This document shows positions 1-64,000 of a stretch of 64,000 nucleotides of DNA, piece after piece. The stretch's first letter is position 1. Every line of letters starts with the position of its first letter. Under the pieces are notes generated by a model. It worked only from the letters and a program-made list of their open reading frames with translations, did not search any database and had not been told where the DNA came from. A program made the translations under genes and the position numbers. The stretch is taken from positions 62,001 to 126,000 of IMG/VR virus record IMGVR_UViG_3300036770_007495. One strand, written 5' to 3'.

Positions 1-58
1 AGATTAGCGTCTGCCTGAAGAGCAGAAAAGACTGGAGCGTTACCAGTAGCAGCCACCA
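1..58 (+). tRNA. tRNA-Phe(GAA), 5' end outside window
   Basis: ctgc-ctGAAga-gcag; T-arm actgg-agcgtta-ccagt; ACCA. Confidence 0.8.
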
Positions 59-62
59 TTTC

Positions 63-151
63 GGGACCTGCCCCCATCAGCGGACTGTAAATCCGTTGCC
101 ATTAATAAGATGGGAAGTTGGCAAGTGGTGCGTTACCACCAGGGCCCACCA
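63..151 (+). tRNA. tRNA-Tyr(GTA), D-arm-rewired
   Basis: gggacct/agggccc+ACCA; gcgga-ctGTAaa-tccgt; no D hairpin; cccatc 73-78 pairs gatggg 109-114. Confidence 0.75.
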
Positions 152-306
152 TTTCAAGTTGGAGATGACGCGCTGTGTTGTCTTTAAAACGCTAACCAAC
201 AAGAACAAACTAGTAATGCCGCTAGTATATACAAAGGCAGTCCTCATCACCTTATGGTGCTGATATGGCTTCTTTTTCCGTGAGCCCGTTAATCACGGAA
301 TATTTT

Positions 307-397
307 GGAGAGAGCCCGGCTAGACGAGGAGCAATCTTGGAAAGATTGTAACACTTCGAAAGAGGTGTTAAGGGTGCGAGTCCCTTTCTCTCCTCCA
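307..397 (+). tRNA. tRNA-Ser(GGA)
   Basis: ggagaga/tctctcc; caatc-ttGGAaa-gattg; long V arm; CCA. Confidence 0.85.
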
Positions 398-403
398 TTT
401 TAT

Positions 404-493
404 GGGCAGTTAACTAGACAAGCGCGCTGGGACCGACTTGAAATCGGATCGAGGTCGAAAGGCCTTGGGGTGCAAGCCCTCAGCTGCCCGCCA
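404..493 (+). tRNA. tRNA-Ser(TGA)
   Basis: gggcagt/gctgccc+GCCA; ccga-ctTGAaa-tcgg; long V arm. Confidence 0.85.
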
Positions 494-499
494 TTTTAT

Positions 500-574
500 G
501 CGGATATAATTCAGTGGTAGAATATCTCGTTGCCAACGAGAGTGTCGTCGGTTCAAATCCGACTATCCGCTCCA
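500..574 (+). tRNA. tRNA-Gly(GCC)
   Basis: canonical cloverleaf, TCCA. Confidence 0.95.
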
Positions 575-579
575 ATTAA

Positions 580-643
580 CCGTAGTGGAGAATCTACGGC
601 ATAACAAAATCTCTTAGATTGCAGAAACCTAACAAAACGCTGC
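580..643 (+). ncRNA. two tandem small H-type pseudoknots
   Basis: ccgtag/ctacgg with loop gaga pairing tctc; ttag/ctaa with loop gcag pairing ctgc; A-rich linkers. Confidence 0.45.
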
Positions 644-655
644 GCCTATTTCAAA

Positions 656-732
656 CGGGATGTAGCTCAGCCTGGTAGAGCGCTTGCTTTGGGAGCAAGA
701 TGTCGTCGGTTCGAATCCGGCTATCCCGACCA
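656..732 (+). tRNA. tRNA-Pro(TGG)
   Basis: canonical cloverleaf, ACCA. Confidence 0.95.
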
Positions 733-734
733 AT

Positions 735-816
735 TTTGCGGAGCAGAAATGCTAGTGTGCGGCCGAAAGACTGATGATGCGGCGTTTCGGGTAAAACCTC
801 GCGATCATCTCGCAAA
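735..816 (+). ncRNA. structured RNA, unknown
   Basis: tttgcg/cgcaaa closing stem, gca-gaaa-tgc, gatgat/atcatc. Confidence 0.35.
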
Positions 817-822
817 TTTAGA

Positions 823-924
823 TGTGGGTGAAAGTCCCAGAAGCATCACAGATGCTTGTTCCACGACGGGCTCTAAAGACTTGAACTGACAAGTGCAAGG
901 GTGAGTGTAAAGGTACTCCCCACA
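823..924 (+). ncRNA. multi-hairpin structured RNA
   Basis: tgtggg/cccaca; aagcatc/gatgctt; acttg/caagt; gagtg/tactc. Confidence 0.45.
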
Positions 925-934
925 AATTTCAAAT

Positions 935-1009
935 GCGGTGTAGATGTTAATGGCTGCACACCTGACTTCCAATCAGAAGGAGGGGGTTCGATTCCCCCAC
1001 ACCGCACCA
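935..1009 (+). tRNA. tRNA-Gly(TCC)
   Basis: ctga-ctTCCaa-tcag; TTCGATT T-loop; ACCA. Confidence 0.9.
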
Positions 1010-1013
1010 ATTT

Positions 1014-1234
1014 TATCAGAAGGAAGTTGGCTTAGAAGCAGCCATCTATAATGAGTGAAGCGAAGTACGAGTCTCCAACATCAACGGCCTAGTAAGGTGA
1101 CTGTGATAATGCATGATGTATCAGAGTCAGATATTGGCTCATGCGTTGGATATCGTCTGACTGCGGATAGTAAAAGAGCACCCCGTAAATGGTAAGGCTT
1201 AATTCTTCTTAGGCGTAACAGCACACCTCTGATA
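1014..1234 (+). ncRNA. 23S rRNA H43/H44 (uL11-binding site) mimic with internal insertion
   Basis: GGAAGTTGGCTTAGAAGCAGCCATC 1022-1046 and GCGTAACAGC 1213-1222, closed by tatcaga/tctgata. Confidence 0.75.
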
Positions 1235-1242
1235 TATTTTAA

Positions 1243-1336
1243 GGATCCATGACAGAGCCTGGTATTGTACGTCCCTGCTAAGGACAGGTCAGCCCCTAAA
1301 AAGGCTGCGTAGGTTCAAATCCTACTGGATCCGCCA
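1243..1336 (+). tRNA. tRNA-Ser(GCT)
   Basis: ggatcca/tggatcc+GCCA; long V arm. Confidence 0.9.
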
Positions 1337-1374
1337 TTTTGTTGCTTTAAATCGTTCATGAGATAAATCACGTT

Positions 1375-1800
1375 ATGAATGAAATTGAACAACTTAAATC
1401 AGAGTTTGAAGAACTCAAAAATGCACAACAAGAAACAATCTTTGAAGACCACAACATTGTGGGTGATGCAGAATCATATGTTGGTTCATTGAACAGTGGT
1501 CTAAAAGAGCTAGTTAATCACTACGTGATGGATTATCTCATCATCATGAATGCGTTAAAGTTCATGACTGGCCCAGTTGCTTGCTATCAAGGCAAAGCAA
1601 TTGAGGCACAAACAATCAAGTTTGAAACAATGAAAGAGTTGAGAGACTTTCTCAAAGACAAACAATATTTGCTGTATGTAATTGTTGCACATGCAAGTGT
1701 TACATATGAAGAAGTGGAATGGACTAAAACAATGGCACCTAATGCTAAAACAATTGGTGCAAAAATTTCATACCTCTTTAGAGGTCATATTCTAGAGTAA
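1375..1800 (+). CDS. hypothetical protein
   Basis: 141-aa ORF filling the gap between tRNAs. Confidence 0.75.
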   Translation: MNEIEQLKSEFEELKNAQQETIFEDHNIVGDAESYVGSLNSGLKELVNHYVMDYLIIMNALKFMTGPVACYQGKAIEAQTIKFETMKELRDFLKDKQYLLYVIVAHASVTYEEVEWTKTMAPNAKTIGAKISYLFRGHILE

Positions 1801-1808
1801 TTTCAATT

Positions 1809-1885
1809 CGGGTGGTGTCTGGACAAGTAAACGAACTCGGTTTGGAGTCGAGTAAATGTGGGAGCGTTACCCACTCACCCGACCA
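1809..1885 (+). tRNA. tRNA-Pro(TGG), divergent second copy
   Basis: cgggtgg/tcacccg+ACCA; ctcgg-ttTGGag-tcgag. Confidence 0.75.
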
Positions 1886-1889
1886 ATTT

Positions 1890-2312
1890 ATGAGTACAAA
1901 GCATCAAGGGGATATCTCTGAAGCTTATGCAATAGCAAAATTCTTAGAGTTAGGATTTGTAGTAGCAAAGCCAGTAGGAGACAATCAGAGATATGATCTT
2001 ATCATTGATAGAGGCAATGGATTTGAACGAGTTCAAATAAAAACAGGTACACATTCTACTGGATGTGTAGTTGCATATACAAGATCTGTGTACAATAATA
2101 CAAAACAGTCAAAAGTTGTTGGATACAAAATATCGGAAATTGATCTAATTGCAGTAGTTGTTCACAATACTAAATGTGTTTATTTGTTGCAAAGCAAAGA
2201 ATTCACTGAGGATAATAGTGACAACGTAAAGAAAACCATCTACCTTAGAATTGATCCACCGAGAAACAATCAAATAAAAAAAGTTAAATGGGCAAAGGAA
2301 TACGTCATTTAA
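1890..2312 (+). CDS. free-standing PD-(D/E)XK endonuclease (group I intron-associated, I-Ssp6803I-like)
   Basis: GDISE...PVGDNQRYDLIID...RVQIKTG; start moved to ATG after tRNA-Pro. Confidence 0.8.
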   Translation: MSTKHQGDISEAYAIAKFLELGFVVAKPVGDNQRYDLIIDRGNGFERVQIKTGTHSTGCVVAYTRSVYNNTKQSKVVGYKISEIDLIAVVVHNTKCVYLLQSKEFTEDNSDNVKKTIYLRIDPPRNNQIKKVKWAKEYVI

Positions 2313-2313
2313 T

Positions 2314-2389
2314 ACACGAGAAGGCACCACGGTTGGGCCGGTAGGTTGTTACCCTATTGAACTTGGTTCGATCCCAAGCTCGTGTGCCA
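2314..2389 (+). tRNA. tRNA-Asn(GTT), atypical
   Basis: acacgag/ctcgtgt+GCCA; gtagg-ttGTTac-cctat. Confidence 0.7.
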
Positions 2390-2398
2390 ATTTCAAAT

Positions 2399-2474
2399 GC
2401 TCCAGTAGCTCAATTAGAAGAGCGGTCGCCCGATTAGCGATAGGTTGTAGGTGCAAGTCCTACCTGGAGTACCA
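2399..2474 (+). tRNA. tRNA-Ile(GAT) with C33
   Basis: tcgc-ccGATta-gcga; ACCA. Confidence 0.8.
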
Positions 2475-2487
2475 ATTTCAAGAATGT

Positions 2488-2528
2488 TAGTGGTTAGGAG
2501 GATAACCACTAGAGAAAACACCTCCCCA
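2488..2528 (+). ncRNA. H-type pseudoknot (GGAGG loop / CCTCC tail)
   Basis: 9-bp tagtggtta/taaccacta, loop ggagga, cctcc 9 nt downstream, then CCA. Confidence 0.55.
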
Positions 2529-2537
2529 ATTTCAAAT

Positions 2538-2612
2538 GGACTGCGAGCTTGTGTGGATAAGCAATCGGCTTTTAACCGATAGAACAGGGTTCGAATCCCT
2601 GGCGGTCTACCA
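2538..2612 (+). tRNA. tRNA-Lys(TTT)
   Basis: atcgg-ctTTTaa-ccgat; ACCA. Confidence 0.9.
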
Positions 2613-2620
2613 ATTTCAAT

Positions 2621-2697
2621 GCCCATGTAGCCCAATTGGTAGAGGCGTATGACTTAGGATCATAATGTTGGGGGTTCGAATCCCTCTATGGGTACCA
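2621..2697 (+). tRNA. tRNA-Leu(TAG), short variable loop
   Basis: tatga-ctTAGga-tcata; ACCA. Confidence 0.85.
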
Positions 2698-2705
2698 ATT
2701 TATAT

Positions 2706-2785
2706 GGGCATGTATACCCTCGCGCTACGGACGCGTTGAAAGGTTAATTAGAAACATGCGGGTGCAACTCCTGCCATGCCCACCA
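2706..2785 (+). tRNA. tRNA-Arg(ACG), D-arm-rewired
   Basis: gggcatg/catgccc+ACCA; cgcg-ctACGga-cgcg; ggtt-AATTAGA after the anticodon arm. Confidence 0.75.
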
Positions 2786-2793
2786 TTTCAAAT

Positions 2794-2877
2794 ACACTAG
2801 CAGCAAGTGGTGGTTGCGGGTTCTCTCCAAAAGAACTGTTTTTACTAAAGTGGGTTCGATTCCTACCTAGTGTGCCA
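2794..2877 (+). tRNA. tRNA-Trp(CCA), enlarged variable region
   Basis: acactag/ctagtgt+GCCA; gttct-ctCCAaa-agaac. Confidence 0.8.
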
Positions 2878-2888
2878 TAAATATATAC

Positions 2889-3773
2889 ATGAGTGTCATT
2901 TATAATGTTGACCAATACAATCAAAGTAAAAGCATAAGTGCTAAAATAGGTGTATTGTGTCCATGTTGTACCAATTGGTTTGAGACAACTAGACTGCTGT
3001 TACAGCGAGCGTTAAAGTCTAACAGACTAAAATTTTGCTCTATAAAGTGTGCAAATAAATTTCAATCAGAAAAGATACAGCTTGAATGTGTTTTCTGCAA
3101 ACAACAAATAGAGAGAGTTGCAAGTCAACTTAAAAATGTAAAACATGTATTTTGTAATCACTCTTGTGCAGCGCAATTTAACAACAGCTTAAGACCTAAA
3201 AAGTTAAAACAACCAAAGAAAGCTAAACCTGTAGCAAAAGTTGTTGAGCACATTTGTATTAATTGTGGAAAAATATCCATTGTTTCTGCTCGTGCTAGTC
3301 TCAAAAAGAAATTTTGTTCTGGCAGTTGCAGAAACGTAATCAATAATAAAACCATAAGAGGTACGCGATCGAAAGTAGAGAAAGAGTTTGAATTAGCAAT
3401 TAAAGCAAATTTTCCAGATTTGAAGTTTAATTGCAATGACAGACAAATTCTTGATGGGTTGGAGCTTGATTTTTACTTTCCTGAAATTAATCTAGCAATA
3501 GAATTTAACGGTATATGGCATTTAAAACCAATACGTGGAGAAGAACTTTTAGTAAAATACAAACAAAGAGACAAACACAAAAAACGCTTATGTGAAGAGA
3601 AAAATATTAAACTTTTAGTGCTTTGTGATGAAGCTAGTTCCAACAAATCAATTGATGAGCAAGTACATAAAGCAATTGCGTTTTTAAAACAATTTCAACA
3701 TGCTTCAGAAGCTACAGTAGACGGGCCGCTCCCTCTTAAGGAGAATATTTGTGTGGTTGCAACTACCACCTGA
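2889..3773 (+). CDS. free-standing Vsr/DUF559-like endonuclease with N-terminal Cys-rich zinc repeats
   Basis: repeated CxxC..FCSxxC; LELDFYFPEINLAIEFNGIWH. Confidence 0.8.
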   Translation: MSVIYNVDQYNQSKSISAKIGVLCPCCTNWFETTRLLLQRALKSNRLKFCSIKCANKFQSEKIQLECVFCKQQIERVASQLKNVKHVFCNHSCAAQFNNSLRPKKLKQPKKAKPVAKVVEHICINCGKISIVSARASLKKKFCSGSCRNVINNKTIRGTRSKVEKEFELAIKANFPDLKFNCNDRQILDGLELDFYFPEINLAIEFNGIWHLKPIRGEELLVKYKQRDKHKKRLCEEKNIKLLVLCDEASSNKSIDEQVHKAIAFLKQFQHASEATVDGPLPLKENICVVATTT

Positions 3774-3780
3774 AGCACCA
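3702..3780 (+). tRNA. tRNA-Lys(CTT)
   Basis: gcttcag/ctgaagc+ACCA; ctcc-ctCTTaa-ggag. Confidence 0.75.
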
Positions 3781-3787
3781 ATTTAAT

Positions 3788-3863
3788 GCTCCGTAAGCAG
3801 ATATAGTGATGCGGCTCTCTTGTAAAGAGCAGACAGGGGGTGCAAGTCCCTCACGGAGCTCCA
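3788..3863 (+). tRNA. tRNA-Thr(TGT)
   Basis: gctct-ctTGTaa-agagc; TCCA. Confidence 0.85.
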
Positions 3864-3963
3864 TTTAAGGAAGTATCAGCTGAGGTGGACGCTCTGCGGA
3901 GAAGTGTTACTTGTGCAAGAAAGCTAAACGAACGCTTTCCAGCTAGCTTCCAACAATTTCAAT

Positions 3964-4037
3964 AGCTCCTTAGCATAAAAGTAATGCATCTGGCTTTGAC
4001 CCAGATGAAGTTGGCGCAATACCAGCAGGAGCTGCCA
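3964..4037 (+). tRNA. tRNA-Gln(TTG)
   Basis: tctgg-ctTTGac-ccaga; GCCA. Confidence 0.85.
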
Positions 4038-4042
4038 TTTTT

Positions 4043-4225
4043 ATGAAAACAGCAATTGATTTAAAAGAATATTTGAGTCAAAACTCTTTAACAGATGTAT
4101 TTGAAGAACCTGTCAAAGTTTTAATTCAAATGGAAGACGATACTTATAAACATTGTACAATATGCACAATGGCATATGTTTGGTCTGGTGAAAGTGAAGC
4201 ACAAAAATGCCTTATAATAGGTTGA
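4043..4225 (+). CDS. small hypothetical protein
   Basis: 60-aa ORF between tRNAs. Confidence 0.6.
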   Translation: MKTAIDLKEYLSQNSLTDVFEEPVKVLIQMEDDTYKHCTICTMAYVWSGESEAQKCLIIG

Positions 4226-4237
4226 ATATTTTCAAAA

Positions 4238-4312
4238 TGCTCTCGGAAGGTAAGATCTTGAACTGTCTCATAAGCAGTTATAAAGTGGGTGCAATCCCCA
4301 CGGGAGCGACCA
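4238..4312 (+). tRNA. tRNA with CAT anticodon (elongator Met or Ile2)
   Basis: actgt-ctCATaa-gcagt; reduced D arm; ACCA. Confidence 0.7.
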
Positions 4313-4352
4313 ATTTAAGGAAATTCAATATAATAAGAGAGTAAATTTAAAA

Positions 4353-4430
4353 GTCCCTGTAGTTAACGGAAGGCTATAACATCGCCCTTTCACGGCGAAA
4401 TACCCGGTTCGACCCCGGGTGGGGATGCCA
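4353..4430 (+). tRNA. tRNA-Glu(TTC)
   Basis: tcgcc-ctTTCac-ggcga; GCCA. Confidence 0.9.
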
Positions 4431-4444
4431 AAACAATTTCAAAT

Positions 4445-4518
4445 GACCCTGTAGATTAATAGTAAATCGCCACGCTTTCAACGTGAAGACGACGGAGCAT
4501 AACCGTCCTGGGTTGCCA
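4445..4518 (+). tRNA. tRNA-Glu(TTC), second copy
   Basis: cacg-ctTTCaa-cgtg; GCCA. Confidence 0.8.
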
Positions 4519-4527
4519 ATTTCAAAT

Positions 4528-4605
4528 AGAGCCGAAGTCAAACAGCATTGACGCTCGCCTGTCGAGCGAGATATAAAGTGGGGGCAGCACCCACCGGCTC
4601 TGCCA
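4528..4605 (+). tRNA. tRNA-Asp(GTC)
   Basis: ctcgc-ctGTCga-gcgag; GCCA. Confidence 0.85.
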
Positions 4606-4614
4606 ATTTCAAAT

Positions 4615-4693
4615 TCACGGGTAGTTTATTTTTGGGTAAAACAACCTTGGCATGCAAGGGAGAAGGGTGTTCAAATCACTCGCCTGTGAGCCA
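4615..4693 (+). tRNA. tRNA-like gene with non-canonical anticodon loop (ggCATgc)
   Basis: acceptor, D and T arms and CCA present; no U33. Confidence 0.55.
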
Positions 4694-4701
4694 ATTTCAA
4701 A

Positions 4702-4775
4702 CCTCCTGTAGCTCAAAGGTAGAGCTCTCGGTTGATAACCGAAGGACGTAGGATCGTTACCTGCCAGGAGGACCA
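4702..4775 (+). tRNA. tRNA-Ile(GAT)
   Basis: tcgg-ttGATaa-ccga; ACCA. Confidence 0.85.
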
Positions 4776-4784
4776 ATTTCAAAA

Positions 4785-4860
4785 GCCCCTATAGCCCAAC
4801 AGCAGAGGCAATACGTTAAGGGCGTATTCAGTGCAGGTGCAAATCCTGCTAGGGGCACCA
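4785..4860 (+). tRNA. tRNA-Leu(AAG), short variable loop
   Basis: atacg-ttAAGgg-cgtat; ACCA. Confidence 0.8.
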
Positions 4861-4865
4861 ATTTT

Positions 4866-5048
4866 ATGAAAATAATTGTCAGCACAGAACAAGAAAAGAT
4901 TGCTTTATTAAAAGCTTCAAAATACATTCATGATCTAAAATGTTTAGATACAAGCGATGATGCTGTTAATACAATAGCTCATTTGTATTGTGCACCATTT
5001 TTAATTGAAGTTGATCCTAATTTAAAAATTTCAGTTGAACAACAATAG
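4866..5048 (+). CDS. small hypothetical protein
   Basis: 60-aa ORF between tRNAs. Confidence 0.6.
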   Translation: MKIIVSTEQEKIALLKASKYIHDLKCLDTSDDAVNTIAHLYCAPFLIEVDPNLKISVEQQ

Positions 5049-5077
5049 GAAAGAGTATATAATGTTGTAGATAAAAA

Positions 5078-5153
5078 TCCCAAGTAGCTCAGCGGTAGTA
5101 GCGAGTGGCTGTTAACCACTAGGTCGCTGGTTCGATCCCAGCCTTGGGAGCCA
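5078..5153 (+). tRNA. tRNA-Asn(GTT)
   Basis: canonical cloverleaf, GCCA. Confidence 0.95.
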
Positions 5154-5163
5154 TTTTCAAAAT

Positions 5164-5237
5164 TGCAGGTAGGTGGTCTAGTGACCATTCTGGGCTCATA
5201 ACCCGGAGAGCGTGGTGCGATTCCCGGCCTGCTACCA
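5164..5237 (+). tRNA. initiator tRNA-fMet(CAT)
   Basis: GGG/CCC at the base of the anticodon loop, 1-72 mismatch, ACCA. Confidence 0.8.
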
Positions 5238-5246
5238 TTTTTTAAG

Positions 5247-5274
5247 TTGATAAAGACAAACAATACGCTATAAT
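5247..5274 (+). promoter_or_regulatory. sigma70-type promoter
   Basis: TTGATA-16 bp-TATAAT, 6 nt before ATG 5281. Confidence 0.6.
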
Positions 5275-5280
5275 AATAAC

Positions 5281-5469
5281 ATGAATACATACGAACAATT
5301 GAAGGAGCTTGTAGAAGCATTTGCCATTGAAGACGAAAAGTTCAATAATGGCAAGTCGTCTGCAAGTACAAATGCACGTAAGCGTTTACAAGATATTATT
5401 GTGCTTGCAAAGACTCGTCGCAACGAAATTACGGCTGAGAAGAATGCACGCAAGCAAGCAAAAGCTTAA
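5281..5469 (+). CDS. histone H1-like (Hc1-family) small basic protein
   Basis: EKFNNGKSSASTNARKRLQDI..LAK..R.EI pattern. Confidence 0.7.
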   Translation: MNTYEQLKELVEAFAIEDEKFNNGKSSASTNARKRLQDIIVLAKTRRNEITAEKNARKQAKA

Positions 5470-5481
5470 GCGTAGTAATTA

Positions 5482-5557
5482 GCCCGGTTAGCTCAGCGGT
5501 AGTAGCGCCTCCTTTACACGGAGATTGTCGGCGGTTCGATCCCGTCACCGGGTACCA
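5482..5557 (+). tRNA. tRNA-Val(TAC)
   Basis: canonical cloverleaf, ACCA. Confidence 0.95.
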
Positions 5558-5563
5558 GTTTAT

Positions 5564-5638
5564 GGGGCTCTAGTGCTAGCGGTAACACGTCGCCTTTGCA
5601 CGGCGAAGTTTGGGGTTCGACTCCCCAGAGCTCCACCA
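5564..5638 (+). tRNA. tRNA-Ala(TGC)
   Basis: G3:U70 pair; ACCA. Confidence 0.95.
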
Positions 5639-5647
5639 ATTTCTAAA

Positions 5648-5734
5648 TGATCGGCGTCTGAAATGTATAAAGCCGGATAACCCGCGGAGATTGGGTCGGA
5701 TGAGATTAATAATGACGAGTATACCCGGTCACCA
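5648..5734 (+). ncRNA. CCA-ending RNA with an acceptor-like stem but no cloverleaf
   Basis: tgatcgg/ccggtca+CCA; gtata/tatac. Confidence 0.45.
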
Positions 5735-5736
5735 AT

Positions 5737-5878
5737 TCCTCGGTAGTGTAATGGTGCAACGGTCAGCAGCGAAAGATCGGGTCTTCCTTAAGGGTCTGCA
5801 GCAAACAGACCAAACAGGCGAATCTTAGCGAATGTCTGCGGACAACAGGTGTTGGTTCGAATCCAACCTGAGGACACA
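5737..5878 (+). ncRNA. tRNA-shaped RNA with the anticodon arm replaced by a large domain
   Basis: tcctcgg/ctgagga; D-like tagtgtaatggtgcaac; perfect T arm gttgg-ttcgaat-ccaac. Confidence 0.6.
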
Positions 5879-5880
5879 TT

Positions 5881-6082
5881 TTGATAGCAAGGAAAGACGC
5901 AGTTCGCGGGTAATGAGAAAGCAATGAGTGGGGCCGGGTTGGTCAATGGGCTGCAAATGATTGCAACGTCTGCAGCGAGCACCAACTGGACGGAAGCATT
6001 GCAAAGTGTAGATTACAAATGGAGAATGGGCAAGGAGGCTGGGTCTACCAGCATTAACTCCCCGATACCTCACCAGCTATCA
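5881..6082 (+). ncRNA. ~200-nt structured RNA
   Basis: ttgatagc/gctatcaa closing; gcaatg/cattgc; gttggt/accaac; gctgca/tgcagc; gctgg/ccagc. Confidence 0.55.
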
Positions 6083-6086
6083 ATTT

Positions 6087-6225
6087 CAGAACATTCAATC
6101 AACCGCAACACAGAGGTCGATCTTGCAAGCCGAGTACCTCTGACGGCTCTGATAACAGGTGCGCTTGCACAAGCCTTGCGAATGGTTCTGCATGCACCAG
6201 CTGAATTAGCTACTCAGTGTGGTGC
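6087..6225 (+). ncRNA. structured RNA
   Basis: cagaac/gttctg; cagaggt/acctctg; gcacca/tggtgc. Confidence 0.45.
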
Positions 6226-6237
6226 TAAATTTTCTAT

Positions 6238-6312
6238 GGACGTTGAGCCAGCTGGCGTGGGCGGAAGTCTGCAAAACTTCTTAGGTGGGTTCGATTCTCA
6301 CAACGTCCTCCA
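6238..6312 (+). tRNA. tRNA-Cys(GCA)
   Basis: gaagt-ctGCAaa-acttc; U73; CCA. Confidence 0.9.
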
Positions 6313-6337
6313 ATTCTAGTACGCGTATCCGGCGCGA

Positions 6338-6404
6338 GGCTCGTCGCTGGTTAATTCTAGACACCTGGTCTTCCAACGTCGCAGGTGAAGTTAACGAGCC
6401 GCCA
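6338..6404 (+). ncRNA. T-armless tRNA-like RNA
   Basis: ggctcgt/acgagcc+GCCA; ctgg/ctag; cacctg/caggtg. Confidence 0.5.
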
Positions 6405-6408
6405 ATTT

Positions 6409-6837
6409 ATGAAAACAAAAATGCTGATATTTGGTTTGCCGGGATCCGGCAAAACCACTCTTGCAAAAAAGTTAGTTGGTGCAGTTGCTGACTCTATGCA
6501 CATCAATGCTGATGCAGTTAGAAGTGCAGTTGATGATTGGGATTTTTCGCAACAAGGCCGCATTCAACAAGCACATAGAATGCATCAATTGAGTGAAGCA
6601 AGCAATGCTGCTCTTGTAGTTTGTGACTTTGTCTGTCCTTACCAAAGCACAAGAGATGCATTGTTCAATGATTACTTTCAAGTGTTCATGGATACCATCA
6701 AGAGCAGCAGATTTGCTGATACAGATGCAATTTTTGAACATGTCAATTATTGTGATTTTCGAATTACAAATTTTGACCAAACAGAAATTTTTATCAAATT
6801 CATTGTTGATTTAGTTGTAAAACCATCCATTGTATAA
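6409..6837 (+). CDS. adenylylsulfate kinase-like P-loop kinase
   Basis: GLPGSGKTT, NADAVR, WDFS..GR, DFVCP. Confidence 0.75.
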   Translation: MKTKMLIFGLPGSGKTTLAKKLVGAVADSMHINADAVRSAVDDWDFSQQGRIQQAHRMHQLSEASNAALVVCDFVCPYQSTRDALFNDYFQVFMDTIKSSRFADTDAIFEHVNYCDFRITNFDQTEIFIKFIVDLVVKPSIV

Positions 6838-6856
6838 GAGTAAATAAACAACAAAA

Positions 6857-6939
6857 GCCCCGGTAGCGGATCCGCCTTCTAAGCGGAGCATTGTACCGTA
6901 ATTGGACGCATACAGGTTCGAGTCCTGTTCGGGGTACCA
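6857..6939 (+). tRNA. tRNA-Arg(TCT), D-arm-rewired
   Basis: gccccgg/tcggggt+ACCA; tccgc-ctTCTaa-gcgga; gcgg 6866-69 pairs ccgt 6896-99 followed by AATTGGA. Confidence 0.8.
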
Positions 6940-6950
6940 CTTTTCAAAAA

Positions 6951-7027
6951 TCCCTGCGTATCATAATTAGCTAATGTCCTCGCCTGTGAAGCGAGCTAAG
7001 ACGGGGCAGAACCGTCCCAGGGAACCA
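6951..7027 (+). tRNA. tRNA-His(GTG) lacking G-1:C73
   Basis: ctcgc-ctGTGaa-gcgag; ACCA. Confidence 0.75.
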
Positions 7028-7030
7028 TTT

Positions 7031-7215
7031 CCGGAATAGTTGCAAACGAGGGTTCGAAACCTCAAATAGCATCTAACAGAGATTCAAAGCATCGAAGTTT
7101 ATAGGTTGAACGGGACCCTGACAGGTTGATGGTGTGTTCGAGTGCACACGTGCTTTGAGTCTCGATAATTTATCTGGCTGTTGCAATGAGGTAAAGACCC
7201 AACGCAATGCCAAAT
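7031..7215 (+). ncRNA. structured RNA with T-loop-like hairpins
   Basis: gagattcaaagca/tgctttgagtctc; gagg-gttcgaaa-cctc; gtgtg-ttcgagtg-cacac. Confidence 0.45.
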
Positions 7216-7369
7216 AGTCCAAAAAGTAAAAGTAAAATATTCATAGGGGCTGCGTTCTCAAAACTATGGCAAAGATTTTGCTATAGCAATGAAAATAACA
7301 GCAATGCATGAAATTCCAAAAAACATGTGGATTATTTCATAGAAGTTCATATAGTTATTTAGTCAAAAT

Positions 7370-7457
7370 GCTGGTGTGGCTGAGCGGTCTAAAGCACTTG
7401 CCTTGTAAGCAAGCGGGAGTGATCCCATCGTCAGTTCGAATCTGACCACCAGCTCCA
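7370..7457 (+). tRNA. tRNA-Thr(TGT) with long variable arm
   Basis: cttgc-ctTGTaa-gcaag; V arm ggga-gtga-tccc. Confidence 0.85.
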
Positions 7458-7463
7458 TTTTCC

Positions 7464-7742
7464 ATGAACAATCGTAGATCATTCTTCAAAAGCCTCATTG
7501 GCTTGATCGTTGCACCAAAGGTTGCTGAAGCTCTACCAACAGAAGCTCCAATACCATCAATTCCTGTATATGCTCCAATGAGGAGATTAAGGGCTAATTG
7601 GTCAATTGAAGTGGAGCAAGATCTTATGCGTATGCATGGCATAGACCTTGATGCAATGCTATTAACAAATATGTCAAAAGCAATTCAGGAAGAAATTGAT
7701 AATGACATGGTAAAAAAATTAACAAAGAAAATGGGGAGTTAG
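7464..7742 (+). CDS. Tat-like signal fused to a major-capsid-protein fragment
   Basis: NRRSFFK; C-terminal half aligns to gp23 of this window. Confidence 0.75.
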   Translation: MNNRRSFFKSLIGLIVAPKVAEALPTEAPIPSIPVYAPMRRLRANWSIEVEQDLMRMHGIDLDAMLLTNMSKAIQEEIDNDMVKKLTKKMGS

Positions 7743-7806
7743 TATAGAAGCAGTACATTGGCTCGACACGCCAAAGAAGAAGGAGCGTTACCTTCACTCC
7801 CTACCA
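7733..7806 (+). tRNA. tRNA-Val(GAC)
   Basis: ttggc-tcGACac-gccaa; ACCA. Confidence 0.8.
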
Positions 7807-7807
7807 T

Positions 7808-7882
7808 GGTTCCTAAGCATAGATAGCGATGCACACGATTGGTATTTGTGATAGAGGAGTGCAAATCTCCTAGGAACCTCCA
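7808..7882 (+). tRNA. tRNA-Thr(GGT)
   Basis: cacga-ttGGTat-ttgtg; TCCA. Confidence 0.8.
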
Positions 7883-7924
7883 CTCATCGCAGACAACACA
7901 TAAAATGCATGTATGTGAAGCAAC

Positions 7925-8011
7925 TAATAAAAAAACAATGTAGTTGCAAATAGCGAAGTTGAGATTAAAATAATGCACAAGAGCAAGATAAAGCTCAATG
8001 ATCTTTGAAAA
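7925..8011 (+). promoter_or_regulatory. rRNA-like promoter plus boxA-like antiterminator
   Basis: A-tract, TTGCAA-16 bp-TAAAAT, TGATCTTTGAAAA at 7999-8011. Confidence 0.55.
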
Positions 8012-8014
8012 ATT

Positions 8015-8420
8015 CCGTGGTGGCAGAACAATGGGTCGCCAGCCCATAATGCACTAAGCAACGTCTGAAAAGACGCCAGGTAGGTTGAAGAAGTTGTGCC
8101 GGATAAAGCTGAAATAGCCAAGGTTGGCTAACCTTGAGTGACGTAAGAAGACAACAAATCGCAATAATCTTGCTGATGGCTGTATTGTCTTGGAGATAAC
8201 CATTCCTCCCTATCATTAACAGTGAGAGTAATTAACTCATTGGATAGTGGCTGAATAATCCGACACAATGGAGGCTTGTGAGTAGTCAGGAATCTCACCC
8301 ACACTAATTTTGGCTAACGAATTCTGTATGCCACCTCCCGTAACCAATGGAAAAATTACAGAATGCGTTTGTGGGAGTCGCAGAAACCTTCAGTAATTTT
8401 CAACAATCTCGCAAGAGGAT
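8015..8420 (+). ncRNA. large ornate ncRNA candidate (GOLLD/ROOL-class)
   Basis: many complementary segments incl. ggtggca/tgccacc, ttgtgccggat/atccgacacaa, cccaca/tgtggg, attctgta/tacagaat; no credible ORF. Confidence 0.6.
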
Positions 8421-8441
8421 AAAAAGGAAACACACATACAC

Positions 8442-8657
8442 ATGAATAAAAACGCATATGAAATTCGCTTGGAAGTTCTTGGAATGGCTCATGGCACCGT
8501 CTGGAGCCTGTACCATGAAAAGCTCAATGCAATGAGAATCAATGCTGATAAAGCAAATCAGTTCTTTGATGAGACATTGGTTGACAAGCTTGCGCCTAGC
8601 GCAAAGGACGTTTTGTCTTATGCTGCTGAACTCTATGAGTTCGTAGAAGGCAAATAA
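8442..8657 (+). CDS. small hypothetical phage protein
   Basis: AAGGA upstream; MNKNAYEIRLEVL..A...LYEFV pattern typical of T4-like phages. Confidence 0.75.
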   Translation: MNKNAYEIRLEVLGMAHGTVWSLYHEKLNAMRINADKANQFFDETLVDKLAPSAKDVLSYAAELYEFVEGK

Positions 8658-8705
8658 AGTCAAAGTGGTGCTGGATAACCACATTAAACACCAGCTATTT
8701 TCAAT

Positions 8706-8801
8706 GCTCCAGTAGCTCAATTGGTAGAGCGGAAGGCTTATACCCTTCGTATGCACCAGATTAGTGCGCGGTTGTCGGTTCGAGCCCGGCCTGGAGTACC
8801 A
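8706..8801 (+). tRNA. tRNA-Ile(TAT) with long variable arm
   Basis: gaagg-ctTATac-ccttc; canonical D and T arms; ACCA. Confidence 0.85.
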
Positions 8802-8809
8802 TTTTACAT

Positions 8810-9265
8810 ATGAGATTTGAAGGAAAAAAAGTGATTGTTGCAAGTGGATATTTTGACCCACTGCACATTGGTCATGTTGAATATCTCAAACTAGCAAGAA
8901 TGCTGGGTGATATGCTGGTAGTCATTGTCAACAATGACAAGCAAGCTGCTCTCAAAAAAGGAAAATCATTCATGTCTGAAAATGACAGATGGCGCCTTGT
9001 GGGTGAACTCAAATGTGTGGATATTCCAGTTCTCTCCATTGACGATGGTGCATCTGTATCTGATACAATTCAAATGCTTGTAGACAAAGGTTTCAATCCT
9101 GCCATCTTTGCCAAAGGTGGTGATAGATTCAGCAATGAAATACCTGAAGCACAGGTGTGCAGAGAGCATGGTATTCAAATCGTGGATGGTCTTGGAGACA
9201 AGATTAGATCATCATCAGAATTAGTTTCCAACGCATATGAAAGTAGATTACAAATTTGTCCCTAA
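8810..9265 (+). CDS. cytidylyltransferase-family protein (TagD/RfaE-II-like)
   Basis: SGYFDPLHIGH; KGGDR; SSS. Confidence 0.85.
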   Translation: MRFEGKKVIVASGYFDPLHIGHVEYLKLARMLGDMLVVIVNNDKQAALKKGKSFMSENDRWRLVGELKCVDIPVLSIDDGASVSDTIQMLVDKGFNPAIFAKGGDRFSNEIPEAQVCREHGIQIVDGLGDKIRSSSELVSNAYESRLQICP

Positions 9266-9590
9266 AGGATGGGGGTTTGAAAAGTGGATTTGCAACAATG
9301 AAAAATATTGCGGCAAATTGCTCTTCATTGCCAAAGATAAGAAGATTTCTTGGCATTATCACAAACTCAAGGATGAACATTTTTACATCAACAAAGGTTC
9401 AGTAATAGTCCTTTATGGTGACAATAAAAATATCAATTTAGCTACATCTGAAATTCTGAAGCAAGGTGATGTATTTCATGTTCCAGTTGGAATGATTCAC
9501 AGATTAATTGCTTTAGAAGATACAGAGGTATTTGAATTTTCGACTCAACATTTTGACGAAGATTCTATCAGAGTGGAAAAAGGTGATTGA
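9237..9590 (+). CDS. cupin-domain protein (sugar isomerase-like)
   Basis: KGWG.E.W, SWHYHKLKDE, G..HR, EFST. Confidence 0.8.
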   Translation: MKVDYKFVPKGWGFEKWICNNEKYCGKLLFIAKDKKISWHYHKLKDEHFYINKGSVIVLYGDNKNINLATSEILKQGDVFHVPVGMIHRLIALEDTEVFEFSTQHFDEDSIRVEKGD

Positions 9591-9592
9591 AT

Positions 9593-9668
9593 GGCCAAGT
9601 GACGGAATGGCATACGTATCGGTCTCAAAAACCGAGTTCTGTGGGTTCGACTCCCACCTTGGCTACCA
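9593..9668 (+). tRNA. tRNA-Leu(CAA), short variable loop
   Basis: tcggt-ctCAAaa-accga; ACCA. Confidence 0.85.
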
Positions 9669-9679
9669 TAAATATACAG

Positions 9680-10063
9680 ATGAACTTTACTGCACTGTAT
9701 GAGCAAAAAATGTACGCTTTGATTTTTGAAAAAAACTATGGAACAATTCCTAATCCTCCAATTGATGTAGTACTCTCAAAAAGGGCAACAAAAGATCTAA
9801 AAAAAGATCCTATGCTTCGTGCCAATTTCATTAAACGAATGAAGAATTGGGAAAATTTACGCCGTGATCGTGTGTGGGAAAAATTAGCTGCATCATCACG
9901 TTTAAATGACAAATTCAACTTGCCCAGAAACATTACAGCTGTTGCTTTGGATTTGGGTGGAGCACATTGGTATAGAGCCATTGGATACATTGATGACAAC
10001 AATGTGTATCAGATTTTCTCCATCATGACGCACGAAGCATTCAATAAAATAGCTGTATCATGA
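9680..10063 (+). CDS. HigB/RelE-like toxin-fold protein
   Basis: C-terminus LDLGGAHWYRAI...IFSIMTHEAFNK resembles HigB pattern IGG.KYRLI...IGTH.EYDK. Confidence 0.55.
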   Translation: MNFTALYEQKMYALIFEKNYGTIPNPPIDVVLSKRATKDLKKDPMLRANFIKRMKNWENLRRDRVWEKLAASSRLNDKFNLPRNITAVALDLGGAHWYRAIGYIDDNNVYQIFSIMTHEAFNKIAVS

Positions 10064-10100
10064 TTTTTTTACAGCATTATGTTATCCGAGAAAATAAATA

Positions 10101-10436
10101 ATGCCAATGAACGACCACAAGAATTTAATCACTGAATTTCTTAGCGGAGGATGGATCATTTTGATCATTGGAGCATCTGGAATGGGTGCAAGAATTCTGT
10201 GCAGTGGTGTTCGTCATTCTGCATTAGAGATCGTTAAAAAAATAATTGCAGCAGCTCTTTGCTCTGGCATTGCTTGGTATGTGTTGGAGCAGACTGATTT
10301 AGCAAGTCTCACCAAAGCAATTGTTTACGGTGTAGTTGGTGTTGTAAGCCCTGAACTCATCAATGGTCTCATCAAGATTGGTGCAAAATTTGCCAAGAAC
10401 CCAACCAAATTCTTCGACGACAACAAGAGCAATTGA
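10101..10436 (+). CDS. holin-like membrane protein
   Basis: 111 aa, three hydrophobic segments, charged C-tail. Confidence 0.55.
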   Translation: MPMNDHKNLITEFLSGGWIILIIGASGMGARILCSGVRHSALEIVKKIIAAALCSGIAWYVLEQTDLASLTKAIVYGVVGVVSPELINGLIKIGAKFAKNPTKFFDDNKSN

Positions 10437-10464
10437 AATTTCATGATTTGCATTAAATAAATGC

Positions 10465-11721
10465 ATGAATCGTAGAGAATTTCTTCGAGTTGGTGCTGCA
10501 GCAGGCATTTCTTTGCCAACAATGTTGCGCAGTCAAGATGCTACCAAAGTCAAAGCAGCATCAGTAATCCAAATCTTCTTGCCTGGTGGCATTGCACATC
10601 AGGATGCATGGGATTACAAACCATATGGATCACCAGAGTATCGTGGTCCATTTGCAGGCATCAAGACCAAAATTGATGGAGTTCACTTTGGTGCATTGTT
10701 GCAAAACACTGCTAAAATCAGCGACAACTTGACTGTGATTCGTTCCATGACACATGGTGAAGCAGCCCACGAACGAGGTGTGCACAACATGTTGACTGGC
10801 TACAGACCTTCACCTGCTTTGACATATCCATCATTTGGAACGGTCATCAATCACGAGTTGGGCGGCAGAAACAACTTGCCTGCATATGTGCTTGTGCCAA
10901 ATCAATTTGCTCCTGAGAATGGCACGGGATATCTATCAACACGTTACGGACCATTTGCAGTGGGGGCAAACCCAGAAGATCCTTCATTCTCCGTAAAGGA
11001 TCTCAAGTCACCTGCAGGAGTAACAGATCAGGCATTTGAACGTCGCAGAGCTCTTCTTGGTGTTGTTGATGACCATTTCAAAACCAGAGAATCACATGTG
11101 GATGCAGTCAAAGCCATGGATTCATTTTATAATGATGCATACAGCATGGTATCATCAACCCAAGCACGAGAAGCATTTGAATTGAGCAAAGAAACTGATG
11201 CAATGCGTGATGCATATGGCAGAAATGCTGCAGGCCAGCGCATGTTGCTGGCTCGCCGATTGGTAGAAGCAGGTGTTCGCATGGTCACTGTCACATATGG
11301 CAGCTGGGATCATCACAGCAATCTCAAAGGTGCGTTTGAGAGCAACATGATGAACTTTGATAAAGCATATGCCATGCTCATTACTGACTTGAAGCAAAGA
11401 GGCTTACTTGATTCTACACTGGTGATGATTACATCAGAATTTGGTCGCACACCAAAGATTAATGGAACCAATGGCCGCGATCACTGGCCTCGTGTGTTTT
11501 CCACTGTGCTTGCTGGGGGTGGAACCAAGGCTGGTTTTGCATATGGAACCAGCGATGCACTTGCTGCGGAACCGGAAACAGATCCTGTTTCGCCTGGTCA
11601 ATTGGCTGCAACCATGTACCATCTCATGGGCATTGATCCAAGAAAGAAGCTCATGACTCCTGATTTAAGACCAGTTGAAATTGTGTATGAAGAAGATCCT
11701 ATTGAAAAGATCTTGGCTTAA
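10465..11721 (+). CDS. DUF1501 protein with Tat signal
   Basis: NRREFL; IFLPGG..HQD.WD.KP; WDHH; SEFGRTPKIN..GRDHWP. Confidence 0.9.
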   Translation: MNRREFLRVGAAAGISLPTMLRSQDATKVKAASVIQIFLPGGIAHQDAWDYKPYGSPEYRGPFAGIKTKIDGVHFGALLQNTAKISDNLTVIRSMTHGEAAHERGVHNMLTGYRPSPALTYPSFGTVINHELGGRNNLPAYVLVPNQFAPENGTGYLSTRYGPFAVGANPEDPSFSVKDLKSPAGVTDQAFERRRALLGVVDDHFKTRESHVDAVKAMDSFYNDAYSMVSSTQAREAFELSKETDAMRDAYGRNAAGQRMLLARRLVEAGVRMVTVTYGSWDHHSNLKGAFESNMMNFDKAYAMLITDLKQRGLLDSTLVMITSEFGRTPKINGTNGRDHWPRVFSTVLAGGGTKAGFAYGTSDALAAEPETDPVSPGQLAATMYHLMGIDPRKKLMTPDLRPVEIVYEEDPIEKILA

Positions 11722-12044
11722 ACACCCTGGTTGGAGTAAGAGAAGAACTGCGATCTAAAAGAAAGCAAACCAGCACCTGCTGTAGTTTTTGCACTAACCT
11801 GAGAGCTGTTTGTTAATCCGCGAAATGTAAACTCTTCATTTGCAGACAACAAGAATGCATTGGTTGTATCAAAATTGTTCTGATCAAAAATGAGTACACC
11901 TTGACCTGTTGTGTTTTTAACAACGACTTCTGAACATACTTGAAATGGCAACTGCTTGAGATTGGTATCGAGAGCAACATTGAATGATTTGCATACATTC
12001 AGGTTGTAGTATGTTACTCCATTGTTTGTTGTGGGTGCTGGCAT
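11718..12044 (-). CDS. small beta-rich late protein
   Basis: TAAATA 5 nt upstream; 108-aa ORF. Confidence 0.65.
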   Translation of the reverse strand: MPAPTTNNGVTYYNLNVCKSFNVALDTNLKQLPFQVCSEVVVKNTTGQGVLIFDQNNFDTTNAFLLSANEEFTFRGLTNSSQVSAKTTAGAGLLSFRSQFFSYSNQGV

Positions 12045-12072
12045 AAGGTTATTTAGTCTGCTAAATACAATT

Positions 12073-12840
12073 ATGAGCTTTACCAGTCTATTTAATGATC
12101 TTCTTTTGGAAAAGAAAGTACTTACAAGAACAGAAATTCAGCAAGATCTGGAAAAGTTCATGGATCATCTCAAAACAAAAAACAATGTTTTGTTTGTAAC
12201 CACCAGCAACAGATGGGCTGGATCAGAGCAAAAAGCTAAATCTACACAATTGGCTTATCACATCAAAGATTCATTAACTGAATGCAACGTCAAAGTCATT
12301 GAAGCAGATAAACTCAACATCAGATGCTGCACAGGCAATGTGAGTTTGGCATCTGGCAACATTTGTGGTGCAAAAGATGCTTTGCTCAAAAGTTCATCAA
12401 AAAATCCAACCGGTCAAATCAGATGCTGGGAAGCCAAACACAGAGATGATGAGTTGTATAAAATTGCAAATGAAGTGTTCAAAGCTGATGCAGTTGTATT
12501 CTTTACAAGTGTAAGGTGGGGCCAAACCAACTCCATCTATCAAAAAGTGATTGAACGACTAACCTGGATAGAAAACAGATGGTCCTGTTTGGGTGAAAGC
12601 AATTTGCTTGAAAACAAAGAAGCAGGCATCATTGTCATTGGACAAAATTGGAAAGACAAGCAAGTTATGCAAACTCAGCGCAGTGTTTTTGAGATGTTTG
12701 GATTCAAATCACCTGCAAATCTCTCCATGTATTGGCAGTTTACTGATGATGCAATGGATGAATCCAAGCAGTCATACAAGGCAGCAGTTTCTCAGTTCCA
12801 AGATGACTTTGATTTAAGACTCCGCAAAAAGACTAAATAA
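12073..12840 (+). CDS. flavodoxin-like / NADPH-dependent FMN reductase family
   Basis: TSNR, C..C cluster, ADAVVFFTSVRWG, IERL. Confidence 0.7.
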   Translation: MSFTSLFNDLLLEKKVLTRTEIQQDLEKFMDHLKTKNNVLFVTTSNRWAGSEQKAKSTQLAYHIKDSLTECNVKVIEADKLNIRCCTGNVSLASGNICGAKDALLKSSSKNPTGQIRCWEAKHRDDELYKIANEVFKADAVVFFTSVRWGQTNSIYQKVIERLTWIENRWSCLGESNLLENKEAGIIVIGQNWKDKQVMQTQRSVFEMFGFKSPANLSMYWQFTDDAMDESKQSYKAAVSQFQDDFDLRLRKKTK

Positions 12841-12845
12841 ATTTT

Positions 12846-14633
12846 ATGAAAAAGCTAATTGTCCTATTTTTGAGCATTTGCACCTTAACTTTTGGTGCAA
12901 CATTAGAACAGCTTAACAACTACAGCGGCTGGATTGACTCAGTTTTAGAAAAGCAATACACTGCTGCCAAGGTAACGCCACTCAAGCGCATTGATGAAGA
13001 TACATTTGTGCGCAGAGCATATCTCACCATCATTGGCAGAAATCCAACATACGAAGAATATCAGATGTATGCCAAAGCAACTGATGCCAACAAGCGCCAA
13101 GGTTTGATTCAATTTTTAATGAATCATCCTGGACACGTTTCACACATGTTTAACTTTTGGGCTGAGTCTTTGAGACTAAGAGACAGATTATCCAACATCA
13201 ATAATTTTTCTGGTGGTCCATACATTGATTACATCAAAGACTCCATTGCTGCAAACAAACCATATACAAAGTTTGTTTCAGATTTGTTGACTGCATCAGG
13301 TTCATATTACGACAATCCTGCTACAGGCTATTTCTATCGCGATTTGGGAATGCCTTTGGACAACCTCATTGCAACTGGCAAAGTTTTCATGGGCACTGAC
13401 ATTGGATGTGCACAATGCCATGATGATCCATTCCAAGATTTCACTCAAATGCAGTTTTATAAAATGGCTGCTATGTTTAATCAAGTAGAGCTCAGGGGCC
13501 GCGGCAAAGATAAAGATCCAGCCATTGCAGCTCGTCAAAAGGCTCTAAGAGAAGAAGTAGATGCCTTGATCAAAGCTGATCCAATGAAGAATCGTGGTCT
13601 CAACAATCAGATCAACAACTTTGTTGCAGCCATGAGAGCCAATCTTGAGGTAGAGGAGAAAAGAGAATTAAAATTGCCTCACGATTATAAGTATACAGAT
13701 GCAAAGCCACTTGATACAGTTGTACCTGCAGTATTGTCAGGCAAAACAGAAATCAAGAACAAAGCTGATATGAGACAGGATGTTGTTGCATGGTTGGTGA
13801 GCCCACAGCATCCAACATTCACAAAGAACATTGTCAATAGATACTGGAAATGGGTGTTTGGTAGATACATCATTGATGACTATGACAATATTCATGATGA
13901 TGAAAAGCTCAATGGTGAGCTCATGAATGCACTTGCTAAAATCATGGTGCAGGTAAATTATGATAGCAAGCAGTTCATGTATGTGTTATTCAATACCAAG
14001 CTCTTTCAAAGAGAATTGTATGATGGAGCATACTCTAATACAGAAAGATTCATCTTCATTGGGCCTGTCAAGCAGCGTCTAACAGCCGAACAAATGTGGG
14101 ATTCAGTTGTATCCATTGCCATTGATCGCCCAGATACATTCAAGCTCAGCTTTCAAGATGAGTATGTCAAGGTGATGAGATACACCATTGAAGATCTTAC
14201 CATTGACAAACTCAAAGAAAAACAAGAAATGTATCAGAAGATTATGCGCTCCAAATACGATGCTGCTCCCAAGTATCGCAATTATCCACTTGCAAGAGCA
14301 TCTGAAGTGAATGACAACAGCCCTGTTAACACAATTCTTGAGCAGCTTGGCAGAGGCGACCGTGAGCTCATTGATACATCATCACGTGAAGGTTCTGTAA
14401 CACAAGTAATTTCATTCATGAATGGACAACTTGCTGAAGTTGCAGTAAACAAAGATACCAGCCTTGCAAAAGCCATTGCTGGCAAGTCTCCAACTGAGAC
14501 CATTGAAATTATTTTCAAGTCTGTTTTATCCAGAAAACCCACAATTGATGAGAGAAGCAAGTTCACTGGAGTGCAGGATGATGACATCATCTGGGCACTA
14601 GTCAATAGTTCTGAGTTCAAATTTAATAAATAA
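12846..14633 (+). CDS. DUF1549/DUF1553 protein with signal peptide and CxxCH
   Basis: D.TFVRRAYL.IIGR.PT; FMG..IGCAQCHD.PF; NIVNRYW; RLTAEQMWDS; WALVNSSEF. Confidence 0.9.
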   Translation: MKKLIVLFLSICTLTFGATLEQLNNYSGWIDSVLEKQYTAAKVTPLKRIDEDTFVRRAYLTIIGRNPTYEEYQMYAKATDANKRQGLIQFLMNHPGHVSHMFNFWAESLRLRDRLSNINNFSGGPYIDYIKDSIAANKPYTKFVSDLLTASGSYYDNPATGYFYRDLGMPLDNLIATGKVFMGTDIGCAQCHDDPFQDFTQMQFYKMAAMFNQVELRGRGKDKDPAIAARQKALREEVDALIKADPMKNRGLNNQINNFVAAMRANLEVEEKRELKLPHDYKYTDAKPLDTVVPAVLSGKTEIKNKADMRQDVVAWLVSPQHPTFTKNIVNRYWKWVFGRYIIDDYDNIHDDEKLNGELMNALAKIMVQVNYDSKQFMYVLFNTKLFQRELYDGAYSNTERFIFIGPVKQRLTAEQMWDSVVSIAIDRPDTFKLSFQDEYVKVMRYTIEDLTIDKLKEKQEMYQKIMRSKYDAAPKYRNYPLARASEVNDNSPVNTILEQLGRGDRELIDTSSREGSVTQVISFMNGQLAEVAVNKDTSLAKAIAGKSPTETIEIIFKSVLSRKPTIDERSKFTGVQDDDIIWALVNSSEFKFNK

Positions 14634-14637
14634 CAAC

Positions 14638-15873
14638 ATGAATACACTAACAAGACGCAACTTTGTGCTTAACCTTGCATCAGCAGGTTTAGGTGTAACC
14701 GTTCTTCCACACATTGTAGCTGCTCCAGCCAGCAAGAAAGCAGAACACATCATCTACCTCTTTATGAATGGAGGCATGAGCCATTTGGATACATTTGATC
14801 CTAAAATGGATGCTGAAGTCAAAGGTGAATTCAAATCCATCACCACAAATGCTGATTTTCAGATCTCTGAACATTTGCCTTTGATGGCCAAGCATGGTGA
14901 TAAGATGGCAGTTGTTCGTTCCATGATGGTAACAACTGGCGATCATGCTGGTGCACAATACTTGCAAAGAACATCATTCAAGAAGATTGGCACAGTTGTT
15001 CACCCCAACATGGGAGCATGGATGTGTCATTATACTGAAGATGGGAAGCCAAAAGTCATTCCACAAAACGTTTTGATTGGTGGTGGAGCTGATCACCCCG
15101 GTTCAGGGTGGATGCCTAAGAAGTATTCTCCTATTCCAGTTGCAGATCCTATGAGAGGTCTTGATAATACTAAGCTTAAGAATGCAGCAGAGTTTGCAAA
15201 GAGAGTACAAATCCTGGAAAAACTTGAAAAAGATGCAAACAAAATCATCAACCCAGCTCAAAAGTCATATGCTGAATTTTATGACCAAACAATTCGTCTT
15301 CTCAACTCAAATGAGCTTGATGTCTTTGATCTTTCCAAGGTGGATCAAGCAACAAGAGACAAATATGGCAACAATCGTTTTGGTCAAGGTGTTTGCTTGG
15401 CAAAACGCTTGATTGAAAAGGGTAATTGCAAGTTTATTGAAGTATCTGATGGTGGTTGGGATACACACGTTAATAACTTTGAATCTCTTGAGACAAAGCT
15501 CAAGGTGCTTGACCAAGCAGTTGATGCTCTTTTGCAAGACCTCAAATCATCTGGTCTTCTTGAGAAAACACTTGTTGTAATTGCAACAGACTTTGGTAGA
15601 ACACCAAACATCAACATCAACAATGGTAGAGATCATCACCCAGGTGCATTCTGCGGTGTTCTCATGGGTGCAGGCATCAAAGGCGGTCAAGCATATGGCA
15701 AGTCTGATGACAAGGGTATGAAAGCAATTGAAAACGTGGTTAGCCCAGCTGATTTCAATGCTACCATTGCTGCTGCTGCAGGATTGCCAATTGAAGATAT
15801 TGTAGTCTCACCTGATGGTAGACCATTCAAAATTGCTGATAAAGGAAAGCCTGTTACTGCTCTGCTTGCGTGA
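14638..15873 (+). CDS. DUF1501 protein with Tat signal (paralog 2)
   Basis: TRRNFV; GGMSHLDTFDPK; GWDTH; FGRTP..N..GRDHHP. Confidence 0.9.
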   Translation: MNTLTRRNFVLNLASAGLGVTVLPHIVAAPASKKAEHIIYLFMNGGMSHLDTFDPKMDAEVKGEFKSITTNADFQISEHLPLMAKHGDKMAVVRSMMVTTGDHAGAQYLQRTSFKKIGTVVHPNMGAWMCHYTEDGKPKVIPQNVLIGGGADHPGSGWMPKKYSPIPVADPMRGLDNTKLKNAAEFAKRVQILEKLEKDANKIINPAQKSYAEFYDQTIRLLNSNELDVFDLSKVDQATRDKYGNNRFGQGVCLAKRLIEKGNCKFIEVSDGGWDTHVNNFESLETKLKVLDQAVDALLQDLKSSGLLEKTLVVIATDFGRTPNININNGRDHHPGAFCGVLMGAGIKGGQAYGKSDDKGMKAIENVVSPADFNATIAAAAGLPIEDIVVSPDGRPFKIADKGKPVTALLA

Positions 15874-15891
15874 TCACGCATAAATAAGTTC

Positions 15892-17043
15892 ATGCAGAAC
15901 CAGGCTTTTCACTTTGAGATTGAAGATCTCATTACGCAATTCATTGCGGCATTTGATGATTGCGTAATCAAGAGGTTCACTGGTTCTCGTGAACAAAAAG
16001 ACCAAATCAGTGTGCGTTATGTTTATGCACCCAAGCAGCGTGTAATTTATGATATCATTAACAAAGGCAAGAATATAACATTGCCGGTTGTGAGCATCAG
16101 CATTTCGCAAATTGCAAGAGATTCATCCAGAGTGTTCAACAAGCTTGATGGATTTTATTATCCTGCTGCTAACACCGACAATGAATATGCTGCTTTTTCT
16201 AATCAGGTTTATTCACCGGTTCCTGTCAACATAACTGTCAACATGAGCATCATTGGCAAGTATCAGACAGACATTGAACAAATCTTATCCAATTTTGCCG
16301 CATATACAAATCCATATTTGGTCATAAGCTGGAAAATTCCTGCGGCTTATAATCTCACAAAGACATATGAGATTAGAACTGAAGTCGATTGGAGCGGATC
16401 CATTGCACTCAATTATCCTGGTGATCAGACACCAGCAGATTCTTACAGAGTAACTGCTGATACAAGCTTTACAATCAAAGGGTGGCTGTTTCCACAAGCA
16501 CCATCAAGTTCTGTTAAAAACATCTTTTTCATTGATGCTAATTTTTATGCAACAAATCAGTTGTCAGGCAATCCCTACAAGATGCTTTATTCCACTCTGG
16601 AAGACTATGCAACACTGAGTGCATCCAATTTGGCAGGCTTTACCGAGACCATTAACATATCTGCAGCACCAGCAATTACTAACATTTATTATGCAACCAA
16701 TGTTGGCATTGGTGAGCAAGTGTTCTCCAGTCTCACCATCAATGCATTCAATTCTGGTGGAACCATAACATTGTTTGGTAAAAGATTTCAATACACTACA
16801 GCAGTTGCACTTTGCAGCAACAATGCAACTCTTTACAAAGGTCTCACATCATTTGCATTTGCGTATTATCCAACTATTTCATGCATACCCATTGAAACAT
16901 ACAATGTTTTGAATGAAAACACAATGACCATCACATTGCCTGCTTTGACTGCATCAGGCAACTTTAACATTGTAGTACTCAATGAGGCAGGCTATGACAC
17001 AACATACAGCGCTAATCAAGGTGTTTTTACCAATGTGGTGTAG
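15892..17043 (+). CDS. gp15: tail sheath stabiliser/terminator with C-terminal extension
   Basis: FIAAFDD..IKR, V.Y.YAPKQ, LP..S, PVPVNI, QIL, FTIKGWLF. Confidence 0.75.
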   Translation: MQNQAFHFEIEDLITQFIAAFDDCVIKRFTGSREQKDQISVRYVYAPKQRVIYDIINKGKNITLPVVSISISQIARDSSRVFNKLDGFYYPAANTDNEYAAFSNQVYSPVPVNITVNMSIIGKYQTDIEQILSNFAAYTNPYLVISWKIPAAYNLTKTYEIRTEVDWSGSIALNYPGDQTPADSYRVTADTSFTIKGWLFPQAPSSSVKNIFFIDANFYATNQLSGNPYKMLYSTLEDYATLSASNLAGFTETINISAAPAITNIYYATNVGIGEQVFSSLTINAFNSGGTITLFGKRFQYTTAVALCSNNATLYKGLTSFAFAYYPTISCIPIETYNVLNENTMTITLPALTASGNFNIVVLNEAGYDTTYSANQGVFTNVV

Positions 17044-17074
17044 CTGTTTAAGCAATGACAACTAAATAACTAGA

Positions 17075-18874
17075 ATGGACTCTTCTTATAGCAATCAGGC
17101 AAATGTGCAGCAAACTTTTGGTAGGCAGTTGATGACCTACATTTCTTCCAAGCTGCCATACTCTGGATTCAACATTTTGGATTTCACAGAAAGAGAAAAT
17201 CCAAAATTCAAGACATTTGAGGAGACAGGCATCCGCAGAAATGAAGCACTAGCAAGAAACTCCATTTCACAATCCAACCTTTTCTCTACAGGGTATGGTG
17301 AGTTTCGTGACATTGGATTTGGTGATCTCATGTATGCAAACATGCAGAACGACAAAGGTGCACGTTTGCAGGATTACAGAGTCATGGCTGCTTTTGCAGA
17401 AGTATCCAATGCTCTTGATGAAATTTGTGATGAGATGATCAACAGAGATGCACAGAATCATGTTGTGAATGTGAAGCTCAAAAACTTTACAATGGATGCT
17501 GTGGATCTAGAACAGCTGCAGCTTGAGTTTCAGAAGTACGTTGAGTTCTTTGATTTGGAAAACAAAGGCTGGACATATTTTAGAGATTTGTTGGTTGAAG
17601 GTGAGTTGTATTTTGAACACATCATTCACAAAAAGTATTCTGATCAAGGCGTTTTGGGTGTAATTAGAATGCCTACTGAACTTGTTGATCCTGTTTACAA
17701 CAACATTCAAAACATGATTGTCAAAGGTTATCTTTACAGAAAGCCTGTTTTTGATGCTGTCAATCCCAAAAAGAAAATTGAAGAGAAGATGATTCCAATG
17801 CAAGAGAATCAGGTTGTTTACATCAACAGCGGTATTTGGAATCAAAACAAAACAGTGCGCCTGCCTTTCATTGAAAATGCTCGTCGTGCTTATCGTCAAT
17901 TGTCACTCATTGAAGATGCCATTGTCATTTACCGATTGGTGCGTGCACCAGAGCGTCTCATCTTCAACGTTGATGTTGGCAACATGGCACCACCCAAAGC
18001 AGAAGCATTTTTGCGCAAGCTCATGAATCAATACTGGAGCAGCAAAACATTTGATGTAGATCAGAATGATGTTGTTCGCAAGTTTAATCCTCAAAGCATG
18101 CTAGACAGCTTTTGGTTTGCCAAGCGTCAAGGTTCAGAAGGCACAAGCGTACAACAGCTGCCAGGTGGCCAAAATCTTGGTGAGTTGACAGACTTGATGT
18201 ACTTTGTCAAGAAATTGTATGAGGCACTCAAAGTGCCTGTCAACCGTTTGGATCCCCAATCACAGATTTCAGATGGCAGCACAGTATTGCGTGAAGAATT
18301 AAAGTTTGCTCGCTTCATCATCAGAATGCAACAGATGTTTGCATCTGGCATCAAAAAGGGCTTCATTACACATTTGCACCTCAAAGGACTTTGGGACAAA
18401 TGGAAGCTCAAAGATTATTACCTTGATGTAGAATTCAACCCACCGACCAACTATTATGAATTGCGCCAGAGTCAGCGATTGGAAGCCAAGGTGGGCAACT
18501 TCAACAATCTTGCATCCAATCCAACCATTTCTCAAACTTACTTGCAGCGTAAAATTCTTGGCTGGAGTGACATTGATGTCAAGGCTAATAGAGAGTACTT
18601 GCGTGCTGACAAGGAGCTTGAATGGGAGCTCAATCAAATCACCAACTCAGGCCCATATTGGAAGCTCATGATGGGTGGTGCGGTAGGTGGTGCAGAAGCT
18701 GGCGGCGCACCTCCAGGAGGAGGCGGCGGTGGTGGAGCTGGTCCAGGTGGAATGCCACCAGCATTTGCAGGAGGCCCTGCAGCACTTGAGACACCACCAG
18801 AAGCAGAAGCTCCACCTGAAGCTGGTGCACCAGAAGCTGCACAAGCTGCCCCTGCACCTGAAGCAGGCGCATAA
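17075..18874 (+). CDS. gp20: portal protein
   Basis: QLSLIEDAIVIYRLVRAPERLIFNVDVGNM..KAE; LPGGQNLGE; REELKF. Confidence 0.95.
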   Translation: MDSSYSNQANVQQTFGRQLMTYISSKLPYSGFNILDFTERENPKFKTFEETGIRRNEALARNSISQSNLFSTGYGEFRDIGFGDLMYANMQNDKGARLQDYRVMAAFAEVSNALDEICDEMINRDAQNHVVNVKLKNFTMDAVDLEQLQLEFQKYVEFFDLENKGWTYFRDLLVEGELYFEHIIHKKYSDQGVLGVIRMPTELVDPVYNNIQNMIVKGYLYRKPVFDAVNPKKKIEEKMIPMQENQVVYINSGIWNQNKTVRLPFIENARRAYRQLSLIEDAIVIYRLVRAPERLIFNVDVGNMAPPKAEAFLRKLMNQYWSSKTFDVDQNDVVRKFNPQSMLDSFWFAKRQGSEGTSVQQLPGGQNLGELTDLMYFVKKLYEALKVPVNRLDPQSQISDGSTVLREELKFARFIIRMQQMFASGIKKGFITHLHLKGLWDKWKLKDYYLDVEFNPPTNYYELRQSQRLEAKVGNFNNLASNPTISQTYLQRKILGWSDIDVKANREYLRADKELEWELNQITNSGPYWKLMMGGAVGGAEAGGAPPGGGGGGGAGPGGMPPAFAGGPAALETPPEAEAPPEAGAPEAAQAAPAPEAGA

Positions 18875-18887
18875 ATAAGATAGTATT

Positions 18888-20060
18888 ATGGCATGTACAA
18901 TCACACCCGTTTCTGCGTTTCAATCAACAAATCTAAACAGCAGAATTGATTCTTTCTGCAGATTGGCAGATAGAATTGTGCGATCTCTGGGTGCTCCACT
19001 CATTACCATTGAAGTACATCAAGATCAAATCTTTGAAAACATCAGCATTGCGTGTGAGTTGTTTACTAGATATGCAGGCTATACTCAAGAGTATTTGATC
19101 TTTGATTCCAATTTGTATGAGAAAAACAAAGGCATTCGCTTGGATGTTTTGTTTACACTTTCCAATGCTAACTTGACTTTGGATCGCAAGCTGCAATCAC
19201 AAACAACATCCAGATCCACTTCACCATATCTCTCACCACCACCTGCTGAATATGTTTGTGTGAGTGCTATACCTGTTTCTTACTTTGCACAGATTCCAAA
19301 TTTGTCAGCAAACTTTACTACGCAAGGCTTGTTTGAGTTTCAATTGCTCGATGACCAAACATACACCAATGTTTTGACATCATTTCAAACAACACTCAAC
19401 ATCTCTCTGTCAGATGCTTTCAAGCAAACACAGCGCACCAACAACAATCTCACCATCAATGGTAGTTGTGCAACAACTGCTGCGGAGCAATACAACAACA
19501 TGTTTGATTATGATGTGATGGATTACCGCAAAGTCATGTCTGTAACTGACTTTGAAGAGGGCAGCACAACTGGCATCAACACATTGTTTACCATTGAGCA
19601 GACTCTTGCTCAGCAAACATACTTCTCATATGCCATGGGCAATTACGGCTTTGATCTTGTATCATGGTACACTCTCAAAAATTGGCTTGACACAAGAGAA
19701 AAGATGCTTGCAACCAAGCGTGAAATGAAATTTGATGACCGCACACAATACATGGTCATGTATCCACAACCAAATGCCAACAGCAGATTCTATGGTGTAA
19801 TTTCTGCATATGTGGAAAGACCTCTGCGTGATGTTATCAAAGAGTTCTGGGTGTATGAGTATGCTCTTGCACTTACAAAAATCTCTGTGGGTTATGTTCG
19901 CGGCAAGTATGGTCAATTGCCTTTGTTTGGTGGTCAGGTGTTCTCTTCTGACATGATGACACAAGGCATTGAAGAGAAAAAGCGTCTTGAAGAGCAGCTG
20001 TTTACCGGTTCTGCTCCAGGCATGGGTGCTGCAGAACCGGTTATGTTCTTGGTTGGATAA
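18888..20060 (+). CDS. gp13: neck protein
   Basis: RSLGAPLITIEV..DQ; WV.EYALAL.K; GKY..LP..GG. Confidence 0.8.
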   Translation: MACTITPVSAFQSTNLNSRIDSFCRLADRIVRSLGAPLITIEVHQDQIFENISIACELFTRYAGYTQEYLIFDSNLYEKNKGIRLDVLFTLSNANLTLDRKLQSQTTSRSTSPYLSPPPAEYVCVSAIPVSYFAQIPNLSANFTTQGLFEFQLLDDQTYTNVLTSFQTTLNISLSDAFKQTQRTNNNLTINGSCATTAAEQYNNMFDYDVMDYRKVMSVTDFEEGSTTGINTLFTIEQTLAQQTYFSYAMGNYGFDLVSWYTLKNWLDTREKMLATKREMKFDDRTQYMVMYPQPNANSRFYGVISAYVERPLRDVIKEFWVYEYALALTKISVGYVRGKYGQLPLFGGQVFSSDMMTQGIEEKKRLEEQLFTGSAPGMGAAEPVMFLVG

Positions 20061-20133
20061 TAAAAATGTACAAAAATATGTGTATTGCTGCACATAAAAC
20101 ATAGATTTTAATCAAGCTTACATAAATACGAAT

Positions 20134-20799
20134 ATGGCGTTTAAACTGCTAGTCGAAAAACCTGCACCTCAAGAAGAATTTGAGTACATCGTTGAAGAGA
20201 AGGACCGCACAGCTCCTGCAACACTCTTCATCAAGGGTCCATACATGATGGCCAATGGAGTCAATAGAAACAAGCGCATGTATCCGCTTGAAGAGATGAC
20301 ACGCGAAGTTTCTCGTTATACAGATGAAATGATCAAGACTGGCCGCGCCATGGGCGAACTCAATCACCCCACAACAGCAGATGTTGACTTGGAGCGTGCA
20401 TGCCACATTGTAACTGATTTGTGGCAAGAAGGCAATGTATTTTATGGCAAGAGCAAAGTTCTCTCAACACCTTGCGGTTTGATTGTTCGTGCTCTTGTTA
20501 ATGATGGTGTCAAAGTTGGCATGAGTTCAAGAGCTCTTGGTCAGCTTGTTTCTGAAAACAATGGTACATCCGTTGTTAAAGAAATGAGACTTGTTGCCAT
20601 TGACTGCGTTGCTGACCCTTCATTTCCAAAGGCATTTGTGAATGGTATTTTGGAAAGCAAGCAATGGGTGCTTGCCAATGATGGCAAGTATCAAGAAGCA
20701 TATGATCGCTTTGAAAAAGGCATTTCAACACTTCCCAAGAAAAATTTAGATGTATTCTTGCGCGAACACATCATTAAATTCATCAACTTGATTAAATAA
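20134..20799 (+). CDS. gp21: prohead core protease
   Basis: NRNKRMYP, GELNHP, GMSSRALG, D.VADPS..AFVNGI.E. Confidence 0.95.
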   Translation: MAFKLLVEKPAPQEEFEYIVEEKDRTAPATLFIKGPYMMANGVNRNKRMYPLEEMTREVSRYTDEMIKTGRAMGELNHPTTADVDLERACHIVTDLWQEGNVFYGKSKVLSTPCGLIVRALVNDGVKVGMSSRALGQLVSENNGTSVVKEMRLVAIDCVADPSFPKAFVNGILESKQWVLANDGKYQEAYDRFEKGISTLPKKNLDVFLREHIIKFINLIK

Positions 20800-20808
20800 C
20801 TATAGATT

Positions 20809-20955
20809 ATGCGCAACAAACAGCACATCATTAAATTTATTAGCGCCTTGAATGGGAAAAATTACCATGAGGCTAATAAATATCTTCAGGCAGTAGTCGA
20901 AAGCAAAGTGAAAGCCAAGATTGCAGCTGCTGTTAAAACAACCAAGCTTTTCTGA
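20809..20955 (+). CDS. small prohead-core protein candidate (48 aa, absent from ORF track)
   Basis: MRNKQHIIKFISALNGKNYHEANKYLQ...; position between gp21 and gp22. Confidence 0.6.
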   Translation: MRNKQHIIKFISALNGKNYHEANKYLQAVVESKVKAKIAAAVKTTKLF

Positions 20956-20956
20956 T

Positions 20957-21841
20957 ATGACAGGTACTAACACCAACTTTGTAGATGTAATTAAGGAAGC
21001 CACAGAAGGCATTCTTTCAGAGGATTCTTTGGTAGCAATCCAAGAAGCTTTCAACCAAGCAGTTGAACAAAAAACAACTGTGAACGTCGAAGCTGCACTT
21101 GTCAAGCAAGATGCAGAATATGCAGACAAGCTCAAGTCATTGCTTGAAGCAATTGACAAAGATCACACAGGCAAGCTTGTTAAACTTGCTGAAGCAATTG
21201 ACACCAACAACGCTGTAAAGCTCAACAAGGTGGTCAAGAAGTACAAAACAGCTCTTGCAAATGAAGCAAAGCAATTCAAGAACAATCTTGTTGGATCCAT
21301 CAGCAAGTATCTTGAAGTTTATTTGGAACAAGCTGTCCCACAACAATTTATCAACGAAGCTGTACTTGAACGCAAGGCACAGCACGTATTAGACAATCTC
21401 CGCCAGCACCTTGCTGTTGATTCTGCTCTCATGAGAGAGTCAGTTCGCACAGCAGTAGTGGATGGCAAGAAACAAATTGATGAAGCTCAACAAGAGCTTG
21501 AGAAAGCACAACAGCGCGCAAAGATGCTGGAAGAGAAGCTTAACAAGGCACAGGCAGATCTTGTGCTTGCTGAGAAGACTTCTACACTTCCAAGCAAGAA
21601 GCGTGATTACGTGAAGCGCGTACTTGATGGCAAGTCTGCAAAATTCATTGCAGAAAACATCGATTACACCATTAATCTGTTCGATAAGACAGAGCGTGAT
21701 CAAGTTGACTTTCTCAGAGAACAAGCAATGCAAGACGTTGTCGCAACAGATGACGTTCCTGTTGATCAAGTGGTTGAGGAATCAACACATGAATCTTCAA
21801 CAGTGAGCAGTGCTTATCTCACAGAACTTTCCAAGTACTAA
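20957..21841 (+). CDS. gp22: prohead scaffold protein
   Basis: acidic coiled-coil between protease and MCP. Confidence 0.8.
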   Translation: MTGTNTNFVDVIKEATEGILSEDSLVAIQEAFNQAVEQKTTVNVEAALVKQDAEYADKLKSLLEAIDKDHTGKLVKLAEAIDTNNAVKLNKVVKKYKTALANEAKQFKNNLVGSISKYLEVYLEQAVPQQFINEAVLERKAQHVLDNLRQHLAVDSALMRESVRTAVVDGKKQIDEAQQELEKAQQRAKMLEEKLNKAQADLVLAEKTSTLPSKKRDYVKRVLDGKSAKFIAENIDYTINLFDKTERDQVDFLREQAMQDVVATDDVPVDQVVEESTHESSTVSSAYLTELSKY

Positions 21842-21911
21842 ATAGTACAACTGGAATCATAAAATGAGGTATAAAAATACCTGAGATCGAGATTAAGAAA
21901 AAGGAAAATCT

Positions 21912-23387
21912 ATGAACAGAATCAAACCTACACAGGCTTATATCGATCAAAATCGTGCTAAGATGCTTCTCGAGAAGTGGGGTCCAGTATTGGATTACTC
22001 TTCCAAGAACGTCGCAGCAATCGAAAACGAGCACACTCGCCTCAACACAGCTATGCTCTTGGAAAACCAAGAAGCATGGTGCTTGAACGAGTCTGGCAAC
22101 CTTGCTGGTCAGGGTGGCTCATTCGGCAGCGCTGCAGGTGGTCAGTATAGCCCACCTGTTGGTATCTCCTCTGGCGATACCTACGCTCCTAATGACTCTC
22201 GTCTTCCAAAGATTTTGATTCCGATGATTCGTCGTACATTCCCTGAACTTATCAGTAACGAGATTTGCGGTGTTCAGCCAATGAGCGGCCCTGTTGGTCT
22301 TGCATTTGCTCTTCGCTACAAGTATAGCAACACTACACTTGGCGGTGGCAACTACATTGACAACGGTGCGTCCTCTCAGTCCCCTGGCTGGCACACACAG
22401 CAGAACATCAGCTACGGCTCCGGCAACGGTCAGAATGAATTGGGATACCAGTTCATTGACACCCGCTTCACCGGTACCTCCGCTACTGTTCTGTCCGGCA
22501 ATGGCTACTGGACTTTCGCTGACCAAGACCGCGGTGTCGCTGAAATTTTGAAGAACTTCGAAATCAACAGCAACATCCCAACAGTCGAAGTTAGCTTTGA
22601 AAAGACAGCAGTTGAAGCTGGTACTCGCCGTCTTGGCGCTCGCTGGTCAGTTGAGTTGGAGCAGGATCTGAAGAACATGAACGGTATCGACATTGATGCT
22701 GAGATTACAAATGCTATGGCATATGAAATCCAGGCAGAAATCGACCGTGAAATGATCATTCGCATGATCCAGACCGCACTCAATCAGCCACTTGGCGTCG
22801 GCTATTCTGTATGGAGCCCAGCTTCTGCAGACGGCCGCTGGATGGTGGAACGCAACCGTGACTTCTATCAGAGACTCATCATCGAAGCAAACCGCATCGC
22901 CGTACGTAACCGTCGTGGTGCAGCTAACTTCATCGTTGCAACACCTCGTGTGTGCGCAATCCTTGAAATGCTTCCTGAGTTTCAGTGGGTTCCTGTCCAA
23001 GGCAACGTAAACACCCAGCCAACTGGGGTTGCTAAGGTCGGCTCCCTTGGTGGAAGATTCAATGTGTACCGCGATACACGTACTGAAGTGCAGAACAGCA
23101 ATGTCTATGGTAACAACGGTTATACCGGTCAGACCTCAGGCGTTGAATATGCACTACTTGGTTACAAAGGCAGCGAATTTTATGACACTGGTATCATCTA
23201 TTGTCCGTACATTCCTGTCATGGTGCAGCGTACCATTGGTCCAAACGACTTCGCTCCACGCGTAGGCTTGCTTACACGTTACGGCGTTGTTGACAACATC
23301 TTTGGTGCTAACCTGTACTACCATGTAATCATTGTTCAGGGTCTTGGAGTGGCGTTTACGCCAGCTTCCCAGACAGTGTACTTCTGA
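21912..23387 (+). CDS. gp23: major capsid protein
   Basis: GVQPMSGPVGLAFALR; WSVELEQDL; EIDRE; YCPYIP; TRYG. Confidence 0.97.
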   Translation: MNRIKPTQAYIDQNRAKMLLEKWGPVLDYSSKNVAAIENEHTRLNTAMLLENQEAWCLNESGNLAGQGGSFGSAAGGQYSPPVGISSGDTYAPNDSRLPKILIPMIRRTFPELISNEICGVQPMSGPVGLAFALRYKYSNTTLGGGNYIDNGASSQSPGWHTQQNISYGSGNGQNELGYQFIDTRFTGTSATVLSGNGYWTFADQDRGVAEILKNFEINSNIPTVEVSFEKTAVEAGTRRLGARWSVELEQDLKNMNGIDIDAEITNAMAYEIQAEIDREMIIRMIQTALNQPLGVGYSVWSPASADGRWMVERNRDFYQRLIIEANRIAVRNRRGAANFIVATPRVCAILEMLPEFQWVPVQGNVNTQPTGVAKVGSLGGRFNVYRDTRTEVQNSNVYGNNGYTGQTSGVEYALLGYKGSEFYDTGIIYCPYIPVMVQRTIGPNDFAPRVGLLTRYGVVDNIFGANLYYHVIIVQGLGVAFTPASQTVYF

Positions 23388-23412
23388 TAACGGAAGAAAA
23401 AAGGTCAACTTG

Positions 23413-23446
23413 GCGCTGGAGGATTGCTACTCCAGCGCTTTTTTTT
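23413..23446 (+). terminator. intrinsic terminator after gp23
   Basis: gcgctgga/tccagcgc + T8. Confidence 0.85.
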
Positions 23447-23460
23447 GTATAAATAACATC

Positions 23461-23742
23461 ATGACAACTGAATTTGACGCACTATTTGAACACCTGTTGA
23501 CAGAAGCTAAAAAGGGTGCACGATGCACCAAAGTAACAGGGCAGCAATCATCAACACGCAGCGATAAGAAATACATGCGTTGTGCAAGAGTAGATGGCAA
23601 GCTCAAACGTATTCACTATGGTGATCCAAATTTGAGAATCAAGAAGTCTAATCCCAAGAAGCGCAAGTCATTCAGAGCACGACACAAGTGCTCAAGCGCC
23701 AAGCCAGGCACAGCAAAATACTACAGCTGTAAAAATTGGTAA
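23461..23742 (+). CDS. small basic late protein
   Basis: TATAAATA 5 nt upstream; HYGDPNLRIK..RKSFRARHKC motif common in large phages. Confidence 0.75.
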   Translation: MTTEFDALFEHLLTEAKKGARCTKVTGQQSSTRSDKKYMRCARVDGKLKRIHYGDPNLRIKKSNPKKRKSFRARHKCSSAKPGTAKYYSCKNW

Positions 23743-23744
23743 AT

Positions 23745-23776
23745 AAAAAAACCCGCCTTTCGGCGGGTTTTTTTTT
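23745..23776. terminator. bidirectional terminator
   Basis: A7-cccgcc-tttc-ggcggg-T9 between convergent genes. Confidence 0.9.
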
Positions 23777-23793
23777 GATTGATGTCTGTGTTG

Positions 23794-24366
23794 TTATCCA
23801 ACGTAACCAAGCACCCACAATCTGCGAGCTTCAGCTTGGCATGTATAGATTCCATCACCTTCACTTGCTGTATTAACAGCTGTAACAGTGATGGTTGTAG
23901 TAGCAGTTGTATCACTTGCTGTCTTAACAATGCTTGTGCTGCCAGCATTGCCAGAAAGTGCAAAGCTTGAAAGTGTAAGAGTAACAGTTCCTGTTTGAAT
24001 ACCTTTTGCACACTCAGCACCCAATGCGGTGAGTCTAAATGTTACAGATCCAGAAGAAGCAGCATTACCACCTTGCAAAACAACAGGTGTTGCAAAAGAC
24101 TGCGCAGTATTGAATTCAAAGATTGAATTGTCTTGACCCTGTGCTGTATAAATGGGCGCGCCTGCAATTTGCTGCGAGAAAGAAATGCCTGTAGCATAAG
24201 CAGTCACCGGAGGTGAAGCAGCCAGAGGCACGCGAACAAAGAGTGTTGTGTTTGCCACACTTCCGGTTCCACCTGTGAGACGTTCACCGGCGTCTAATGC
24301 GCTGCCTGCAGTAGAAAATGTGAATGGAGCTGTACCAGCGATTTCAATGGGAATACTTAAAGCCAT
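23794..24366 (-). CDS. Ala/Thr/Gly-rich probable virion (decoration) protein
   Basis: late promoter; capsid-like codon style; composition. Confidence 0.55.
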   Translation of the reverse strand: MALSIPIEIAGTAPFTFSTAGSALDAGERLTGGTGSVANTTLFVRVPLAASPPVTAYATGISFSQQIAGAPIYTAQGQDNSIFEFNTAQSFATPVVLQGGNAASSGSVTFRLTALGAECAKGIQTGTVTLTLSSFALSGNAGSTSIVKTASDTTATTTITVTAVNTASEGDGIYTCQAEARRLWVLGYVG

Positions 24367-24403
24367 GCTAATATTTATTCATAGCATGCTTTATTTTAGC
24401 ATA

Positions 24404-24877
24404 TTAGTCTTTCCATTTAACTCTTTTTGAGCTGGTCTTTTTATGCATTTTGCCTTTGATCTTTTTGCACTGCTGGTGTGTTGGTCTGCATGCAGGGTAC
24501 TTGCCGCCTTTGCTTTTGGATGAACAAGGACCACCAGTTCTGCAGTTGATCCAACCTTTGAATCGCTTGCCTGTGCGTTTGTCAATGTGTGGCTTGAACC
24601 AATCTCTCAAATTTTCAACAATGAGACCATCCATGTACTGATCAAGTGATTCTTTTTTAGGCTGCAGCTCCTTTTTGAGTTCTTCCATTTTGCCAAGAAC
24701 CTCTCTTTGTTCTTGATTGAAATCAATGTTGCGTGCATCTGCATTGAAGATTGCATCCATTTCACTATCTGCATCAAATGTAGCTACAATGCCTTGATTG
24801 CCAAGCTTGTCTTTGACAGCAAAGCGCCCATCTTTGGTGCGTACTACAATGTAGCGAATGCGATCTGTGTAGCTCAT
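24404..24877 (-). CDS. hypothetical with basic ENLRDWFK...YPACRP module
   Basis: ORF; motif familiar from large phages. Confidence 0.65.
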   Translation of the reverse strand: MSYTDRIRYIVVRTKDGRFAVKDKLGNQGIVATFDADSEMDAIFNADARNIDFNQEQREVLGKMEELKKELQPKKESLDQYMDGLIVENLRDWFKPHIDKRTGKRFKGWINCRTGGPCSSKSKGGKYPACRPTHQQCKKIKGKMHKKTSSKRVKWKD

Positions 24878-24878
24878 A

Positions 24879-25046
24879 TCACTTTATTTTGCCTTTGCGT
24901 TTGCGGCATTTGGCAATGTAACCGCTTGCATATGCACTTGGAAACACTTTGTACTTGCTTTTGGCGCGATGATAGCATGCATCATGCTTGGGCTTTTTTG
25001 CAGCCTCTTCAAGCATTTGAGCAAAGATTTCACCAAAAATATTCAT
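24879..25046 (-). CDS. small basic protein (55 aa, absent from ORF track)
   Basis: MNIFGEIFAQMLEE..DACYHRAKSKYKVFPSAYASG..KCRK. Confidence 0.65.
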   Translation of the reverse strand: MNIFGEIFAQMLEEAAKKPKHDACYHRAKSKYKVFPSAYASGYIAKCRKRKGKIK

Positions 25047-25049
25047 CAA

Positions 25050-25511
25050 TTAGTCTTCTTGGTTTGCTTTGCATTCTTCACATCCATCACAATCGCATCC
25101 TTCTTCAGCATGTTTGCAATGCATGTGTTCTTCAGCTTCTTCTTTGCCTTTAGTTTTGCTAATGGCTGCACCAATTTTTTCGCGACGCTTTTTGAGATAT
25201 TCATCTGTTGAATCAGAATCGCCATCATTATCAATATCATCATCTTCTTCGCCAACTGCATCAAGCTTTTCAAGATATAATGACATCACATGTTGATATG
25301 CAAAATCGAAAACATTTTCTGGCTGAGCACTCTCAACCAAAGCATTTAATTCATTGGTAAGAGCAGACTCTTTCTTAATAAACTCTTTGATCTTTTTCTT
25401 AGACATCTTTTTAGCTATTTCTTTAGCAGCACCCTTTACTTTGGTGTTTCCCTTTTTAGCACCCATGGCTGCTTTGAAAAGGTTTTGTTGTTTTTTAGAT
25501 TTTGATGGCAT
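25050..25511 (-). CDS. charged late protein
   Basis: MPSKSKKQQ; DIDNDGDSDSTDEYLKKRR. Confidence 0.65.
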   Translation of the reverse strand: MPSKSKKQQNLFKAAMGAKKGNTKVKGAAKEIAKKMSKKKIKEFIKKESALTNELNALVESAQPENVFDFAYQHVMSLYLEKLDAVGEEDDDIDNDGDSDSTDEYLKKRREKIGAAISKTKGKEEAEEHMHCKHAEEGCDCDGCEECKANQED

Positions 25512-25522
25512 AATGCATTTAT

Positions 25523-26440
25523 TTATGCAGCTGCGCGCATTTTTAAAAGCATTTTCTCAATTGCCAAGTCTTTCATTTTGAGCTCCACTTCATAATCTAC
25601 ACTTTTGCCAAAGTCAGTAGGAAGCAATTCTGCATAATCAGCATGCTTGCGAGTTCCATCAATGCCTTCACTGTAATGAAACACAGGACGACAAGGCCAG
25701 GTGCTGTGAGCCATGTCAAATGCTTCTTGATGAGACATTGCATCGCCAATCATTTCATGATGCAGATTGTCATAAGTCACAGGAATTTGCTCAGTCTTGT
25801 ACAGTTGATTGTACAACTCTTGAATGGTCCATTGACCTTGCTTGTTGTCATTCACCTCAACAACAAGGCGTTTGCGAACTGAATCGGAGCATTTGGCAAG
25901 ATTGCGACGAAACGTTTGCCCCAGTTTCTCCACGTCGCCCTGTTGTCGAATGTGAATGTTAAGAGGAGATGCATAGCTTTGGGGCAACCCAAGAAGATCA
26001 AAGATCTCCCCATGTTGCTCCAAGTCTCGAATGGAATTAGCAATGACACGCTCATCTTCACTTGTCAGAGAGATGAATTCAGAAGGATGAGCGCTGGTGC
26101 GCATGTTGTTGTCAATGATGGCTTGTTTGGCTTCATCCATGGCATCAAAGATTTTTTGTGCATCATCAAAGTCAGTGATTTGCATGTTGACATTGGGATG
26201 ATTGATGACAGGCACAAGATCAGAAGACAGACGATATCGCTCAATGCCCATGTTTTTGCACATGCGTACAATTTTAGCAACAGTCTTGAAGTTGTTGATG
26301 ATGCGAGAAGCAAGAATGCTTTCCGCTTGTTTGCGCGGCAGTTTGGCAAACTGCGTGTATGTCATGGTCTGAAATTTGATGCCTTGCTCTTTGCATTTGA
26401 GAGAGATGCAGCACAGACCGAGTGAATAGTTGTAAGTCAT
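25523..26440 (-). CDS. uvsE: UV damage endonuclease
   Basis: YRLSSDLVP, SAHP, NIH, E.ND, YDNLHH, FHYSE, HADY, E.K.KD.A. Confidence 0.9.
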   Translation of the reverse strand: MTYNYSLGLCCISLKCKEQGIKFQTMTYTQFAKLPRKQAESILASRIINNFKTVAKIVRMCKNMGIERYRLSSDLVPVINHPNVNMQITDFDDAQKIFDAMDEAKQAIIDNNMRTSAHPSEFISLTSEDERVIANSIRDLEQHGEIFDLLGLPQSYASPLNIHIRQQGDVEKLGQTFRRNLAKCSDSVRKRLVVEVNDNKQGQWTIQELYNQLYKTEQIPVTYDNLHHEMIGDAMSHQEAFDMAHSTWPCRPVFHYSEGIDGTRKHADYAELLPTDFGKSVDYEVELKMKDLAIEKMLLKMRAAA

Positions 26441-26475
26441 GTTGTACAATACAATGAAAATGCAGGACAATCAAC

Positions 26476-26512
26476 AAAAAAGACCCGAGCAGCATAAAAT
26501 ACTGCTCGGGTC
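26476..26512 (-). terminator. intrinsic terminator after queF
   Basis: gacccgagcag/ctgctcgggtc followed by T-run on minus strand. Confidence 0.75.
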
Positions 26513-26551
26513 ATCCCGGTTTCTGTTTTTGTTGCTAAGCTACACAACAAA

Positions 26552-27481
26552 TCATTGCTTAGGTGTCTTGATGTGGCAATATTCTGTATTGCTCAAAGAG
26601 CCATGCAGCAACATTTCACTTGACACACGTTCTGGATTGATGTCAATGCCACCGCGACGAGCATACAAGCAAACAACAGACAGTTCACTTGGCTTCAAAG
26701 CATCATGCAGACGTTTGTAAATGGTTTCACAAATTTCTTCATGAAAGTGACATTCATCACGGAATGAAATGATGTAGCGCAGCAATGATTCAGGCGTCAC
26801 AGTCTTGTTGCCTCTGATGTGAATCAAAACATCACCCCAGTCAGGCTGAGAAGTCACACGGCAATTGCTCTTGAGCAATGCACTATGATACCTGTATGGT
26901 TTGCCTTTGCTACCACGCACAGTTTCAGCATCAACAACTTCAAGCAGTTCAGGAGTTTCTTGATAAACAGTCACTTCACCTGCATCATAATTGTCTTCAA
27001 GAGTTTCATACTCTTCAAGACCATATTCATCTGAAACAGATGTCTGCTCACAAATTGCTTCATAATTGCTAAAGACCCTGACTTCAACTTCAGTTTCAAG
27101 CAATTCGCTAAGATCTTTTGCAGCTGTTTCAGCAATGACATTGTGAACTTCATGTGCATTGTTTCCCAACTTAGTCATGTTGAATGAGTTGAAATACAAT
27201 TTGATGGACTTGGATTCCACAATGTACTTGCTGGAGCAAGGATAAACAATCTTTGCAACGCCAGTCACAGGAACACCTTTGTTGGTCAGTGCAGAGATTT
27301 CATATGCATTCCAAGTATCATTGCCATAAAATGGTAAATCATCATCTTGAATGTTGAGATGCTTGCGATTGTTGCTACGAGGCTCTCTCACAAGAAGAGA
27401 TGCATCGTATTGAGACTTGTACTCCGAGGTCTTACCAAGGTGCACACTGATGTTGCTGTTGTCGAGTTTATCTAATGCCAT
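26552..27481 (-). CDS. queF: NADPH-dependent preQ0 reductase (bimodular)
   Basis: ESKSIKLYFNSF; C.VTSQPDWG; FHE; YARRGGID. Confidence 0.93.
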   Translation of the reverse strand: MALDKLDNSNISVHLGKTSEYKSQYDASLLVREPRSNNRKHLNIQDDDLPFYGNDTWNAYEISALTNKGVPVTGVAKIVYPCSSKYIVESKSIKLYFNSFNMTKLGNNAHEVHNVIAETAAKDLSELLETEVEVRVFSNYEAICEQTSVSDEYGLEEYETLEDNYDAGEVTVYQETPELLEVVDAETVRGSKGKPYRYHSALLKSNCRVTSQPDWGDVLIHIRGNKTVTPESLLRYIISFRDECHFHEEICETIYKRLHDALKPSELSVVCLYARRGGIDINPERVSSEMLLHGSLSNTEYCHIKTPKQ

Positions 27482-28013
27482 ATTTGTTGAGTGTTTGTTT
27501 GATTGTTTGCATGCGCTGTTCCACTGTCCCTGACAATTCTACCAGTTGTTCTGGTTTGCACCAATTGTGAATTTTATATTCCATTGCTGCAACAATTTGC
27601 TTTCTAAAATCTACATCTGTAGATCTTTCACCATCATCTACCAAATCAAAATCTGCAGAACAATAGAATACAAGATCTATTTTTTGCAACAGAACACTAA
27701 ACAAGTTCCATGCATAATTGTATACCCATGCACTCACTTTGTTTTTCTTGTAAAGCCATTCTGTATAAACCAAACCATCAATGATGCACCGATCCATGAT
27801 GACATCACCTGCAATGAATGAATTGGTGAGATGTTGATTAAGAATCAGCAACTGCGTAACATCACCTGCATGCTCATTGATGGGAACATTGTAAGTGCGC
27901 TTCACATAACGAGTCACTTCATCAACATAAGTCACAGGCAAATTGAGTTTTTTACACTCATTGAGCAGAGTACTTTTGCCAGTGGATTGAGCTCCAGTAA
28001 AACTAATGACCAT
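27468..28013 (-). CDS. AAA_28/NadR-like nucleotide kinase
   Basis: GAQSTGKSTL; MDRCIID. Confidence 0.8.
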   Translation of the reverse strand: MVISFTGAQSTGKSTLLNECKKLNLPVTYVDEVTRYVKRTYNVPINEHAGDVTQLLILNQHLTNSFIAGDVIMDRCIIDGLVYTEWLYKKNKVSAWVYNYAWNLFSVLLQKIDLVFYCSADFDLVDDGERSTDVDFRKQIVAAMEYKIHNWCKPEQLVELSGTVEQRMQTIKQTLNKYGIR

Positions 28014-28016
28014 GTA

Positions 28017-28565
28017 TTATAGTAATGTCTTGAGAAGTTTAATCCACTGTTCAATGGAAGTTTTTTTGAGAGTTGCAATGGTTTCTTCTACACTCTTGCA
28101 ATGTGCAATGGCTACCTCATCATGCATCACAATGGGACCACCATCCACTTCTGCAGTAACGCGATGAATGACACAACCACTAAAAGGCAATTTCAGTTCA
28201 AAAGCTTTCTTTTGAGGATCTTTGCCTTTGAGCTGAGGAAACTTTTTGATGTCTCCAGGATGCCCATTGAAGATTTGATATCGTTGACACACATCTCCAG
28301 GCACAATTTTGAGCCACCCATGCAGAGTTACAAGAGGCTCATCACCTGCTGAAAAAGCATCAAACAAAGAGTTGTAGAGCTTGCTCTCTACTTTGCTCTT
28401 TGCATCAACTTGAACTAGCATGCTTTTGTTCCAAATGGAAGCATCAACTTCAGCAGCATTTGTAACAACAACGTCAGGCCATTTGTTGAGTCGTTTGCAG
28501 ACTTCTTGCAACTCACTGCCTGTTTGTGAGAACATTGCAAACCAGCATCGCTTTACATCACTCAT
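28017..28565 (-). CDS. PurN-like formyltransferase (DpdN candidate)
   Basis: FSQTGS; LHGWLKI; NGHPG; G..IH.VT.EVD.GPI. Confidence 0.8.
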   Translation of the reverse strand: MSDVKRCWFAMFSQTGSELQEVCKRLNKWPDVVVTNAAEVDASIWNKSMLVQVDAKSKVESKLYNSLFDAFSAGDEPLVTLHGWLKIVPGDVCQRYQIFNGHPGDIKKFPQLKGKDPQKKAFELKLPFSGCVIHRVTAEVDGGPIVMHDEVAIAHCKSVEETIATLKKTSIEQWIKLLKTLL

Positions 28566-28566
28566 A

Positions 28567-29364
28567 TTATTTGACAATGTTTTTGAAATGCATGATGTTG
28601 TATTCAATGCGCTTCATTTCTTCATCTGAAACTTTGTGATCAATCATCTCCACAAGCTTTTGAGAAGGCTTGATTTCAAGACCGTGCTCACCATTGTACA
28701 AATATCCTTTGATGCCTGCAACAACAGGATTGCTTGTATCAATGGAGTGAATGTTGTGAATGCAGTGATCTCTGTAAAAGCCAAATTCTTTGGCAATGGA
28801 GCAACCAAGCAAATGGTGCGGCTTTTTGTAATTCCAAATGCCATCAGCAATGAGATTCTTGATGAATCGAATTCGACCATCACACTGACGCTGCAGCTTA
28901 TTGGATCCAATGCCTGTGCCTTGATAGTAACTCAAATCAAAACTAATGGCAATCATGTCAGCACTTTCAGACATGAACTGATAACAATTTGCCAATTCAG
29001 CATACGTTCTGCCCTGCACCGTGCCAATTTTTACACCAGGCAGACCAGTATAAGTGCTTCCAAAGTTGATGAAGTTTTGAATGGTTTCTTCACCATTCTC
29101 GAGAACATCTGGCAACACATAATATGACGGCTGAAGCTTTTCAATCCAATCTGCAAATTTGTCAGCATCAAATGCTGTACCCAATTCAAAGATGCTGTTG
29201 TCAAGTAGCACATCTCTGTGAAGCTTGTGACGAGCATTGTAGAAAAAATTGTAATATTCTGGATGAGTCTCAAACAGATGAACCAATGCATAATCATAGT
29301 CTGTCTGTGGCTGAACTTTGCTCAGAATAGAGATTGGAGCTTCGTGTGCAATTTTAGGAGTCAT
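28567..29364 (-). CDS. TGT-fold (DpdA-like) protein
   Basis: LLDNS.FE, PDV, VQG, HLLG, SIDTS; next to queF. Confidence 0.65.
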   Translation of the reverse strand: MTPKIAHEAPISILSKVQPQTDYDYALVHLFETHPEYYNFFYNARHKLHRDVLLDNSIFELGTAFDADKFADWIEKLQPSYYVLPDVLENGEETIQNFINFGSTYTGLPGVKIGTVQGRTYAELANCYQFMSESADMIAISFDLSYYQGTGIGSNKLQRQCDGRIRFIKNLIADGIWNYKKPHHLLGCSIAKEFGFYRDHCIHNIHSIDTSNPVVAGIKGYLYNGEHGLEIKPSQKLVEMIDHKVSDEEMKRIEYNIMHFKNIVK

Positions 29365-29413
29365 TGCCAACAATATACATGGTGTTCTCAAATTTTCAAC
29401 TTAAATATCTAAT

Positions 29414-29980
29414 ATGTTACCCAAAGTAGGAAGTTTTCTCAACAATGCGACCAGCACTTTTGATCAAATCACAAAAATTGCCAAAGGCATCATGTGTATC
29501 CCGTCTTTGCTTGGAACTTTGTTTTCAGGTGGCGGTCTCAAGTCTTTTGGTGCAGCAGTTTTAGCATCAGCAGGTAACATTGTATCAACCATTGTTCAGA
29601 ATGAAATTGCTCTCATTGGCAATCTTGTTAGTCAAGCATTGAGACAATTGTATAGAGATGTAATGTCCATCATCAGGACATTCAAAGCCGTCTTTGATAC
29701 TGTTGCTAAATTGCGTCAAAAGACTCAAGATACTCTTGATTATGTTAAGAATACAGAAAACTGTGCATATGCAGCAGGTGACTTGGTCTCATGTGTTTTG
29801 ATTTCAGCAACCAACTTGCAAAAAACCATCAGAAAGCCTGCACAAAAATTAGATGAATTCAACAACAAATTGTATGATGCAGTTGGTGGATCCACTGGAA
29901 CACTCAACAACTATGTCAATAAAAATTTGCAATTTCTCGACAAAGCAAAGATGCAAATGAATCTGCAAAATCTACTATGA
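29414..29980 (+). CDS. late hypothetical protein (baseplate region)
   Basis: TAAATA upstream; overlaps gp5-like start. Confidence 0.7.
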   Translation: MLPKVGSFLNNATSTFDQITKIAKGIMCIPSLLGTLFSGGGLKSFGAAVLASAGNIVSTIVQNEIALIGNLVSQALRQLYRDVMSIIRTFKAVFDTVAKLRQKTQDTLDYVKNTENCAYAAGDLVSCVLISATNLQKTIRKPAQKLDEFNNKLYDAVGGSTGTLNNYVNKNLQFLDKAKMQMNLQNLL

Positions 29981-32394
29981 ACGAACAACTTCTTCCAGGT
30001 GATGAGCCAACCAACATCAAGCAAATGGTGCTGGAAAACAACATTTATGGCATGCAATTTTCGGGATTTTATCGCGGCATTGCGATTCAAAACAATGATC
30101 CTGAGAGACGTGGCCGTGTCAAAGTTTACATTCCTGCATTTGCACCTCAAATTTACAATCAATGGTATGATCAAGATGATACCAACAAAAGCTTTCGATT
30201 TCCAGCAGGTAGCAACATTTACAAAAATGAAGCATCTCTCAAATTAATTTTTGAAGAAGCTAAGAAAATTTTGCCATGGGCTGAACAAGCATCATCATTG
30301 CTCGGAGCAGGCTCACCAGGTACATACGTCAAATCAAGTGATGTAGCAACCATCAGCGACAGCAGCTCTGCAAAGTTGCCTGCACCAGGCGGTGCTTTGA
30401 ACGTTGATGGCATTGGTGAGAAGGCAGGCTTCTTGTATGAGACTCCTGTAGGACAACTCAAAGATGGTTTCAATGGATACAATGCTGATGGAATGCCTGA
30501 AACCAATCCATACGCATTTCAATTCAAACCATCTACTTACAGCAATTGCACCAAAGGTGTTTTTACAGTGCCTGATGTAGGTGCAAACGTCTGGGTGTTT
30601 TTTGAGAATGGCAACATTGAAAGCCCCATTTATTTTGCCTACAGTTTTGACAAAAGCGATTGGCAAAAAGTCAATGAGATGGTCAATGCTGATGAAACCA
30701 ATGCAGGCATCAACTATCCAGGTGCATTTGAAAATTCTAAGAGTGGGGACCCACAAGCTTACAAAAAAGGCAAAACTGTTTGGAACTCCAAAGGCGGAAC
30801 CATTGAAGTCATTGACACGGACGACAATGAATCAGTAAAAATTACCCATGCAAGTGGTTCCTTTTTGCAGCTTCACAAATTAGCTACTACAAATCTTGTC
30901 ACTGGCAATGATCAAAAATTGGTGCTCAAAACACAATTTGAAACCATCACCAACAACAAAAATGTTCACGTCAAGAAAACATACAACATTGGTGTTGATG
31001 AATCAAGATGGACACGCATTGGTGATTGGAGAAATAGGGATGCTTACCAGCAATGGGTTGAGTTGAATCGCCCCATTGCAGACACAAGATCACGTTTTGC
31101 AATCAAGCGCTCTGCAGGAGCACCACACACATCTTCTTTGACTGTGCCTGCAGGTAGCGTGAATCAACAGCGAAGTGGATCATTTGCTTCAAATCCTGTG
31201 CTGAGTCAACAGCCTGTTGCAGTTGCATCTGCTTCCATTCCAAACAACATTTATGAGTCAACTCCTGTAGCAAGTGAGCAAGATGGCAATCAGGCAGGTA
31301 CGCTTGAGACAGCTGTGCGTCAGGTTGCTACAGATTCTTCTGATGCTGTTGCAACATCTATTCCAGTCAATGAGTTTGCTATTGCGGCAGGCAAGCGCGG
31401 CTCAAACAACTTTGTTGGTTCAGATCCTAAACTGTCTGCATCAACTCAAGACGGCAAATGGGATGTTGATGAGAGCTATGCTGACATCAGCAATTTTGAA
31501 ACAGCACAAAGTCAAAGAATGCTTGAATATGAGCAGAAGTTTGGCACAGGTGGTGATGAGACCATTGAAATTCTTCGACACAAATATGAAGTTGTAGGCG
31601 GAGCTTTCAATGATACTCAAAGCGTTAGAGTTGATTCAGTTGGACGAACTGAATTCAATGAGATGCTCATTTGTACAAAAACAGCATTTGCTTCACAAAA
31701 GCCAAGTCCATTGGTTGAGCGTGTTGCCAATGATGGTAAATTTCCATGTGGTAATTATTCATTGACCATTTGCAACAGCTTCAACTGCACAGTTGGTAGC
31801 GGTGGTATTCATATGACAACTCTTGGCACAGTTGATTTGGCTGGATCACAAGTTGTAATTTCTGGCTCAAATGAACTCATCATGAGCTCACCCGGTGATG
31901 TAAAAATTGTTTCTGGTAGTCGTTTCAATGTTACTGCTGACATTGTTACATTGCGTCAATCAGAAGGTAAACAAGTTGGCATTGATTGCAGCTTGGGTGT
32001 GCGCAACAATGTAATCATTGGTGGTGGTGCATATGTTGAAGGTGAGTTGTTTGTGAACCATGTTACAGCACCAGTTGAAATTCAAGAAACAGAGCTCACA
32101 AAACTGTATGGTAGACCAGACAATGAGAATAAAAAAGTCATTGGCTATGTCAAGGTAAATAATCAATGGCAGCCAGTCTATTCATGTGTGCCAGAAGAGG
32201 GTAGATTCAATGATGCAGACAGCATCATCAATGTTCCACATTCTCACAACTTTAGAAACTTGCCACTCAAGCTTGTTGACAACAATGCAAGTGTGCGAAC
32301 AGCTGCTATGCCAATGAACAAAGGAACAGCGCCAGTTGTTGCTGGCGCTGTCTCAAATGGCAAAAAGACTATTTCTAAAGTTGAATTGAGTTAA
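29977..32394 (+). CDS. gp5/VgrG-like baseplate hub/spike
   Basis: YRG....NDPERRGRVKV; LPWA; G.F.VP.VG..VWVFFENG..P; HASGS. Confidence 0.8.
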   Translation: MNEQLLPGDEPTNIKQMVLENNIYGMQFSGFYRGIAIQNNDPERRGRVKVYIPAFAPQIYNQWYDQDDTNKSFRFPAGSNIYKNEASLKLIFEEAKKILPWAEQASSLLGAGSPGTYVKSSDVATISDSSSAKLPAPGGALNVDGIGEKAGFLYETPVGQLKDGFNGYNADGMPETNPYAFQFKPSTYSNCTKGVFTVPDVGANVWVFFENGNIESPIYFAYSFDKSDWQKVNEMVNADETNAGINYPGAFENSKSGDPQAYKKGKTVWNSKGGTIEVIDTDDNESVKITHASGSFLQLHKLATTNLVTGNDQKLVLKTQFETITNNKNVHVKKTYNIGVDESRWTRIGDWRNRDAYQQWVELNRPIADTRSRFAIKRSAGAPHTSSLTVPAGSVNQQRSGSFASNPVLSQQPVAVASASIPNNIYESTPVASEQDGNQAGTLETAVRQVATDSSDAVATSIPVNEFAIAAGKRGSNNFVGSDPKLSASTQDGKWDVDESYADISNFETAQSQRMLEYEQKFGTGGDETIEILRHKYEVVGGAFNDTQSVRVDSVGRTEFNEMLICTKTAFASQKPSPLVERVANDGKFPCGNYSLTICNSFNCTVGSGGIHMTTLGTVDLAGSQVVISGSNELIMSSPGDVKIVSGSRFNVTADIVTLRQSEGKQVGIDCSLGVRNNVIIGGGAYVEGELFVNHVTAPVEIQETELTKLYGRPDNENKKVIGYVKVNNQWQPVYSCVPEEGRFNDADSIINVPHSHNFRNLPLKLVDNNASVRTAAMPMNKGTAPVVAGAVSNGKKTISKVELS

Positions 32395-32924
32395 AGAATC
32401 TCATCAACCAAACCATACTCAAGGCATTGTGTAGAATCCATCCACAAGTCTGATTTGAGCAATTCATCCAACTTCTTTGCAGGAATCTTGGTATGCTTCT
32501 TGTAGATGTTTTTGATGAGCTCCATGAACTGTCTGGTGTTCTTGATTTCATCTTCCATCTCTTCAAGCTTGCCACCACTTTCACTTCTGATTTGGTGAAT
32601 GAGCATTGATGAATATTTGCCAATGAAGCGGCGATGTGCAACGCTAGAGATGAGTGTTGCAGCACTAGCAGCACCACCATCAACATAGGTGTAAACTTTG
32701 CTCTTCAATGTTCTGATGGTATCAATTGTTGCAAGTGCAGCAATGACAGATCCTCCAAATGAATTGATGTGCAGATGAATTACAGGCTCTGAAATGTGTG
32801 CAAGCTCCTTGTCGATTTTGCGTAATGTTGCATTGAGGTGCAAGCATGTTTCAATGTCGATGTCGGCATAAAACCAAATGCGGTTATCTTGGTGTACAAG
32901 GAATTCTTTTACGAAGTCAGACAT
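32391..32924 (-). CDS. clpP: ClpP-like protease
   Basis: INSFGGSV; AASAAT; MLIHQ; D.WM....LEYGLVD. Confidence 0.85.
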   Translation of the reverse strand: MSDFVKEFLVHQDNRIWFYADIDIETCLHLNATLRKIDKELAHISEPVIHLHINSFGGSVIAALATIDTIRTLKSKVYTYVDGGAASAATLISSVAHRRFIGKYSSMLIHQIRSESGGKLEEMEDEIKNTRQFMELIKNIYKKHTKIPAKKLDELLKSDLWMDSTQCLEYGLVDEIL

Positions 32925-32928
32925 AGTG

Positions 32929-33096
32929 TTAGTGTTGGAGATCATTGATAATTTCCTTGATGAGACTCAGTTGTTTTGCTGCAACATCATATTGCACTGC
33001 ATCTTCATCGTCCATGATTGTTTCATTATTGAATGAATTCAACTGCTCTTCAAGAGCTGTTTTTCGCTGAATCCATTTTTGAATGATGTCATTCAT
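32929..33096 (-). CDS. small hypothetical protein (55 aa)
   Basis: fills gap between nrdB and clpP. Confidence 0.5.
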   Translation of the reverse strand: MNDIIQKWIQRKTALEEQLNSFNNETIMDDEDAVQYDVAAKQLSLIKEIINDLQH

Positions 33097-33105
33097 CTGA
33101 CGTAT

Positions 33106-34116
33106 TTAGAAGTCGTCATCCAAAGCTCCAGCAGATTGGTACTCTGTAACACGGGTTTCAAAGAAATTTTTTGCTTTGAGCAAATCCTGAACTTCAGACA
33201 AGAAGTCAAAAGGATTTTTATCGTTCTTGAATCTGTATTTGATGCCGACACTTTCCAGGCGGCGATTGCCAATGTATTGCATGTAGTCAATGAACATACC
33301 TGCATTGAGACCCAAAATGCCATTTGACAATACATCATGAGCATAATTGATTTCAAGCTGCACTGCTTCAATGATGCACTGAGTCAGATCTGCTTCAAAT
33401 TCAGCATCCCATACATCAGGATACTGCTCCTTGATCTTGGTGATGAGAGAAGCACCAAACGCAATGTGCAAAGATTCATCACGCAGGGTATATTCAATCT
33501 GCTCACCAATGCCTGGAATCTTGTGCTTGAGAGCTAGCAACATGGCAAAGCCGCTGAAGAAGAAAGTGCCTTCACACACAACCCAATACAAGAAAGCGGC
33601 TTTGGTGATTGCTTTGCGACCTTCTGTTGTAGATGCATCAACTCCTTTGTTGATGGTCTTGGTAACCTTCATCAAAAACTCATCTTTGGCTCTGATGCTT
33701 GGAATATTTGCATATGCTTCATACACTTCATCTACGTCAAGCTTGAGTGAATCGCAAATGTAAACAATGGTATCATTGTGTAAGCATTCTTCCCAAATCT
33801 GACGAGCCATGTATTGGCGACACTCAGGATCAGTGATGTGCTTGAACATGGTAACCAAGTTGTTACCTACAAGAGATTCAGATCCTGCAAAGAAGCCAAG
33901 GCAGCGCTTGATGACAAGTTTTTCTGCTTCAGAAATGGTGCCATTGCTCCAGTTTTGAATGTCTCTTGTCATTGGAATATCTTCTGGATTCCAGTGATTG
34001 TTTTTGCCCTTGCGGTACAATTCCCATGCCCATTTATTAACATGTGGAAGAATTTGATTTACACCTTCTGCTTGTTTACCGAAAATCTCACCAGTTTTTT
34101 TGCGCATATGTGTCAT
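33106..34116 (-). CDS. nrdB: ribonucleotide reductase class Ia beta
   Basis: W.PE; EE.LH; EG.FF.SGF; RDE..H; NFFE.RV.EY. Confidence 0.95.
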   Translation of the reverse strand: MTHMRKKTGEIFGKQAEGVNQILPHVNKWAWELYRKGKNNHWNPEDIPMTRDIQNWSNGTISEAEKLVIKRCLGFFAGSESLVGNNLVTMFKHITDPECRQYMARQIWEECLHNDTIVYICDSLKLDVDEVYEAYANIPSIRAKDEFLMKVTKTINKGVDASTTEGRKAITKAAFLYWVVCEGTFFFSGFAMLLALKHKIPGIGEQIEYTLRDESLHIAFGASLITKIKEQYPDVWDAEFEADLTQCIIEAVQLEINYAHDVLSNGILGLNAGMFIDYMQYIGNRRLESVGIKYRFKNDKNPFDFLSEVQDLLKAKNFFETRVTEYQSAGALDDDF

Positions 34117-34127
34117 TATTTATCTTG

Positions 34128-34370
34128 TTACTGTAGCTGCAAATTTGTAAAATCAATGAGTTTTGTCTTTAAACTTTGATAAATTTCTTTGCCGCATTCA
34201 TTGAGCTTAGATTCAGTTTGCTGCATTTTTTTACCAAGAATATTTAGCTTCACACATTGCAGAGAATCCAAGTCAAACTCAAACTGTGAATCTTGTTGCA
34301 TGATTGCAAAAAGTAGACTAAGTTCATCATGCGTTAATTCTGACTCAAGCCATTGTCTGTGTAACATCAT
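34128..34370 (-). CDS. hypothetical protein
   Basis: ORF upstream of nrdB. Confidence 0.55.
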   Translation of the reverse strand: MMLHRQWLESELTHDELSLLFAIMQQDSQFEFDLDSLQCVKLNILGKKMQQTESKLNECGKEIYQSLKTKLIDFTNLQLQ

Positions 34371-34382
34371 AAATAAAAGAAT

Positions 34383-35219
34383 ATGCAATTGTTGTTTGAA
34401 CAATACTTTACGGATGCTCTCGATTTTTCAAGGGATTTGTATAAAAAACTTAGAAACAGCACGGAAATTTATCCTGCTGGCGAGGATGTAATATACAAAC
34501 TTTCTGATGATCCATTAATTGATGTAATTTTTGTTAGAACTCCAAATTTAGGCATGCAAACTGCTCTTGGTGGTTTTTATAGAGCAACCAAAGGAAAACG
34601 CAGCACAGTTACACTTAAAAATGGTAAAAAGGCACGACGCATGCTAGTGCTGGGCGGTGAAATTGCAATCAATGTTGCTAACATCATTCAAAAATATCGT
34701 CATATGTTTCCAATATACAAGGAGATTGCACCTGCCATCATCAAAATTAAAAAAAATAGTTACGCATTCTCTGATGATGTCAATGCACTACACTTTGCTA
34801 CCATTGTAAAGGAACTCATTGATACTAACTTTTTTGCACATGTTTTTGCACACGAAGTTCAGCATTTTTACAATCCTTGGGTACACAAACGCGCTGAATC
34901 ACATCGCAAAGTCAAAACTGATTTGCCATTAACACAAGATGAGCAACGTGATCTTAATTATCTGCGCTCCAATGCTGAGGTAGATAGCCGCACCATTGAA
35001 GCAGCTGTTCGTGTCATTGGTGCACAAGGCATGCAACATGTGTTTGATGAAAACACTCCTGAAAATCAAAAGAAATTTGTAATAGCGTGCATACAGGATT
35101 TTATCAATACTGAAGTTTGGGATGTTTATCCAGAATGGCTGCGCAACAAATTGATCAGGCGCTGGAGCAAAATTTACCAGCACGAGATGCAAAGACGGTT
35201 CCGTGCTGGTAAACTCTAA
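34383..35219 (+). CDS. HExxH metallopeptidase-like protein
   Basis: AHEVQH...YL....EVDS. Confidence 0.55.
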   Translation: MQLLFEQYFTDALDFSRDLYKKLRNSTEIYPAGEDVIYKLSDDPLIDVIFVRTPNLGMQTALGGFYRATKGKRSTVTLKNGKKARRMLVLGGEIAINVANIIQKYRHMFPIYKEIAPAIIKIKKNSYAFSDDVNALHFATIVKELIDTNFFAHVFAHEVQHFYNPWVHKRAESHRKVKTDLPLTQDEQRDLNYLRSNAEVDSRTIEAAVRVIGAQGMQHVFDENTPENQKKFVIACIQDFINTEVWDVYPEWLRNKLIRRWSKIYQHEMQRRFRAGKL

Positions 35220-35228
35220 CTGTTTATC

Positions 35229-37721
35229 TTATTGACAGCTCTGACAATCAGGGTTGTCAATCATGCATGCCTTAACGTTGCTCAATTCGTCTCCAATGGA
35301 GCTAACAATGGGATCAGCTGTTTTAGCAGAAGATACAGATGCCTTCTCGATGTCACTTGCACCACGGTTTCTCAAGTAATAAGTTGTCTTGAGTCCTAGT
35401 TCCCAAGCAAGCATATACAAGTCGTTGAGATACTTGAGACTTGTCTTGTCATTGAACAAATTGACTGACATGGCCTGATCAATCCACATGCCTCGAGCTG
35501 CAGCAGCTTTGAGCAATTTGAACTGATCCACCTGGAATGCAGTCTTGTATTTGTTCTGCAGATACTCTCTATGCTCAGCAGGAACATTGAGCTGAGTTAC
35601 ATCACCATTGACACGTTTCACTTCATTTAGCATGTTGTGATTCCACAATCCAAGCTTCTTGAGATCATTTACAAATGGTTCACAAACAACAGTGAAGTCA
35701 CCGCTGAGAGTAGAGTATACATAAATGTTGTTGTACAATGGTTCTGTAGTTGGACTACAACCAACAATGCTGCTGATGGTTGCAGTAGGAGCAATGGCCA
35801 TGGTGTTGCTGTTGCGCATGCCATGCTGCTTCACATGTTCACGCACTTCACTCCATTCTGGCAATGTCTCTTTGCACAACGGCATAAACACATCCTCATC
35901 ACTACGATATGTGGCAAGCTTGTTGTATGTATCAATGGGGAAGATGTTTTGGTCCCACAGAGAACCCTTGTAGGTGGAGTAGGTGCCACGTTCTTTGGCA
36001 AGAACAGAACTTGCTTTGATGGTGTGCAATGACATGAATTCGTAAATCTTGCCACTCAAAATGATGGCTTCATCACTATCATAATTGACATCCAGAGCAA
36101 AGAACAAATCATGCCAGCCCATGCTACCCATGCCCACCGGACGATGTCTGGTGTTAGAGAGTTTAGCTTCTTGAGTTGGATAGAAATTGATGTCGATGAC
36201 ATTGTCAAGCATGCGTGCTGCAATACCAATGGTATCTGCAAGCAAGGGCCAATCAATTTCAACTTTGCCATCAACAACTTTGGTATGAGCTCCAACATTC
36301 ACAGAGCCCAAATTGCACACAGCAGTCTCGCCATATTCTTTGATCTGACGATCATTGTTGCGTTCAAAAGAGGTAGGCTTGTTGTGTAGAATAATTTCAG
36401 TGCACAAATTGGAAGAGTGAACAACACCTTCGTGCTGGTTGGAGTATCGTAAGTTGCTTGGATCTTTCCAAGTCATCCATGGATGACCAGTCTCAAACAA
36501 CATCTTGAGCATCAGCTTCCAAAGTTCCTTGGCAGATACTTCTTTGAACAAGCGCATTTCACCACGCTTGCCCTTGTCAACATACTCCCAGTATTTCTGC
36601 TCAAATGCTTCACCCCACAGTTCATGCAGTTCTGGTGCTTCATCTGGACTCATGAGATACCATGGACCATCAATGCGAACCTGATTCATGAACAAGTCAG
36701 GAATCCAGTTGGCTGTATTCATGTCATGGCAGCGACGACGGTCATCACCTGTATTCTTCTTGAGGTCCAAGAAGTCATAGATGTCATAATGCCAGGTTTC
36801 AAGATAACCGCAACCAGCACCACGACGCTTGCCACTCTGATTGATGGCTACGAGCATGTCATTGAACATCTTCCAGATGTAAACTGAACCTTGCGTCTTG
36901 CCACCAGTAGAAGTAATGACTGCATTGCCTGCACGGAATGGTGTAAAGTCCATGCCCAATCCACCTGCAAACTTGCTCTTTTGTGCTTCTTGATGCAAAC
37001 CGTCAAAGATGCCTTCAAGAGAATCTTCAAAGGTGTTGAGGAAGCAGCTGCTCAACTGATTGCGAACACCACCAGCATTGAACAAGGTTGGTGTGCTGGT
37101 CATGTATCGGAATGTGCTCAGCACTTCATAGAACTTGATTGCATAATCAGTGCGCTCTTCTGGCTTTTCAGCAAGAGCAAGACCCATGGCAACTCGCATG
37201 AGCCAGGTTTGAGGAGCTTCAACAATCTTACCGTCAATGCGGTAAAAATAGCGGTCATTGATGGTCTGCAAGCCAATGTATGGGAACAGATAGTCTCTGT
37301 CAAGCTTGAGTGCATTGCTCAACTTCTTCAAATCATACTTGAGAAGTTCTTTGTTGACAATGCCTGCTTTGGCAAGTTTCTTGAGATTGGTGATGAAAGA
37401 CTTGCGATACTGTAAATCAAATGCATCACTATCAACACCTTCTTCAAACACTTGCTTGTAGAGAGTCTGAAGCAGCAAACGAGCAGCAACAAACTTGTAT
37501 TGTGGCTCCTGCTCAATGAGGGCTCGTGCAGATCGAATGAGAGCTTCATCAATGGCTTCAGTTGGAATGCCATTATACAGCTTGAGCGTAGCATTGTATA
37601 CTACCTGCTTGTAATCAGTTGATTCCAAACCTTTGCATGCTCTCTTGGCACAATTGTGCACTTTCTTCTCATTAAACTCTTCAGTTTTACCAGAACGTTT
37701 TTTGACTTTCATTGAACTCAT
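35229..37721 (-). CDS. nrdA: ribonucleotide reductase class Ia alpha with ATP cone
   Basis: VKKRSG; STPTLFN; SSCF; SNLCTEI; APT; TTYY; C..C tail. Confidence 0.97.
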   Translation of the reverse strand: MSSMKVKKRSGKTEEFNEKKVHNCAKRACKGLESTDYKQVVYNATLKLYNGIPTEAIDEALIRSARALIEQEPQYKFVAARLLLQTLYKQVFEEGVDSDAFDLQYRKSFITNLKKLAKAGIVNKELLKYDLKKLSNALKLDRDYLFPYIGLQTINDRYFYRIDGKIVEAPQTWLMRVAMGLALAEKPEERTDYAIKFYEVLSTFRYMTSTPTLFNAGGVRNQLSSCFLNTFEDSLEGIFDGLHQEAQKSKFAGGLGMDFTPFRAGNAVITSTGGKTQGSVYIWKMFNDMLVAINQSGKRRGAGCGYLETWHYDIYDFLDLKKNTGDDRRRCHDMNTANWIPDLFMNQVRIDGPWYLMSPDEAPELHELWGEAFEQKYWEYVDKGKRGEMRLFKEVSAKELWKLMLKMLFETGHPWMTWKDPSNLRYSNQHEGVVHSSNLCTEIILHNKPTSFERNNDRQIKEYGETAVCNLGSVNVGAHTKVVDGKVEIDWPLLADTIGIAARMLDNVIDINFYPTQEAKLSNTRHRPVGMGSMGWHDLFFALDVNYDSDEAIILSGKIYEFMSLHTIKASSVLAKERGTYSTYKGSLWDQNIFPIDTYNKLATYRSDEDVFMPLCKETLPEWSEVREHVKQHGMRNSNTMAIAPTATISSIVGCSPTTEPLYNNIYVYSTLSGDFTVVCEPFVNDLKKLGLWNHNMLNEVKRVNGDVTQLNVPAEHREYLQNKYKTAFQVDQFKLLKAAAARGMWIDQAMSVNLFNDKTSLKYLNDLYMLAWELGLKTTYYLRNRGASDIEKASVSSAKTADPIVSSIGDELSNVKACMIDNPDCQSCQ

Positions 37722-37751
37722 AGTTGAAATATAGATGCAGAAGTTGCGAAA

Positions 37752-37979
37752 TCAATTAGAAATCGGTATAGAATTGATTAGCTCAAAACTTGGCAATTTG
37801 TATGTTTTGATGAACTTTGTAGCTGCAGAAACTTGTACAGTCAGAGTCAAAACATTGCCAGCACACACGCAAGAAATGATGTTGTCTCCAACGTCGCGTG
37901 TTAATGCTTGTACTCCTGTTAATGCATTGTATATTTTTACAATGCTGCCTTGTGCAAATGCGGTGTAAATGTTATCCAT
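37752..37979 (-). CDS. hypothetical protein
   Basis: ORF in operon. Confidence 0.6.
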   Translation of the reverse strand: MDNIYTAFAQGSIVKIYNALTGVQALTRDVGDNIISCVCAGNVLTLTVQVSAATKFIKTYKLPSFELINSIPISN

Positions 37980-38346
37980 TGTAGTTTCGTAGATTTTCAA
38001 TAAATTCTTTCACGTGCGGCTTGACCTCTATATTTACCGATTCAAGAGGCTGTTCAGGAATGAAATTTTCAGAATCTTTCTCCATAACAATTTGTTTGAT
38101 TTGTTCAAGAGTAAGTTGCATTGGCTCTGCTGCCTTGCCCAAAACATCTTGAATTTCATCAATGGAGTATCCGCGTTTCACCATGCTTTTGGCTTGTTTG
38201 CAGATGTATTTTTGCTGCAATGCTTGTTCGCTGCCAAATTCAATGACCTTTTTATCATAGTATTCACGTGTTAGCGGCGTTGTTTTGCCTGTGATGATGC
38301 ACGTGACTTTGGTTGTGTTCTTTTTTTCTTTTTGAGTGTCGGCCAT
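37972..38346 (-). CDS. hypothetical protein
   Basis: ORF in operon; CIITG. Confidence 0.65.
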   Translation of the reverse strand: MADTQKEKKNTTKVTCIITGKTTPLTREYYDKKVIEFGSEQALQQKYICKQAKSMVKRGYSIDEIQDVLGKAAEPMQLTLEQIKQIVMEKDSENFIPEQPLESVNIEVKPHVKEFIENLRNYNG

Positions 38347-38522
38347 TTGAGTATGTTTTCTTCTGGAGCACCATAACCTTCATTGCCTTTGAAGCCTTGA
38401 CGAGGTGCTCTTGTTATTGTACTTATTGAGTTTGGCTGATTCAGCAACGGACCTTTGCCGGTTCTCGCATACTCTGAATCATTCATGTAATATGTCTCAA
38501 AAAATGTAGCAAAACACTGCAT
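38271..38522 (-). CDS. small late protein
   Basis: TAAATA 5 nt upstream of ATG 38522. Confidence 0.5.
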   Translation of the reverse strand: MQCFATFFETYYMNDSEYARTGKGPLLNQPNSISTITRAPRQGFKGNEGYGAPEENILKWPTLKKKKRTQPKSRASSQAKQRR

Positions 38523-38530
38523 GGCAGTAT

Positions 38531-38998
38531 TTATGCTTCCCATGGATATACAACCCATACGGTGCTTTCTATGGCATATATATCTGGGACATAATATGAG
38601 TCGTGCGCACGATGCAGAGTAGCAAATCTAATTTTGTTGGCTTTGTTGCTTTTTTCTAGATATTTTGTGATGCATGAAATGGTTCTGCCAGAATCGCAGA
38701 TGTCATCAACAATAAGCACGTTTCTGTTGTCAACAAACTCATCAAGTTCCTTGCCAATGTCATTGTAAAATTCTACACCATCCAATTGTTTGGTGTCATC
38801 ATAGGACTTTAATCCAATGATTCTCATGGGCAAATTTAAATTGTGTGCAAGCCACACCGCAGGAATCGCGCCACCTCGCAGCAATCCAATGATGCAATCA
38901 AACTTCAAATCAAGTTCTCGTTCATGCTGTTTGATTTTTTCTTGTAGAACGTTGCAAAGCACATCAAATTCTTGCCATGTAAGATAATGTTTATCCAT
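38531..38998 (-). CDS. Gpt-like phosphoribosyltransferase
   Basis: GLLRGG; VLIVDDICDSGRT; WVVYPWE. Confidence 0.9.
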   Translation of the reverse strand: MDKHYLTWQEFDVLCNVLQEKIKQHERELDLKFDCIIGLLRGGAIPAVWLAHNLNLPMRIIGLKSYDDTKQLDGVEFYNDIGKELDEFVDNRNVLIVDDICDSGRTISCITKYLEKSNKANKIRFATLHRAHDSYYVPDIYAIESTVWVVYPWEA

Positions 38999-39031
38999 GA
39001 CTAAATATAGATAACATTCTGCTTTTTCAAC

Positions 39032-39334
39032 ATGGACAACAAAGATTTACAATGCATTCTTGAAAATTATTATCGCAACATGGAGACCATGCAGCCTGCT
39101 GACAAGCGATACAAGGCAGAGTATGATCGTCACAACAGCACCCCTGAGTGGGATGCAATGACTGATCCATCCAAGGGGCCATCAATGCTTACACCATCTG
39201 TTGATGAAGAGCAGCCTGACAAAGCAAGCAAAATGAAAAGTCTCATTGAAATGGAGATCAAAAGAGCTCCAAAAAAGATGACTTATGCAATCAGGGTTCT
39301 GAAGTCTTTGCTGCAGAAGATTGATAGTCTGTGA
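39032..39334 (+). CDS. hypothetical protein
   Basis: 100-aa ORF. Confidence 0.55.
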   Translation: MDNKDLQCILENYYRNMETMQPADKRYKAEYDRHNSTPEWDAMTDPSKGPSMLTPSVDEEQPDKASKMKSLIEMEIKRAPKKMTYAIRVLKSLLQKIDSL

Positions 39335-39641
39335 TGGCTTTTTTCTTGGCCATGCATAATACATCAATGGCTTGAACCATTTGGACTACACTATCTGCTG
39401 ACCAGCATGCTGCTGCACTGACAAATGGCATTGCCAAATATTTGAGACTGAATGCCCATTCACAAATCATCATGAATGGTACATGCAATGCACCGGCCCA
39501 AAATCCTAAACACAAGGAACATTTAAAGAGTTCTTTGAGCAGCTCATCATCTTTTGTGATGCGCTCTCTATAATCTTTTAAGATGCTGCCGTATTTAAGA
39601 ATGAAGGTGAGACCAATGCAACTAGCCAAGTAGTAGCTCAT
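39291..39641 (-). CDS. membrane protein (DUF1360-like)
   Basis: ELFKCSLCLGFW; hydrophobic. Confidence 0.6.
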   Translation of the reverse strand: MSYYLASCIGLTFILKYGSILKDYRERITKDDELLKELFKCSLCLGFWAGALHVPFMMICEWAFSLKYLAMPFVSAAACWSADSVVQMVQAIDVLCMAKKKAITDYQSSAAKTSEP

Positions 39642-39834
39642 CTTTTTTTCCTTCAAATACTTTCACTGCATCAGCAATGAGCTTAGCTTGATCAAGCTTC
39701 ATGGTAACCTTGTTGCCATCATCATCAATGATTTCAACTTTAGCATCATCAACCTTGTTCACTACTGGGCAGTTGTTGCCACCACAGCAGAGCTGCAAGC
39801 CGCCATTATCGAGTTGTTTGAGATAACTGTTCAT
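39622..39834 (-). CDS. small hypothetical protein
   Basis: LCCGGNNCP; translationally coupled. Confidence 0.6.
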   Translation of the reverse strand: MNSYLKQLDNGGLQLCCGGNNCPVVNKVDDAKVEIIDDDGNKVTMKLDQAKLIADAVKVFEGKKDELLLG

Positions 39835-41453
39835 ACGAATCGTTTCAAAAAGTATTTAGGCAGCTTGCTTGCATTATCAAGGATGCTGTGAACAATGTTG
39901 CCATCCAGAATATATGTTACACAGAAATCATCTTTGCTTCTGACACCTCGACCAGATGCCTGAATCACAGTTGTAAGCATCTTGTTTGCATACCATTGTG
40001 GGTCCATGTCAAACAGTTTCTTGATGCGCTTGCTGTTGAGTGGCAAATATGGAGCTTTGACAATGATCTGAAATCTTGCCAAATCATCTTTCAAGTCAAC
40101 ACCATGAGTCATGCTGGGGCTCACCAGCACTGTATCATCATCACCTTGCAGATGCATTTGCAAAATTTGCTCATTGTCAATGCCATCTTCTCGCACCAAG
40201 TATCTTTTGCCTTTGAGATTCTCACGCATGTAATTGGTGATGTTCATGTTGTGAGTATGAATGATGCCCTTGGCACCTTTGTGATTATCAACAATCTGCT
40301 CAATGAGATTTTTGAATACAGGCATGAGCTTTTCCCAATTGCCATTGTTCATTCTGTATTTGCTGGATACAATGATGGGAGCTTTTTGTGGGTCAAAGGT
40401 GCTAGGCATCTCAATGTATGCATAGTCATCAATGCCTAGACTCTTGGCATAGTTGGCAGGATCAATGATGGTTGCAGACATGAGCAACACTTTATGAGCA
40501 TTGTCAAACAAATGATGTGACAATTTGTCAACTTTGAGCGGACTAATAGTGATGCCTGTCTTGGTTTTCTCAGCAACATATTCACATGCACCCCAATTGT
40601 CAAGAACTGTCTTGACTTGACCATGCATGTTTTTAGCTGCAAGCATTCTGCTAACTTCAGCAGCAGATGCTTTCTTCTTTTTGCTGGCCACTTTCTTTTC
40701 CAATTCTCCAATGACTTCTGTAAGATTAGTCGCAATGCTGATGAGATGAGTTCTGACAGCAGTCAGATTTTCTACATCAACAATGTTGTCAAAACCAGGA
40801 AGCAAATAGTGAACAGTTTTGGTTCGCAGCTCCACAGAGTAGTTCTTCACAATTTCATCTTCAAGTTCTGCAGCTTCATCACACACGAGAAACTGTTTCT
40901 GCTTGACGTGATCAGGGAGACACATGAACATAGTGTAATTGAAAACACCAAAGCGAGACACAATGCTCTCATTGCGAGCATTGTAATACAGACACTTGTT
41001 GCACTTCCAACAATCCTGTTTCATCTTCTCCAGAATGATGCATGGAGCTGTATCAACGCTATGATCTTCATCCACCATGCATTTGTAGTTGCTCTTGCCT
41101 TTGAGCACCATGGAGTCATTGAACAGTCGCTCATATTGATCTTGCAATGCTTTGGTAACTGTCAAAACAGCACCACCAAATGGCGCCATTTTCATGCATT
41201 CTTCTTCATGAATGTATGCACCAGATTCTTTTTCAAAGATGTCATAGCCGCGCACCAGCTGCTTGAATCTATCAGATGGTTCATTGCTGGCATTGCAAAT
41301 TGTCTTGGCAACCATGCTCTTGCCACTTCCAGTTGGTGCACAGCAAATTACAAACTTGTGCTTGGTGAATGCATCAGAAATTTCTCTGATGACTTTTGCC
41401 TGAGCTTCTGTTGGCGTAAACGGAGCGGGAAAATGCTGTTCGAGATCAATCAT
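39831..41453 (-). CDS. DinG/YoaA-like SF2 helicase
   Basis: APTGSGKS; KGKSNY.C; DEA; MSATI; GVDL; Q..GR.VRS..D. Confidence 0.9.
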   Translation of the reverse strand: MIDLEQHFPAPFTPTEAQAKVIREISDAFTKHKFVICCAPTGSGKSMVAKTICNASNEPSDRFKQLVRGYDIFEKESGAYIHEEECMKMAPFGGAVLTVTKALQDQYERLFNDSMVLKGKSNYKCMVDEDHSVDTAPCIILEKMKQDCWKCNKCLYYNARNESIVSRFGVFNYTMFMCLPDHVKQKQFLVCDEAAELEDEIVKNYSVELRTKTVHYLLPGFDNIVDVENLTAVRTHLISIATNLTEVIGELEKKVASKKKKASAAEVSRMLAAKNMHGQVKTVLDNWGACEYVAEKTKTGITISPLKVDKLSHHLFDNAHKVLLMSATIIDPANYAKSLGIDDYAYIEMPSTFDPQKAPIIVSSKYRMNNGNWEKLMPVFKNLIEQIVDNHKGAKGIIHTHNMNITNYMRENLKGKRYLVREDGIDNEQILQMHLQGDDDTVLVSPSMTHGVDLKDDLARFQIIVKAPYLPLNSKRIKKLFDMDPQWYANKMLTTVIQASGRGVRSKDDFCVTYILDGNIVHSILDNASKLPKYFLKRFV

Positions 41454-41467
41454 GAGACATTGTAGTC

Positions 41468-41809
41468 TCAATTTACTCTTTTGCAATGCACAATTGTGTC
41501 AAAAAACCTGGTGTTTTTCTTTTTTGTTGTTGTGCGCAATTTGAAGTAAACGTCATTGTTGTTGCGGCTCAATGTTTTGAGTGTAAAATCAAGAGCAATG
41601 ACATCATTTTGTTTTTCTACGCTAAATGGCAAAGGCAAAATGAATTGTTTGGTGTCACCGGCATCAGTTTGAAGCACGAAAAATACATGAAAATCCTTGA
41701 TGGCAATCAGAATTAGTTTGCCTTTCTTTATTGACTTGCCATTGATGTCAAAGCTTATTTTGCTTTGCAAAAATGAGCTGAATGTTTTTTCTATGTACTC
41801 GGAAATCAT
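41468..41809 (-). CDS. hypothetical protein
   Basis: ORF in operon. Confidence 0.65.
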   Translation of the reverse strand: MISEYIEKTFSSFLQSKISFDINGKSIKKGKLILIAIKDFHVFFVLQTDAGDTKQFILPLPFSVEKQNDVIALDFTLKTLSRNNNDVYFKLRTTTKKKNTRFFDTIVHCKRVN

Positions 41810-42186
41810 GATTGCATAAATGCAAACTTTTGTTGCATTGACATGGGGAAAATGGTTTCATTGAAGAAATTCCAAAACTCATCATTGGGTTGAAACTGTC
41901 TTACAATTTCACAATCATCCAAGCTGATGGTACGAAAATCCTGCATTAAAATATCCCATGTGATGATGAGATTTTTTTGTGCAGGATTGTAATTCAAAGC
42001 ATTTGCAGGGGTTCTGTAATTGAGAACAATGCGACCGTTGGGCGATGTTAAGATGGTTGAGTTGTTGGTGCACAACATTCTTCGCACTGCTCCCAATCCA
42101 GGAATTTGTCGACGACGAACAAAGCGGACCTCAACAACGTTGTTGAGCAAAGCTTGATAAAGAGGTCCGTATGACGTCTGCGGCAT
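41806..42186 (-). CDS. DUF2693/WYL-like small protein
   Basis: VVEVRF...R.MLCT...WD....FR. Confidence 0.6.
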   Translation of the reverse strand: MPQTSYGPLYQALLNNVVEVRFVRRRQIPGLGAVRRMLCTNNSTILTSPNGRIVLNYRTPANALNYNPAQKNLIITWDILMQDFRTISLDDCEIVRQFQPNDEFWNFFNETIFPMSMQQKFAFMQS

Positions 42187-42188
42187 AA

Positions 42189-42590
42189 TTACTTAGTATC
42201 CCTTGGCTGGCACTTGCCAAACAAACGCTGCTCATTCAAGAACATGCCTTTTTTGATCTTGCCATGGCCTTTGATTTCCATGCCAGTAACAGTGACTCCT
42301 TTGTCATTTGGAAACATGACAATGTCACCAGGCTGTGTGTTCTTAACTTCTGTTCCAACAAGAACAACTTTGGCTTTTCTCCATGCTTTGGTAACAGAGT
42401 TGGTTGGGATGTAAATGCCACCTCTTAAAATTGCATCTCCATCTTCTGACAAGTCTATGAATTCAACCAAAATGATGTCTCCATAAACTTGAGACAAAAT
42501 GAAGTCATCCATTCCAAAGTCTCCTTCGGAATGAGATGACAAGTCAATGAGGTTGCGTGTTGGTGCTAACTGATCAATATCTGCGGGCAT
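42189..42590 (-). CDS. groES: GroES-like co-chaperonin (gp31 analogue)
   Basis: D.ILVE; GGIYIP; A.VV.VG; PGD.V; late promoter. Confidence 0.75.
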   Translation of the reverse strand: MPADIDQLAPTRNLIDLSSHSEGDFGMDDFILSQVYGDIILVEFIDLSEDGDAILRGGIYIPTNSVTKAWRKAKVVLVGTEVKNTQPGDIVMFPNDKGVTVTGMEIKGHGKIKKGMFLNEQRLFGKCQPRDTK

Positions 42591-42599
42591 ATGCTGTAT

Positions 42600-42974
42600 T
42601 TACATGCATACGCTTTTTTGCAACTCCTGATATTGCTTTACACTCATGAAGTTTGCATGAGCAATCATGCGATCCAACTCTTCTTGCTCATCTTTTGCTG
42701 CCTTTTGTTTTTTGGCAGTCTTCTTCACATAGTTGATTTTCTTGAACTTGCTCTTTGCAAGCAAATGAAAAAGAAAATCATACTGCTGCTGTTTGTTATC
42801 AAAGATTGACCACCACTGATTTGTAGTAGCATTGATGAGACTCGCAACATCTGGTGAATACATGCTGAGCCAGCGGTTCATCATGTACAGATTAAACTCC
42901 TTTTCACACTCTGTATCTAGTTCAATGTATTTTTTTGAAGTGAGTACAGAGGAAAGAAAATCAAAGATGGTCAT
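42600..42974 (-). CDS. gp62: clamp loader small subunit
   Basis: FDFL.S; FN.YM.NRWLSM; QYDFL. Confidence 0.7.
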   Translation of the reverse strand: MTIFDFLSSVLTSKKYIELDTECEKEFNLYMMNRWLSMYSPDVASLINATTNQWWSIFDNKQQQYDFLFHLLAKSKFKKINYVKKTAKKQKAAKDEQEELDRMIAHANFMSVKQYQELQKSVCM

Positions 42975-43573
42975 GCAATGATTTTTGTAGTCGCAACAAA
43001 GATGTTCTCAGTCATGTAGTGAAACACATCAATGACCTTTTGCATAAACACAGTTGCTTGCTCATCTGTCAGCTTGGTTGAGTATGCAAATCCAGGAGCC
43101 TTGTTGCCTGCATCAATGTTGATGCCAGTATGACCAAGAGCTGCACCATTCTTGACATAAGTGATGCTCACAGAGCACTTGCCTTTGCTATGCACCTGAC
43201 CATCACTGCCAACAAACTCATCATGAACAATCAAATCATCACCATTGACTTCAATGGGCTTTTGAATGATGCCATACAAGATGTTTGCAATCTGCGTATT
43301 GAACAAGCGCTGAAATGCTACTGCACCAAAAGCTTCAAGACCAGGAATCTCCCAGCAGAAGTTAATTGCATCTTTGCTGTAGATGAAATCATTGCTCAGC
43401 ACATCTTCCAGATCAATCATTCCAGATGCTTCAACATGCATGGGTGCACGAAATGCTACAATGTTACCTTGAGGTATAACTTGATTGCGCAGCAACTTGT
43501 AAGCAAAGCGATTGTGGATAAGATGTCCATCATAAATGATTTGATCATCGCGAATAAAAAGTTGGTAATTCAT
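42971..43573 (-). CDS. DUF366-like protein (biotin/lipoate ligase fold)
   Basis: YDG; IVAFR; MIDLED; QRL; GDDL; GK.SVSI; H.GINI. Confidence 0.7.
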   Translation of the reverse strand: MNYQLFIRDDQIIYDGHLIHNRFAYKLLRNQVIPQGNIVAFRAPMHVEASGMIDLEDVLSNDFIYSKDAINFCWEIPGLEAFGAVAFQRLFNTQIANILYGIIQKPIEVNGDDLIVHDEFVGSDGQVHSKGKCSVSITYVKNGAALGHTGINIDAGNKAPGFAYSTKLTDEQATVFMQKVIDVFHYMTENIFVATTKIIA

Positions 43574-43586
43574 CTTGTAATGTAAC

Positions 43587-44582
43587 TTACTGATTCTGTT
43601 TTTCAACCTGTTGTTTGATCCAAAAGTATGTTTTTTCAATGCCCTTGGCAAGTGAGTAGTTGGGAGACCATCCCAGCTTTTCTTGAATGAGAGCATTGTC
43701 AGAATTTCTTCCTCGTACTCCAGTTGGACCAGTAATGTGTTTCTTGGTCAACTGTTTGCCTTCAATGCTGCATGCAATGTCTACAAGCTGATTGATGGTC
43801 ACCATTTCATCAGAACCAAGATTCACTGGACCAGCAAATTCAGAATTCATGAGTCGGCGAATGCCTTCAATGCATTCATCAATGTAAAGAAAGGAGCGTG
43901 TTTGATTGCCATCACCCCAAATTTCAATCTCATCTGTTGCATTGATGACTTTGCGGCAAACTGCTGCAGGAGCTTTTTCCTTGCCACCTTGCCATGTACC
44001 AAGAGGTCCAAAAATGTTGTGAAAGCGCGCAATGCGAACATTCAAGCCATAATTGCGCTGATAAGCAAGATACAATCTCTCACTAAACAGTTTTTCCCAA
44101 CCATACTCAGAGTCTGGAGCTGCTGGATAGGCACTTGCTTCTGTGCAGTTTGGATTGTCTGGATCTTCTTGATTGTAAGCAGGGTACATGCATGCAGAGG
44201 AAGAATAAAATACCTTTTTGACGCCTTTCTTGATGCATTCTTCGGCAACATTCAAATTGATTGTTGCTGAATTGTGCATGACGTTAGCATCATTTTCACC
44301 AGTAAAAATGTAACCAGCACCACCCATGTCAGCTGCTAGCTGATATACTTCATCAAAGCCACCATCTGCAGCTGTACTCTGATGCGGTGAAAATACCACT
44401 CTTGAAACTGTTGATGCATCTCGCAAATCACCAATTACAAAATCGTCAGCTGCTGATTTGTCTTGATATTCAGGATACTTGAGGTCAACACCCCTCACCC
44501 AATATCCTTCTGATTTTAATCTGTTGACAAGGTGGTTGCCAATGAATCCACCTGCTCCAAGTACTAATGCTGTTTTATTCAT
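43587..44582 (-). CDS. GDP-mannose 3,5-epimerase-like SDR
   Basis: GAGGFIG; LAADMGG.G; SSAC.YP; YGWEK; GVRGRNSDN. Confidence 0.9.
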   Translation of the reverse strand: MNKTALVLGAGGFIGNHLVNRLKSEGYWVRGVDLKYPEYQDKSAADDFVIGDLRDASTVSRVVFSPHQSTAADGGFDEVYQLAADMGGAGYIFTGENDANVMHNSATINLNVAEECIKKGVKKVFYSSSACMYPAYNQEDPDNPNCTEASAYPAAPDSEYGWEKLFSERLYLAYQRNYGLNVRIARFHNIFGPLGTWQGGKEKAPAAVCRKVINATDEIEIWGDGNQTRSFLYIDECIEGIRRLMNSEFAGPVNLGSDEMVTINQLVDIACSIEGKQLTKKHITGPTGVRGRNSDNALIQEKLGWSPNYSLAKGIEKTYFWIKQQVEKQNQ

Positions 44583-44588
44583 AGTTTG

Positions 44589-45128
44589 TTATTTGATTGC
44601 TTGTACATTTAAGCTCATGAGCTTGCCTGTTTCCTTTTCAAGATGCGGAATATATGATTGACTGAAGTCATCAATGTGTGAATGTTCAGTATTTCTCCAA
44701 TCATATCTTTCTACAACTGAAAAACCTACATCCACGAGATCTTTTTTGAGATGTGCAAAATCCCAACACCAGTGGTGAAAATTTTCGTTGTAGTCTTGAC
44801 CACCATACATCATGCCTCTTATTGCATTCAAATCTCCTGTTTTGCTATAATAATTAACAATTGCTTCAAAGTCAGGAACTGCAACTCTAAGTATGCCACC
44901 AGGTTTTAAAATTTCATGCCATCGTTTGAGTACATCTTTGTATTCCCAGCGTGAAAAATGTTCCAAAACATGAGAAGCATATATTGTACATACAGAAGCC
45001 AATTTATAGCTTCTAAGATATTTTATGTTATCAACTGCATCAACGCCGGGTATATATCTCACGTCAATGTTAGTATACCCTTCAATGTGTTTGTTGCCGC
45101 AGCCTAAGTGTAATTTTATATTATTCAT
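44589..45128 (-). CDS. SAM-dependent methyltransferase
   Basis: LHLGCG; SHVLEH; LKPGG. Confidence 0.85.
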   Translation of the reverse strand: MNNIKLHLGCGNKHIEGYTNIDVRYIPGVDAVDNIKYLRSYKLASVCTIYASHVLEHFSRWEYKDVLKRWHEILKPGGILRVAVPDFEAIVNYYSKTGDLNAIRGMMYGGQDYNENFHHWCWDFAHLKKDLVDVGFSVVERYDWRNTEHSHIDDFSQSYIPHLEKETGKLMSLNVQAIK

Positions 45129-45963
45129 GCGCAATAAAATATTGATTAGGTATGGACATAGCAATGTCTCGCGGCGACCAAACTGTTGTATTTTTGTGGT
45201 AATTAAACCAATACATTGGCGATATAATTGTCGGGGAGTTTCTATTGAGCCATGCTCCCCACCAAGAAAAACTAGATGCAGCAGTAATGCAATGATGCGC
45301 ATTTTTCATAATGCTCAAATCAAGCAGTTTGTTTTCCACTCCAAAAGGAGATATTTTAACATCAAAATTTTCATCAATTAATATTTTGAGTCTATCACTA
45401 TTCTTATTATCTGATATAAAAGCAATGCCAACATCCTCTTTGTTTAGATTGTTTATCTCTAAAATTTTATCAACAGCTCTCTTAAAATACCATGCACTAG
45501 GGATTGGAAATCCATCGCCTAATACATAATCACCCTCTCTGCTGTGTGCACAAATGACTACTTTTTTATCAAAGCTTTTTATAAAGTCATTAGCTTTTTC
45601 ATCAATGGTTTTATCCTTAAAAGAGAAAAAATTCAGAATATCATCTCTGCAATCAATGAAGTATTTGTCTGTTTGAAAATAACCCTCCAATACAGTATTA
45701 TCAGCAACATTAAAAATTTCTGGATTAAATGTCTGTTCAGCACAGCCAGAATCTCTAAAGCAGTGATGAATAACATTTGGTGTCTGCGTTTTGGGCGGCA
45801 GATTAAAAATTTCTAATCCATTGCCGCTTGGAGTACTATCATTACTTGCACCACTCCAGTCTGAATTATACAATTCAAAGCCTCTCTTCTTGCTTACAGC
45901 ATATGCCACAGCCCATTGAAACATATTATTTCCAAAGTTAGACATCCACACGTTACTTATCAT
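45121..45963 (-). CDS. GT11 alpha-1,2-fucosyltransferase-like
   Basis: GN.MFQ; GYFQ; H.R.GDY; SSFSWWGAWL. Confidence 0.85.
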   Translation of the reverse strand: MISNVWMSNFGNNMFQWAVAYAVSKKRGFELYNSDWSGASNDSTPSGNGLEIFNLPPKTQTPNVIHHCFRDSGCAEQTFNPEIFNVADNTVLEGYFQTDKYFIDCRDDILNFFSFKDKTIDEKANDFIKSFDKKVVICAHSREGDYVLGDGFPIPSAWYFKRAVDKILEINNLNKEDVGIAFISDNKNSDRLKILIDENFDVKISPFGVENKLLDLSIMKNAHHCITAASSFSWWGAWLNRNSPTIISPMYWFNYHKNTTVWSPRDIAMSIPNQYFIAHE

Positions 45964-45979
45964 ACGGCTATTTAAAAGG

Positions 45980-47209
45980 TTACATAACTTTAACAACAGG
46001 CATTGGCATAATAAATTTGCCGCTGTATTGACTGTTGTTTTTAATGATAGAATCTGCCATGTTCCAGACAGAGATTATGCAGTAGTCTGTTGGATGTGCA
46101 TTAAAATAATCTCTACTTACAATTTGAATTTTCGATCCAGGTGAAAATCTTCCTTGTTTGAGTGGCGAATCATCAACAACATATTCAACTACAGAGTCAT
46201 CGAGATTAAAAAATTTACTAAATAAAGCAAACTTTGCAGGGCAGCCGTAGCAGCTTATTGTTTTGCCCTGCTGTTTTATTTGCTTGATGAGCTCGTTAAA
46301 TTCTTTTTGCAGCTTCATTATCTTTTCAACAAAATCTGCATAAGTACTCATTTCATGCAACTTTAAGCTATTTTCTTTTTCAATTGCTGCATATACAGTT
46401 TCACTAACAGTAAATTTGCCTGTATGCTTTTTTTGAGCAAAAATTCTAAAAGACCCACCTTGTGTATTCACCATTTGAATATCAAAAATTTCAAGTCCGT
46501 ACTTATTCAAATAACTCACGAGGGGCACTATGCTGAAATACTGCAAATGCTCATGATATACCTGATCAAAATAAAGACCAGTGATAGTATCTAGCAAATA
46601 TGCATTTTCAAATACTAAAATTCCTTCTTTGCTCAAACACTCTGCAATGCCTTCCATTATGCTATCAAGCTGCTTTACATGTGCTAGCACGTTGTTGGCA
46701 CAAACAACATCTACATATCCATGATTGTTTGTGATTTTTTCTGCAACTGCTTTATTAAAAAAATCGTTGTAAATTACAACATCTTCAATTTTAGATGCTC
46801 TACTTACAATATTTTTTGCAGGATCAACTCCAATTAAGTCACTATACCCTATTTGCTTCAATGCATTCAGAAGAATTCCATCATTGCATCCAATCTCGAG
46901 TATTTTAGGTCTAATAAAGTGTGTAAGTTTTTGCTCCAATGATTGTGCATAATCTCTAAAATGTGCAAGGAGTGCAGGTGAATCAGAACTTGAGTAGAGA
47001 TAATTTTCAAACAAAGCTGTTGGTTCAATAGTCTCTTTTAATTGAACATGAAAGCATTCACCACATCTTACAACAGTTAGCGGATAAACTGATTGCATTT
47101 CTTCTCTAGAGACAGGATAAGAATTAGCTAATGCACAGTCTCCAAATGAAATTATGTGTTGCAAATCATCTGATTTACATAGTCTGCAGCATGTAATGTT
47201 TTCAATCAT
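45980..47209 (-). CDS. NDP-hexose C-methyltransferase
   Basis: CRLC..CGEC zinc site; EIGCNDG; YHEH; GGS; DDSPLKQG. Confidence 0.9.
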   Translation of the reverse strand: MIENITCCRLCKSDDLQHIISFGDCALANSYPVSREEMQSVYPLTVVRCGECFHVQLKETIEPTALFENYLYSSSDSPALLAHFRDYAQSLEQKLTHFIRPKILEIGCNDGILLNALKQIGYSDLIGVDPAKNIVSRASKIEDVVIYNDFFNKAVAEKITNNHGYVDVVCANNVLAHVKQLDSIMEGIAECLSKEGILVFENAYLLDTITGLYFDQVYHEHLQYFSIVPLVSYLNKYGLEIFDIQMVNTQGGSFRIFAQKKHTGKFTVSETVYAAIEKENSLKLHEMSTYADFVEKIMKLQKEFNELIKQIKQQGKTISCYGCPAKFALFSKFFNLDDSVVEYVVDDSPLKQGRFSPGSKIQIVSRDYFNAHPTDYCIISVWNMADSIIKNNSQYSGKFIMPMPVVKVM

Positions 47210-48125
47210 AATTAACCTTGTTGTTTCTGCCTGACATTATATATGCAGCTTGTGGATTTTTTAAACTATCAATTATAGTCTTGATGTTGCCTTTGAATTT
47301 GAAGTTGAATGCATTGCAAAATTTTTCGTTTGATGCAGAAAAACTATAAGTGCTGTTTCTGCCTGAGTTGTCATAAACTAGTTCACATTTTAGCTCTTTT
47401 GATGCTCCAATAGCAATGTCACCAATGGTGCTGTTAAAAGAAACAAGATTATACACACCTTTTTTGTCTGCGCTGCCCTCTGAAATAATGATTTGAATAG
47501 CTTCAGATAAATCGCTAATATCCAAAATGGGCCTGTAGTTAGATTGATTCATGCAAAAAATTTTGTTAGAATCTAGCGACGATTTAAACATTGCATTCAA
47601 CATGATGTCATTTCGTATGTTGGCTGACCAGCCACAAACAGTTCCAAAGCGTAGTGCATAGTACTCAATATTTTTTGTTATTGCAGCATAATAATCAATC
47701 TCCTGTTTGGAGAGATCATAATAGTTGTGCGGTGAAAAACATGCATCAGACTCTTGAGAAACTCTATCATGACAACTGCCATAAACACTTGAACTGCTAG
47801 CATATATTAGCTTAATTTGTTTCTGATCAGATACGTTGCTAATTTTTTGCAGCAAACTGCAAAAATTTCTAACATTGTTGTTGAGCGTAGGCAACATATT
47901 ATCGATGCACATGCCAACACTTGAGTGACCAGCAAGCAAAATTATTACATCATAGTTAAGAATAAATGTCTCTTCAATGCTTGCAAAATCCTGTTTAATG
48001 TTTTGCATGTTTACAACATTTCCAAACCACTCTAAGTCGAGAGTATCAACAATGTATTTTTGATGCAGATCAAAAAATAGCCTGCTTCCAATGTAGCCTG
48101 TTCCACCAATTATTAGGATTTTCAT
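47202..48125 (-). CDS. NAD-dependent epimerase/dehydratase
   Basis: GGTGYIGS; SSSSVYG; Y..SK. Confidence 0.85.
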   Translation of the reverse strand: MKILIIGGTGYIGSRLFFDLHQKYIVDTLDLEWFGNVVNMQNIKQDFASIEETFILNYDVIILLAGHSSVGMCIDNMLPTLNNNVRNFCSLLQKISNVSDQKQIKLIYASSSSVYGSCHDRVSQESDACFSPHNYYDLSKQEIDYYAAITKNIEYYALRFGTVCGWSANIRNDIMLNAMFKSSLDSNKIFCMNQSNYRPILDISDLSEAIQIIISEGSADKKGVYNLVSFNSTIGDIAIGASKELKCELVYDNSGRNSTYSFSASNEKFCNAFNFKFKGNIKTIIDSLKNPQAAYIMSGRNNKVNYD

Positions 48126-48907
48126 ACATTTATAAAGTATTGAGAATAGCGCTGCATATTATTTTGCACAGTTTGCGGCATATTTTCTAATGCATCATAT
48201 CCTCTAAATTTCATACCACTTGAACGCTCAATTGGATCTGATAAAGTTTCAAATCGCTTCTCAATGTCTTGCATTGTCATATGCACCCACTCTGTATGCG
48301 CAAAGCTTTGCAATTTGCTAAAGATGTATTCAGGTCCACCTGTATAAGAGAAGTGCCAACCGCCATCTGCAACAAATGGAATCTTATTTCGTGATCTAAT
48401 CGCAGCATCATAGATGCAACCTTGCGCTTTTAATAGCTTGTAGGGGCTCATGTATGTGCCTGGCCAATCTGTACTTGCCTCTCCAAATTTTGTATTGAAA
48501 TAGAGGTAATAAAGTTGCTGTAAAAAATGAACATCTGTATCAAGTGAATGGTGCAATTCGCGTATGCGTGCAGGTTTTGGAATCTCATCAACTGCACTAA
48601 TCATAATGAGATCATCATCAGATGCACTTTCTAGTCCACGAGCAATGCAGTTAAAAGCATGAGATTCATTGCTCCATGAATTGTCTTGTGATTCAGTAGC
48701 AGGCACTACTACATGAATAATTTTATCTGCAAAATTATCAAAGATGTGTTTATTTTTTTCAAAATAAAGTTCTTTATCTTTGTTTTGCCATGTCCTTTCA
48801 CCCTCAACTAAAACAAATTTATCTACTACATCATTTAATTCATTGAGTCTAAGCTCAAGAAGATGCAGCTCATTAAAGAATGTAAAGCAATCATAAATTC
48901 TTCGCAT
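48122..48907 (-). CDS. GT17 N-acetylglucosaminyltransferase-like
   Basis: YDCFTFFNE; VDEIP; GGWHFS. Confidence 0.85.
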   Translation of the reverse strand: MRRIYDCFTFFNELHLLELRLNELNDVVDKFVLVEGERTWQNKDKELYFEKNKHIFDNFADKIIHVVVPATESQDNSWSNESHAFNCIARGLESASDDDLIMISAVDEIPKPARIRELHHSLDTDVHFLQQLYYLYFNTKFGEASTDWPGTYMSPYKLLKAQGCIYDAAIRSRNKIPFVADGGWHFSYTGGPEYIFSKLQSFAHTEWVHMTMQDIEKRFETLSDPIERSSGMKFRGYDALENMPQTVQNNMQRYSQYFINV

Positions 48908-48909
48908 AA

Positions 48910-49521
48910 TTATTTTTTGAGTATGCAGGTTAAGCTATCTGCATTTGTGTAGAGAATGTTCATATACTGACACTCAAACGAATTGCTGTCGAGCATAATT
49001 TTAAAAATGGAGTTGAGTGTAGAATTTTCAGCCTGTTTATCACAATGAATATCTTCAATTATGTAAATATCACCAATTCTTAGTTTTGGCCAAATGTGTC
49101 TGAATGTAAATTGCTGATGCTCATTGAAATGACTACCATCATCAACTACAACTTCAAAAGATTTCCACTCGTCAAATATACTATCCAATACATTTGCATC
49201 AACTTGACTACCCTGTTTTAAGATGATGTTATCTGGATTTGGCCATCCACCGCCTTCAACTCCTTGTGGTCTGCTTTTGTCTATATGATCAAGAGTGATG
49301 TCAAGACCCACGATGGTCCCGTTCTTGAAGTATTCCTGCCACATACACAAGGATGCTCCCTTTGCAATGCCAATTTCAAGTAGTTTTATAGGTGCATCTC
49401 TCAAATGGGAGAGAAACAAATCATACACAGGAGCGTACATGTGACCTGCTCCAGGTATCTTATCGAAGAAGTTAGTACCTTTGTCTGTGAGGTACTTGTC
49501 AGCGAGTTCAAGCAGGTTCAT
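48910..49521 (-). CDS. sugar O-methyltransferase
   Basis: TDK; LLEIGI..G.SL..W; DDGSH; YIIED. Confidence 0.85.
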   Translation of the reverse strand: MNLLELADKYLTDKGTNFFDKIPGAGHMYAPVYDLFLSHLRDAPIKLLEIGIAKGASLCMWQEYFKNGTIVGLDITLDHIDKSRPQGVEGGGWPNPDNIILKQGSQVDANVLDSIFDEWKSFEVVVDDGSHFNEHQQFTFRHIWPKLRIGDIYIIEDIHCDKQAENSTLNSIFKIMLDSNSFECQYMNILYTNADSLTCILKK

Positions 49522-50119
49522 AAATGATAATTATTCTGCGACCAAGATTTGTATCTTCTGCAGTATATTTTGGATTAATTGATTGTATGCCATTGATGAA
49601 TTGCTCCATTGTTGGCCATCCCGGTCCACCAATATCAACACAATCATCAACAATGATGACATGATCATTTCTATTGGAGTATTTTTTGATTGCTTCAAAC
49701 TCACTCATCACTGGAGATTGCGTTGGTGTATGAGCATCAAGCAACATTACAAATCGTTCATCTGGATGTTTGCTGAGAATATCTTTCAAGAAAGATGCAG
49801 AATCAGCATTGTAAAAATCAATGTTGTTGTATTGCTTTTTGAGTGCTGTGTATCTTTCCAAAAGATCAATTGATGTGTAACTGTTGTTGGTAATATATTG
49901 CTCTACTGTCGAAACTCTGCCAAAATGCTCAGCAAAAATTGTAGCAGTATCACCCTCAAATGTACCCAATTCAATTGCATGTTCAATAGTATGCAAGTCA
50001 ATTGTGTCTCTGTAGTTGTATAGTACCTGAGCAAATACATTTGGTACATCAACTACACCAGGCTTGCCGTTAACACGGCTCCATCTTTCATCTTGTTTGT
50101 TGTATGTTATGAATTTCAT
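49508..50119 (-). CDS. class I methyltransferase
   Basis: IELGT.EG.T; LDAH; IVDD. Confidence 0.75.
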   Translation of the reverse strand: MKFITYNKQDERWSRVNGKPGVVDVPNVFAQVLYNYRDTIDLHTIEHAIELGTFEGDTATIFAEHFGRVSTVEQYITNNSYTSIDLLERYTALKKQYNNIDFYNADSASFLKDILSKHPDERFVMLLDAHTPTQSPVMSEFEAIKKYSNRNDHVIIVDDCVDIGGPGWPTMEQFINGIQSINPKYTAEDTNLGRRIIIIYEPA

Positions 50120-51111
50120 TTCCAGTATGAGTAAATGTTTTTATCAATTTCGTATTTCATCTGCTTCACTTCACGATCAGGCTGCTGCAATGCCCATGCA
50201 AACATTTTTTCAACCAATTGCTCCAGATTGGTATGATCTTTGAAGTTGAGCATTTGCTTTGCTTTGGTGTGATCACAAAAGGCATGCTTCACTTCATGTC
50301 TGCCTTCTACATGTTGAATTTCAACATTCAGACTAAACTTGCTTGCAACTTTTTGAACAATGGCTGCAGCTTCATTCAAAGTATATTCTTTGTCTGCACC
50401 AATGTTGAATGTCTCATTGTCAAAATCAGTTGCAAGCTTTTTGAGCGGAATCAAATAATCATCAATGTCTGAAAATGCACGGCGTTGTTCACCGTCCCCA
50501 TAAACTAAAATGGGCTGCTTCTGCATGGCTCTGCGAATCCAAATGCCAATGACGTTTCTGTATTTGTCCCAAATGTTTTGATTGATGCCCAGCACATTGT
50601 GTGGTCTAACAATGTTGTATCTCAAACCAAACTGATCATGCGCTTGCTTGATGTCTTGCTCCACTGTGTATTTTGCAATGCCATATGGATCAACAGGAGC
50701 AGGTGTCATGCTTTCTGTGAATGGTGCTGGCTGGCCACCATATACTGCCATGGATGATGTAAAAATTAGCTTTGCATCACGCTTGATGCACTCATTGACT
50801 ACATTCACAGAAGCAATCACATTGTTCTCATAATTGAATTTGCGAATAAAAGGAGACAATCCTTCAGCAGCATATGCAGCGAAATGGTATACAACATCTG
50901 GATTATACAAATTAAAGTAATGCTCTACTTTGTCAGCATCCACAAGATCAACGCAAGAGTACCTGACATTTTCAGGAATGAATTCTGTATAACCACCAAA
51001 AAAATTGTCTAAACCACACACATGATATTCTTTTTCATGCATGCGGTTTTGCAAGAAATTAGCAAAGTTTGATCCAATCAAACCACCTACACCAGTAATC
51101 AGGATTCTCAT
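50116..51111 (-). CDS. NAD-dependent sugar epimerase
   Basis: G.GGLIGS; SS.AVYG; YGIAK; GDGEQ.R.F. Confidence 0.88.
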   Translation of the reverse strand: MRILITGVGGLIGSNFANFLQNRMHEKEYHVCGLDNFFGGYTEFIPENVRYSCVDLVDADKVEHYFNLYNPDVVYHFAAYAAEGLSPFIRKFNYENNVIASVNVVNECIKRDAKLIFTSSMAVYGGQPAPFTESMTPAPVDPYGIAKYTVEQDIKQAHDQFGLRYNIVRPHNVLGINQNIWDKYRNVIGIWIRRAMQKQPILVYGDGEQRRAFSDIDDYLIPLKKLATDFDNETFNIGADKEYTLNEAAAIVQKVASKFSLNVEIQHVEGRHEVKHAFCDHTKAKQMLNFKDHTNLEQLVEKMFAWALQQPDREVKQMKYEIDKNIYSYWK

Positions 51112-51809
51112 AATGAATTATTGAAAGCTTGCCAGTCTGTAAAAGGAGAAAGCTGAAATGCATTCATGTGAGTTGTACAGCCTGGCATAGGTGTATATAA
51201 TCTTATTTCAGAATTTATCAAGTGCCTAAAAAATGCCCTATCCTCAAGCAAGTATTGTTTGGCAGTCTGCACCATTTGCTTGCCCCACCCATCACCTTTT
51301 GTTGCCCATGTGCATGTGGTGCTTTCTGCAGTTCTCCAATGACAAGTGGATCCCAATGCAATTGATTCTTGCTGAAATGTTGCATCATCTGTCCGCATGT
51401 ATCGATCCGTGTGATCATAACCCGTCACAAGACTAAAGCGCTCAATGCCATCTTGTATCATGCTCAGGCTGTGCGGCAGATGCAGATAATCGTCTTCAAC
51501 AAAGTACACATCTCTACCACTAAACTCATTCAAGTAAATGTCATAAACTTGCGATAAACAAGCTGCATTGCCATTAGCATTGATCTGTCTTGCATTTACA
51601 TGCTTGAATGTTTCAATGTATTCTGAGAGTTCTCCACGCGGACCATCTACAATTACATGCATTTCATACTGACCACCTTGCTGCTGTGAAGCATAAAAAG
51701 CGTCCATTATGCTTTTGAAACACTTTTGTTTGCTAAACCATGATGGTCTGTTAGACTTAAAAGTGCTTGCGTCTAATTCGTAATTTGATGCTCTATAAAG
51801 AATAATCAT
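51108..51809 (-). CDS. GT-A fold glycosyltransferase
   Basis: VYFVEDDYLH. Confidence 0.65.
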   Translation of the reverse strand: MIILYRASNYELDASTFKSNRPSWFSKQKCFKSIMDAFYASQQQGGQYEMHVIVDGPRGELSEYIETFKHVNARQINANGNAACLSQVYDIYLNEFSGRDVYFVEDDYLHLPHSLSMIQDGIERFSLVTGYDHTDRYMRTDDATFQQESIALGSTCHWRTAESTTCTWATKGDGWGKQMVQTAKQYLLEDRAFFRHLINSEIRLYTPMPGCTTHMNAFQLSPFTDWQAFNNSL

Positions 51810-52446
51810 GTATTAATCCCTTGTTGCCATGAAAGCCAAATGTTGCTGTTTTATCTATCAGAGGATCCTGTGAAAATAAATCTGCTACGTGTTCGGGTGC
51901 ATAAACCACCCCATGTGCTTCAAAATGATCTCTATTATTATTGCATACATATGCATCTTCTGGGCCAGTAAAATCTTGTGGTGCAGATGCACACAAATCA
52001 ATCAATTTTTTGCTTCGAAAACTAAAGCCGCCATTACCAACAGGATTTACACCTTGTGGTCCTCTTTCTTTGATGTGTGAATAAATCCACTGGCAGTGAT
52101 ATGCAAGTCGATTTCTGTCCCATTTTGCGCCAATATAATCGTATTTAAAAAATTCATCATTCCATTTATTAGCATTAATTACAAATCCATCTGTCTGTAC
52201 AATTAGACAAAAATCAGTATCAACCACACTAGATAAGTTTCGCACTATAAATTGGTTGTATTGCTCGTAATTGAAAGATGGTATTTTAAACAACTCATGG
52301 TTGCATGCTCTAGTTGGTTTAGTTGATGTAAATACTTTGCTGGCACCAAATTTTATGTTCTGGCAACAGATATCTAAAACCTTGACTGCGTCATCTGGTT
52401 TTGCAGGCTCAACTATTAGTAGTGTTACATTTGAAAGATTAATCAT
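51793..52446 (-). CDS. DUF5672-like glycosyltransferase
   Basis: Q.DG; YDYIGA.W; VGNGGFS.RS; ED; FGFH. Confidence 0.75.
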   Translation of the reverse strand: MINLSNVTLLIVEPAKPDDAVKVLDICCQNIKFGASKVFTSTKPTRACNHELFKIPSFNYEQYNQFIVRNLSSVVDTDFCLIVQTDGFVINANKWNDEFFKYDYIGAKWDRNRLAYHCQWIYSHIKERGPQGVNPVGNGGFSFRSKKLIDLCASAPQDFTGPEDAYVCNNNRDHFEAHGVVYAPEHVADLFSQDPLIDKTATFGFHGNKGLIHDYSL

Positions 52447-53110
52447 GATATATCCACGGCTTGCTAAATAGATTTTTGATATGAAAATAGTTTGATGGCT
52501 TCCACTTGGAATACATGTGCAAATCTCTTGACGTATCTAATTTTTCAATGATGTAGTTCAACGAGGTTTCGACTGTATGAATTGTGTGAGCTTTCTGTAT
52601 CACTTTACACCAATCCAACAAAGTAAAATCTGCTAAATTTAACATGCATACTTCTTGCATACCTTCGCAGTCTGCATTTCTTGCTGCTTCACAAATTTGC
52701 GTATGAGGCGGTGAAGCAAAATGAAAATTCTTTAGCACATATGGTGTATCATCATGCAACTCTAGAACATCATAGAACAATTGATTCTCTTTGCATTCAT
52801 TGCGTTTAAAATCAAAGTACTTGCACCAATCTGCATAGCGCAAATCAACAAGCTTGTACTTTGCTTCCATGACAGACATGCCAGGAAACAATCTATCTGC
52901 TTCTTGCAGAGGCAAAATAGCATCATAGTTGCATTGTAGTGGCTCTTTGACATCGCAAAAAGTTATTCCTTCAATGTAGTCTTTGATCCAGAGAAATTCT
53001 GGAATTACTGGCCACACAACCTCATAATTTTGCTGACGCAACTTGTGTGCAATTTTTTGGCAAAAGAAAATGTCTCCAATGCCTGCAGGTTGCTTAATGA
53101 GCGCTTTCAT
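52439..53110 (-). CDS. putative glycosyltransferase
   Basis: GIGDI N-terminus; island context. Confidence 0.5.
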   Translation of the reverse strand: MKALIKQPAGIGDIFFCQKIAHKLRQQNYEVVWPVIPEFLWIKDYIEGITFCDVKEPLQCNYDAILPLQEADRLFPGMSVMEAKYKLVDLRYADWCKYFDFKRNECKENQLFYDVLELHDDTPYVLKNFHFASPPHTQICEAARNADCEGMQEVCMLNLADFTLLDWCKVIQKAHTIHTVETSLNYIIEKLDTSRDLHMYSKWKPSNYFHIKNLFSKPWIYHD

Positions 53111-53931
53111 CAATTGAACACAAAAGGATAATTGAGATACATCCAATCTTCTGGAATGCGATATTTCTCAACAAGTTCAAAATTTTTGTTGATGGCGTCA
53201 ATTCTGGTTTGATACAGATTAGCACCATCAAATCTAATTGCTTCAAGAATTTCTTCCAAAGTTGTGAGTTTATCAAAGAACAAAATGCCATCACCATCAA
53301 AGTGATCGCAAATGGATCTATCACCCCAGAAAATAGGAATGGTTTTGGTTGCAAAGCAATCTACAATCTTCTCTGTCCAATACCCGGGCTGAATTGAGTT
53401 TTCAATGGTGATGGAGAAGTAATATGCATCCAATGCTTCACGCTTGCTTTCAACTGGCTTGTAGCCATAACCAAATACATCCACATCATCATATTGGCTC
53501 TGAATAATCTTGTGCCGCATCTGATGACCAGTGGTGAAATTTTTGCTTGATGCAATGATGGAGCACAATTTGGATTTTTCCGTTGTAGTTGGCTCTCCAT
53601 TGATCCAGCATCTGCCATGCGGATAATACAAGAAGTTTTCACCTCGCTCAATGAGATCTGTATCAAAGGTGAATACAAAATCAAACAACTTGTTGTTTTG
53701 CTCAATCCATTGATACACCTGAGGATGAATGGCGCGTGGCTCAAGAATCCAAGCAATTTTGCGCTTTACATTTTTTGCCTTTGCAACATCCGGCAAGCAC
53801 AAATCAGTAATGAAGCAGCTTTTGCTTGCTGGTACATTGCCAAATTCCCACTGCACATATTTGTTGACGCCTTTGTGGCATGATGAAGGCTCACCGCCAA
53901 AATTTTTGTCTCTGATGTTAATTTTTACCAT
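53110..53931 (-). CDS. GT10 fucosyltransferase-like
   Basis: Y.FSI.IENS..GY.TEKI.D.F...IPI.WG. Confidence 0.85.
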   Translation of the reverse strand: MVKINIRDKNFGGEPSSCHKGVNKYVQWEFGNVPASKSCFITDLCLPDVAKAKNVKRKIAWILEPRAIHPQVYQWIEQNNKLFDFVFTFDTDLIERGENFLYYPHGRCWINGEPTTTEKSKLCSIIASSKNFTTGHQMRHKIIQSQYDDVDVFGYGYKPVESKREALDAYYFSITIENSIQPGYWTEKIVDCFATKTIPIFWGDRSICDHFDGDGILFFDKLTTLEEILEAIRFDGANLYQTRIDAINKNFELVEKYRIPEDWMYLNYPFVFN

Positions 53932-54725
53932 TGTTTTATATATCTCTCCATGTGTTGTTTATCAAGGCTCTCTACAAATTGAACAATTGCTTCATTTTGC
54001 TTGTAATGCTCGTGAGTGGATTTGTTAACACTAACATCACAGTGTGGGAGATGATACAAGTGATGATCAGCAATGCCGCTCTTGGTGACATTCATTCCCA
54101 AAATGCGCGCTCTTGAAATAACCTCATTATCTTCATATCCCCAACCAACAAAGAATGGATTAAAACCATTCATTCGTTTGAATGATTCTTGTGTCATAAC
54201 AAGACAGCCGCCAACAGCTTTTGTATTTCCAAGAAGAGCATATTTGTTTGCATTGTTAGTAAACAATTGCATGTCTTTGATTTTGCTATGAAGGTCACTC
54301 ACTTCAAGTGTTTGCAAAAACTGTTCTTCACCTGCTTCTGTCATGTAAAACGCACAGCCATTGTATCCAATCAGACACTCAAGAGTGTTATTCTCATATG
54401 CAGCATTAATACATTCAAGTAGTTTGCCACAATCAACAATGATATCAACATCCAAGAATACTAGAATAGTTGTATCAGCTAGCTTGGCTCCAAGGTTATA
54501 GCCAACACACTTTTTAACCAACCCATGGTTTTGAAAGTATTTGTATCTATCTTTTGCTTCAAGTGGCAAGTCTAACCAACCTTCTGGATCATCTTCAACA
54601 AATACAAACTTACAACCAGGCAAATGCTTTTTATAATAAGCAAAGATGGTTTCAATGTTCTTTTCACGTGCTTCATTGTCAATTCTTATATGACAAATGA
54701 AAGTAATGTCTTTTGCTGTGATCAT
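53925..54725 (-). CDS. GT2/GT7C glycosyltransferase
   Basis: FLDVD; GG; GFN..F.GWGYED; H..H. Confidence 0.8.
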   Translation of the reverse strand: MITAKDITFICHIRIDNEAREKNIETIFAYYKKHLPGCKFVFVEDDPEGWLDLPLEAKDRYKYFQNHGLVKKCVGYNLGAKLADTTILVFLDVDIIVDCGKLLECINAAYENNTLECLIGYNGCAFYMTEAGEEQFLQTLEVSDLHSKIKDMQLFTNNANKYALLGNTKAVGGCLVMTQESFKRMNGFNPFFVGWGYEDNEVISRARILGMNVTKSGIADHHLYHLPHCDVSVNKSTHEHYKQNEAIVQFVESLDKQHMERYIKQW

Positions 54726-55504
54726 TGTTGTTTGTTGATTAATTTTTTCAATTTTGATTTGACTTGATCAAAGCTTGCATCAGGCACTTGCACTGGGCTG
54801 ATTCCTTCAAGTTCAATGAATCTTTTAAAGCCTTTTTGAATATTGTCTTGCCAATCTTTGCGTGGCCTGATTGCACTGTTGTGTTCAGAGCAGGCTTGTT
54901 CTTCAATGTAATCAAGACTATTTGCCAAATCTGGCCACCACCAATATTCTACACAAAAATCTTGTTTGCAAAGCAAATAAGAGTGGTGAACATGCTCAAA
55001 TGCATTGTGAAACGTTGTATCAAACAATCCGACTGATTCAAGAGATTGTTTGGTATACATGCACATAGCACCCACACAATGCTGATTGAGTGCAATTTTT
55101 AACCCAGTTGAGTATTCAATGCTGACTCGAGGATGTGGTGGTCCGCCAGAGATGCCATTTTTGTTAGCAGGTCCATGATATGCAAACATCATGTGCTGAA
55201 TTCCTGTAATTTTGCTTGCTGCAATGTAGGCGTCAAAAATATCTTCACGCTTTATGAGCATGTCATCTTCTATGATGAACAAATAGTCACAATTTTTTTC
55301 AAGCAAATGCTTCATTGCTGCATTTTTTGCAACACCAACTCCGCTGCCATTTGTTTTGATGATGTGTGCAGAAATTTCTTGGGTTAAATCTTCTCCATCA
55401 TTCACAACAACCAATTCATCAATTTTGTGAGCGGGTATGCTGCCTAGACACTTGCTGAACATTGATTGTCTGTTGCATGTAATAATTGCTACACCGATTT
55501 TCAT
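54722..55504 (-). CDS. GT2 glycosyltransferase
   Basis: IITCNR; VVNDG; IEDD; G.FD. Confidence 0.8.
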   Translation of the reverse strand: MKIGVAIITCNRQSMFSKCLGSIPAHKIDELVVVNDGEDLTQEISAHIIKTNGSGVGVAKNAAMKHLLEKNCDYLFIIEDDMLIKREDIFDAYIAASKITGIQHMMFAYHGPANKNGISGGPPHPRVSIEYSTGLKIALNQHCVGAMCMYTKQSLESVGLFDTTFHNAFEHVHHSYLLCKQDFCVEYWWWPDLANSLDYIEEQACSEHNSAIRPRKDWQDNIQKGFKRFIELEGISPVQVPDASFDQVKSKLKKLINKQQ

Positions 55505-55533
55505 TCCCTGTAATATAGCATAAATACATGTAA

Positions 55534-56382
55534 ATGGCAACTAACTCAATTGGAATTAACATTAAACAGCTTCCACAGCTCAATGCTGTTCAGTCGGGTG
55601 ATTTCATCATCATTGAGACTCCTGATGGAACTGGTGTAGTGGATTTTAATGACATCATCATTGACTTGAATCAAACAAGCTTTGAAAGCACCATAGATTC
55701 TTTGGTGTCTACCACTGTTGCATTGAGCACACAGTATTCTTCCTTGAGCAGCACAATCTATGATGATGTTGCAGTTGCTCTTGGTGCTCCAATTGCCATC
55801 TTCAAAAATGTCACACCCCTCACTGGTGGTCAAACCTTTTCAGGACCAGACATTGATTTGCCATTCAATTTCATTGAAGTGAATCAGCTATCACAGCAGC
55901 AATCTGCTGATGATTTTACTGCTGTAAATGTTTGTACAGACTTAACTCTGTCAAAGCCTTCAAGTGCATTCATTTTTCCTGCAGGCACATACAAAACATT
56001 CATCAATGCAAGCATTACATCTGCTACCTCAAGCACAGGCTGGATGCAGCTGTATTTGTATCAAAAGACACCACCAGAACAGGTGCTGTTGCTTGGTTCA
56101 GCCTTTACACCAACTGAATTGAATCAGCAAAAAACACTCACTGTTGATGGTGCTTTTGTTTTGTGCAAAGAAGCAGAAATTTCTTTGAGAGCCACAACAT
56201 ATGGCAAGTTCAAAATTGGCAATGCAGTATCCAACACACTTTATGCAGCTGCATCTGCACCATCATTGAGTGCAAGTCTTTTCAAGATGCTGCAGACAAG
56301 TGCATGCAACATAAGCATGTACATTGAACAAATACCTGCTGCAGCAGCACCTGCTGTTAATGCATTGTCTAAGGCGTTATAA
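55534..56382 (+). CDS. late structural protein (fibre/baseplate-like)
   Basis: TAAATA upstream; INIKQLP N-terminus; beta-rich. Confidence 0.55.
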   Translation: MATNSIGINIKQLPQLNAVQSGDFIIIETPDGTGVVDFNDIIIDLNQTSFESTIDSLVSTTVALSTQYSSLSSTIYDDVAVALGAPIAIFKNVTPLTGGQTFSGPDIDLPFNFIEVNQLSQQQSADDFTAVNVCTDLTLSKPSSAFIFPAGTYKTFINASITSATSSTGWMQLYLYQKTPPEQVLLLGSAFTPTELNQQKTLTVDGAFVLCKEAEISLRATTYGKFKIGNAVSNTLYAAASAPSLSASLFKMLQTSACNISMYIEQIPAAAAPAVNALSKAL

Positions 56383-57103
56383 GGCCTGTGTCTTTGAACA
56401 ATTGACTCTTTTGCTGATTGAGCAGCTCTTTGACTGCTTCTTGAACATCTTCAGATCCTGCCACTTGCTGCAGATCTTCCATCCAGGAATCATCTGGAGA
56501 GATGGTGTTGCCACGCTCATTAATGTAGTTGGCAATGTCTTTGATTCTCATGAACCTATCTGATGAGAAGATGGGAATGATTGCAGGGCGATCTTCCTTG
56601 TCAAACAACACAAACTTGTCATTGTACAGATATTGATTGTAAATGACTTCAAAGATGTTGTTGATTTCTTTGATGTAGTCAACATCAGTCTCTCTCATGC
56701 CATCGCGTGAGATGGCAATGTTTTCATTGTAAGGCACCCAGAAGATGATGTCAAGATCTTTTATGGATTCGCGCACTTTGCTGATGCACTTTGAAATGAA
56801 TGCATCGTCAATGTCAGATACACCCTTTTCGTTGGCCCACATTGAGTATACAATGTTATCCAGCGGGCACCTATCATACACAACATTGTCTTCAGGGGTT
56901 TTACCCTTCATTTGCTCAACCATGAAGTCAAGAATAGCTTTTTGGCCTCTCTTGGTCACGTGCTTGCTGTGTTGAATATCATTTTCAACAATGAGATTTC
57001 TATACGATTTCTCTGGTGTTGAGTACATGGTCCACACAGTCAGAAAGTCTCTGACGAGCGTTGTTTTGCCTGTGTTTGCTGTGCCGCTGAATGCAATTCT
57101 CAT
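56369..57103 (-). CDS. AAA_28/NadR-like nucleotide kinase (second)
   Basis: GTANTGKTT; YDRCPLD. Confidence 0.8.
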   Translation of the reverse strand: MRIAFSGTANTGKTTLVRDFLTVWTMYSTPEKSYRNLIVENDIQHSKHVTKRGQKAILDFMVEQMKGKTPEDNVVYDRCPLDNIVYSMWANEKGVSDIDDAFISKCISKVRESIKDLDIIFWVPYNENIAISRDGMRETDVDYIKEINNIFEVIYNQYLYNDKFVLFDKEDRPAIIPIFSSDRFMRIKDIANYINERGNTISPDDSWMEDLQQVAGSEDVQEAVKELLNQQKSQLFKDTGLITP

Positions 57104-57327
57104 TTGTTGATGAGTGTCTTGATATTGTCGTTGGTTTTAGAGTAGAGCTGATCTGTAACTGACTTCAAGCTTTTGTTTGCTGCTTCACCGCCATTGGTTT
57201 GTACCAATTTTGCAAGTGCATCAACGTCAAAACGCACAACAGATTCAAGAGACTCACCCTTGTATGTTACAATGGATTTAATTTCCACAACTGAGGTTGG
57301 GAGTTCGGAGATTTCGTTCTTTGCCAT
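57100..57327 (-). CDS. hypothetical protein
   Basis: ORF in operon. Confidence 0.55.
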   Translation of the reverse strand: MAKNEISELPTSVVEIKSIVTYKGESLESVVRFDVDALAKLVQTNGGEAANKSLKSVTDQLYSKTNDNIKTLINK

Positions 57328-57331
57328 GCTA

Positions 57332-57793
57332 TCATTTATCCTCTTCATTATCTTTTTCAACGTCCGTTTGTGGTTTTTTCTTGGGCTTTGCTGCTGGCTC
57401 TTCGTTCTTTTTCAACACATTCTTGTTGATAGACTCAATGAGATCACGTTGCGTCTCACGAGTGAGCTGCATTTTTTTCATGGCTGTCTGCGGTGAAACC
57501 CATTTGTAGTCAATGTGCTCATCACTAATTTTTACCACAGTTGCATTGCATTTGCAGTGAAACAGCTCAAAGTTGTGCATCTTGTAAATGCTCTTGATGC
57601 CAACAACTTTGAGCCCAGTCTCTTCATGCACCTCACGCTTCACTCCTTGAGCAAAAGTTTCATTTGCCTTGATGTGACCACCCGGCAAATGCCACTTTTT
57701 TTTGTCTTTTGGCAGCAAAAGGAGAACTTTGCCATTATGTTGAATGATGGCTTTGCTCACCCGCTTGGTATCTTTTTCTGATGAATCTTTCAT
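57332..57793 (-). CDS. Nudix hydrolase
   Basis: LPGG.....E.......REVHEETGL. Confidence 0.9.
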   Translation of the reverse strand: MKDSSEKDTKRVSKAIIQHNGKVLLLLPKDKKKWHLPGGHIKANETFAQGVKREVHEETGLKVVGIKSIYKMHNFELFHCKCNATVVKISDEHIDYKWVSPQTAMKKMQLTRETQRDLIESINKNVLKKNEEPAAKPKKKPQTDVEKDNEEDK

Positions 57794-58662
57794 ACAGAAC
57801 AGGTTTTATCCCATGCACTCACATGCAGGCGTGACAGACCAGTGAAACCATACTTTTTGGCCATTTCAAGCACAAATGCAGTGCGTTCATGGAAGTTTTC
57901 TCGACTATCCATGCCAGGCATGCACACCACCTGAGTCATGTCAATGCCAAATGGCTCCAGATAATCTGCAATGAATTCCTTGATGTCTTCTTCAGTTGAA
58001 ATCACAAACTTAAACCATGAATTCCAGTGGTCTCTGATGCGACAAATTGCATCTGGCACAATGCGTTCTTCCTTGCTCAAACCGGTGTTACTGAGCTTTG
58101 CACTGCAGTTGATCTGATGCAGACGGCTATACAATTCATCTTGAATAAACTGCGTTCCATTGGTCTCGATCTCATTGTATACACCAAAATCAACTTTAGG
58201 ATCTTCATTGATGTATTTGTCAGTGAGATAGTCAATGAAGTTTGTAATGCATTTCTGATGACGCGGCAGAGTTGGCTCACCACCAGTCCAAATGAGATGA
58301 GTCTGCCCTTTGAACACCCAATCTAGCATGGTAGAACCATCATAATTCTTATACTCTTTCCAACGATTGATGAGATATTCAAATGGTTTCTTCTCACCAA
58401 AAAGCCAAACTGGAAGAGAGTCGCAAGTCCAAGTTGCTTGACCTGCAGCATGCAAATCACCCTTGAAAGACCCCGGATCTGTGTTGCCTTGACCAGCATC
58501 TTTCACCTGTTTAGCAAGTGCTCTAGTAGCACCGCAAGTGAGATTGCAGTCTTTGAGACGGATAAAATAAGAAGGATGACCAGTAGTAATGCCTTCACCC
58601 TGCACTGAGAAAAAGTCCTCAGAAATTACAAGATAATCATGGTTATTGATAGTTTCACTCAT
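57790..58662 (-). CDS. queE: 7-carboxy-7-deazaguanine synthase (radical SAM)
   Basis: F.SVQGEG...G.P..FIRL..CNL.C; TGGEP; ETNG; RLH. Confidence 0.88.
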   Translation of the reverse strand: MSETINNHDYLVISEDFFSVQGEGITTGHPSYFIRLKDCNLTCGATRALAKQVKDAGQGNTDPGSFKGDLHAAGQATWTCDSLPVWLFGEKKPFEYLINRWKEYKNYDGSTMLDWVFKGQTHLIWTGGEPTLPRHQKCITNFIDYLTDKYINEDPKVDFGVYNEIETNGTQFIQDELYSRLHQINCSAKLSNTGLSKEERIVPDAICRIRDHWNSWFKFVISTEEDIKEFIADYLEPFGIDMTQVVCMPGMDSRENFHERTAFVLEMAKKYGFTGLSRLHVSAWDKTCSV

Positions 58663-58709
58663 AAGTAAAGGTAACTGATAGAAACAAGAATTCAACATAA
58701 ATAATACAT

Positions 58710-59465
58710 ATGAGCAAAAAAACTCGCTTGCGCAAAGCGCTGGCAGACCTCGAATTCGGTGATGGTGACATTGAAGTTCATACCACAAGATCATCTTCAA
58801 ATCTCGGAATCAGAAACAAGTATCAGCTCAATGATGTACATAAATCCTTCTTGGATACTTGTTTATATGAAAAAACCAAAATGGTGCTTGTTGATGGACC
58901 AGCTGGTACGGCAAAAACCTTTTTAGCAGTGTATGCTGGCTTGTTGCTGCTGCAAGAGAAAAAAATTAAAAATATCATTTACATTCGCAGCATTGTAGAA
59001 TCAGCAACCAAAAGCATTGGTGCATTGCCAGGTGAATTGGATGAAAAATTCAAGCCTTGGAGCTTGCCTTTGCTGGATAAACTCAATGAATTGCTGCCGC
59101 CAACTTCCATTGATGATCTCATGGAAAGTGGCACCATCAAGTGCATTCCTGTGAACTTTGTTCGTGGTCTCACCTTTCATGATTCCATGGTTATCATTGA
59201 CGAATTCCAGAATCTTACACATGAAGAAGGTGTTACAATCCTGACTCGCTTTGGTCACAACAGCAAGTACATTGCCATTGGCGATGCTCGTCAGGCAGAC
59301 ATTGGCTCAAAGTCCGGGTTCAAGGATTTGTTCAACGCTTTTGATGATGAAGAAAGCGCAGAACATGGCATTCATACTTTTAGGTTCGGCGAGAACGAAA
59401 TTGTACGAAGCAAAATTCTGCGCTTTATCGTGAGCAAAATTGCTAAGGTAAAGAAGTCGGGTTAA
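58710..59465 (+). CDS. phoH: PhoH-like ATPase
   Basis: GPAGTAKT; G.LPG..EK; RG.TF; IIDEFQN; GD..Q.D; IVRS. Confidence 0.92.
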   Translation: MSKKTRLRKALADLEFGDGDIEVHTTRSSSNLGIRNKYQLNDVHKSFLDTCLYEKTKMVLVDGPAGTAKTFLAVYAGLLLLQEKKIKNIIYIRSIVESATKSIGALPGELDEKFKPWSLPLLDKLNELLPPTSIDDLMESGTIKCIPVNFVRGLTFHDSMVIIDEFQNLTHEEGVTILTRFGHNSKYIAIGDARQADIGSKSGFKDLFNAFDDEESAEHGIHTFRFGENEIVRSKILRFIVSKIAKVKKSG

Positions 59466-60088
59466 TTGCCCCAACTTGTACCTTTGAACCAATCTCCCTT
59501 GCCAGATGACACATTGGGTCCAACACTTGCTGGACGACCGCCATTGCGTGTAACTTCTGGTGCAACAAGCGGAGTAACTTCTACTGGTTCAGGTGCAGGC
59601 TGTTCACCACCCAATCCATCTTCAGGAATTTCACGATCTTGCTCTACATCACAGTCACAGAAGAGAGCAGAGTTGTCTTCATGCTCAAACACTTCTACTT
59701 GCTTCACCCAGCAGCGATCACCATACTTGGCTTTGAGAAATTCTGATGCCATTTCAAAGCATTTTTCAGCAGCTCGCTCAATGCCAACACCCTTGTCAAA
59801 AATGCGCAGTTGAATGATGCCAGATGCATCCAATGCTTTGAGCTGCTCAAGAGCGGGATCATCAGCAGCTGCACAATACGTATGATCAAACACATGCTGC
59901 AGTTGCTGCTTCAGCTCTTTAAGACCACCAAAATCAACAGCCCAATTCTTTTCATCAAGCTCTTTGCAACCAAACCAAAACTTTGCTTTGAGTTGGTAAC
60001 CGTGAATGTATTGACAGTGAGAATGCGTTGCTCTCCATTGACGAAATGCGCAGGAGCCTAATTCAATGACTTTGGTACTTGTAAACAT
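59462..60088 (-). CDS. queD: 6-carboxytetrahydropterin synthase
   Basis: HC..IHGY; VDFG.LK; FDH; V.E. Confidence 0.85.
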   Translation of the reverse strand: MFTSTKVIELGSCAFRQWRATHSHCQYIHGYQLKAKFWFGCKELDEKNWAVDFGGLKELKQQLQHVFDHTYCAAADDPALEQLKALDASGIIQLRIFDKGVGIERAAEKCFEMASEFLKAKYGDRCWVKQVEVFEHEDNSALFCDCDVEQDREIPEDGLGGEQPAPEPVEVTPLVAPEVTRNGGRPASVGPNVSSGKGDWFKGTSWGN

Positions 60089-60118
60089 ATGTACAAGTTA
60101 ATGTCTAAAAATTAGAAA

Positions 60119-61129
60119 TCAAGGCTGCTGAGATGCAAAAGCAATGGCAAAGTCATTTGTATTTGGAATACGCATCAAGCTTCCATAACCTTGATATGCT
60201 GTATTTGTTGATTTTTCAACAATTGTTACGAGCGCTCCTTCATTAACAAATTCTGGCTTGCTTGTAATATCAACAAAGCGAACACCTGCTTTTTGTGGTG
60301 CTGGTGGTTTATTAGCTGGCGGTTTATTAGCTGGTTGTGTATTAGGAGTATTAGCTGGTTGTGTATTAGGAGTATTAGCTGGTTGTGTATTAGGAGGCGG
60401 CACCGGTGGCACCACTGGTGGTGCTGGTGGTTGTGGTGCTTCTAATAACATCATTTGGTTTGCAAATAAATCACCAAAGCTTCTGTGCTCAAGCAGTCTT
60501 CCAGAACCGTTGGTAAGTTTAATTTGTGAAACATAATATGTTTTGCCGCGAGCTACAATGTATGCTGCACCTTTTCTATCTCCTTTGATGTTGAAGGATT
60601 TGCCTGCCATTTCTGTAGGAATTTTTGTTAATCCAACCTGCTTACCAAGTGCAATGTTTTGTTGAGCAGCTGCTGCAGCTGCTGTTGCGTCTGCAGCAGC
60701 ACCAGGCTGTGGGTTAGATGGTCTGCCTGTTACTGTGTTCCACACACCACCTACCACTTGTCTGCCAAGTGATCCAACGGATCGTGATATTGGCGTACCC
60801 TGCGGGGTGCCTGCTGCACCTGCTGCAAGATTTGTTGCTGCACTACCAATTCCTGATGCAACTCTGCCTGCAGCTTTAAATGGTGCTGCCGCAACTTTGC
60901 CAATGCCAGATAAAATGCCCTCAACAACCACAGCTTTCTTTGGAATTAGTACAATCTCATTGTTGCTAAAAAATTTGATAGCATCTTCTGTTTCTGCAAG
61001 GATATATCCTTCATAACCATTGTACTGCGCAAAATCTTCTGCATATTTGTTGAGAGGATCAACCTTGAGACGCACTCTCTGCAGATTCTTTTCAAGAATG
61101 GATGAATACTGATCAAAAAACTTGGACAT
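60119..61129 (-). CDS. late protein with low-complexity Ala/Gly/Pro linkers
   Basis: TAAATA 5 nt upstream; 336-aa ORF. Confidence 0.7.
   Translation of the reverse strand: MSKFFDQYSSILEKNLQRVRLKVDPLNKYAEDFAQYNGYEGYILAETEDAIKFFSNNEIVLIPKKAVVVEGILSGIGKVAAAPFKAAGRVASGIGSAATNLAAGAAGTPQGTPISRSVGSLGRQVVGGVWNTVTGRPSNPQPGAAADATAAAAAAQQNIALGKQVGLTKIPTEMAGKSFNIKGDRKGAAYIVARGKTYYVSQIKLTNGSGRLLEHRSFGDLFANQMMLLEAPQPPAPPVVPPVPPPNTQPANTPNTQPANTPNTQPANKPPANKPPAPQKAGVRFVDITSKPEFVNEGALVTIVEKSTNTAYQGYGSLMRIPNTNDFAIAFASQQP
60325..60396. repeat. 24-bp tandem repeat x3 (in frame, PNTQPANT)
   Basis: tattagctggttgtgtattaggag repeated three times. Confidence 0.9.
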
Positions 61130-61174
61130 GCAAGTATTTAGTAGATTTCTCTATTTTTTACGTTACATTATAGA

Positions 61175-61822
61175 ATGGAATTACTCAAATACGCTAATGG
61201 TAATCTGCCGCAAACTGAACAAGAGCGTCAGAAGATGATTGAAGAAGCAGCTGAGCATTATGCTGCATTTATGAAAGCATTGAAGTTTGACTTCAAGAGC
61301 GATCCAAATAGTGCTGATACACCACGACGTGTTGCTAAAGCATTTGTCAATGATGTTATCAAAGGCTGTTATGAAGATGCACCAAGCATCACTGCATTTG
61401 ACAATGTTGACCAATACAACGGCATGGTGTGTCAGAACAACATTCGACTCACTTCACTTTGCAGTCACCACCACATGCCATTCACTGGCTTTGCGCATGT
61501 TGCATACATTCCAAGTCGCAGCGGCAAAGTCATTGGACTGAGCAAGCTCAATCGCATTGTTGATTGGTTTGCTCGTCGTCCGCAGGTGCAAGAAAATCTC
61601 ACCATGCAAATCCATCACTTTGTGAATGAAGTTTGTGGCAACAACAATGGTGTTGCAGTCATGATTGAAGCCAAGCACAACTGTTGCAGCAATCGTGGCA
61701 TCAAGCATGATTCAACCATGCGCACAGCATACATGAGCGGTGCATTCCTTGAAAATGGAGACAGCTCTCGTGCAGAGTTTTACAACTTTGTTGATCATGC
61801 ACAGAATCGAAACCTCATGTGA
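61175..61822 (+). CDS. folE: GTP cyclohydrolase I
   Basis: TPRRVAK; SLCSHH.MPF.G; GLSKL.R; RRPQVQE; H.C...RG. Confidence 0.95.
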
Positions 61823-62216
61823 GTGAGGGATCGACTACGCTGTTCATTTGAGCAATGAAGTCTTTGCTCAACAGCACTGGTTCGCTCATACCAGAGCGAT
61901 CAGAAATAGTAAAAGGCTGACCTTTGTAAGTCTTACCGTTAACCGTCACGTCGAGTCGAATCACGTGACGGTTTTCTTGTAATTGAGGTCCTTTGTTGAT
62001 CATCATTGTGCCTTGAGAATGAGCACGATGTTGTTTGCCATTGCATACAAATGTTACAATGGCACCATCATCTTTGATGTCTGTTGCATGCAACACATTG
62101 TGTCCATCATTGCCTGTATCAGCTTTGGCATCAAAAGCGCCAATGTTGTGAACTTCAATGCGCACTGTTGGTGGTATTGCGTGTTTTTCAAAAAAGAACT
62201 GCTTGAATGTTTGCAC
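61815..62216 (-). CDS. retropepsin-like (RimK-associated) aspartic protease
   Basis: AKADTG; E.R.VI; DRS.M..PVL. Confidence 0.75.
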
Positions 62217-62224
62217 GCAGTTAT

Positions 62225-63271
62225 TTATTTTGCAAATTTGATTTTGTATCCACTAGAATCGTAGCATGCAGAGAAAGTTACATCACATGCTCGCAACTCT
62301 TTGAACAATCTGATGCAGCTCCATGCATCATACTCTATGCATGCATTGTTGATGATGAATGCTGTACCAAATGGTGCTGTCTTTTTGCCTGGATGCTTAA
62401 ACAATACAAACCAGTCATCTTTTTTGCTGCAAATGTATTCAAGAAGTTGAGCTGCTCCTAAAAAATGCATTGCATCTTCTTTGCATTTGATCAAATTCTC
62501 GCAGCAAGCAGCACGAGCCATGCAACCAATGCTGTAAGGCAGCATTGAAAAATCATATGGCACTTCATAAATCTTTGATATTTCAGCAAACTGAAATTCA
62601 AACTGCATGGCACTAACTACAGGGCGATCTTTTGCAAACTGATTGATGAATTTTTCAATGTTTGCACGATTGCCAATCCATTTGCTTGATTCTCCAATGC
62701 GACCGCCATCGCCTTTCAACTCAATGAGGTTGTTGTTGATCATGATGTCGCCTTTGTCAGCTTTGTATCCACCAGCAAGCAACAACAAAGGCAACTCTGC
62801 AGGACCAGAATAGCCACGAGTCTTGCCTTCATCAGAAATGGGACGCATTTTTGTCCACACTTCAGCAGTCAATGCACTTGCTTTAAAATCTGCTTTGTAA
62901 TATTCACCCAAGAAATCAACAATGTTGGTTCTTTTGAATGCATTTTCTTGCAGATGCTTCAAGAATAATGGAGCAATTGCATCAGTTGATATCGTTTCCA
63001 ACATCTGCAACACACATTCATTGGATACATCACACAAGTAACCAAACAATTTGTTGAGTTCAGTCAATCTATCAATGACTCTGTTGGCAGCAATGAGCTT
63101 GTTGCTTCTTTTGATTAGATTGTCATTGATAACTTTGAAGCATTTGCCAATTTGTGCATGCTGCTTTTGCAGATCAATGTAATGAACAATTATTTCATCC
63201 CACAAACACCCATCAATAACGTATTCCTTTGCATCATCTGTTGCATCATTTGTTGCTACAACGTTGATCAT
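62225..63271 (-). CDS. hypothetical with PD-(D/E)XK-like motif
   Basis: GPAE...KGDI.....IELK. Confidence 0.5.
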   Translation of the reverse strand: MINVVATNDATDDAKEYVIDGCLWDEIIVHYIDLQKQHAQIGKCFKVINDNLIKRSNKLIAANRVIDRLTELNKLFGYLCDVSNECVLQMLETISTDAIAPLFLKHLQENAFKRTNIVDFLGEYYKADFKASALTAEVWTKMRPISDEGKTRGYSGPAELPLLLLAGGYKADKGDIMINNNLIELKGDGGRIGESSKWIGNRANIEKFINQFAKDRPVVSAMQFEFQFAEISKIYEVPYDFSMLPYSIGCMARAACCENLIKCKEDAMHFLGAAQLLEYICSKKDDWFVLFKHPGKKTAPFGTAFIINNACIEYDAWSCIRLFKELRACDVTFSACYDSSGYKIKFAK

Positions 63272-63276
63272 GCAAA

Positions 63277-63687
63277 TCAAGGTGCAGTTGACAAATCCTT
63301 GAGTACCGCACTTACTATCTGCTCAACTTGTGCAGGATCTGAGGTGGACAACTGAGAAATTGCAATGTTGATTTGTTTCTCAACATCAGCTGGAATGCTT
63401 GACCTTACTGCTTGAAGTCTGTCACTATCATTGCCTTCAATTGCACCTGCTGTTTGAGCAACAAGTCTAAGCAATTGAATAATGATGGTTCTGAATGTAT
63501 CATAACCGCTCTGAATTTGCTCAGTTGTTTTGTCTGGCTGTTGTGCCATTGCTGCATCAGGTTGAGCAGGAGCTGCTTGTTGATCTTGTGCTGGCGCTTG
63601 CTGCATAGCTACATCAGCAGCTTCATCTTGCTCCATCAAGTAAGTTGCACGAGCTTCTCTAATTACACTGTCAAATATACTTTGCAT
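63277..63687 (-). CDS. Gln/Ala-rich late protein
   Basis: TAAATA 6 nt upstream. Confidence 0.65.
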   Translation of the reverse strand: MQSIFDSVIREARATYLMEQDEAADVAMQQAPAQDQQAAPAQPDAAMAQQPDKTTEQIQSGYDTFRTIIIQLLRLVAQTAGAIEGNDSDRLQAVRSSIPADVEKQINIAISQLSTSDPAQVEQIVSAVLKDLSTAP

Positions 63688-63688
63688 T

Positions 63689-64000
63689 TCAGGTATTTAG
63701 GAGCATGCATTTGGTTTTCAAACAGTTGAAGTAGTTGTTGTTGAGAAAAACCAACTTGTATTTGTCAATGAATCTTGTAGCCTTGTCATAGCTATATTTT
63801 ATCTTGTCACCATTGCTGATTTGCATCAAAAATGATGTGCCTTGATTGTTGCTTATGAGTTTGTTGTAATATTCAATAGGTTTGCTGCTGCAATACCATG
63901 TCAAAGGAAGTTTTTTGGTTGCTTCCATGATGAGTTTGTGAATAAACTCCTTGATTTTACCATTTTCATCATCTGGCACCTGGATGCACTCAGAGCTGTA
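63689..64000 (-). CDS. partial hypothetical protein (start probably outside window)
   Basis: open frame runs to window edge. Confidence 0.5.
   Translation of the reverse strand, partial: YSSECIQVPDDENGKIKEFIHKLIMEATKKLPLTWYCSSKPIEYYNKLISNNQGTSFLMQISNGDKIKYSYDKATRFIDKYKLVFLNNNYFNCLKTKCMLLNT

What the first reader, a model, noticed from the sequence alone, without database searches (positions are those of the whole stretch)
10465..15873. Phage-encoded PVC periplasmic module: DUF1501 x2 + DUF1549/DUF1553 (CxxCH) + flavoprotein
Seen: two Tat-signal DUF1501 paralogues and a signal-peptide DUF1549/1553 protein in the usual gene order, in phage-like nucleotide style, each with a late-promoter motif, between a holin-like gene and gp15. 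Established: these families are greatly expanded in Planctomycetota/Verrucomicrobiota and functionally uncharacterised. Inference: identifies the host group and points to a long-resident auxiliary system acting in the periplasm late in infection (envelope remodelling, lysis, exclusion or redox). A minimal copy is a handle on the family's function.
Basis: partly seen in the sequence, partly recalled or inferred. Interest (0 to 1): 0.8.

Follow-up and report, generated by a model that had tools for sequence, protein, structure and literature searches.

The report
Phage-borne PVC periplasmic enzyme trio
A large T4-like freshwater phage carries working, exported copies of three proteins (two DUF1501 enzymes and one DUF1549/DUF1553 partner) otherwise typical of Planctomycetota and Verrucomicrobiota; many related uncultured phages keep the same genes, which points to the host group and gives a small, tractable version of a very large protein family of unknown function.

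Summary
Window 10465-15873 encodes two DUF1501 proteins with twin-arginine leaders and one PSCyt2(DUF1549)/PSD1(DUF1553) protein with a Sec leader and an invariant CAQCHDDPF motif. It also holds a flavodoxin-like gene and an overlooked opposite-strand gene. The region lies between a holin-like gene and gp15/portal of a T4-like phage.

It is not a chimera. Independent assemblies reproduce the junctions. The best cellular copy among 185,579 species genomes is 62% identical. GC3 matches the phage, and dN/dS is 0.03-0.08.

The two DUF1501 genes are not recent duplicates (33% identity). The first is an orthologue of the enzyme of the PVC-wide four-gene cluster. The second, with its upstream partner, copies the cellular two-gene pair. 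At least five T4-like lineages, freshwater and marine, carry these genes at different genomic positions, and 22 phage copies of the first gene form one clade.

DUF1501 models as an alkaline-phosphatase-superfamily fold without the sulfatase signature. The partner's fold matches nothing solved.

The flavoprotein is variable, cytoplasmic and not part of the unit. Function stays inferred: most likely an exported metalloenzyme/partner system acting on periplasmic or envelope esters. Nothing like it is in INPHARED, PHROGs or the searched literature.

The parts
10101..10436 (+). 111-aa membrane protein with three hydrophobic segments and a charged C-terminus; holin-like neighbour of the block, found only in the window's own lineage
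   Evidence: Translation. The Atlas feature and structure hits fall on holin superfamily III clusters (score 0.92-0.93, TM 0.70-0.75). There is no Pfam or PHROG hit. It is conserved upstream of DUF1501-a in L002, L004, L005 and L016-L018.
10465..11721 (+). DUF1501-a, 418 aa, with a twin-arginine leader (RREFLR, nt 10471-10488). It is an orthologue of the DUF1501 member of the PVC four-gene cluster.
   Evidence: Pfam E 9.7e-111. The best cellular relatives are 52-62% identical, and each sits upstream of PPC, PSCyt1/Big_2/PSCyt2/PSD1 and PSCyt1/WD40 genes. The AF2 model has pLDDT 83, and Foldseek places it with sulfatases and LtaS. dN/dS is 0.08.
11718..12044 (-).
   Evidence: Conserved in L002 (97%), L004/L005 (81%), L016-L018 (72%) and L003 (54%). 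dN/dS is 0.05. Atlas clusters are 100% viral with jelly-roll/cupin-like models. It has its own TAAATAA motif at 12049-12055.
12073..12840 (+). 255-aa flavodoxin-fold, FMN-reductase-like protein with no signal peptide; a variable passenger rather than a core part
   Evidence: Pfam FMN_red 23 bits against a cut-off of 24. PDB 5mji at E 0.08. Atlas places it in virus-dominated FMN_red-like clusters. It is present only in L001, L002, L004 and L005.
12846..14633 (+). PSCyt2(DUF1549)/PSD1(DUF1553) protein, 595 aa, with a Sec-type leader; the helical partner of DUF1501-b
   Evidence: Pfam. More than 120 phage-type clusters are 41-96% identical. The AF2 model has pLDDT 86 and pTM 0.87, is all-alpha, and has no PDB or BFVD match. 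It lies directly upstream of a DUF1501 gene in every phage locus read and in the one cellular pair read.
13407..13433 (+). CAQCHDDPF: the family-wide CxxCH signature, carrying a phage-clade His-to-Asp change
   Evidence: Invariant in alignment A2. All 148 representatives read carry C-x-x-C-H followed by D, E, N or Q. Of those, 119 of 148 read CAQCH[DN]HPF, whereas 117 of 120 phage-type proteins read CAQCHDDPF.
14638..15873 (+). DUF1501-b, 411 aa, with a twin-arginine leader (RRNFV, nt 14653-14667); the enzyme of the two-gene pair
   Evidence: Pfam E 5.9e-99. The nearest named cellular relatives are Planctomycetota at 46-48% identity. A Fuerstiella homologue sits directly after a 641-aa PSCyt2/PSD1 gene. 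dN/dS is 0.03.
10094..10100 (+). ATAAATA motif directly before the holin-like gene
10454..10462 (+). TAAATAAAT motif before DUF1501-a
12049..12068 (.). Divergent pair of motifs: TAAATAA on the minus strand for the 108-aa gene and CTAAATAC on the plus strand for the flavodoxin-like gene
12834..12842 (+). TAAATAAAT motif before the PSCyt2/PSD1 gene; it overlaps the stop codon of the preceding gene
14625..14633 (+). AATAAATAA motif before DUF1501-b
15892..18874 (+). gp15 tail-sheath stabiliser and gp20 portal: the phage flank that anchors the block in a T4-like structural module, preceded by the same motif (15880-15887, 17063-17069)
   Evidence: Pfam T4-gp15_tss at 2.5e-18 and Portal_T4 at 1.4e-97; motif

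Best explanation
What it is (high confidence). This is a host-derived auxiliary gene set of a T4-like phage whose gene donors, and probably hosts, are PVC bacteria. It has three functional parts. (i) DUF1501-a is the catalytic member of the PVC-wide four-gene cluster, taken without its partners. (ii) and (iii) are a PSCyt2/PSD1 protein followed by DUF1501-b, a complete copy of the simple cellular two-gene pair.

How it most likely works (inferred). The genes are transcribed from T4-late-type TAAATA elements together with the virion genes. The two DUF1501 enzymes fold in the cytoplasm and cross the membrane by the host Tat pathway. The partner goes through Sec, and its only two cysteines (CxxCH) receive a haem c or a metal in the periplasm. 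DUF1501-b docks on the helical partner. DUF1501-a works alone or on the host's own PPC, PSCyt-PSD and WD40 partners.

The DUF1501 proteins are metal-dependent enzymes of the alkaline-phosphatase superfamily, but they are not formylglycine sulfatases. I propose that they hydrolyse or transfer phospho- or sulfo-ester groups on a periplasmic or envelope-associated substrate. In that way they would top up or redirect a host periplasmic pathway that the phage needs while the host's own expression declines. This is the same logic as other phage auxiliary metabolic genes.
For: The family assignments are shown by Pfam scores far above the cut-offs. The leaders and the CxxCH motif can be read from the sequence. 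Phage residency is shown by three results: 24 IMG/VR loci with conserved synteny, an identical 59.7-kb Logan contig, and contigs from an independent lake sample that bridge the junction between the holin-like gene and DUF1501-a. No close cellular copy exists; the maximum is 62% identity in 185,579 species genomes. Module GC3 is 0.33-0.39, against a median of 0.65 in the cellular orthologues. dN/dS is 0.03-0.08, as low as for portal. The phage DUF1501-a copies form one clade with SH-aLRT support of 100 and 94.7. The two origins are shown by the cellular contexts: the four-gene cluster (described in PMC3542564) and the Fuerstiella pair. PSCyt2/PSD1 lies upstream of DUF1501 in all phage loci read (L105, L109-L114, groups A-C). 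The full trio recurs in a divergent phage, L114. The alkaline-phosphatase-superfamily fold is supported by Foldseek hits to sulfatases and LtaS (E 2.7e-7 to 1e-5) and by a profile hit to LtaS and sulfatases over residues 292-397. Polar residues invariant across both paralogues and the cellular copies are D50, K52, S94, H102, D282, H284, R328, T329, R338 and H340. The motif is shared with gp15, portal and protease. It is kept by the module genes in group B, where the neighbouring early genes instead carry TTGATA-N17-TATAAT. A 3.6-kb contig from a freshwater metatranscriptome library covers 10566-13894.
Against: No activity, substrate, cofactor or complex was tested, and both families are uncharacterised in any organism (PMC3542564, PMC5615132). 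Structural similarity to solved enzymes is only moderate (TM 0.40-0.44, about 12% identity). The SDHG metal motif of sulfatases reads SEFG here. The TAAATA element also precedes nrdB, so 'late' is not proven. RNA-library contigs may contain DNA. A natural variant, L004, has lost the pair but keeps DUF1501-a, so the pair is dispensable at least sometimes. The partner's fold matches no cytochrome, so haem binding is uncertain. The host has not been identified.
Confidence: 0.45

Rival explanations
1. Lysis or egress accessory. The exported enzymes attack an envelope component of the PVC host (outer-membrane lipid or glycan, periplasmic polymer) at the end of infection. They would work with the holin-like protein, or they would destroy receptors on debris so that progeny are not trapped.
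For: The genes carry the same motif as late structural genes. DUF1501-a lies directly after a holin-like gene in the window's lineage. In the marine phage loci L109 and L110, the pair sits between an Amidase_2 gene and a Phage_lysozyme gene. The best profile hit is LtaS, an envelope-polymer transferase. No endolysin or spanin was recognised near the holin-like gene.
Against: In most lineages the genes sit among replication, nucleotide and NAD genes, with no lysis gene nearby. The cellular homologues are ordinary chromosomal genes present in many copies, which is not expected of lytic factors. DUF1501 is soluble and lacks the membrane domain of LtaS- and EptA-type enzymes.
Confidence: 0.17
2. 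Nutrient scavenging in the strict sense. The enzymes are periplasmic phosphatases or phosphodiesterases, or esterases releasing sulfate, that feed phage DNA synthesis in nutrient-poor lakes, like the pho-regulon genes of cyanophages.
For: The fold belongs to the alkaline-phosphatase superfamily. Tat export is also used by the phosphatases PhoD and PhoX (my own knowledge). The phage occurs widely in freshwater samples. It has a 225-kb genome and so a high phosphorus demand.
Against: A late-type motif is poor timing for feeding replication. There is no Pho box and no link to phosphate genes in either the cellular or the phage contexts read. Pfam Phosphodiest and Sulfatase scores are below cut-off. 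The need for a CxxCH partner is not explained.
Confidence: 0.15
3. Redox or electron-transfer device. The CxxCH protein is a c-type cytochrome, and DUF1501 is its redox enzyme partner, as proposed for the cellular modules. The phage would use it to adjust periplasmic redox state or respiration.
For: The CxxCH motif is invariant and provides the only cysteines of the mature protein. Cellular relatives often add a true PSCyt1 cytochrome domain. Electron transport is the proposal of PMC3542564.
Against: The phage protein lacks PSCyt1. Its confident model matches no cytochrome fold. DUF1501 has a hydrolase or transferase fold, not an oxidoreductase fold. The neighbouring flavoprotein is cytoplasmic and not conserved with the module.
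Confidence: 0.1
4. Artefact or decaying passenger: an assembly chimera of phage and PVC DNA, or a recent neutral capture on its way to loss.
For: One variant (L004) has deleted the pair. The family is otherwise cellular.
Against: Independent assemblies and samples give the same junctions. The best cellular identity is 62%. Composition is fully phage-like. dN/dS is 0.03-0.08. The genes are retained across lineages whose portal proteins are only 63-89% identical.
Confidence: 0.02

Closest known systems
Cellular two-gene pair PSCyt2/PSD1 followed by DUF1501 in Planctomycetota and Verrucomicrobiota (Kamneva et al. 2012, PMC3542564; example L107, Fuerstiella sp.)
   Same: The domain content, gene order, size class (641 + 432 aa against 595 + 411 aa), Tat and Sec leaders and CAQCH signature are the same.
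   Different: The copy is phage-borne. It is 36-48% identical to the nearest cellular copies. GC3 is ameliorated. A clade-specific His-to-Asp change lies next to the CxxCH. No PSCyt1 or carbohydrate-binding additions are present.
PVC four-gene cluster: DUF1501 / PPC protein / PSCyt1-Big_2-PSCyt2-PSD1 / PSCyt1-WD40 (PMC3542564)
   Same: DUF1501-a is the orthologue of its first gene. It is 52-62% identical and colinear, and every cellular hit with enough flank shows the cluster.
   Different: The phage took only the enzyme. The PPC, PSCyt1-containing and WD40 partners are absent, and the N-terminal extension of the cellular proteins is missing.
Alkaline-phosphatase superfamily enzymes with solved structures (S1 sulfatases, LtaS, phosphonate monoester hydrolase)
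   Same: The core fold is shared (Foldseek probability 1.0, E down to 2.7e-7). A helix-strand-loop segment is shared: TLVxxSEFGR against TLIxxSDHG.
   Different: Identity is about 12% and TM is only 0.40-0.44. There is no C/S-x-P-x-R signature, and DUF1501-a has no cysteine at all. Pfam Sulfatase and Phosphodiest scores are below cut-off.
Exported auxiliary genes of T4-like cyanophages (PstS, PhoA); comparison from my own knowledge, not tested here
   Same: These are host-derived genes in a T4-like genome whose products act in the host periplasm.
   Different: The family is different and of unknown function. The system has two or three components. The motif is late-type rather than an early or Pho-regulated promoter. 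The host group is different.
DUF1800-DUF1501 pairs of Proteobacteria and Actinobacteria (PMC5122149)
   Same: A Tat-exported DUF1501 is paired with a helical protein of unknown function in one operon.
   Different: The partner family is different. Homology of DUF1800 to PSD1 was not tested here. That pair is not reported in phages.

Membership tests
Pfam DUF1501 (PF07394) | Full-length match to the family model above the gathering score | tested here: met
   371.1 and 332.3 bits against a cut-off of 27, covering profile positions 1-390 of 390
Pfam DUF1501 (PF07394) | Twin-arginine leader, common in the family | tested here: met
   RREFL and RRNFV are followed by hydrophobic stretches. R3 and R4 are conserved in at least 90% of 44 sequences. 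No Tat predictor was available.
PSCyt2/DUF1549 (PF07583) plus PSD1/DUF1553 (PF07587) | Both domains above the gathering score, in that order | tested here: met
   124.3 bits (cut-off 29.8) and 94.7 bits (cut-off 28.5)
PSCyt2/DUF1549 | Conserved C-x-x-C-H signature | tested here: met
   CAQCH at residues 188-192 is invariant. All 148 family representatives read carry the motif.
c-type cytochrome | Covalently bound haem and a cytochrome c fold | tested here: inconclusive
   The motif and a Sec leader are present. The confident model matches no cytochrome fold (best PDB E 0.57). Haem attachment cannot be tested with these tools.
Formylglycine (S1) sulfatases | C/S-x-P/A-x-R signature near the N-terminus and a Pfam Sulfatase match | tested here: not met
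   No such motif occurs at the expected place, and DUF1501-a has no cysteine. Pfam Sulfatase scores 17.8 bits against a cut-off of 25.
Alkaline-phosphatase superfamily | Shared alpha/beta core fold with metal ligands after the core strands | tested here: inconclusive
   The fold match is significant but loose. WDHH, SEFGRT and GRDH follow core strands. Ligand geometry could not be checked.
Auxiliary metabolic gene of a phage | A host-derived gene inside a bona fide phage genome, kept by selection | tested here: met
   T4-like gp15, gp20, gp21 and gp23 flank the block. The phage copies form one clade. dN/dS is 0.03-0.08. Independent assemblies agree.
NADPH-dependent FMN reductase (PF03358), for ORF 12073-12840 | Match above the gathering score | tested here: inconclusive
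   23.0 bits against a cut-off of 24. The nearest Atlas clusters are viral and 15-89% of their members carry FMN_red.
Holin superfamily III, for ORF 10101-10436 | Small protein with 2-3 membrane segments and a charged C-terminus, matching a holin family | tested here: inconclusive
   The topology is visible in the sequence. Atlas neighbours are holin clusters. No Pfam or PHROG hit.
T4-type late promoter | TATAAATA-like element upstream of late genes that drives gp55-dependent transcription | tested here: inconclusive
   C[AT]TAAATA[AC] is enriched about 50-fold just upstream of start codons, including those of virion genes. It lies only 4-8 nt from the ATG and also precedes nrdB. No transcript ends were available.

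The most novel reading that the evidence does not exclude
The trio marks a large, globally distributed and so far uncultured assemblage of T4-like phages of Planctomycetota and Verrucomicrobiota. It would be a stripped-down, self-sufficient version of the enigmatic PVC DUF1501/PSCyt-PSD machinery: a new kind of periplasmic metalloenzyme working with a novel-fold Cys2-His cofactor protein, needed for productive infection. Working out its chemistry in this minimal form would assign a function to a family with more than 12,000 clusters at 50% identity.
Probability: 0.3. Interest if true: 0.8.

Novelty: new member of a known kind. Interest (0 to 1): 0.6.

Why it matters
DUF1501 and PSCyt/PSD proteins are among the largest uncharacterised paralogue families of Planctomycetota and Verrucomicrobiota. 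My search found 12,441 clusters at 50% identity for the partner protein alone. They have had no assigned function since they were described (PMC3542564, PMC5615132).

Phages keep only what pays. A minimal set under strong selection shows which components suffice: one enzyme plus one partner without any accessory domain, and one orphan enzyme. That gives compact targets for biochemistry.

The genes also offer a marker linking a widespread group of uncultured freshwater and marine T4-like phages to PVC bacteria, for which hardly any phages are known. They add a new exported class to the catalogue of phage auxiliary genes.

Tried and rejected
- **Cultured phages.** A search of 50,697 records found no DNA match, and the only protein match was a 33%-identical fragment in a gut contig.
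- **Profile libraries.** PHROGs, NCBIfam and PADLOC had no family for any of the three proteins.
- **Solved structures by sequence.** Single-sequence searches found nothing. Profile searches gave only weak hits to LtaS and sulfatases for DUF1501, and noise for the partner.
- **Fold search for the partner.** Neither PDB nor BFVD gave a significant match. There was only a faint sub-domain likeness to the phycobilisome-linker/DUF4214 domains.
- **Sulfatase reading.** Rejected, because the formylglycine signature is absent.
- **Flavoprotein as redox partner.** Rejected as a core part: it has no signal peptide, belongs to a general viral family and is not co-conserved.
- **Chimera or recent capture.** Rejected.
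- **Donor phylum from the tree.** Not resolved. The phage clade as sister to Verrucomicrobiales gives p-AU 0.56, and as sister to Gemmataceae 0.68. A first test that rejected the Verrucomicrobiota grouping was confounded by one Chthoniobacteraceae row.
- **Sigma-70 promoter and terminator scans.** At chance level in the block.
- **Literature.** No paper in the searchable library links these families to phages. The single 'DUF1501 + phage' hit is a weak domain note on a 61-aa protein.
- **An error of mine.** I used a wrong frame for the flavoprotein, and corrected it from then on.


Full report
**1. What is in the sequence**

The stretch 10101-15873 holds six genes.
- 10101-10436 (+): a 111-aa membrane protein.
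- 10465-11721 (+): a DUF1501 protein, called DUF1501-a here.
- 12073-12840 (+): a flavodoxin-like protein. The mechanical ORF starts at a TTG at 12022, but the sensible start is the ATG at 12073.
- 12846-14633 (+): a PSCyt2(DUF1549)/PSD1(DUF1553) protein.
- 14638-15873 (+): a second DUF1501 protein, DUF1501-b.

Pfam confirms the families far above their cut-offs. The FMN_red match of the flavodoxin-like protein falls just below its cut-off.

The twin-arginine leaders (RREFL, RRNFV), the Sec-type leader and the CxxCH motif (CAQCHDDPF) can be read directly. The two cysteines of that motif are the only ones in the mature partner protein.

Downstream follow gp15, the gp20 portal, the prohead protease and the major head protein of a T4-like phage. 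The portal is only about 30% identical to cyanophage portals.

The window is part of the 224.7-kb IMG/VR contig 3300036770_007495.

**2. Phage-encoded, not a chimera**

Twenty-four IMG/VR loci carry a relative of DUF1501-a.
- L002 comes from another metagenome. It is 96-98% identical in protein and has the same order from the holin-like gene through the gene after portal.
- Logan's independent assembly of the probable source run gives one 59.7-kb contig identical over 10040-16030.
- An unrelated lake sample gives contigs that bridge the junction between the holin-like gene and DUF1501-a.
- A 3.6-kb contig from a freshwater metatranscriptome library covers 10566-13894, although DNA carry-over cannot be excluded.

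Among one genome for each of 185,579 species, the best cellular match is 62% identical.

The module's GC3 is 0.33-0.39, like gp15 and portal. The cellular orthologues have a median GC3 of 0.65.

Against L002, dN/dS is 0.03-0.08 for every gene of the block, compared with 0.03 for portal.

**3. Two origins, not a duplication**

The two DUF1501 proteins are 33% identical.

*DUF1501-a.* Every cellular relative with enough flanking DNA shows the same arrangement. A PPC-domain protein and a PSCyt1/Big_2/PSCyt2/PSD1 protein follow on the same strand, and in the one locus read that far (L030) a PSCyt1/WD40 protein follows as well. This is the 'most complex four-gene cluster' of Kamneva et al. 2012 (PMC3542564). 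The phage carries the enzyme alone.

*DUF1501-b.* This gene is always preceded by the PSCyt2/PSD1 gene. Its nearest named relatives are Planctomycetota at 46-48% identity. A Fuerstiella homologue lies directly after a 641-aa PSCyt2/PSD1 gene in an ordinary chromosomal context. The nearest named cellular relative of the partner is a Verrucomicrobiales protein at about 38% identity.

**4. Spread among phages**

The genes occur in several arrangements.
- Group A (the window, L002, L003, L005, L016-L018): the block lies next to gp15 and portal.
- Group B (L006-L013): the pair lies on the other strand beside RNase H, and DUF1501-a is 5.6 kb away, amid gp32, gp41, UvsX, gp43 and QueC.
- Group C (L019, L021, L023, L024): gp44 lies between them.
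- Further phage contexts include NAMPT/NUDIX, RNA ligase with RNR, DNA ligase, and a marine context with amidase and lysozyme. In L114 all three genes are again in tandem.

Twenty-two phage DUF1501-a copies form one clade on a stem of 0.5 substitutions per site. SH-aLRT support is 100, or 94.7 in a thinned data set.

The place of that clade within the PVC orthogroup is open. Sister to Verrucomicrobiales gives p-AU 0.56, and sister to Gemmataceae gives 0.68.

The partner protein has more than 120 phage-type clusters at 90% identity, spanning 41-96% identity to the window's copy.

One natural variant, L004, fuses the first 45 or so codons of the partner to the last 100 or so codons of DUF1501-b, while its close relative L005 is intact. 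The pair can therefore be lost, whereas DUF1501-a stays.

**5. Regulation**

A C[AT]TAAATA[AC] element lies 4-8 nt before the ATG of all six genes. It also precedes gp15, portal, the gene after portal, the protease and about ten other genes. Twenty of the 45 TAAATA sites in the window lie 0-12 nt before an ORF start, where about 0.4 are expected.

The element resembles the T4 late promoter TATAAATA (my own knowledge). One group C gene carries that exact octamer.

In group B the module genes keep TAAATAA, while the neighbouring early genes carry TTGATA-N17-TATAAT at the same short distance from the ATG. This argues that the element is a promoter and that transcripts have almost no leader. It also precedes nrdB, so late timing is likely but not shown.

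**6. Structure**

DUF1501-a models with pLDDT 83. Its best PDB matches are S1 sulfatases and LtaS, with E from 2.7e-7 to 1e-5 and TM 0.40-0.44. A profile of 44 sequences finds LtaS and sulfatases over residues 292-397.

The sulfatase signature is absent. A set of polar residues is invariant across both paralogues and the cellular copies: D50, K52, S94, H102, D282, H284, R328, T329, R338 and H340. This fits a metal-dependent active site.

The partner models confidently (pLDDT 86, pTM 0.87) as an all-helical protein. It has no significant match in PDB or BFVD.

Its CAQCH motif is present in all 148 family representatives read. The phage clade reads CHDD where cells read CH[DN]H.

**7. Interpretation**

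Shown:
- the family membership;
- the export leaders;
- phage residency;
- the two cellular origins;
- long retention under selection;
- the motif shared with the virion genes.

Inferred:
- export by Tat and Sec;
- a complex of the partner with DUF1501-b;
- a metal-dependent hydrolase or transferase reaction on phospho- or sulfo-esters in the periplasm or envelope;
- benefit to the phage by supplementing host systems.

The rivals are a lysis or egress aid, nutrient scavenging in the strict sense, and a redox device. None is excluded. The variable genomic neighbourhood speaks against a dedicated lysis role. The fold speaks against a purely redox role.

The flavodoxin-like gene and the 108-aa gene are typical viral genes that happen to lie inside the block in this lineage.

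**8. Novelty**

The families and their cellular clusters are known but uncharacterised. I found no phage copy in INPHARED, no family in PHROGs and no relevant paper.

This is a new member of the class of phage auxiliary genes, drawn from known families. Its value is as a host marker and as a minimal system for biochemistry.

Noticed in passing
window 309-9668: An array of 23 tRNA genes lies directly upstream of the block. The last one (tRNA-Leu, 9593-9668) overlaps the start of the mechanical ORF 9587-10063, which therefore probably starts later or is not a gene.
   Followed up: partly
window about 43500-57100, minus strand: A long low-GC (0.34-0.38) run of sugar-nucleotide and glycan genes: three epimerase/dehydratases, a C-methyltransferase, a GT10-like glycosyltransferase and many unassigned ORFs. 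It looks like a phage-borne surface-glycan or virion-glycosylation island.
   Followed up: partly
window 8810-9590 and 6385-6837: A cytidylyltransferase-like gene (heptose-1-phosphate adenylyltransferase-like), a small cupin (named 'cysteine dioxygenase' in PHROGs, WbuC-like in NCBIfam) and a P-loop kinase with a weak APS-kinase match sit among the tRNAs.
   Followed up: partly
window 25523-27481: UvdE UV-damage endonuclease and QueF. Related phages carry QueC (L006) and PTPS (L105), which suggests 7-deazaguanine DNA modification in this phage group.
   Followed up: no
window-wide, e.g. 15880-15887, 17063-17069, 20122-20128, 34370-34376: The TAAATA element lies only 4-8 nt from start codons. 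In L006, sigma-70-like TTGATA-N17-TATAAT boxes sit equally close to early genes. Both imply leaderless or nearly leaderless mRNAs in these phages.
   Followed up: partly
L004 12381-12782: A deletion joins the signal-peptide end of the PSCyt2/PSD1 gene to the last quarter of DUF1501-b as one 133-aa ORF. The near-identical flanks in L005 carry both genes intact.
   Followed up: yes
window 13407-13433; proteins: There is a phage-clade-specific CAQCHDDPF, against CAQCH[DN]HPF in cells. The marine phage L109 keeps the cellular form.
   Followed up: partly
L022 10001-11275: This IMG/VR contig's DUF1501 (57% identity) groups with a Chthoniobacteraceae genome copy, not with the phage clade. It may be cellular DNA filed as viral, or a separate capture.
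   Followed up: no
L109 and L110: Marine (Tara and JGI) phage-like contigs carry a 577-aa PSCyt2/PSD1 gene and a 400-aa DUF1501 gene between an Amidase_2 gene and a Phage_lysozyme gene, near a small beta-barrel outer-membrane-protein-like gene.
   Followed up: partly
window vs L003: The auxiliary genes are more conserved than the neighbouring virion genes: DUF1501-a 90% and DUF1501-b 84% identity, against gp15 51% and portal 63%. This suggests exchange of the block between phages, or much tighter constraint on it.
   Followed up: no
runs: Near-identical sequence is present in subsurface, lake, aquaculture, lagoon, estuary and 'soil' metagenomes, and in two freshwater metatranscriptome libraries.
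   Followed up: partly

What the first reader, a model, noticed from the sequence alone, without database searches (positions are those of the whole stretch)
26552..29364. 7-deazaguanine DNA modification operon predicting formylated preQ1
Seen: TGT/DpdA-like, PurN-like formyltransferase, P-loop kinase and queF in one operon, with queE, queD and folE at 57.8-61.8 kb; queC is not in the window. Established: phage FolE/QueD/QueE/QueC/QueF plus DpdA put preQ1 into DNA, and a PurN-like DpdN yields 7-(formylamino)methyl-7-deazaguanine. Inference: fdPreQ1-modified genome. The alternative is modification of the phage's GUN-anticodon tRNAs.
Basis: partly seen in the sequence, partly recalled or inferred. 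Interest (0 to 1): 0.65.

Follow-up and report, generated by a model that had tools for sequence, protein, structure and literature searches.

The report
Phage operon for formyl-preQ1 DNA
An uncultured 225-kb phage carries the gene set that, in one studied Flavobacterium phage, goes with replacement of every guanine in the DNA by a formylated 7-deazaguanine. It is a new member of a known system, but it highlights two conserved partner genes, a nucleoside/nucleotide-type kinase and a purine phosphoribosyltransferase, that the main text of the defining paper does not discuss.

Summary
Window 26552-29364 (- strand) holds four tightly packed genes. They are a DpdA3-type transglycosylase (265 aa), a DpdN-type PurN-like formyltransferase (182 aa), an AAA_28 P-loop kinase (181 aa) and a bimodular QueF (309 aa). 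A promoter-like site and a strong terminator hairpin bracket them. QueE, QueD and FolE lie at 57.8-61.8 kb. QueC lies 11.8 kb beyond the window end in the same 224.7-kb genome.

[quoted passage not shown] That phage's DNA has all G replaced by fdPreQ1 (PMC10516641). The DpdA-like protein has no Pfam hit, but its model matches tRNA-guanine transglycosylases. The formyltransferase keeps the PurN Asn-His-Asp triad.

The tRNA alternative is weak. This is a new member of a known kind.

Beyond the finding, the kinase follows DpdA3, directly or after the formyltransferase, in about 76 of 78 environmental loci with enough flank, and also in Campylobacter phage CP220. A purine phosphoribosyltransferase co-occurs in 11-12 of 15 DpdA3 phage records. 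The main text of that paper mentions neither. Whether they serve guanine salvage or a nucleotide-level route is open.

The parts
28567..29364 (-). DpdA3-type (TGT-fold) guanine transglycosylase, 265 aa
   Evidence: Identity is 51% to immuto DpdA gp206, 45% to CP220 gp056 and 23% (E 3e-8) to phiST CGPG_00065. It matches phrog_19058 at 4.5e-59. The AF2 model (pLDDT 93.9) has tRNA-guanine transglycosylases as its top Foldseek hits, E 3e-9, TMq 0.68. D55, D86, D143 and D209 are invariant.
28017..28565 (-). DpdN-type PurN-like formyltransferase, 182 aa
   Evidence: PF00551 scores 43 bits. Identity to the type DpdN, YP_010114479.1, is 44%. It aligns to GAR transformylase structures with N100, H102 and D141 conserved. 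immuto is the only phage-isolate hit among 50,697 records.
27468..28013 (-). AAA_28 P-loop kinase (deoxynucleoside-kinase / thymidylate-kinase fold), conserved partner of DpdA3
   Evidence: PF13521 scores 2.1e-13. Top Foldseek hits are deoxyadenosine kinase and thymidylate kinases. The family profile matches TMPK, dNK and NadR-RNK structures. Identity is 32% to immuto gp203 and 34% to CP220 gp057. It lies next to DpdA3 in about 76 of 78 loci.
26552..27481 (-). QueF, bimodular NADPH-dependent preQ0 reductase (makes preQ1)
   Evidence: Pfam QueF_N and QueF both match. TIGR03138 gives 4.7e-78. Identity to immuto QueF is 46%. The ESKSIKLY motif and the Cys and Asp of the SNCRVTSQPD segment are visible in the alignment.
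29372..29399 (-). sigma-70-like promoter candidate just upstream of the DpdA3 start
   Evidence: TTGAAA-16-TATATT, 10 of 12 matches. This is a consensus match only.
26482..26512 (-). intrinsic-terminator-like hairpin just after the QueF stop
   Evidence: 14-bp stem, 8 GC pairs and a T-rich tail.
38531..38998 (-). 6-oxopurine-type phosphoribosyltransferase, co-occurring with DpdA3 systems
   Evidence: PF00156 scores 3.8e-19. PDB 1vdm purine PRTase scores 4e-20, and Xpt/Hpt families also match. Identity to immuto gp211 is 32%. Homologues occur in only 14 of 50,697 phage records, 9 of them immuto or phiST-type. They occur in 11-12 of 15 DpdA3-bearing IMG/VR records.
57790..58662 (-). QueE-like radical-SAM CDG synthase (ORF runs to 58800; the likely start is the Met at 58662)
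   Evidence: phrog_2076 scores 8.9e-36. TIGR QueE models match weakly at the cluster-binding N-terminus. The translation shows that the upstream part of the ORF overlaps PhoH on the other strand.
59462..60088 (-). QueD-like 6-carboxytetrahydropterin synthase
   Evidence: PF01242 scores 7.3e-14 and phrog_2389 scores 2.5e-34.
61175..61822 (+). FolE, GTP cyclohydrolase I
   Evidence: PF01227 scores 9.5e-49 and NF006824 scores 2.2e-52.
57332..57793 (-). NUDIX hydrolase abutting QueE (possible nucleotide-pool or pterin pyrophosphatase; role uncertain)
   Evidence: PF00293 scores 5.2e-14. The best NCBIfam hit, far below its cut-off, is dihydroneopterin triphosphate diphosphatase.
56369..57103 (-). 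second AAA_28 paralogue, 244 aa (role uncertain)
   Evidence: PF13521 scores 1.1e-10. It was also found in the own-genome scan.

Best explanation
This is a phage 7-deazaguanine DNA-hypermodification system of the DpdA3/DpdN type.

Pathway as inferred from the families:
- FolE, QueD, QueE and QueC convert GTP to preQ0.
- QueF reduces preQ0 to preQ1.
- The DpdA3-type TGT-fold enzyme puts the deazapurine in place of guanine in phage DNA.
- The PurN-like DpdN formylates the 7-aminomethyl group with 10-formyl-tetrahydrofolate, giving 7-(formylamino)methyl-7-deazaguanine (fdPreQ1).

By analogy with the three characterised DpdA3 phages, replacement is probably complete and protects the genome from restriction.

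Shown here: gene identities, collinearity, folds, catalytic-residue conservation and pathway completeness. Inferred: the chemistry, the extent of replacement, and the order of formylation and insertion.

The conserved AAA_28 kinase and the purine phosphoribosyltransferase most likely belong to the same system. My preferred reading of them, which is inference only, is a guanine/GTP supply loop: guanine released from DNA goes to GMP, then to GDP/GTP, and back into FolE.
For: - The four-gene cassette is collinear with, and 51/44/32/46% identical to, that of immuto_2-6A. LC-MS of that phage's DNA found 345,000 fdPreQ1 per 10^6 nucleotides and no dG (PMC10516641).
- The DpdA3 homologue has a TGT fold and invariant acidic residues.
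- DpdN keeps the PurN N-H-D triad and family-specific motifs shared with the type DpdN.
- The operon is bracketed by a promoter-like site and a terminator.
- The genome has no canonical tRNA TGT.
- The same cassette recurs in many phage contigs, with or without the formyltransferase.
Against: - No chemical data exist for this phage.
- DpdA3 and DpdN have never been reconstituted. The authors' attempts to test DpdA3 in E. coli failed.
- QueF scores below the strict TIGR03138 cut-off (262.5 against 293.45), although both Pfam domains pass.
- Some 4-base G-containing palindromes are depleted (CATG, GATC, GTAC, GGCC; O/E 0.65-0.73). A fully protected genome would not need that depletion.
- The published model does not account for the kinase or the PRTase.
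Confidence: 0.8

Rival explanations
1. The end product is the same (deazaguanine DNA), but the route is pre-replicative or nucleotide-level. The purine PRTase, or DpdA3 acting on a nucleoside or nucleotide, makes a preQ1 nucleotide. DpdN formylates it at the nucleotide level. The AAA_28 kinase phosphorylates it. Ribonucleotide reductase and the phage family-B polymerase then deliver it into DNA, while a pyrophosphatase lowers dGTP.
For: - The kinase has a deoxynucleoside/dNMP-kinase fold, with invariant substrate-pocket-type residues beyond Walker A.
- It lies next to DpdA3 in about 76 of 78 loci and in CP220.
- Kinase fusions exist with dUTPase, formyltransferase and GNAT.
- The purine PRTase co-occurs and sits inside the operon in L005, L103 and immuto.
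- MazG, PRA-PH, HD or NUDIX genes lie nearby in phiST, immuto, CP220 and the window.
- DpdN keeps the loop that aligns with PurN's GAR-phosphate loop.
- All characterised DpdA3 phages show 100% replacement, and ADG nucleoside was seen in infected cells (as cited in PMC10516641).
- RNR and polB are encoded.
Against: - Every characterised TGT-superfamily enzyme acts on a polynucleotide.
- The published view is that the modification is post-replicative.
- The window genome has no MazG, PRA-PH or clear HD dGTPase.
- Campylobacter phages lack the PRTase at E 1e-5, and phiST lacks an AAA_28 orthologue.
- The kinase and PRTase are equally explained by guanine salvage.
Confidence: 0.15
2. The genes serve RNA rather than DNA. 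The phage boosts preQ1 supply, or itself modifies tRNA (its own tRNA-Asn(GUU) or host tRNAs) for translation.
For: The phage carries 24 tRNAs, including two tRNA-Asn(GUU). The DpdA3 fold is that of tRNA-guanine transglycosylase.
Against: - The genome has no PF01702 TGT.
- The 265-aa protein covers only about half of TGT (TMt about 0.5). It has no CxCxxC zinc motif among its conserved columns.
- Its orthologues are in phages with chemically proven DNA modification.
- No Asp, His or Tyr tRNAs are encoded.
- Formyl-preQ1 is not reported in RNA in the papers read.
Confidence: 0.03
3. The DNA carries plain dPreQ1, and the formyltransferase is an auxiliary purine-biosynthesis PurN or acts on an unrelated amine.
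For: The best Pfam, TIGR and PHROG names are PurN / GAR transformylase. 55-58 related loci make do without it.
Against: - It scores far below the PurN equivalog cut-off (50 against 150 bits).
- It sits inside the operon between DpdA3 and the kinase, as in immuto.
- It shares the motifs LKGKDPQ and FSQTGSE with the type DpdN, not with PurN.
- One relative is fused to the kinase.
Confidence: 0.05

Closest known systems
[quoted passage not shown] 2023, PMC10516641)
   Same: The DpdA3 - DpdN - AAA_28 kinase - QueF order is the same, with 51/44/32/46% identity. The same full preQ1 pathway and the same purine PRTase (32%) are present.
   Different: - The genes are scattered over three places in a 224.7-kb genome (88.5-91.4, 119.8-123.8 and 137.8 kb), not one 9-kb cluster.
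- The cassette is divergent from a gp5-like baseplate hub gene rather than upstream of a family-A polymerase.
- This phage has a family-B polymerase.
- It has no PRA-PH/MazG-like hydrolase.
dADG system of Campylobacter phage CP220 and relatives (DpdA3, 100% replacement)
   Same: It has a DpdA3 orthologue (45%) followed immediately by an AAA_28 kinase orthologue (34%).
   Different: CP220 has no QueF and no DpdN next to its DpdA3, and DpdN-like genes were found only in immuto among phage isolates. By the paper, its pathway stops at CDG/ADG. It has an HD + P-loop fusion upstream and no PRTase homologue at E 1e-5.
dDG system of Cellulophaga phage phiST (DpdA3 + DpdL)
   Same: It has a distant DpdA3 homologue (23%, E 3e-8) with the LDN, PxD and S-x-D motifs kept. 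It has the same purine PRTase family. A P-loop kinase-like gene lies next to its DpdA3 (AAA_18/AAA_33).
   Different: The end product differs, and phiST has no QueC, QueF or DpdN. Its neighbouring kinase is not an AAA_28 orthologue. It has a MazG-like neighbour.
Bacterial Dpd system (bDpdA + DpdB ATPase + DpdC) and phage DpdA1/DpdA2
   Same: A TGT-superfamily enzyme exchanges guanine in DNA for a 7-deazaguanine. bDpdA acts in complex with DpdB, so a second protein partner has a precedent. That DpdB is an NTPase is from my own knowledge and was not checked here.
   Different: By the paper, bDpdA and DpdA2 modify under 0.1% of G and DpdA1 0.1-30%. From my own knowledge, not tested here, they match Pfam TGT and DpdB is ParB-like. 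DpdA3 here has no PF01702 match and is paired with a small-molecule-kinase fold.
PurN (GAR transformylase)
   Same: It has the Formyl_trans_N fold, the Asn-His-Asp catalytic triad, an N-terminal loop that aligns with the GAR-phosphate loop, and presumably a 10-formyl-THF donor.
   Different: It scores far below the PurN equivalog score. It has the family-specific LKGKDPQ insertion. Its genomic context is deazaguanine genes, not purine genes.

Membership tests
DpdA3 (phage DNA 7-deazaguanine transglycosylase subfamily) | Sequence homology to DpdA3 of phages with chemically shown deazaguanine DNA (immuto, CP220, phiST) | tested here: met
   51% identity (E 4e-88), 45% (E 3e-63) and 23% (E 3e-8) respectively. 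Among 50,697 phage records, only Campylobacter and immuto phages are hit.
DpdA3 (phage DNA 7-deazaguanine transglycosylase subfamily) | TGT-like TIM-barrel fold | tested here: met
   The AF2 model has pLDDT 93.9. All top-50 Foldseek PDB matches are tRNA-guanine transglycosylases, with E down to 2.9e-9, probability 1.0 and TMq 0.63-0.69.
DpdA3 (phage DNA 7-deazaguanine transglycosylase subfamily) | Catalytic aspartates of the TGT superfamily (general base and nucleophile) | tested here: inconclusive
   D55 (LDNS), D86 (PDV), D143 and D209 (DTSNP) are invariant in 43 sequences. They occur in the same order as the TGT motifs. However, hhalign to E. coli Tgt aligned only the QG...HLLG stretch, at probability 1%, so no residue-level structural mapping was available.
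DpdA3 (phage DNA 7-deazaguanine transglycosylase subfamily) | Co-encoded 7-deazaguanine base synthesis genes | tested here: met
   FolE, QueD, QueE and QueF are in the window and QueC is in the genome.
DpdA3 (phage DNA 7-deazaguanine transglycosylase subfamily) | Exchange of guanine in DNA for the deazapurine, with complete replacement | not testable with these tools
   This needs LC-MS of virion DNA or an enzyme assay. It has not been reconstituted for any DpdA3.
DpdN (preQ1/dPreQ1 formyltransferase) | PF00551 formyltransferase domain with the catalytic Asn-His-Asp | tested here: met
   43 bits against a cut-off of 26.1. N100, H102 and D141 align to the PurN triad and are invariant in 33 family members.
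DpdN (preQ1/dPreQ1 formyltransferase) | Groups with the type member YP_010114479.1 rather than with other phage formyltransferases | tested here: met
   44% identity over 182 aa. immuto is the only phage-isolate hit at E 1e-5. The invariant motifs FSQTGSE and LKGKDPQ are shared. No formal tree with the paper's groups 2 and 3 was made.
DpdN (preQ1/dPreQ1 formyltransferase) | Co-encoded with a DpdA and the whole FolE-to-QueF pathway | tested here: met
   It lies in the same operon as DpdA3 and QueF, and the rest of the pathway is in the genome.
DpdN (preQ1/dPreQ1 formyltransferase) | Formylation of the 7-aminomethyl group | not testable with these tools
   This is predicted only, in the literature as well.
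QueF type II (bimodular preQ0 reductase) | QueF_N + QueF domains, QueF motif and catalytic Cys | tested here: met
   Both Pfam domains are above their cut-offs. The ESKSIKLY motif and the Cys/Asp of SNCRVTSQPD are present. TIGR03138 scores 262.5, below its strict cut-off of 293.45.
Canonical tRNA-guanine transglycosylase (Pfam TGT, PF01702) | Match to PF01702 anywhere in the phage genome | tested here: not met
   There is no match at E 0.1 in the 224.7-kb genome, while the controls ring in 14 of 14 genomes.
Deoxynucleoside / (d)NMP kinase superfamily (for the AAA_28 gene) | P-loop kinase fold with Walker A, a DR motif and lid arginines | tested here: met
   Top Foldseek hits are 2jat dAK, 8puu and TMPKs, at E 5e-8 and TMq 0.72. 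Profile hits are TMPK 1.6e-6, dNK and NadR-RNK. G7, G12, K13, R35, Q54, R75, D79, D127, R130 and R167 are invariant. The substrate is unknown.

The most novel reading that the evidence does not exclude
DpdA3 systems, the only deazaguanine systems known to replace 100% of G, are not a lone DNA transglycosylase. They work as a module with a dedicated deoxynucleoside/NMP-type kinase and a 6-oxopurine phosphoribosyltransferase.

Either the modified base enters DNA through the nucleotide pool, which would be pre-replicative like T4 hmC or Z-genomes, or the phage runs a closed guanine to GTP to preQ1 recycling loop that makes complete replacement affordable.

A side lead is that relatives in which the kinase is fused to a GNAT next to QueF may make an N-acetyl-preQ1 base that has not been described.
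Probability: 0.3. Interest if true: 0.7.

Novelty: new member of a known kind. Interest (0 to 1): 0.35.

Why it matters
As a prediction of fdPreQ1 DNA, the finding adds an uncultured 225-kb phage lineage to a modification so far shown chemically in one isolate group. The search also found 91 DpdN-like and more than 3,400 DpdA3-like protein clusters in metagenomes.

Such genomes should resist most G-dependent restriction enzymes. They may also behave oddly in nanopore or enzymatic library workflows.

The more useful point is mechanistic. A nucleoside/nucleotide-kinase-fold protein is almost always linked to DpdA3, and a purine PRTase recurs with it. This gives concrete, testable candidates for the factor missing when DpdA3 was tried alone in E. 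coli. It also bears on how complete guanine replacement is achieved.

Tried and rejected
- **Sequence searches of the DpdA-like protein.** Single-sequence and profile searches against PDB chains found nothing. Pfam gave only sub-threshold DUF6610 hits, for 18 of 43 members. DUF6610 is the DpdA4 family according to the paper.
- **hhalign to E. coli Tgt.** It gave a sensible but statistically worthless partial alignment, probability 1%.
- **Complex prediction, DpdA3 + AAA_28.** No verdict, score 0.00. It counts neither for nor against binding.
- **Megablast against phage isolates.** Megablast of window 26000-29999, which covers the cassette, found no match.
- **Palindrome statistics.** They are inconclusive. 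Four 4-mers are depleted and the 6-mers are not.
- **Co-variation of DpdA3 residues with formyltransferase presence.** I dropped this test. On the tree, the formyltransferase-bearing loci are basal and the loci without it form one clade, so there are only one or two label changes and no independent contrasts.
- **Streptomyces phage AAA_28 homologues.** They were checked as a possible extension of the DpdA3-kinase pair. Their upstream gene is an FkbM methyltransferase, not a DpdA.
- **The 336-aa ORFs at 60119-61129 and beside QueC.** They are unrelated to each other.
- **Paper searches.** Searches for a published role of the kinase or PRTase, or for a pre-replicative deazaguanine route, found nothing relevant. 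The words kinase, ATPase, P-loop and phosphoribosyl are absent from the main text of PMC10516641. Its supplement was not read.
Full report
**Setting.** The window is bases 62001-126000 of a 224,703-bp viral record with 127-bp direct terminal repeats and 41% G+C. The phage is a large T4-like myovirus type. It has a gp5-like baseplate hub, a family-B polymerase, a UvsX-like recombinase, ribonucleotide reductase and 24 tRNAs.

**The observation.**
- On the - strand, four genes run head to tail with spacings of 1-3 bases or a 14-base overlap.
- A 265-aa protein lies at 29364-28567. It has an ATG start, and the longer TTG ORF is not needed.
- A 182-aa formyltransferase lies at 28565-28017.
- A 181-aa AAA_28 P-loop protein lies at 28013-27468.
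- A 309-aa bimodular QueF lies at 27481-26552.
- A promoter-like site lies 8 bases upstream of the first start codon. A 14-bp-stem terminator hairpin follows the QueF stop. The four genes therefore look like one transcription unit.
- QueC is absent from the window. It sits 11.8 kb beyond the window end, after polB and the UvsX-like gene.

**Identity of the first gene.**
- It has no Pfam or NCBIfam hit, and no sequence or profile hit in the PDB.
- tblastn against 50,697 phage records hits only the annotated DpdA of the Flavobacterium immuto phages (51%) and a protein of Campylobacter firehammer-type phages (45%).
- These are the DpdA3 proteins of Hutinet et al. 2023 (PMC10516641).
- A pairwise comparison also links it to the founding member, phiST CGPG_00065, at 23% identity and E 3e-8.
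- An AlphaFold model built on 43 homologues has pLDDT 93.9. Its top matches in the PDB are all tRNA-guanine transglycosylases.
- The protein is about 120 residues shorter than TGT. It has no conserved CxCxxC zinc motif. D55, D86, D143 and D209 are invariant.
- I could not map these aspartates rigorously onto the TGT catalytic residues.

**The formyltransferase.**
- It is 44% identical to YP_010114479.1, the protein named DpdN.
- It aligns with GAR transformylase structures. The Asn-x-His and Asp of the PurN triad are in place.
- Across 33 family members these residues are invariant. So are an N-terminal FSQTGSE loop and an LKGKDPQ motif.
- It scores far below the PurN equivalog cut-off, so it is not an ordinary purN.

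**Comparison with the known system.**
- In immuto_2-6A the order DpdA3, small ORF, DpdN, 'thymidylate kinase', QueF is the same.
- That phage's DNA contains fdPreQ1 in place of all dG and resists G-dependent restriction enzymes.
- It remains a prediction. No DpdA3 or DpdN has been reconstituted.

**The tRNA alternative.** It is weak. The genome has no PF01702 TGT. Only tRNA-Asn(GUU) of the four queuosine-family tRNAs is encoded.

**Distribution.**
- The DpdA3-like protein has 3,469 related clusters in the large protein collection. The DpdN-like protein has 91.
- I examined 80 IMG/VR loci by tblastn.
- About 55-58 loci have DpdA3 - AAA_28 - QueF with no formyltransferase.
- Four close relatives (L016-L019) have the window's arrangement.
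- About 17 more have a divergent formyltransferase in the same slot, sometimes with an extra small ORF.
- On a DpdA3 tree, the formyltransferase-bearing loci are basal and the loci without it form one clade.

**Two unexplained partners: the kinase.**
- The AAA_28 gene follows DpdA3, directly or after the formyltransferase, in about 76 of 78 loci with enough flank.
- It does so in the ENA/Logan contigs as well and in CP220, at 34% identity.
- phiST has a different P-loop kinase-like gene in the same place.
- The AAA_28 model (pLDDT 95.4) matches deoxyadenosine kinase and thymidylate kinases.
- The family profile matches TMPK, dNK and the NadR ribosylnicotinamide kinase.
- Invariant residues go well beyond the Walker A motif. 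This points to a small-molecule kinase rather than a motor ATPase.
- Natural fusions join the kinase to a formyltransferase, to dUTPase and to GNAT acetyltransferases.

**Two unexplained partners: the PRTase.**
- A 6-oxopurine-type phosphoribosyltransferase lies at window 38531-38998.
- It has homologues in only 14 of 50,697 phage isolates. Nine of those are immuto or phiST-type phages.
- It has homologues in 11-12 of 15 DpdA3-bearing IMG/VR records, most of them fragments.
- It lies inside the deazaguanine operon in immuto, L005 and L103.
- The main text of PMC10516641 mentions neither gene.

**Readings of the partners (all inference).**
- One reading is a salvage loop. Guanine expelled from DNA goes to GMP, then GDP/GTP, and feeds FolE. 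This would make complete replacement affordable and fits the published post-replicative model.
- A second reading is a nucleotide-level or pre-replicative route. The precedents are T4 hmC and Z-genomes. It fits the 100% replacement and the nearby NTP pyrophosphatases (MazG, PRA-PH, HD or NUDIX).
- A third reading is that the kinase is an NTP-using partner of the transglycosylase, as DpdB is for bDpdA.
- A complex prediction gave no verdict.
- I give (a) a slight preference and (b) about 0.15.

**Verdict.** The finding is real and correctly interpreted. It is a new member of a known kind. Interest is moderate to low as it stands (0.35). The kinase/PRTase link is a lead that could matter for how DpdA3 systems work.

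Noticed in passing
L103:4001-8665 (ENA ERZ1292626 contig, 40,347 bp); also proteins P0275, P0306, P0334: In a different phage type (DnaE-type polymerase), one operon reads AAA_28-GNAT fusion, QueF, a 309-aa unknown, QueD, purine PRTase, dUTPase/DCD-like, FolE. A GNAT takes the place of the formyltransferase. This suggests a possible N-acetyl-preQ1 derivative that is not described in the papers read.
   Followed up: partly
L105:1247-2368 (protein P0340): A single 373-aa protein fuses a Formyl_trans_N domain to the AAA_28 kinase. It lies directly after a 273-aa ORF of DpdA3 size. P0316 fuses the kinase to a dUTPase.
   Followed up: partly
window 309-9668: A cluster of 23 tRNA genes on the + strand, with one more elsewhere in the genome. 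Several have unusually long or odd forms, for example tRNA-Ile(tat) at 96 nt and tRNA-Trp at 84 nt.
   Followed up: no
window 25523-26470 (-): A UvdE-type UV damage endonuclease (PF03851, 4.9e-46) lies immediately downstream of the cassette's terminator. A DUF3008-like ORF lies at 25050-25511, a neighbour also seen in L007.
   Followed up: no
window 56369-57793 (-): A second, longer AAA_28 paralogue (244 aa), an 82-aa ORF and a NUDIX hydrolase lie directly downstream of QueE on the same strand. The best, sub-threshold NCBIfam match of the NUDIX is dihydroneopterin-triphosphate diphosphatase.
   Followed up: partly
window 58710-59465 (+) and 57790-58800 (-): A PhoH-like ATPase gene sits between QueE and QueD on the opposite strand. 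It overlaps the 5' part of the long QueE ORF, so QueE probably starts at the Met at 58662.
   Followed up: partly
window 60119-61129 (-): A 336-aa ORF between QueD and FolE has no family hit. It has an Ala/Gly-rich part and a Pro-rich tandem motif (repeats of NTQPANTP type).
   Followed up: no
window 61815-63687 (-): A Zn_protease-like ORF (PF05618, a family of putative ATP-dependent zinc proteases) is followed by 351-aa and 136-aa ORFs without any family hit.
   Followed up: no
whole genome (G000): The four-base palindromes CATG, GATC, GTAC and GGCC are depleted (O/E 0.65-0.73, z -5 to -16), while six-base palindromes are not. This is unexpected if all G is modified, and it is unexplained.
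   Followed up: partly
window 29414-32394 (+): A 188-aa basic ORF and an 805-aa gp5-like baseplate hub (Phage_base_V) are transcribed divergently from the cassette. This pairing of a structural gene with the DpdA3 cassette is conserved in most related loci.
   Followed up: partly
L089, L090, L074 (IMG/VR): Three DpdA3 loci form one small clade and lack the kinase, QueF and formyltransferase within the fetched flank. L089 and L090 have the full 8 kb downstream; L074 has only 1.25 kb, so its absence is weaker. They are the exceptions to the DpdA3-kinase rule and may use another arrangement.
   Followed up: no
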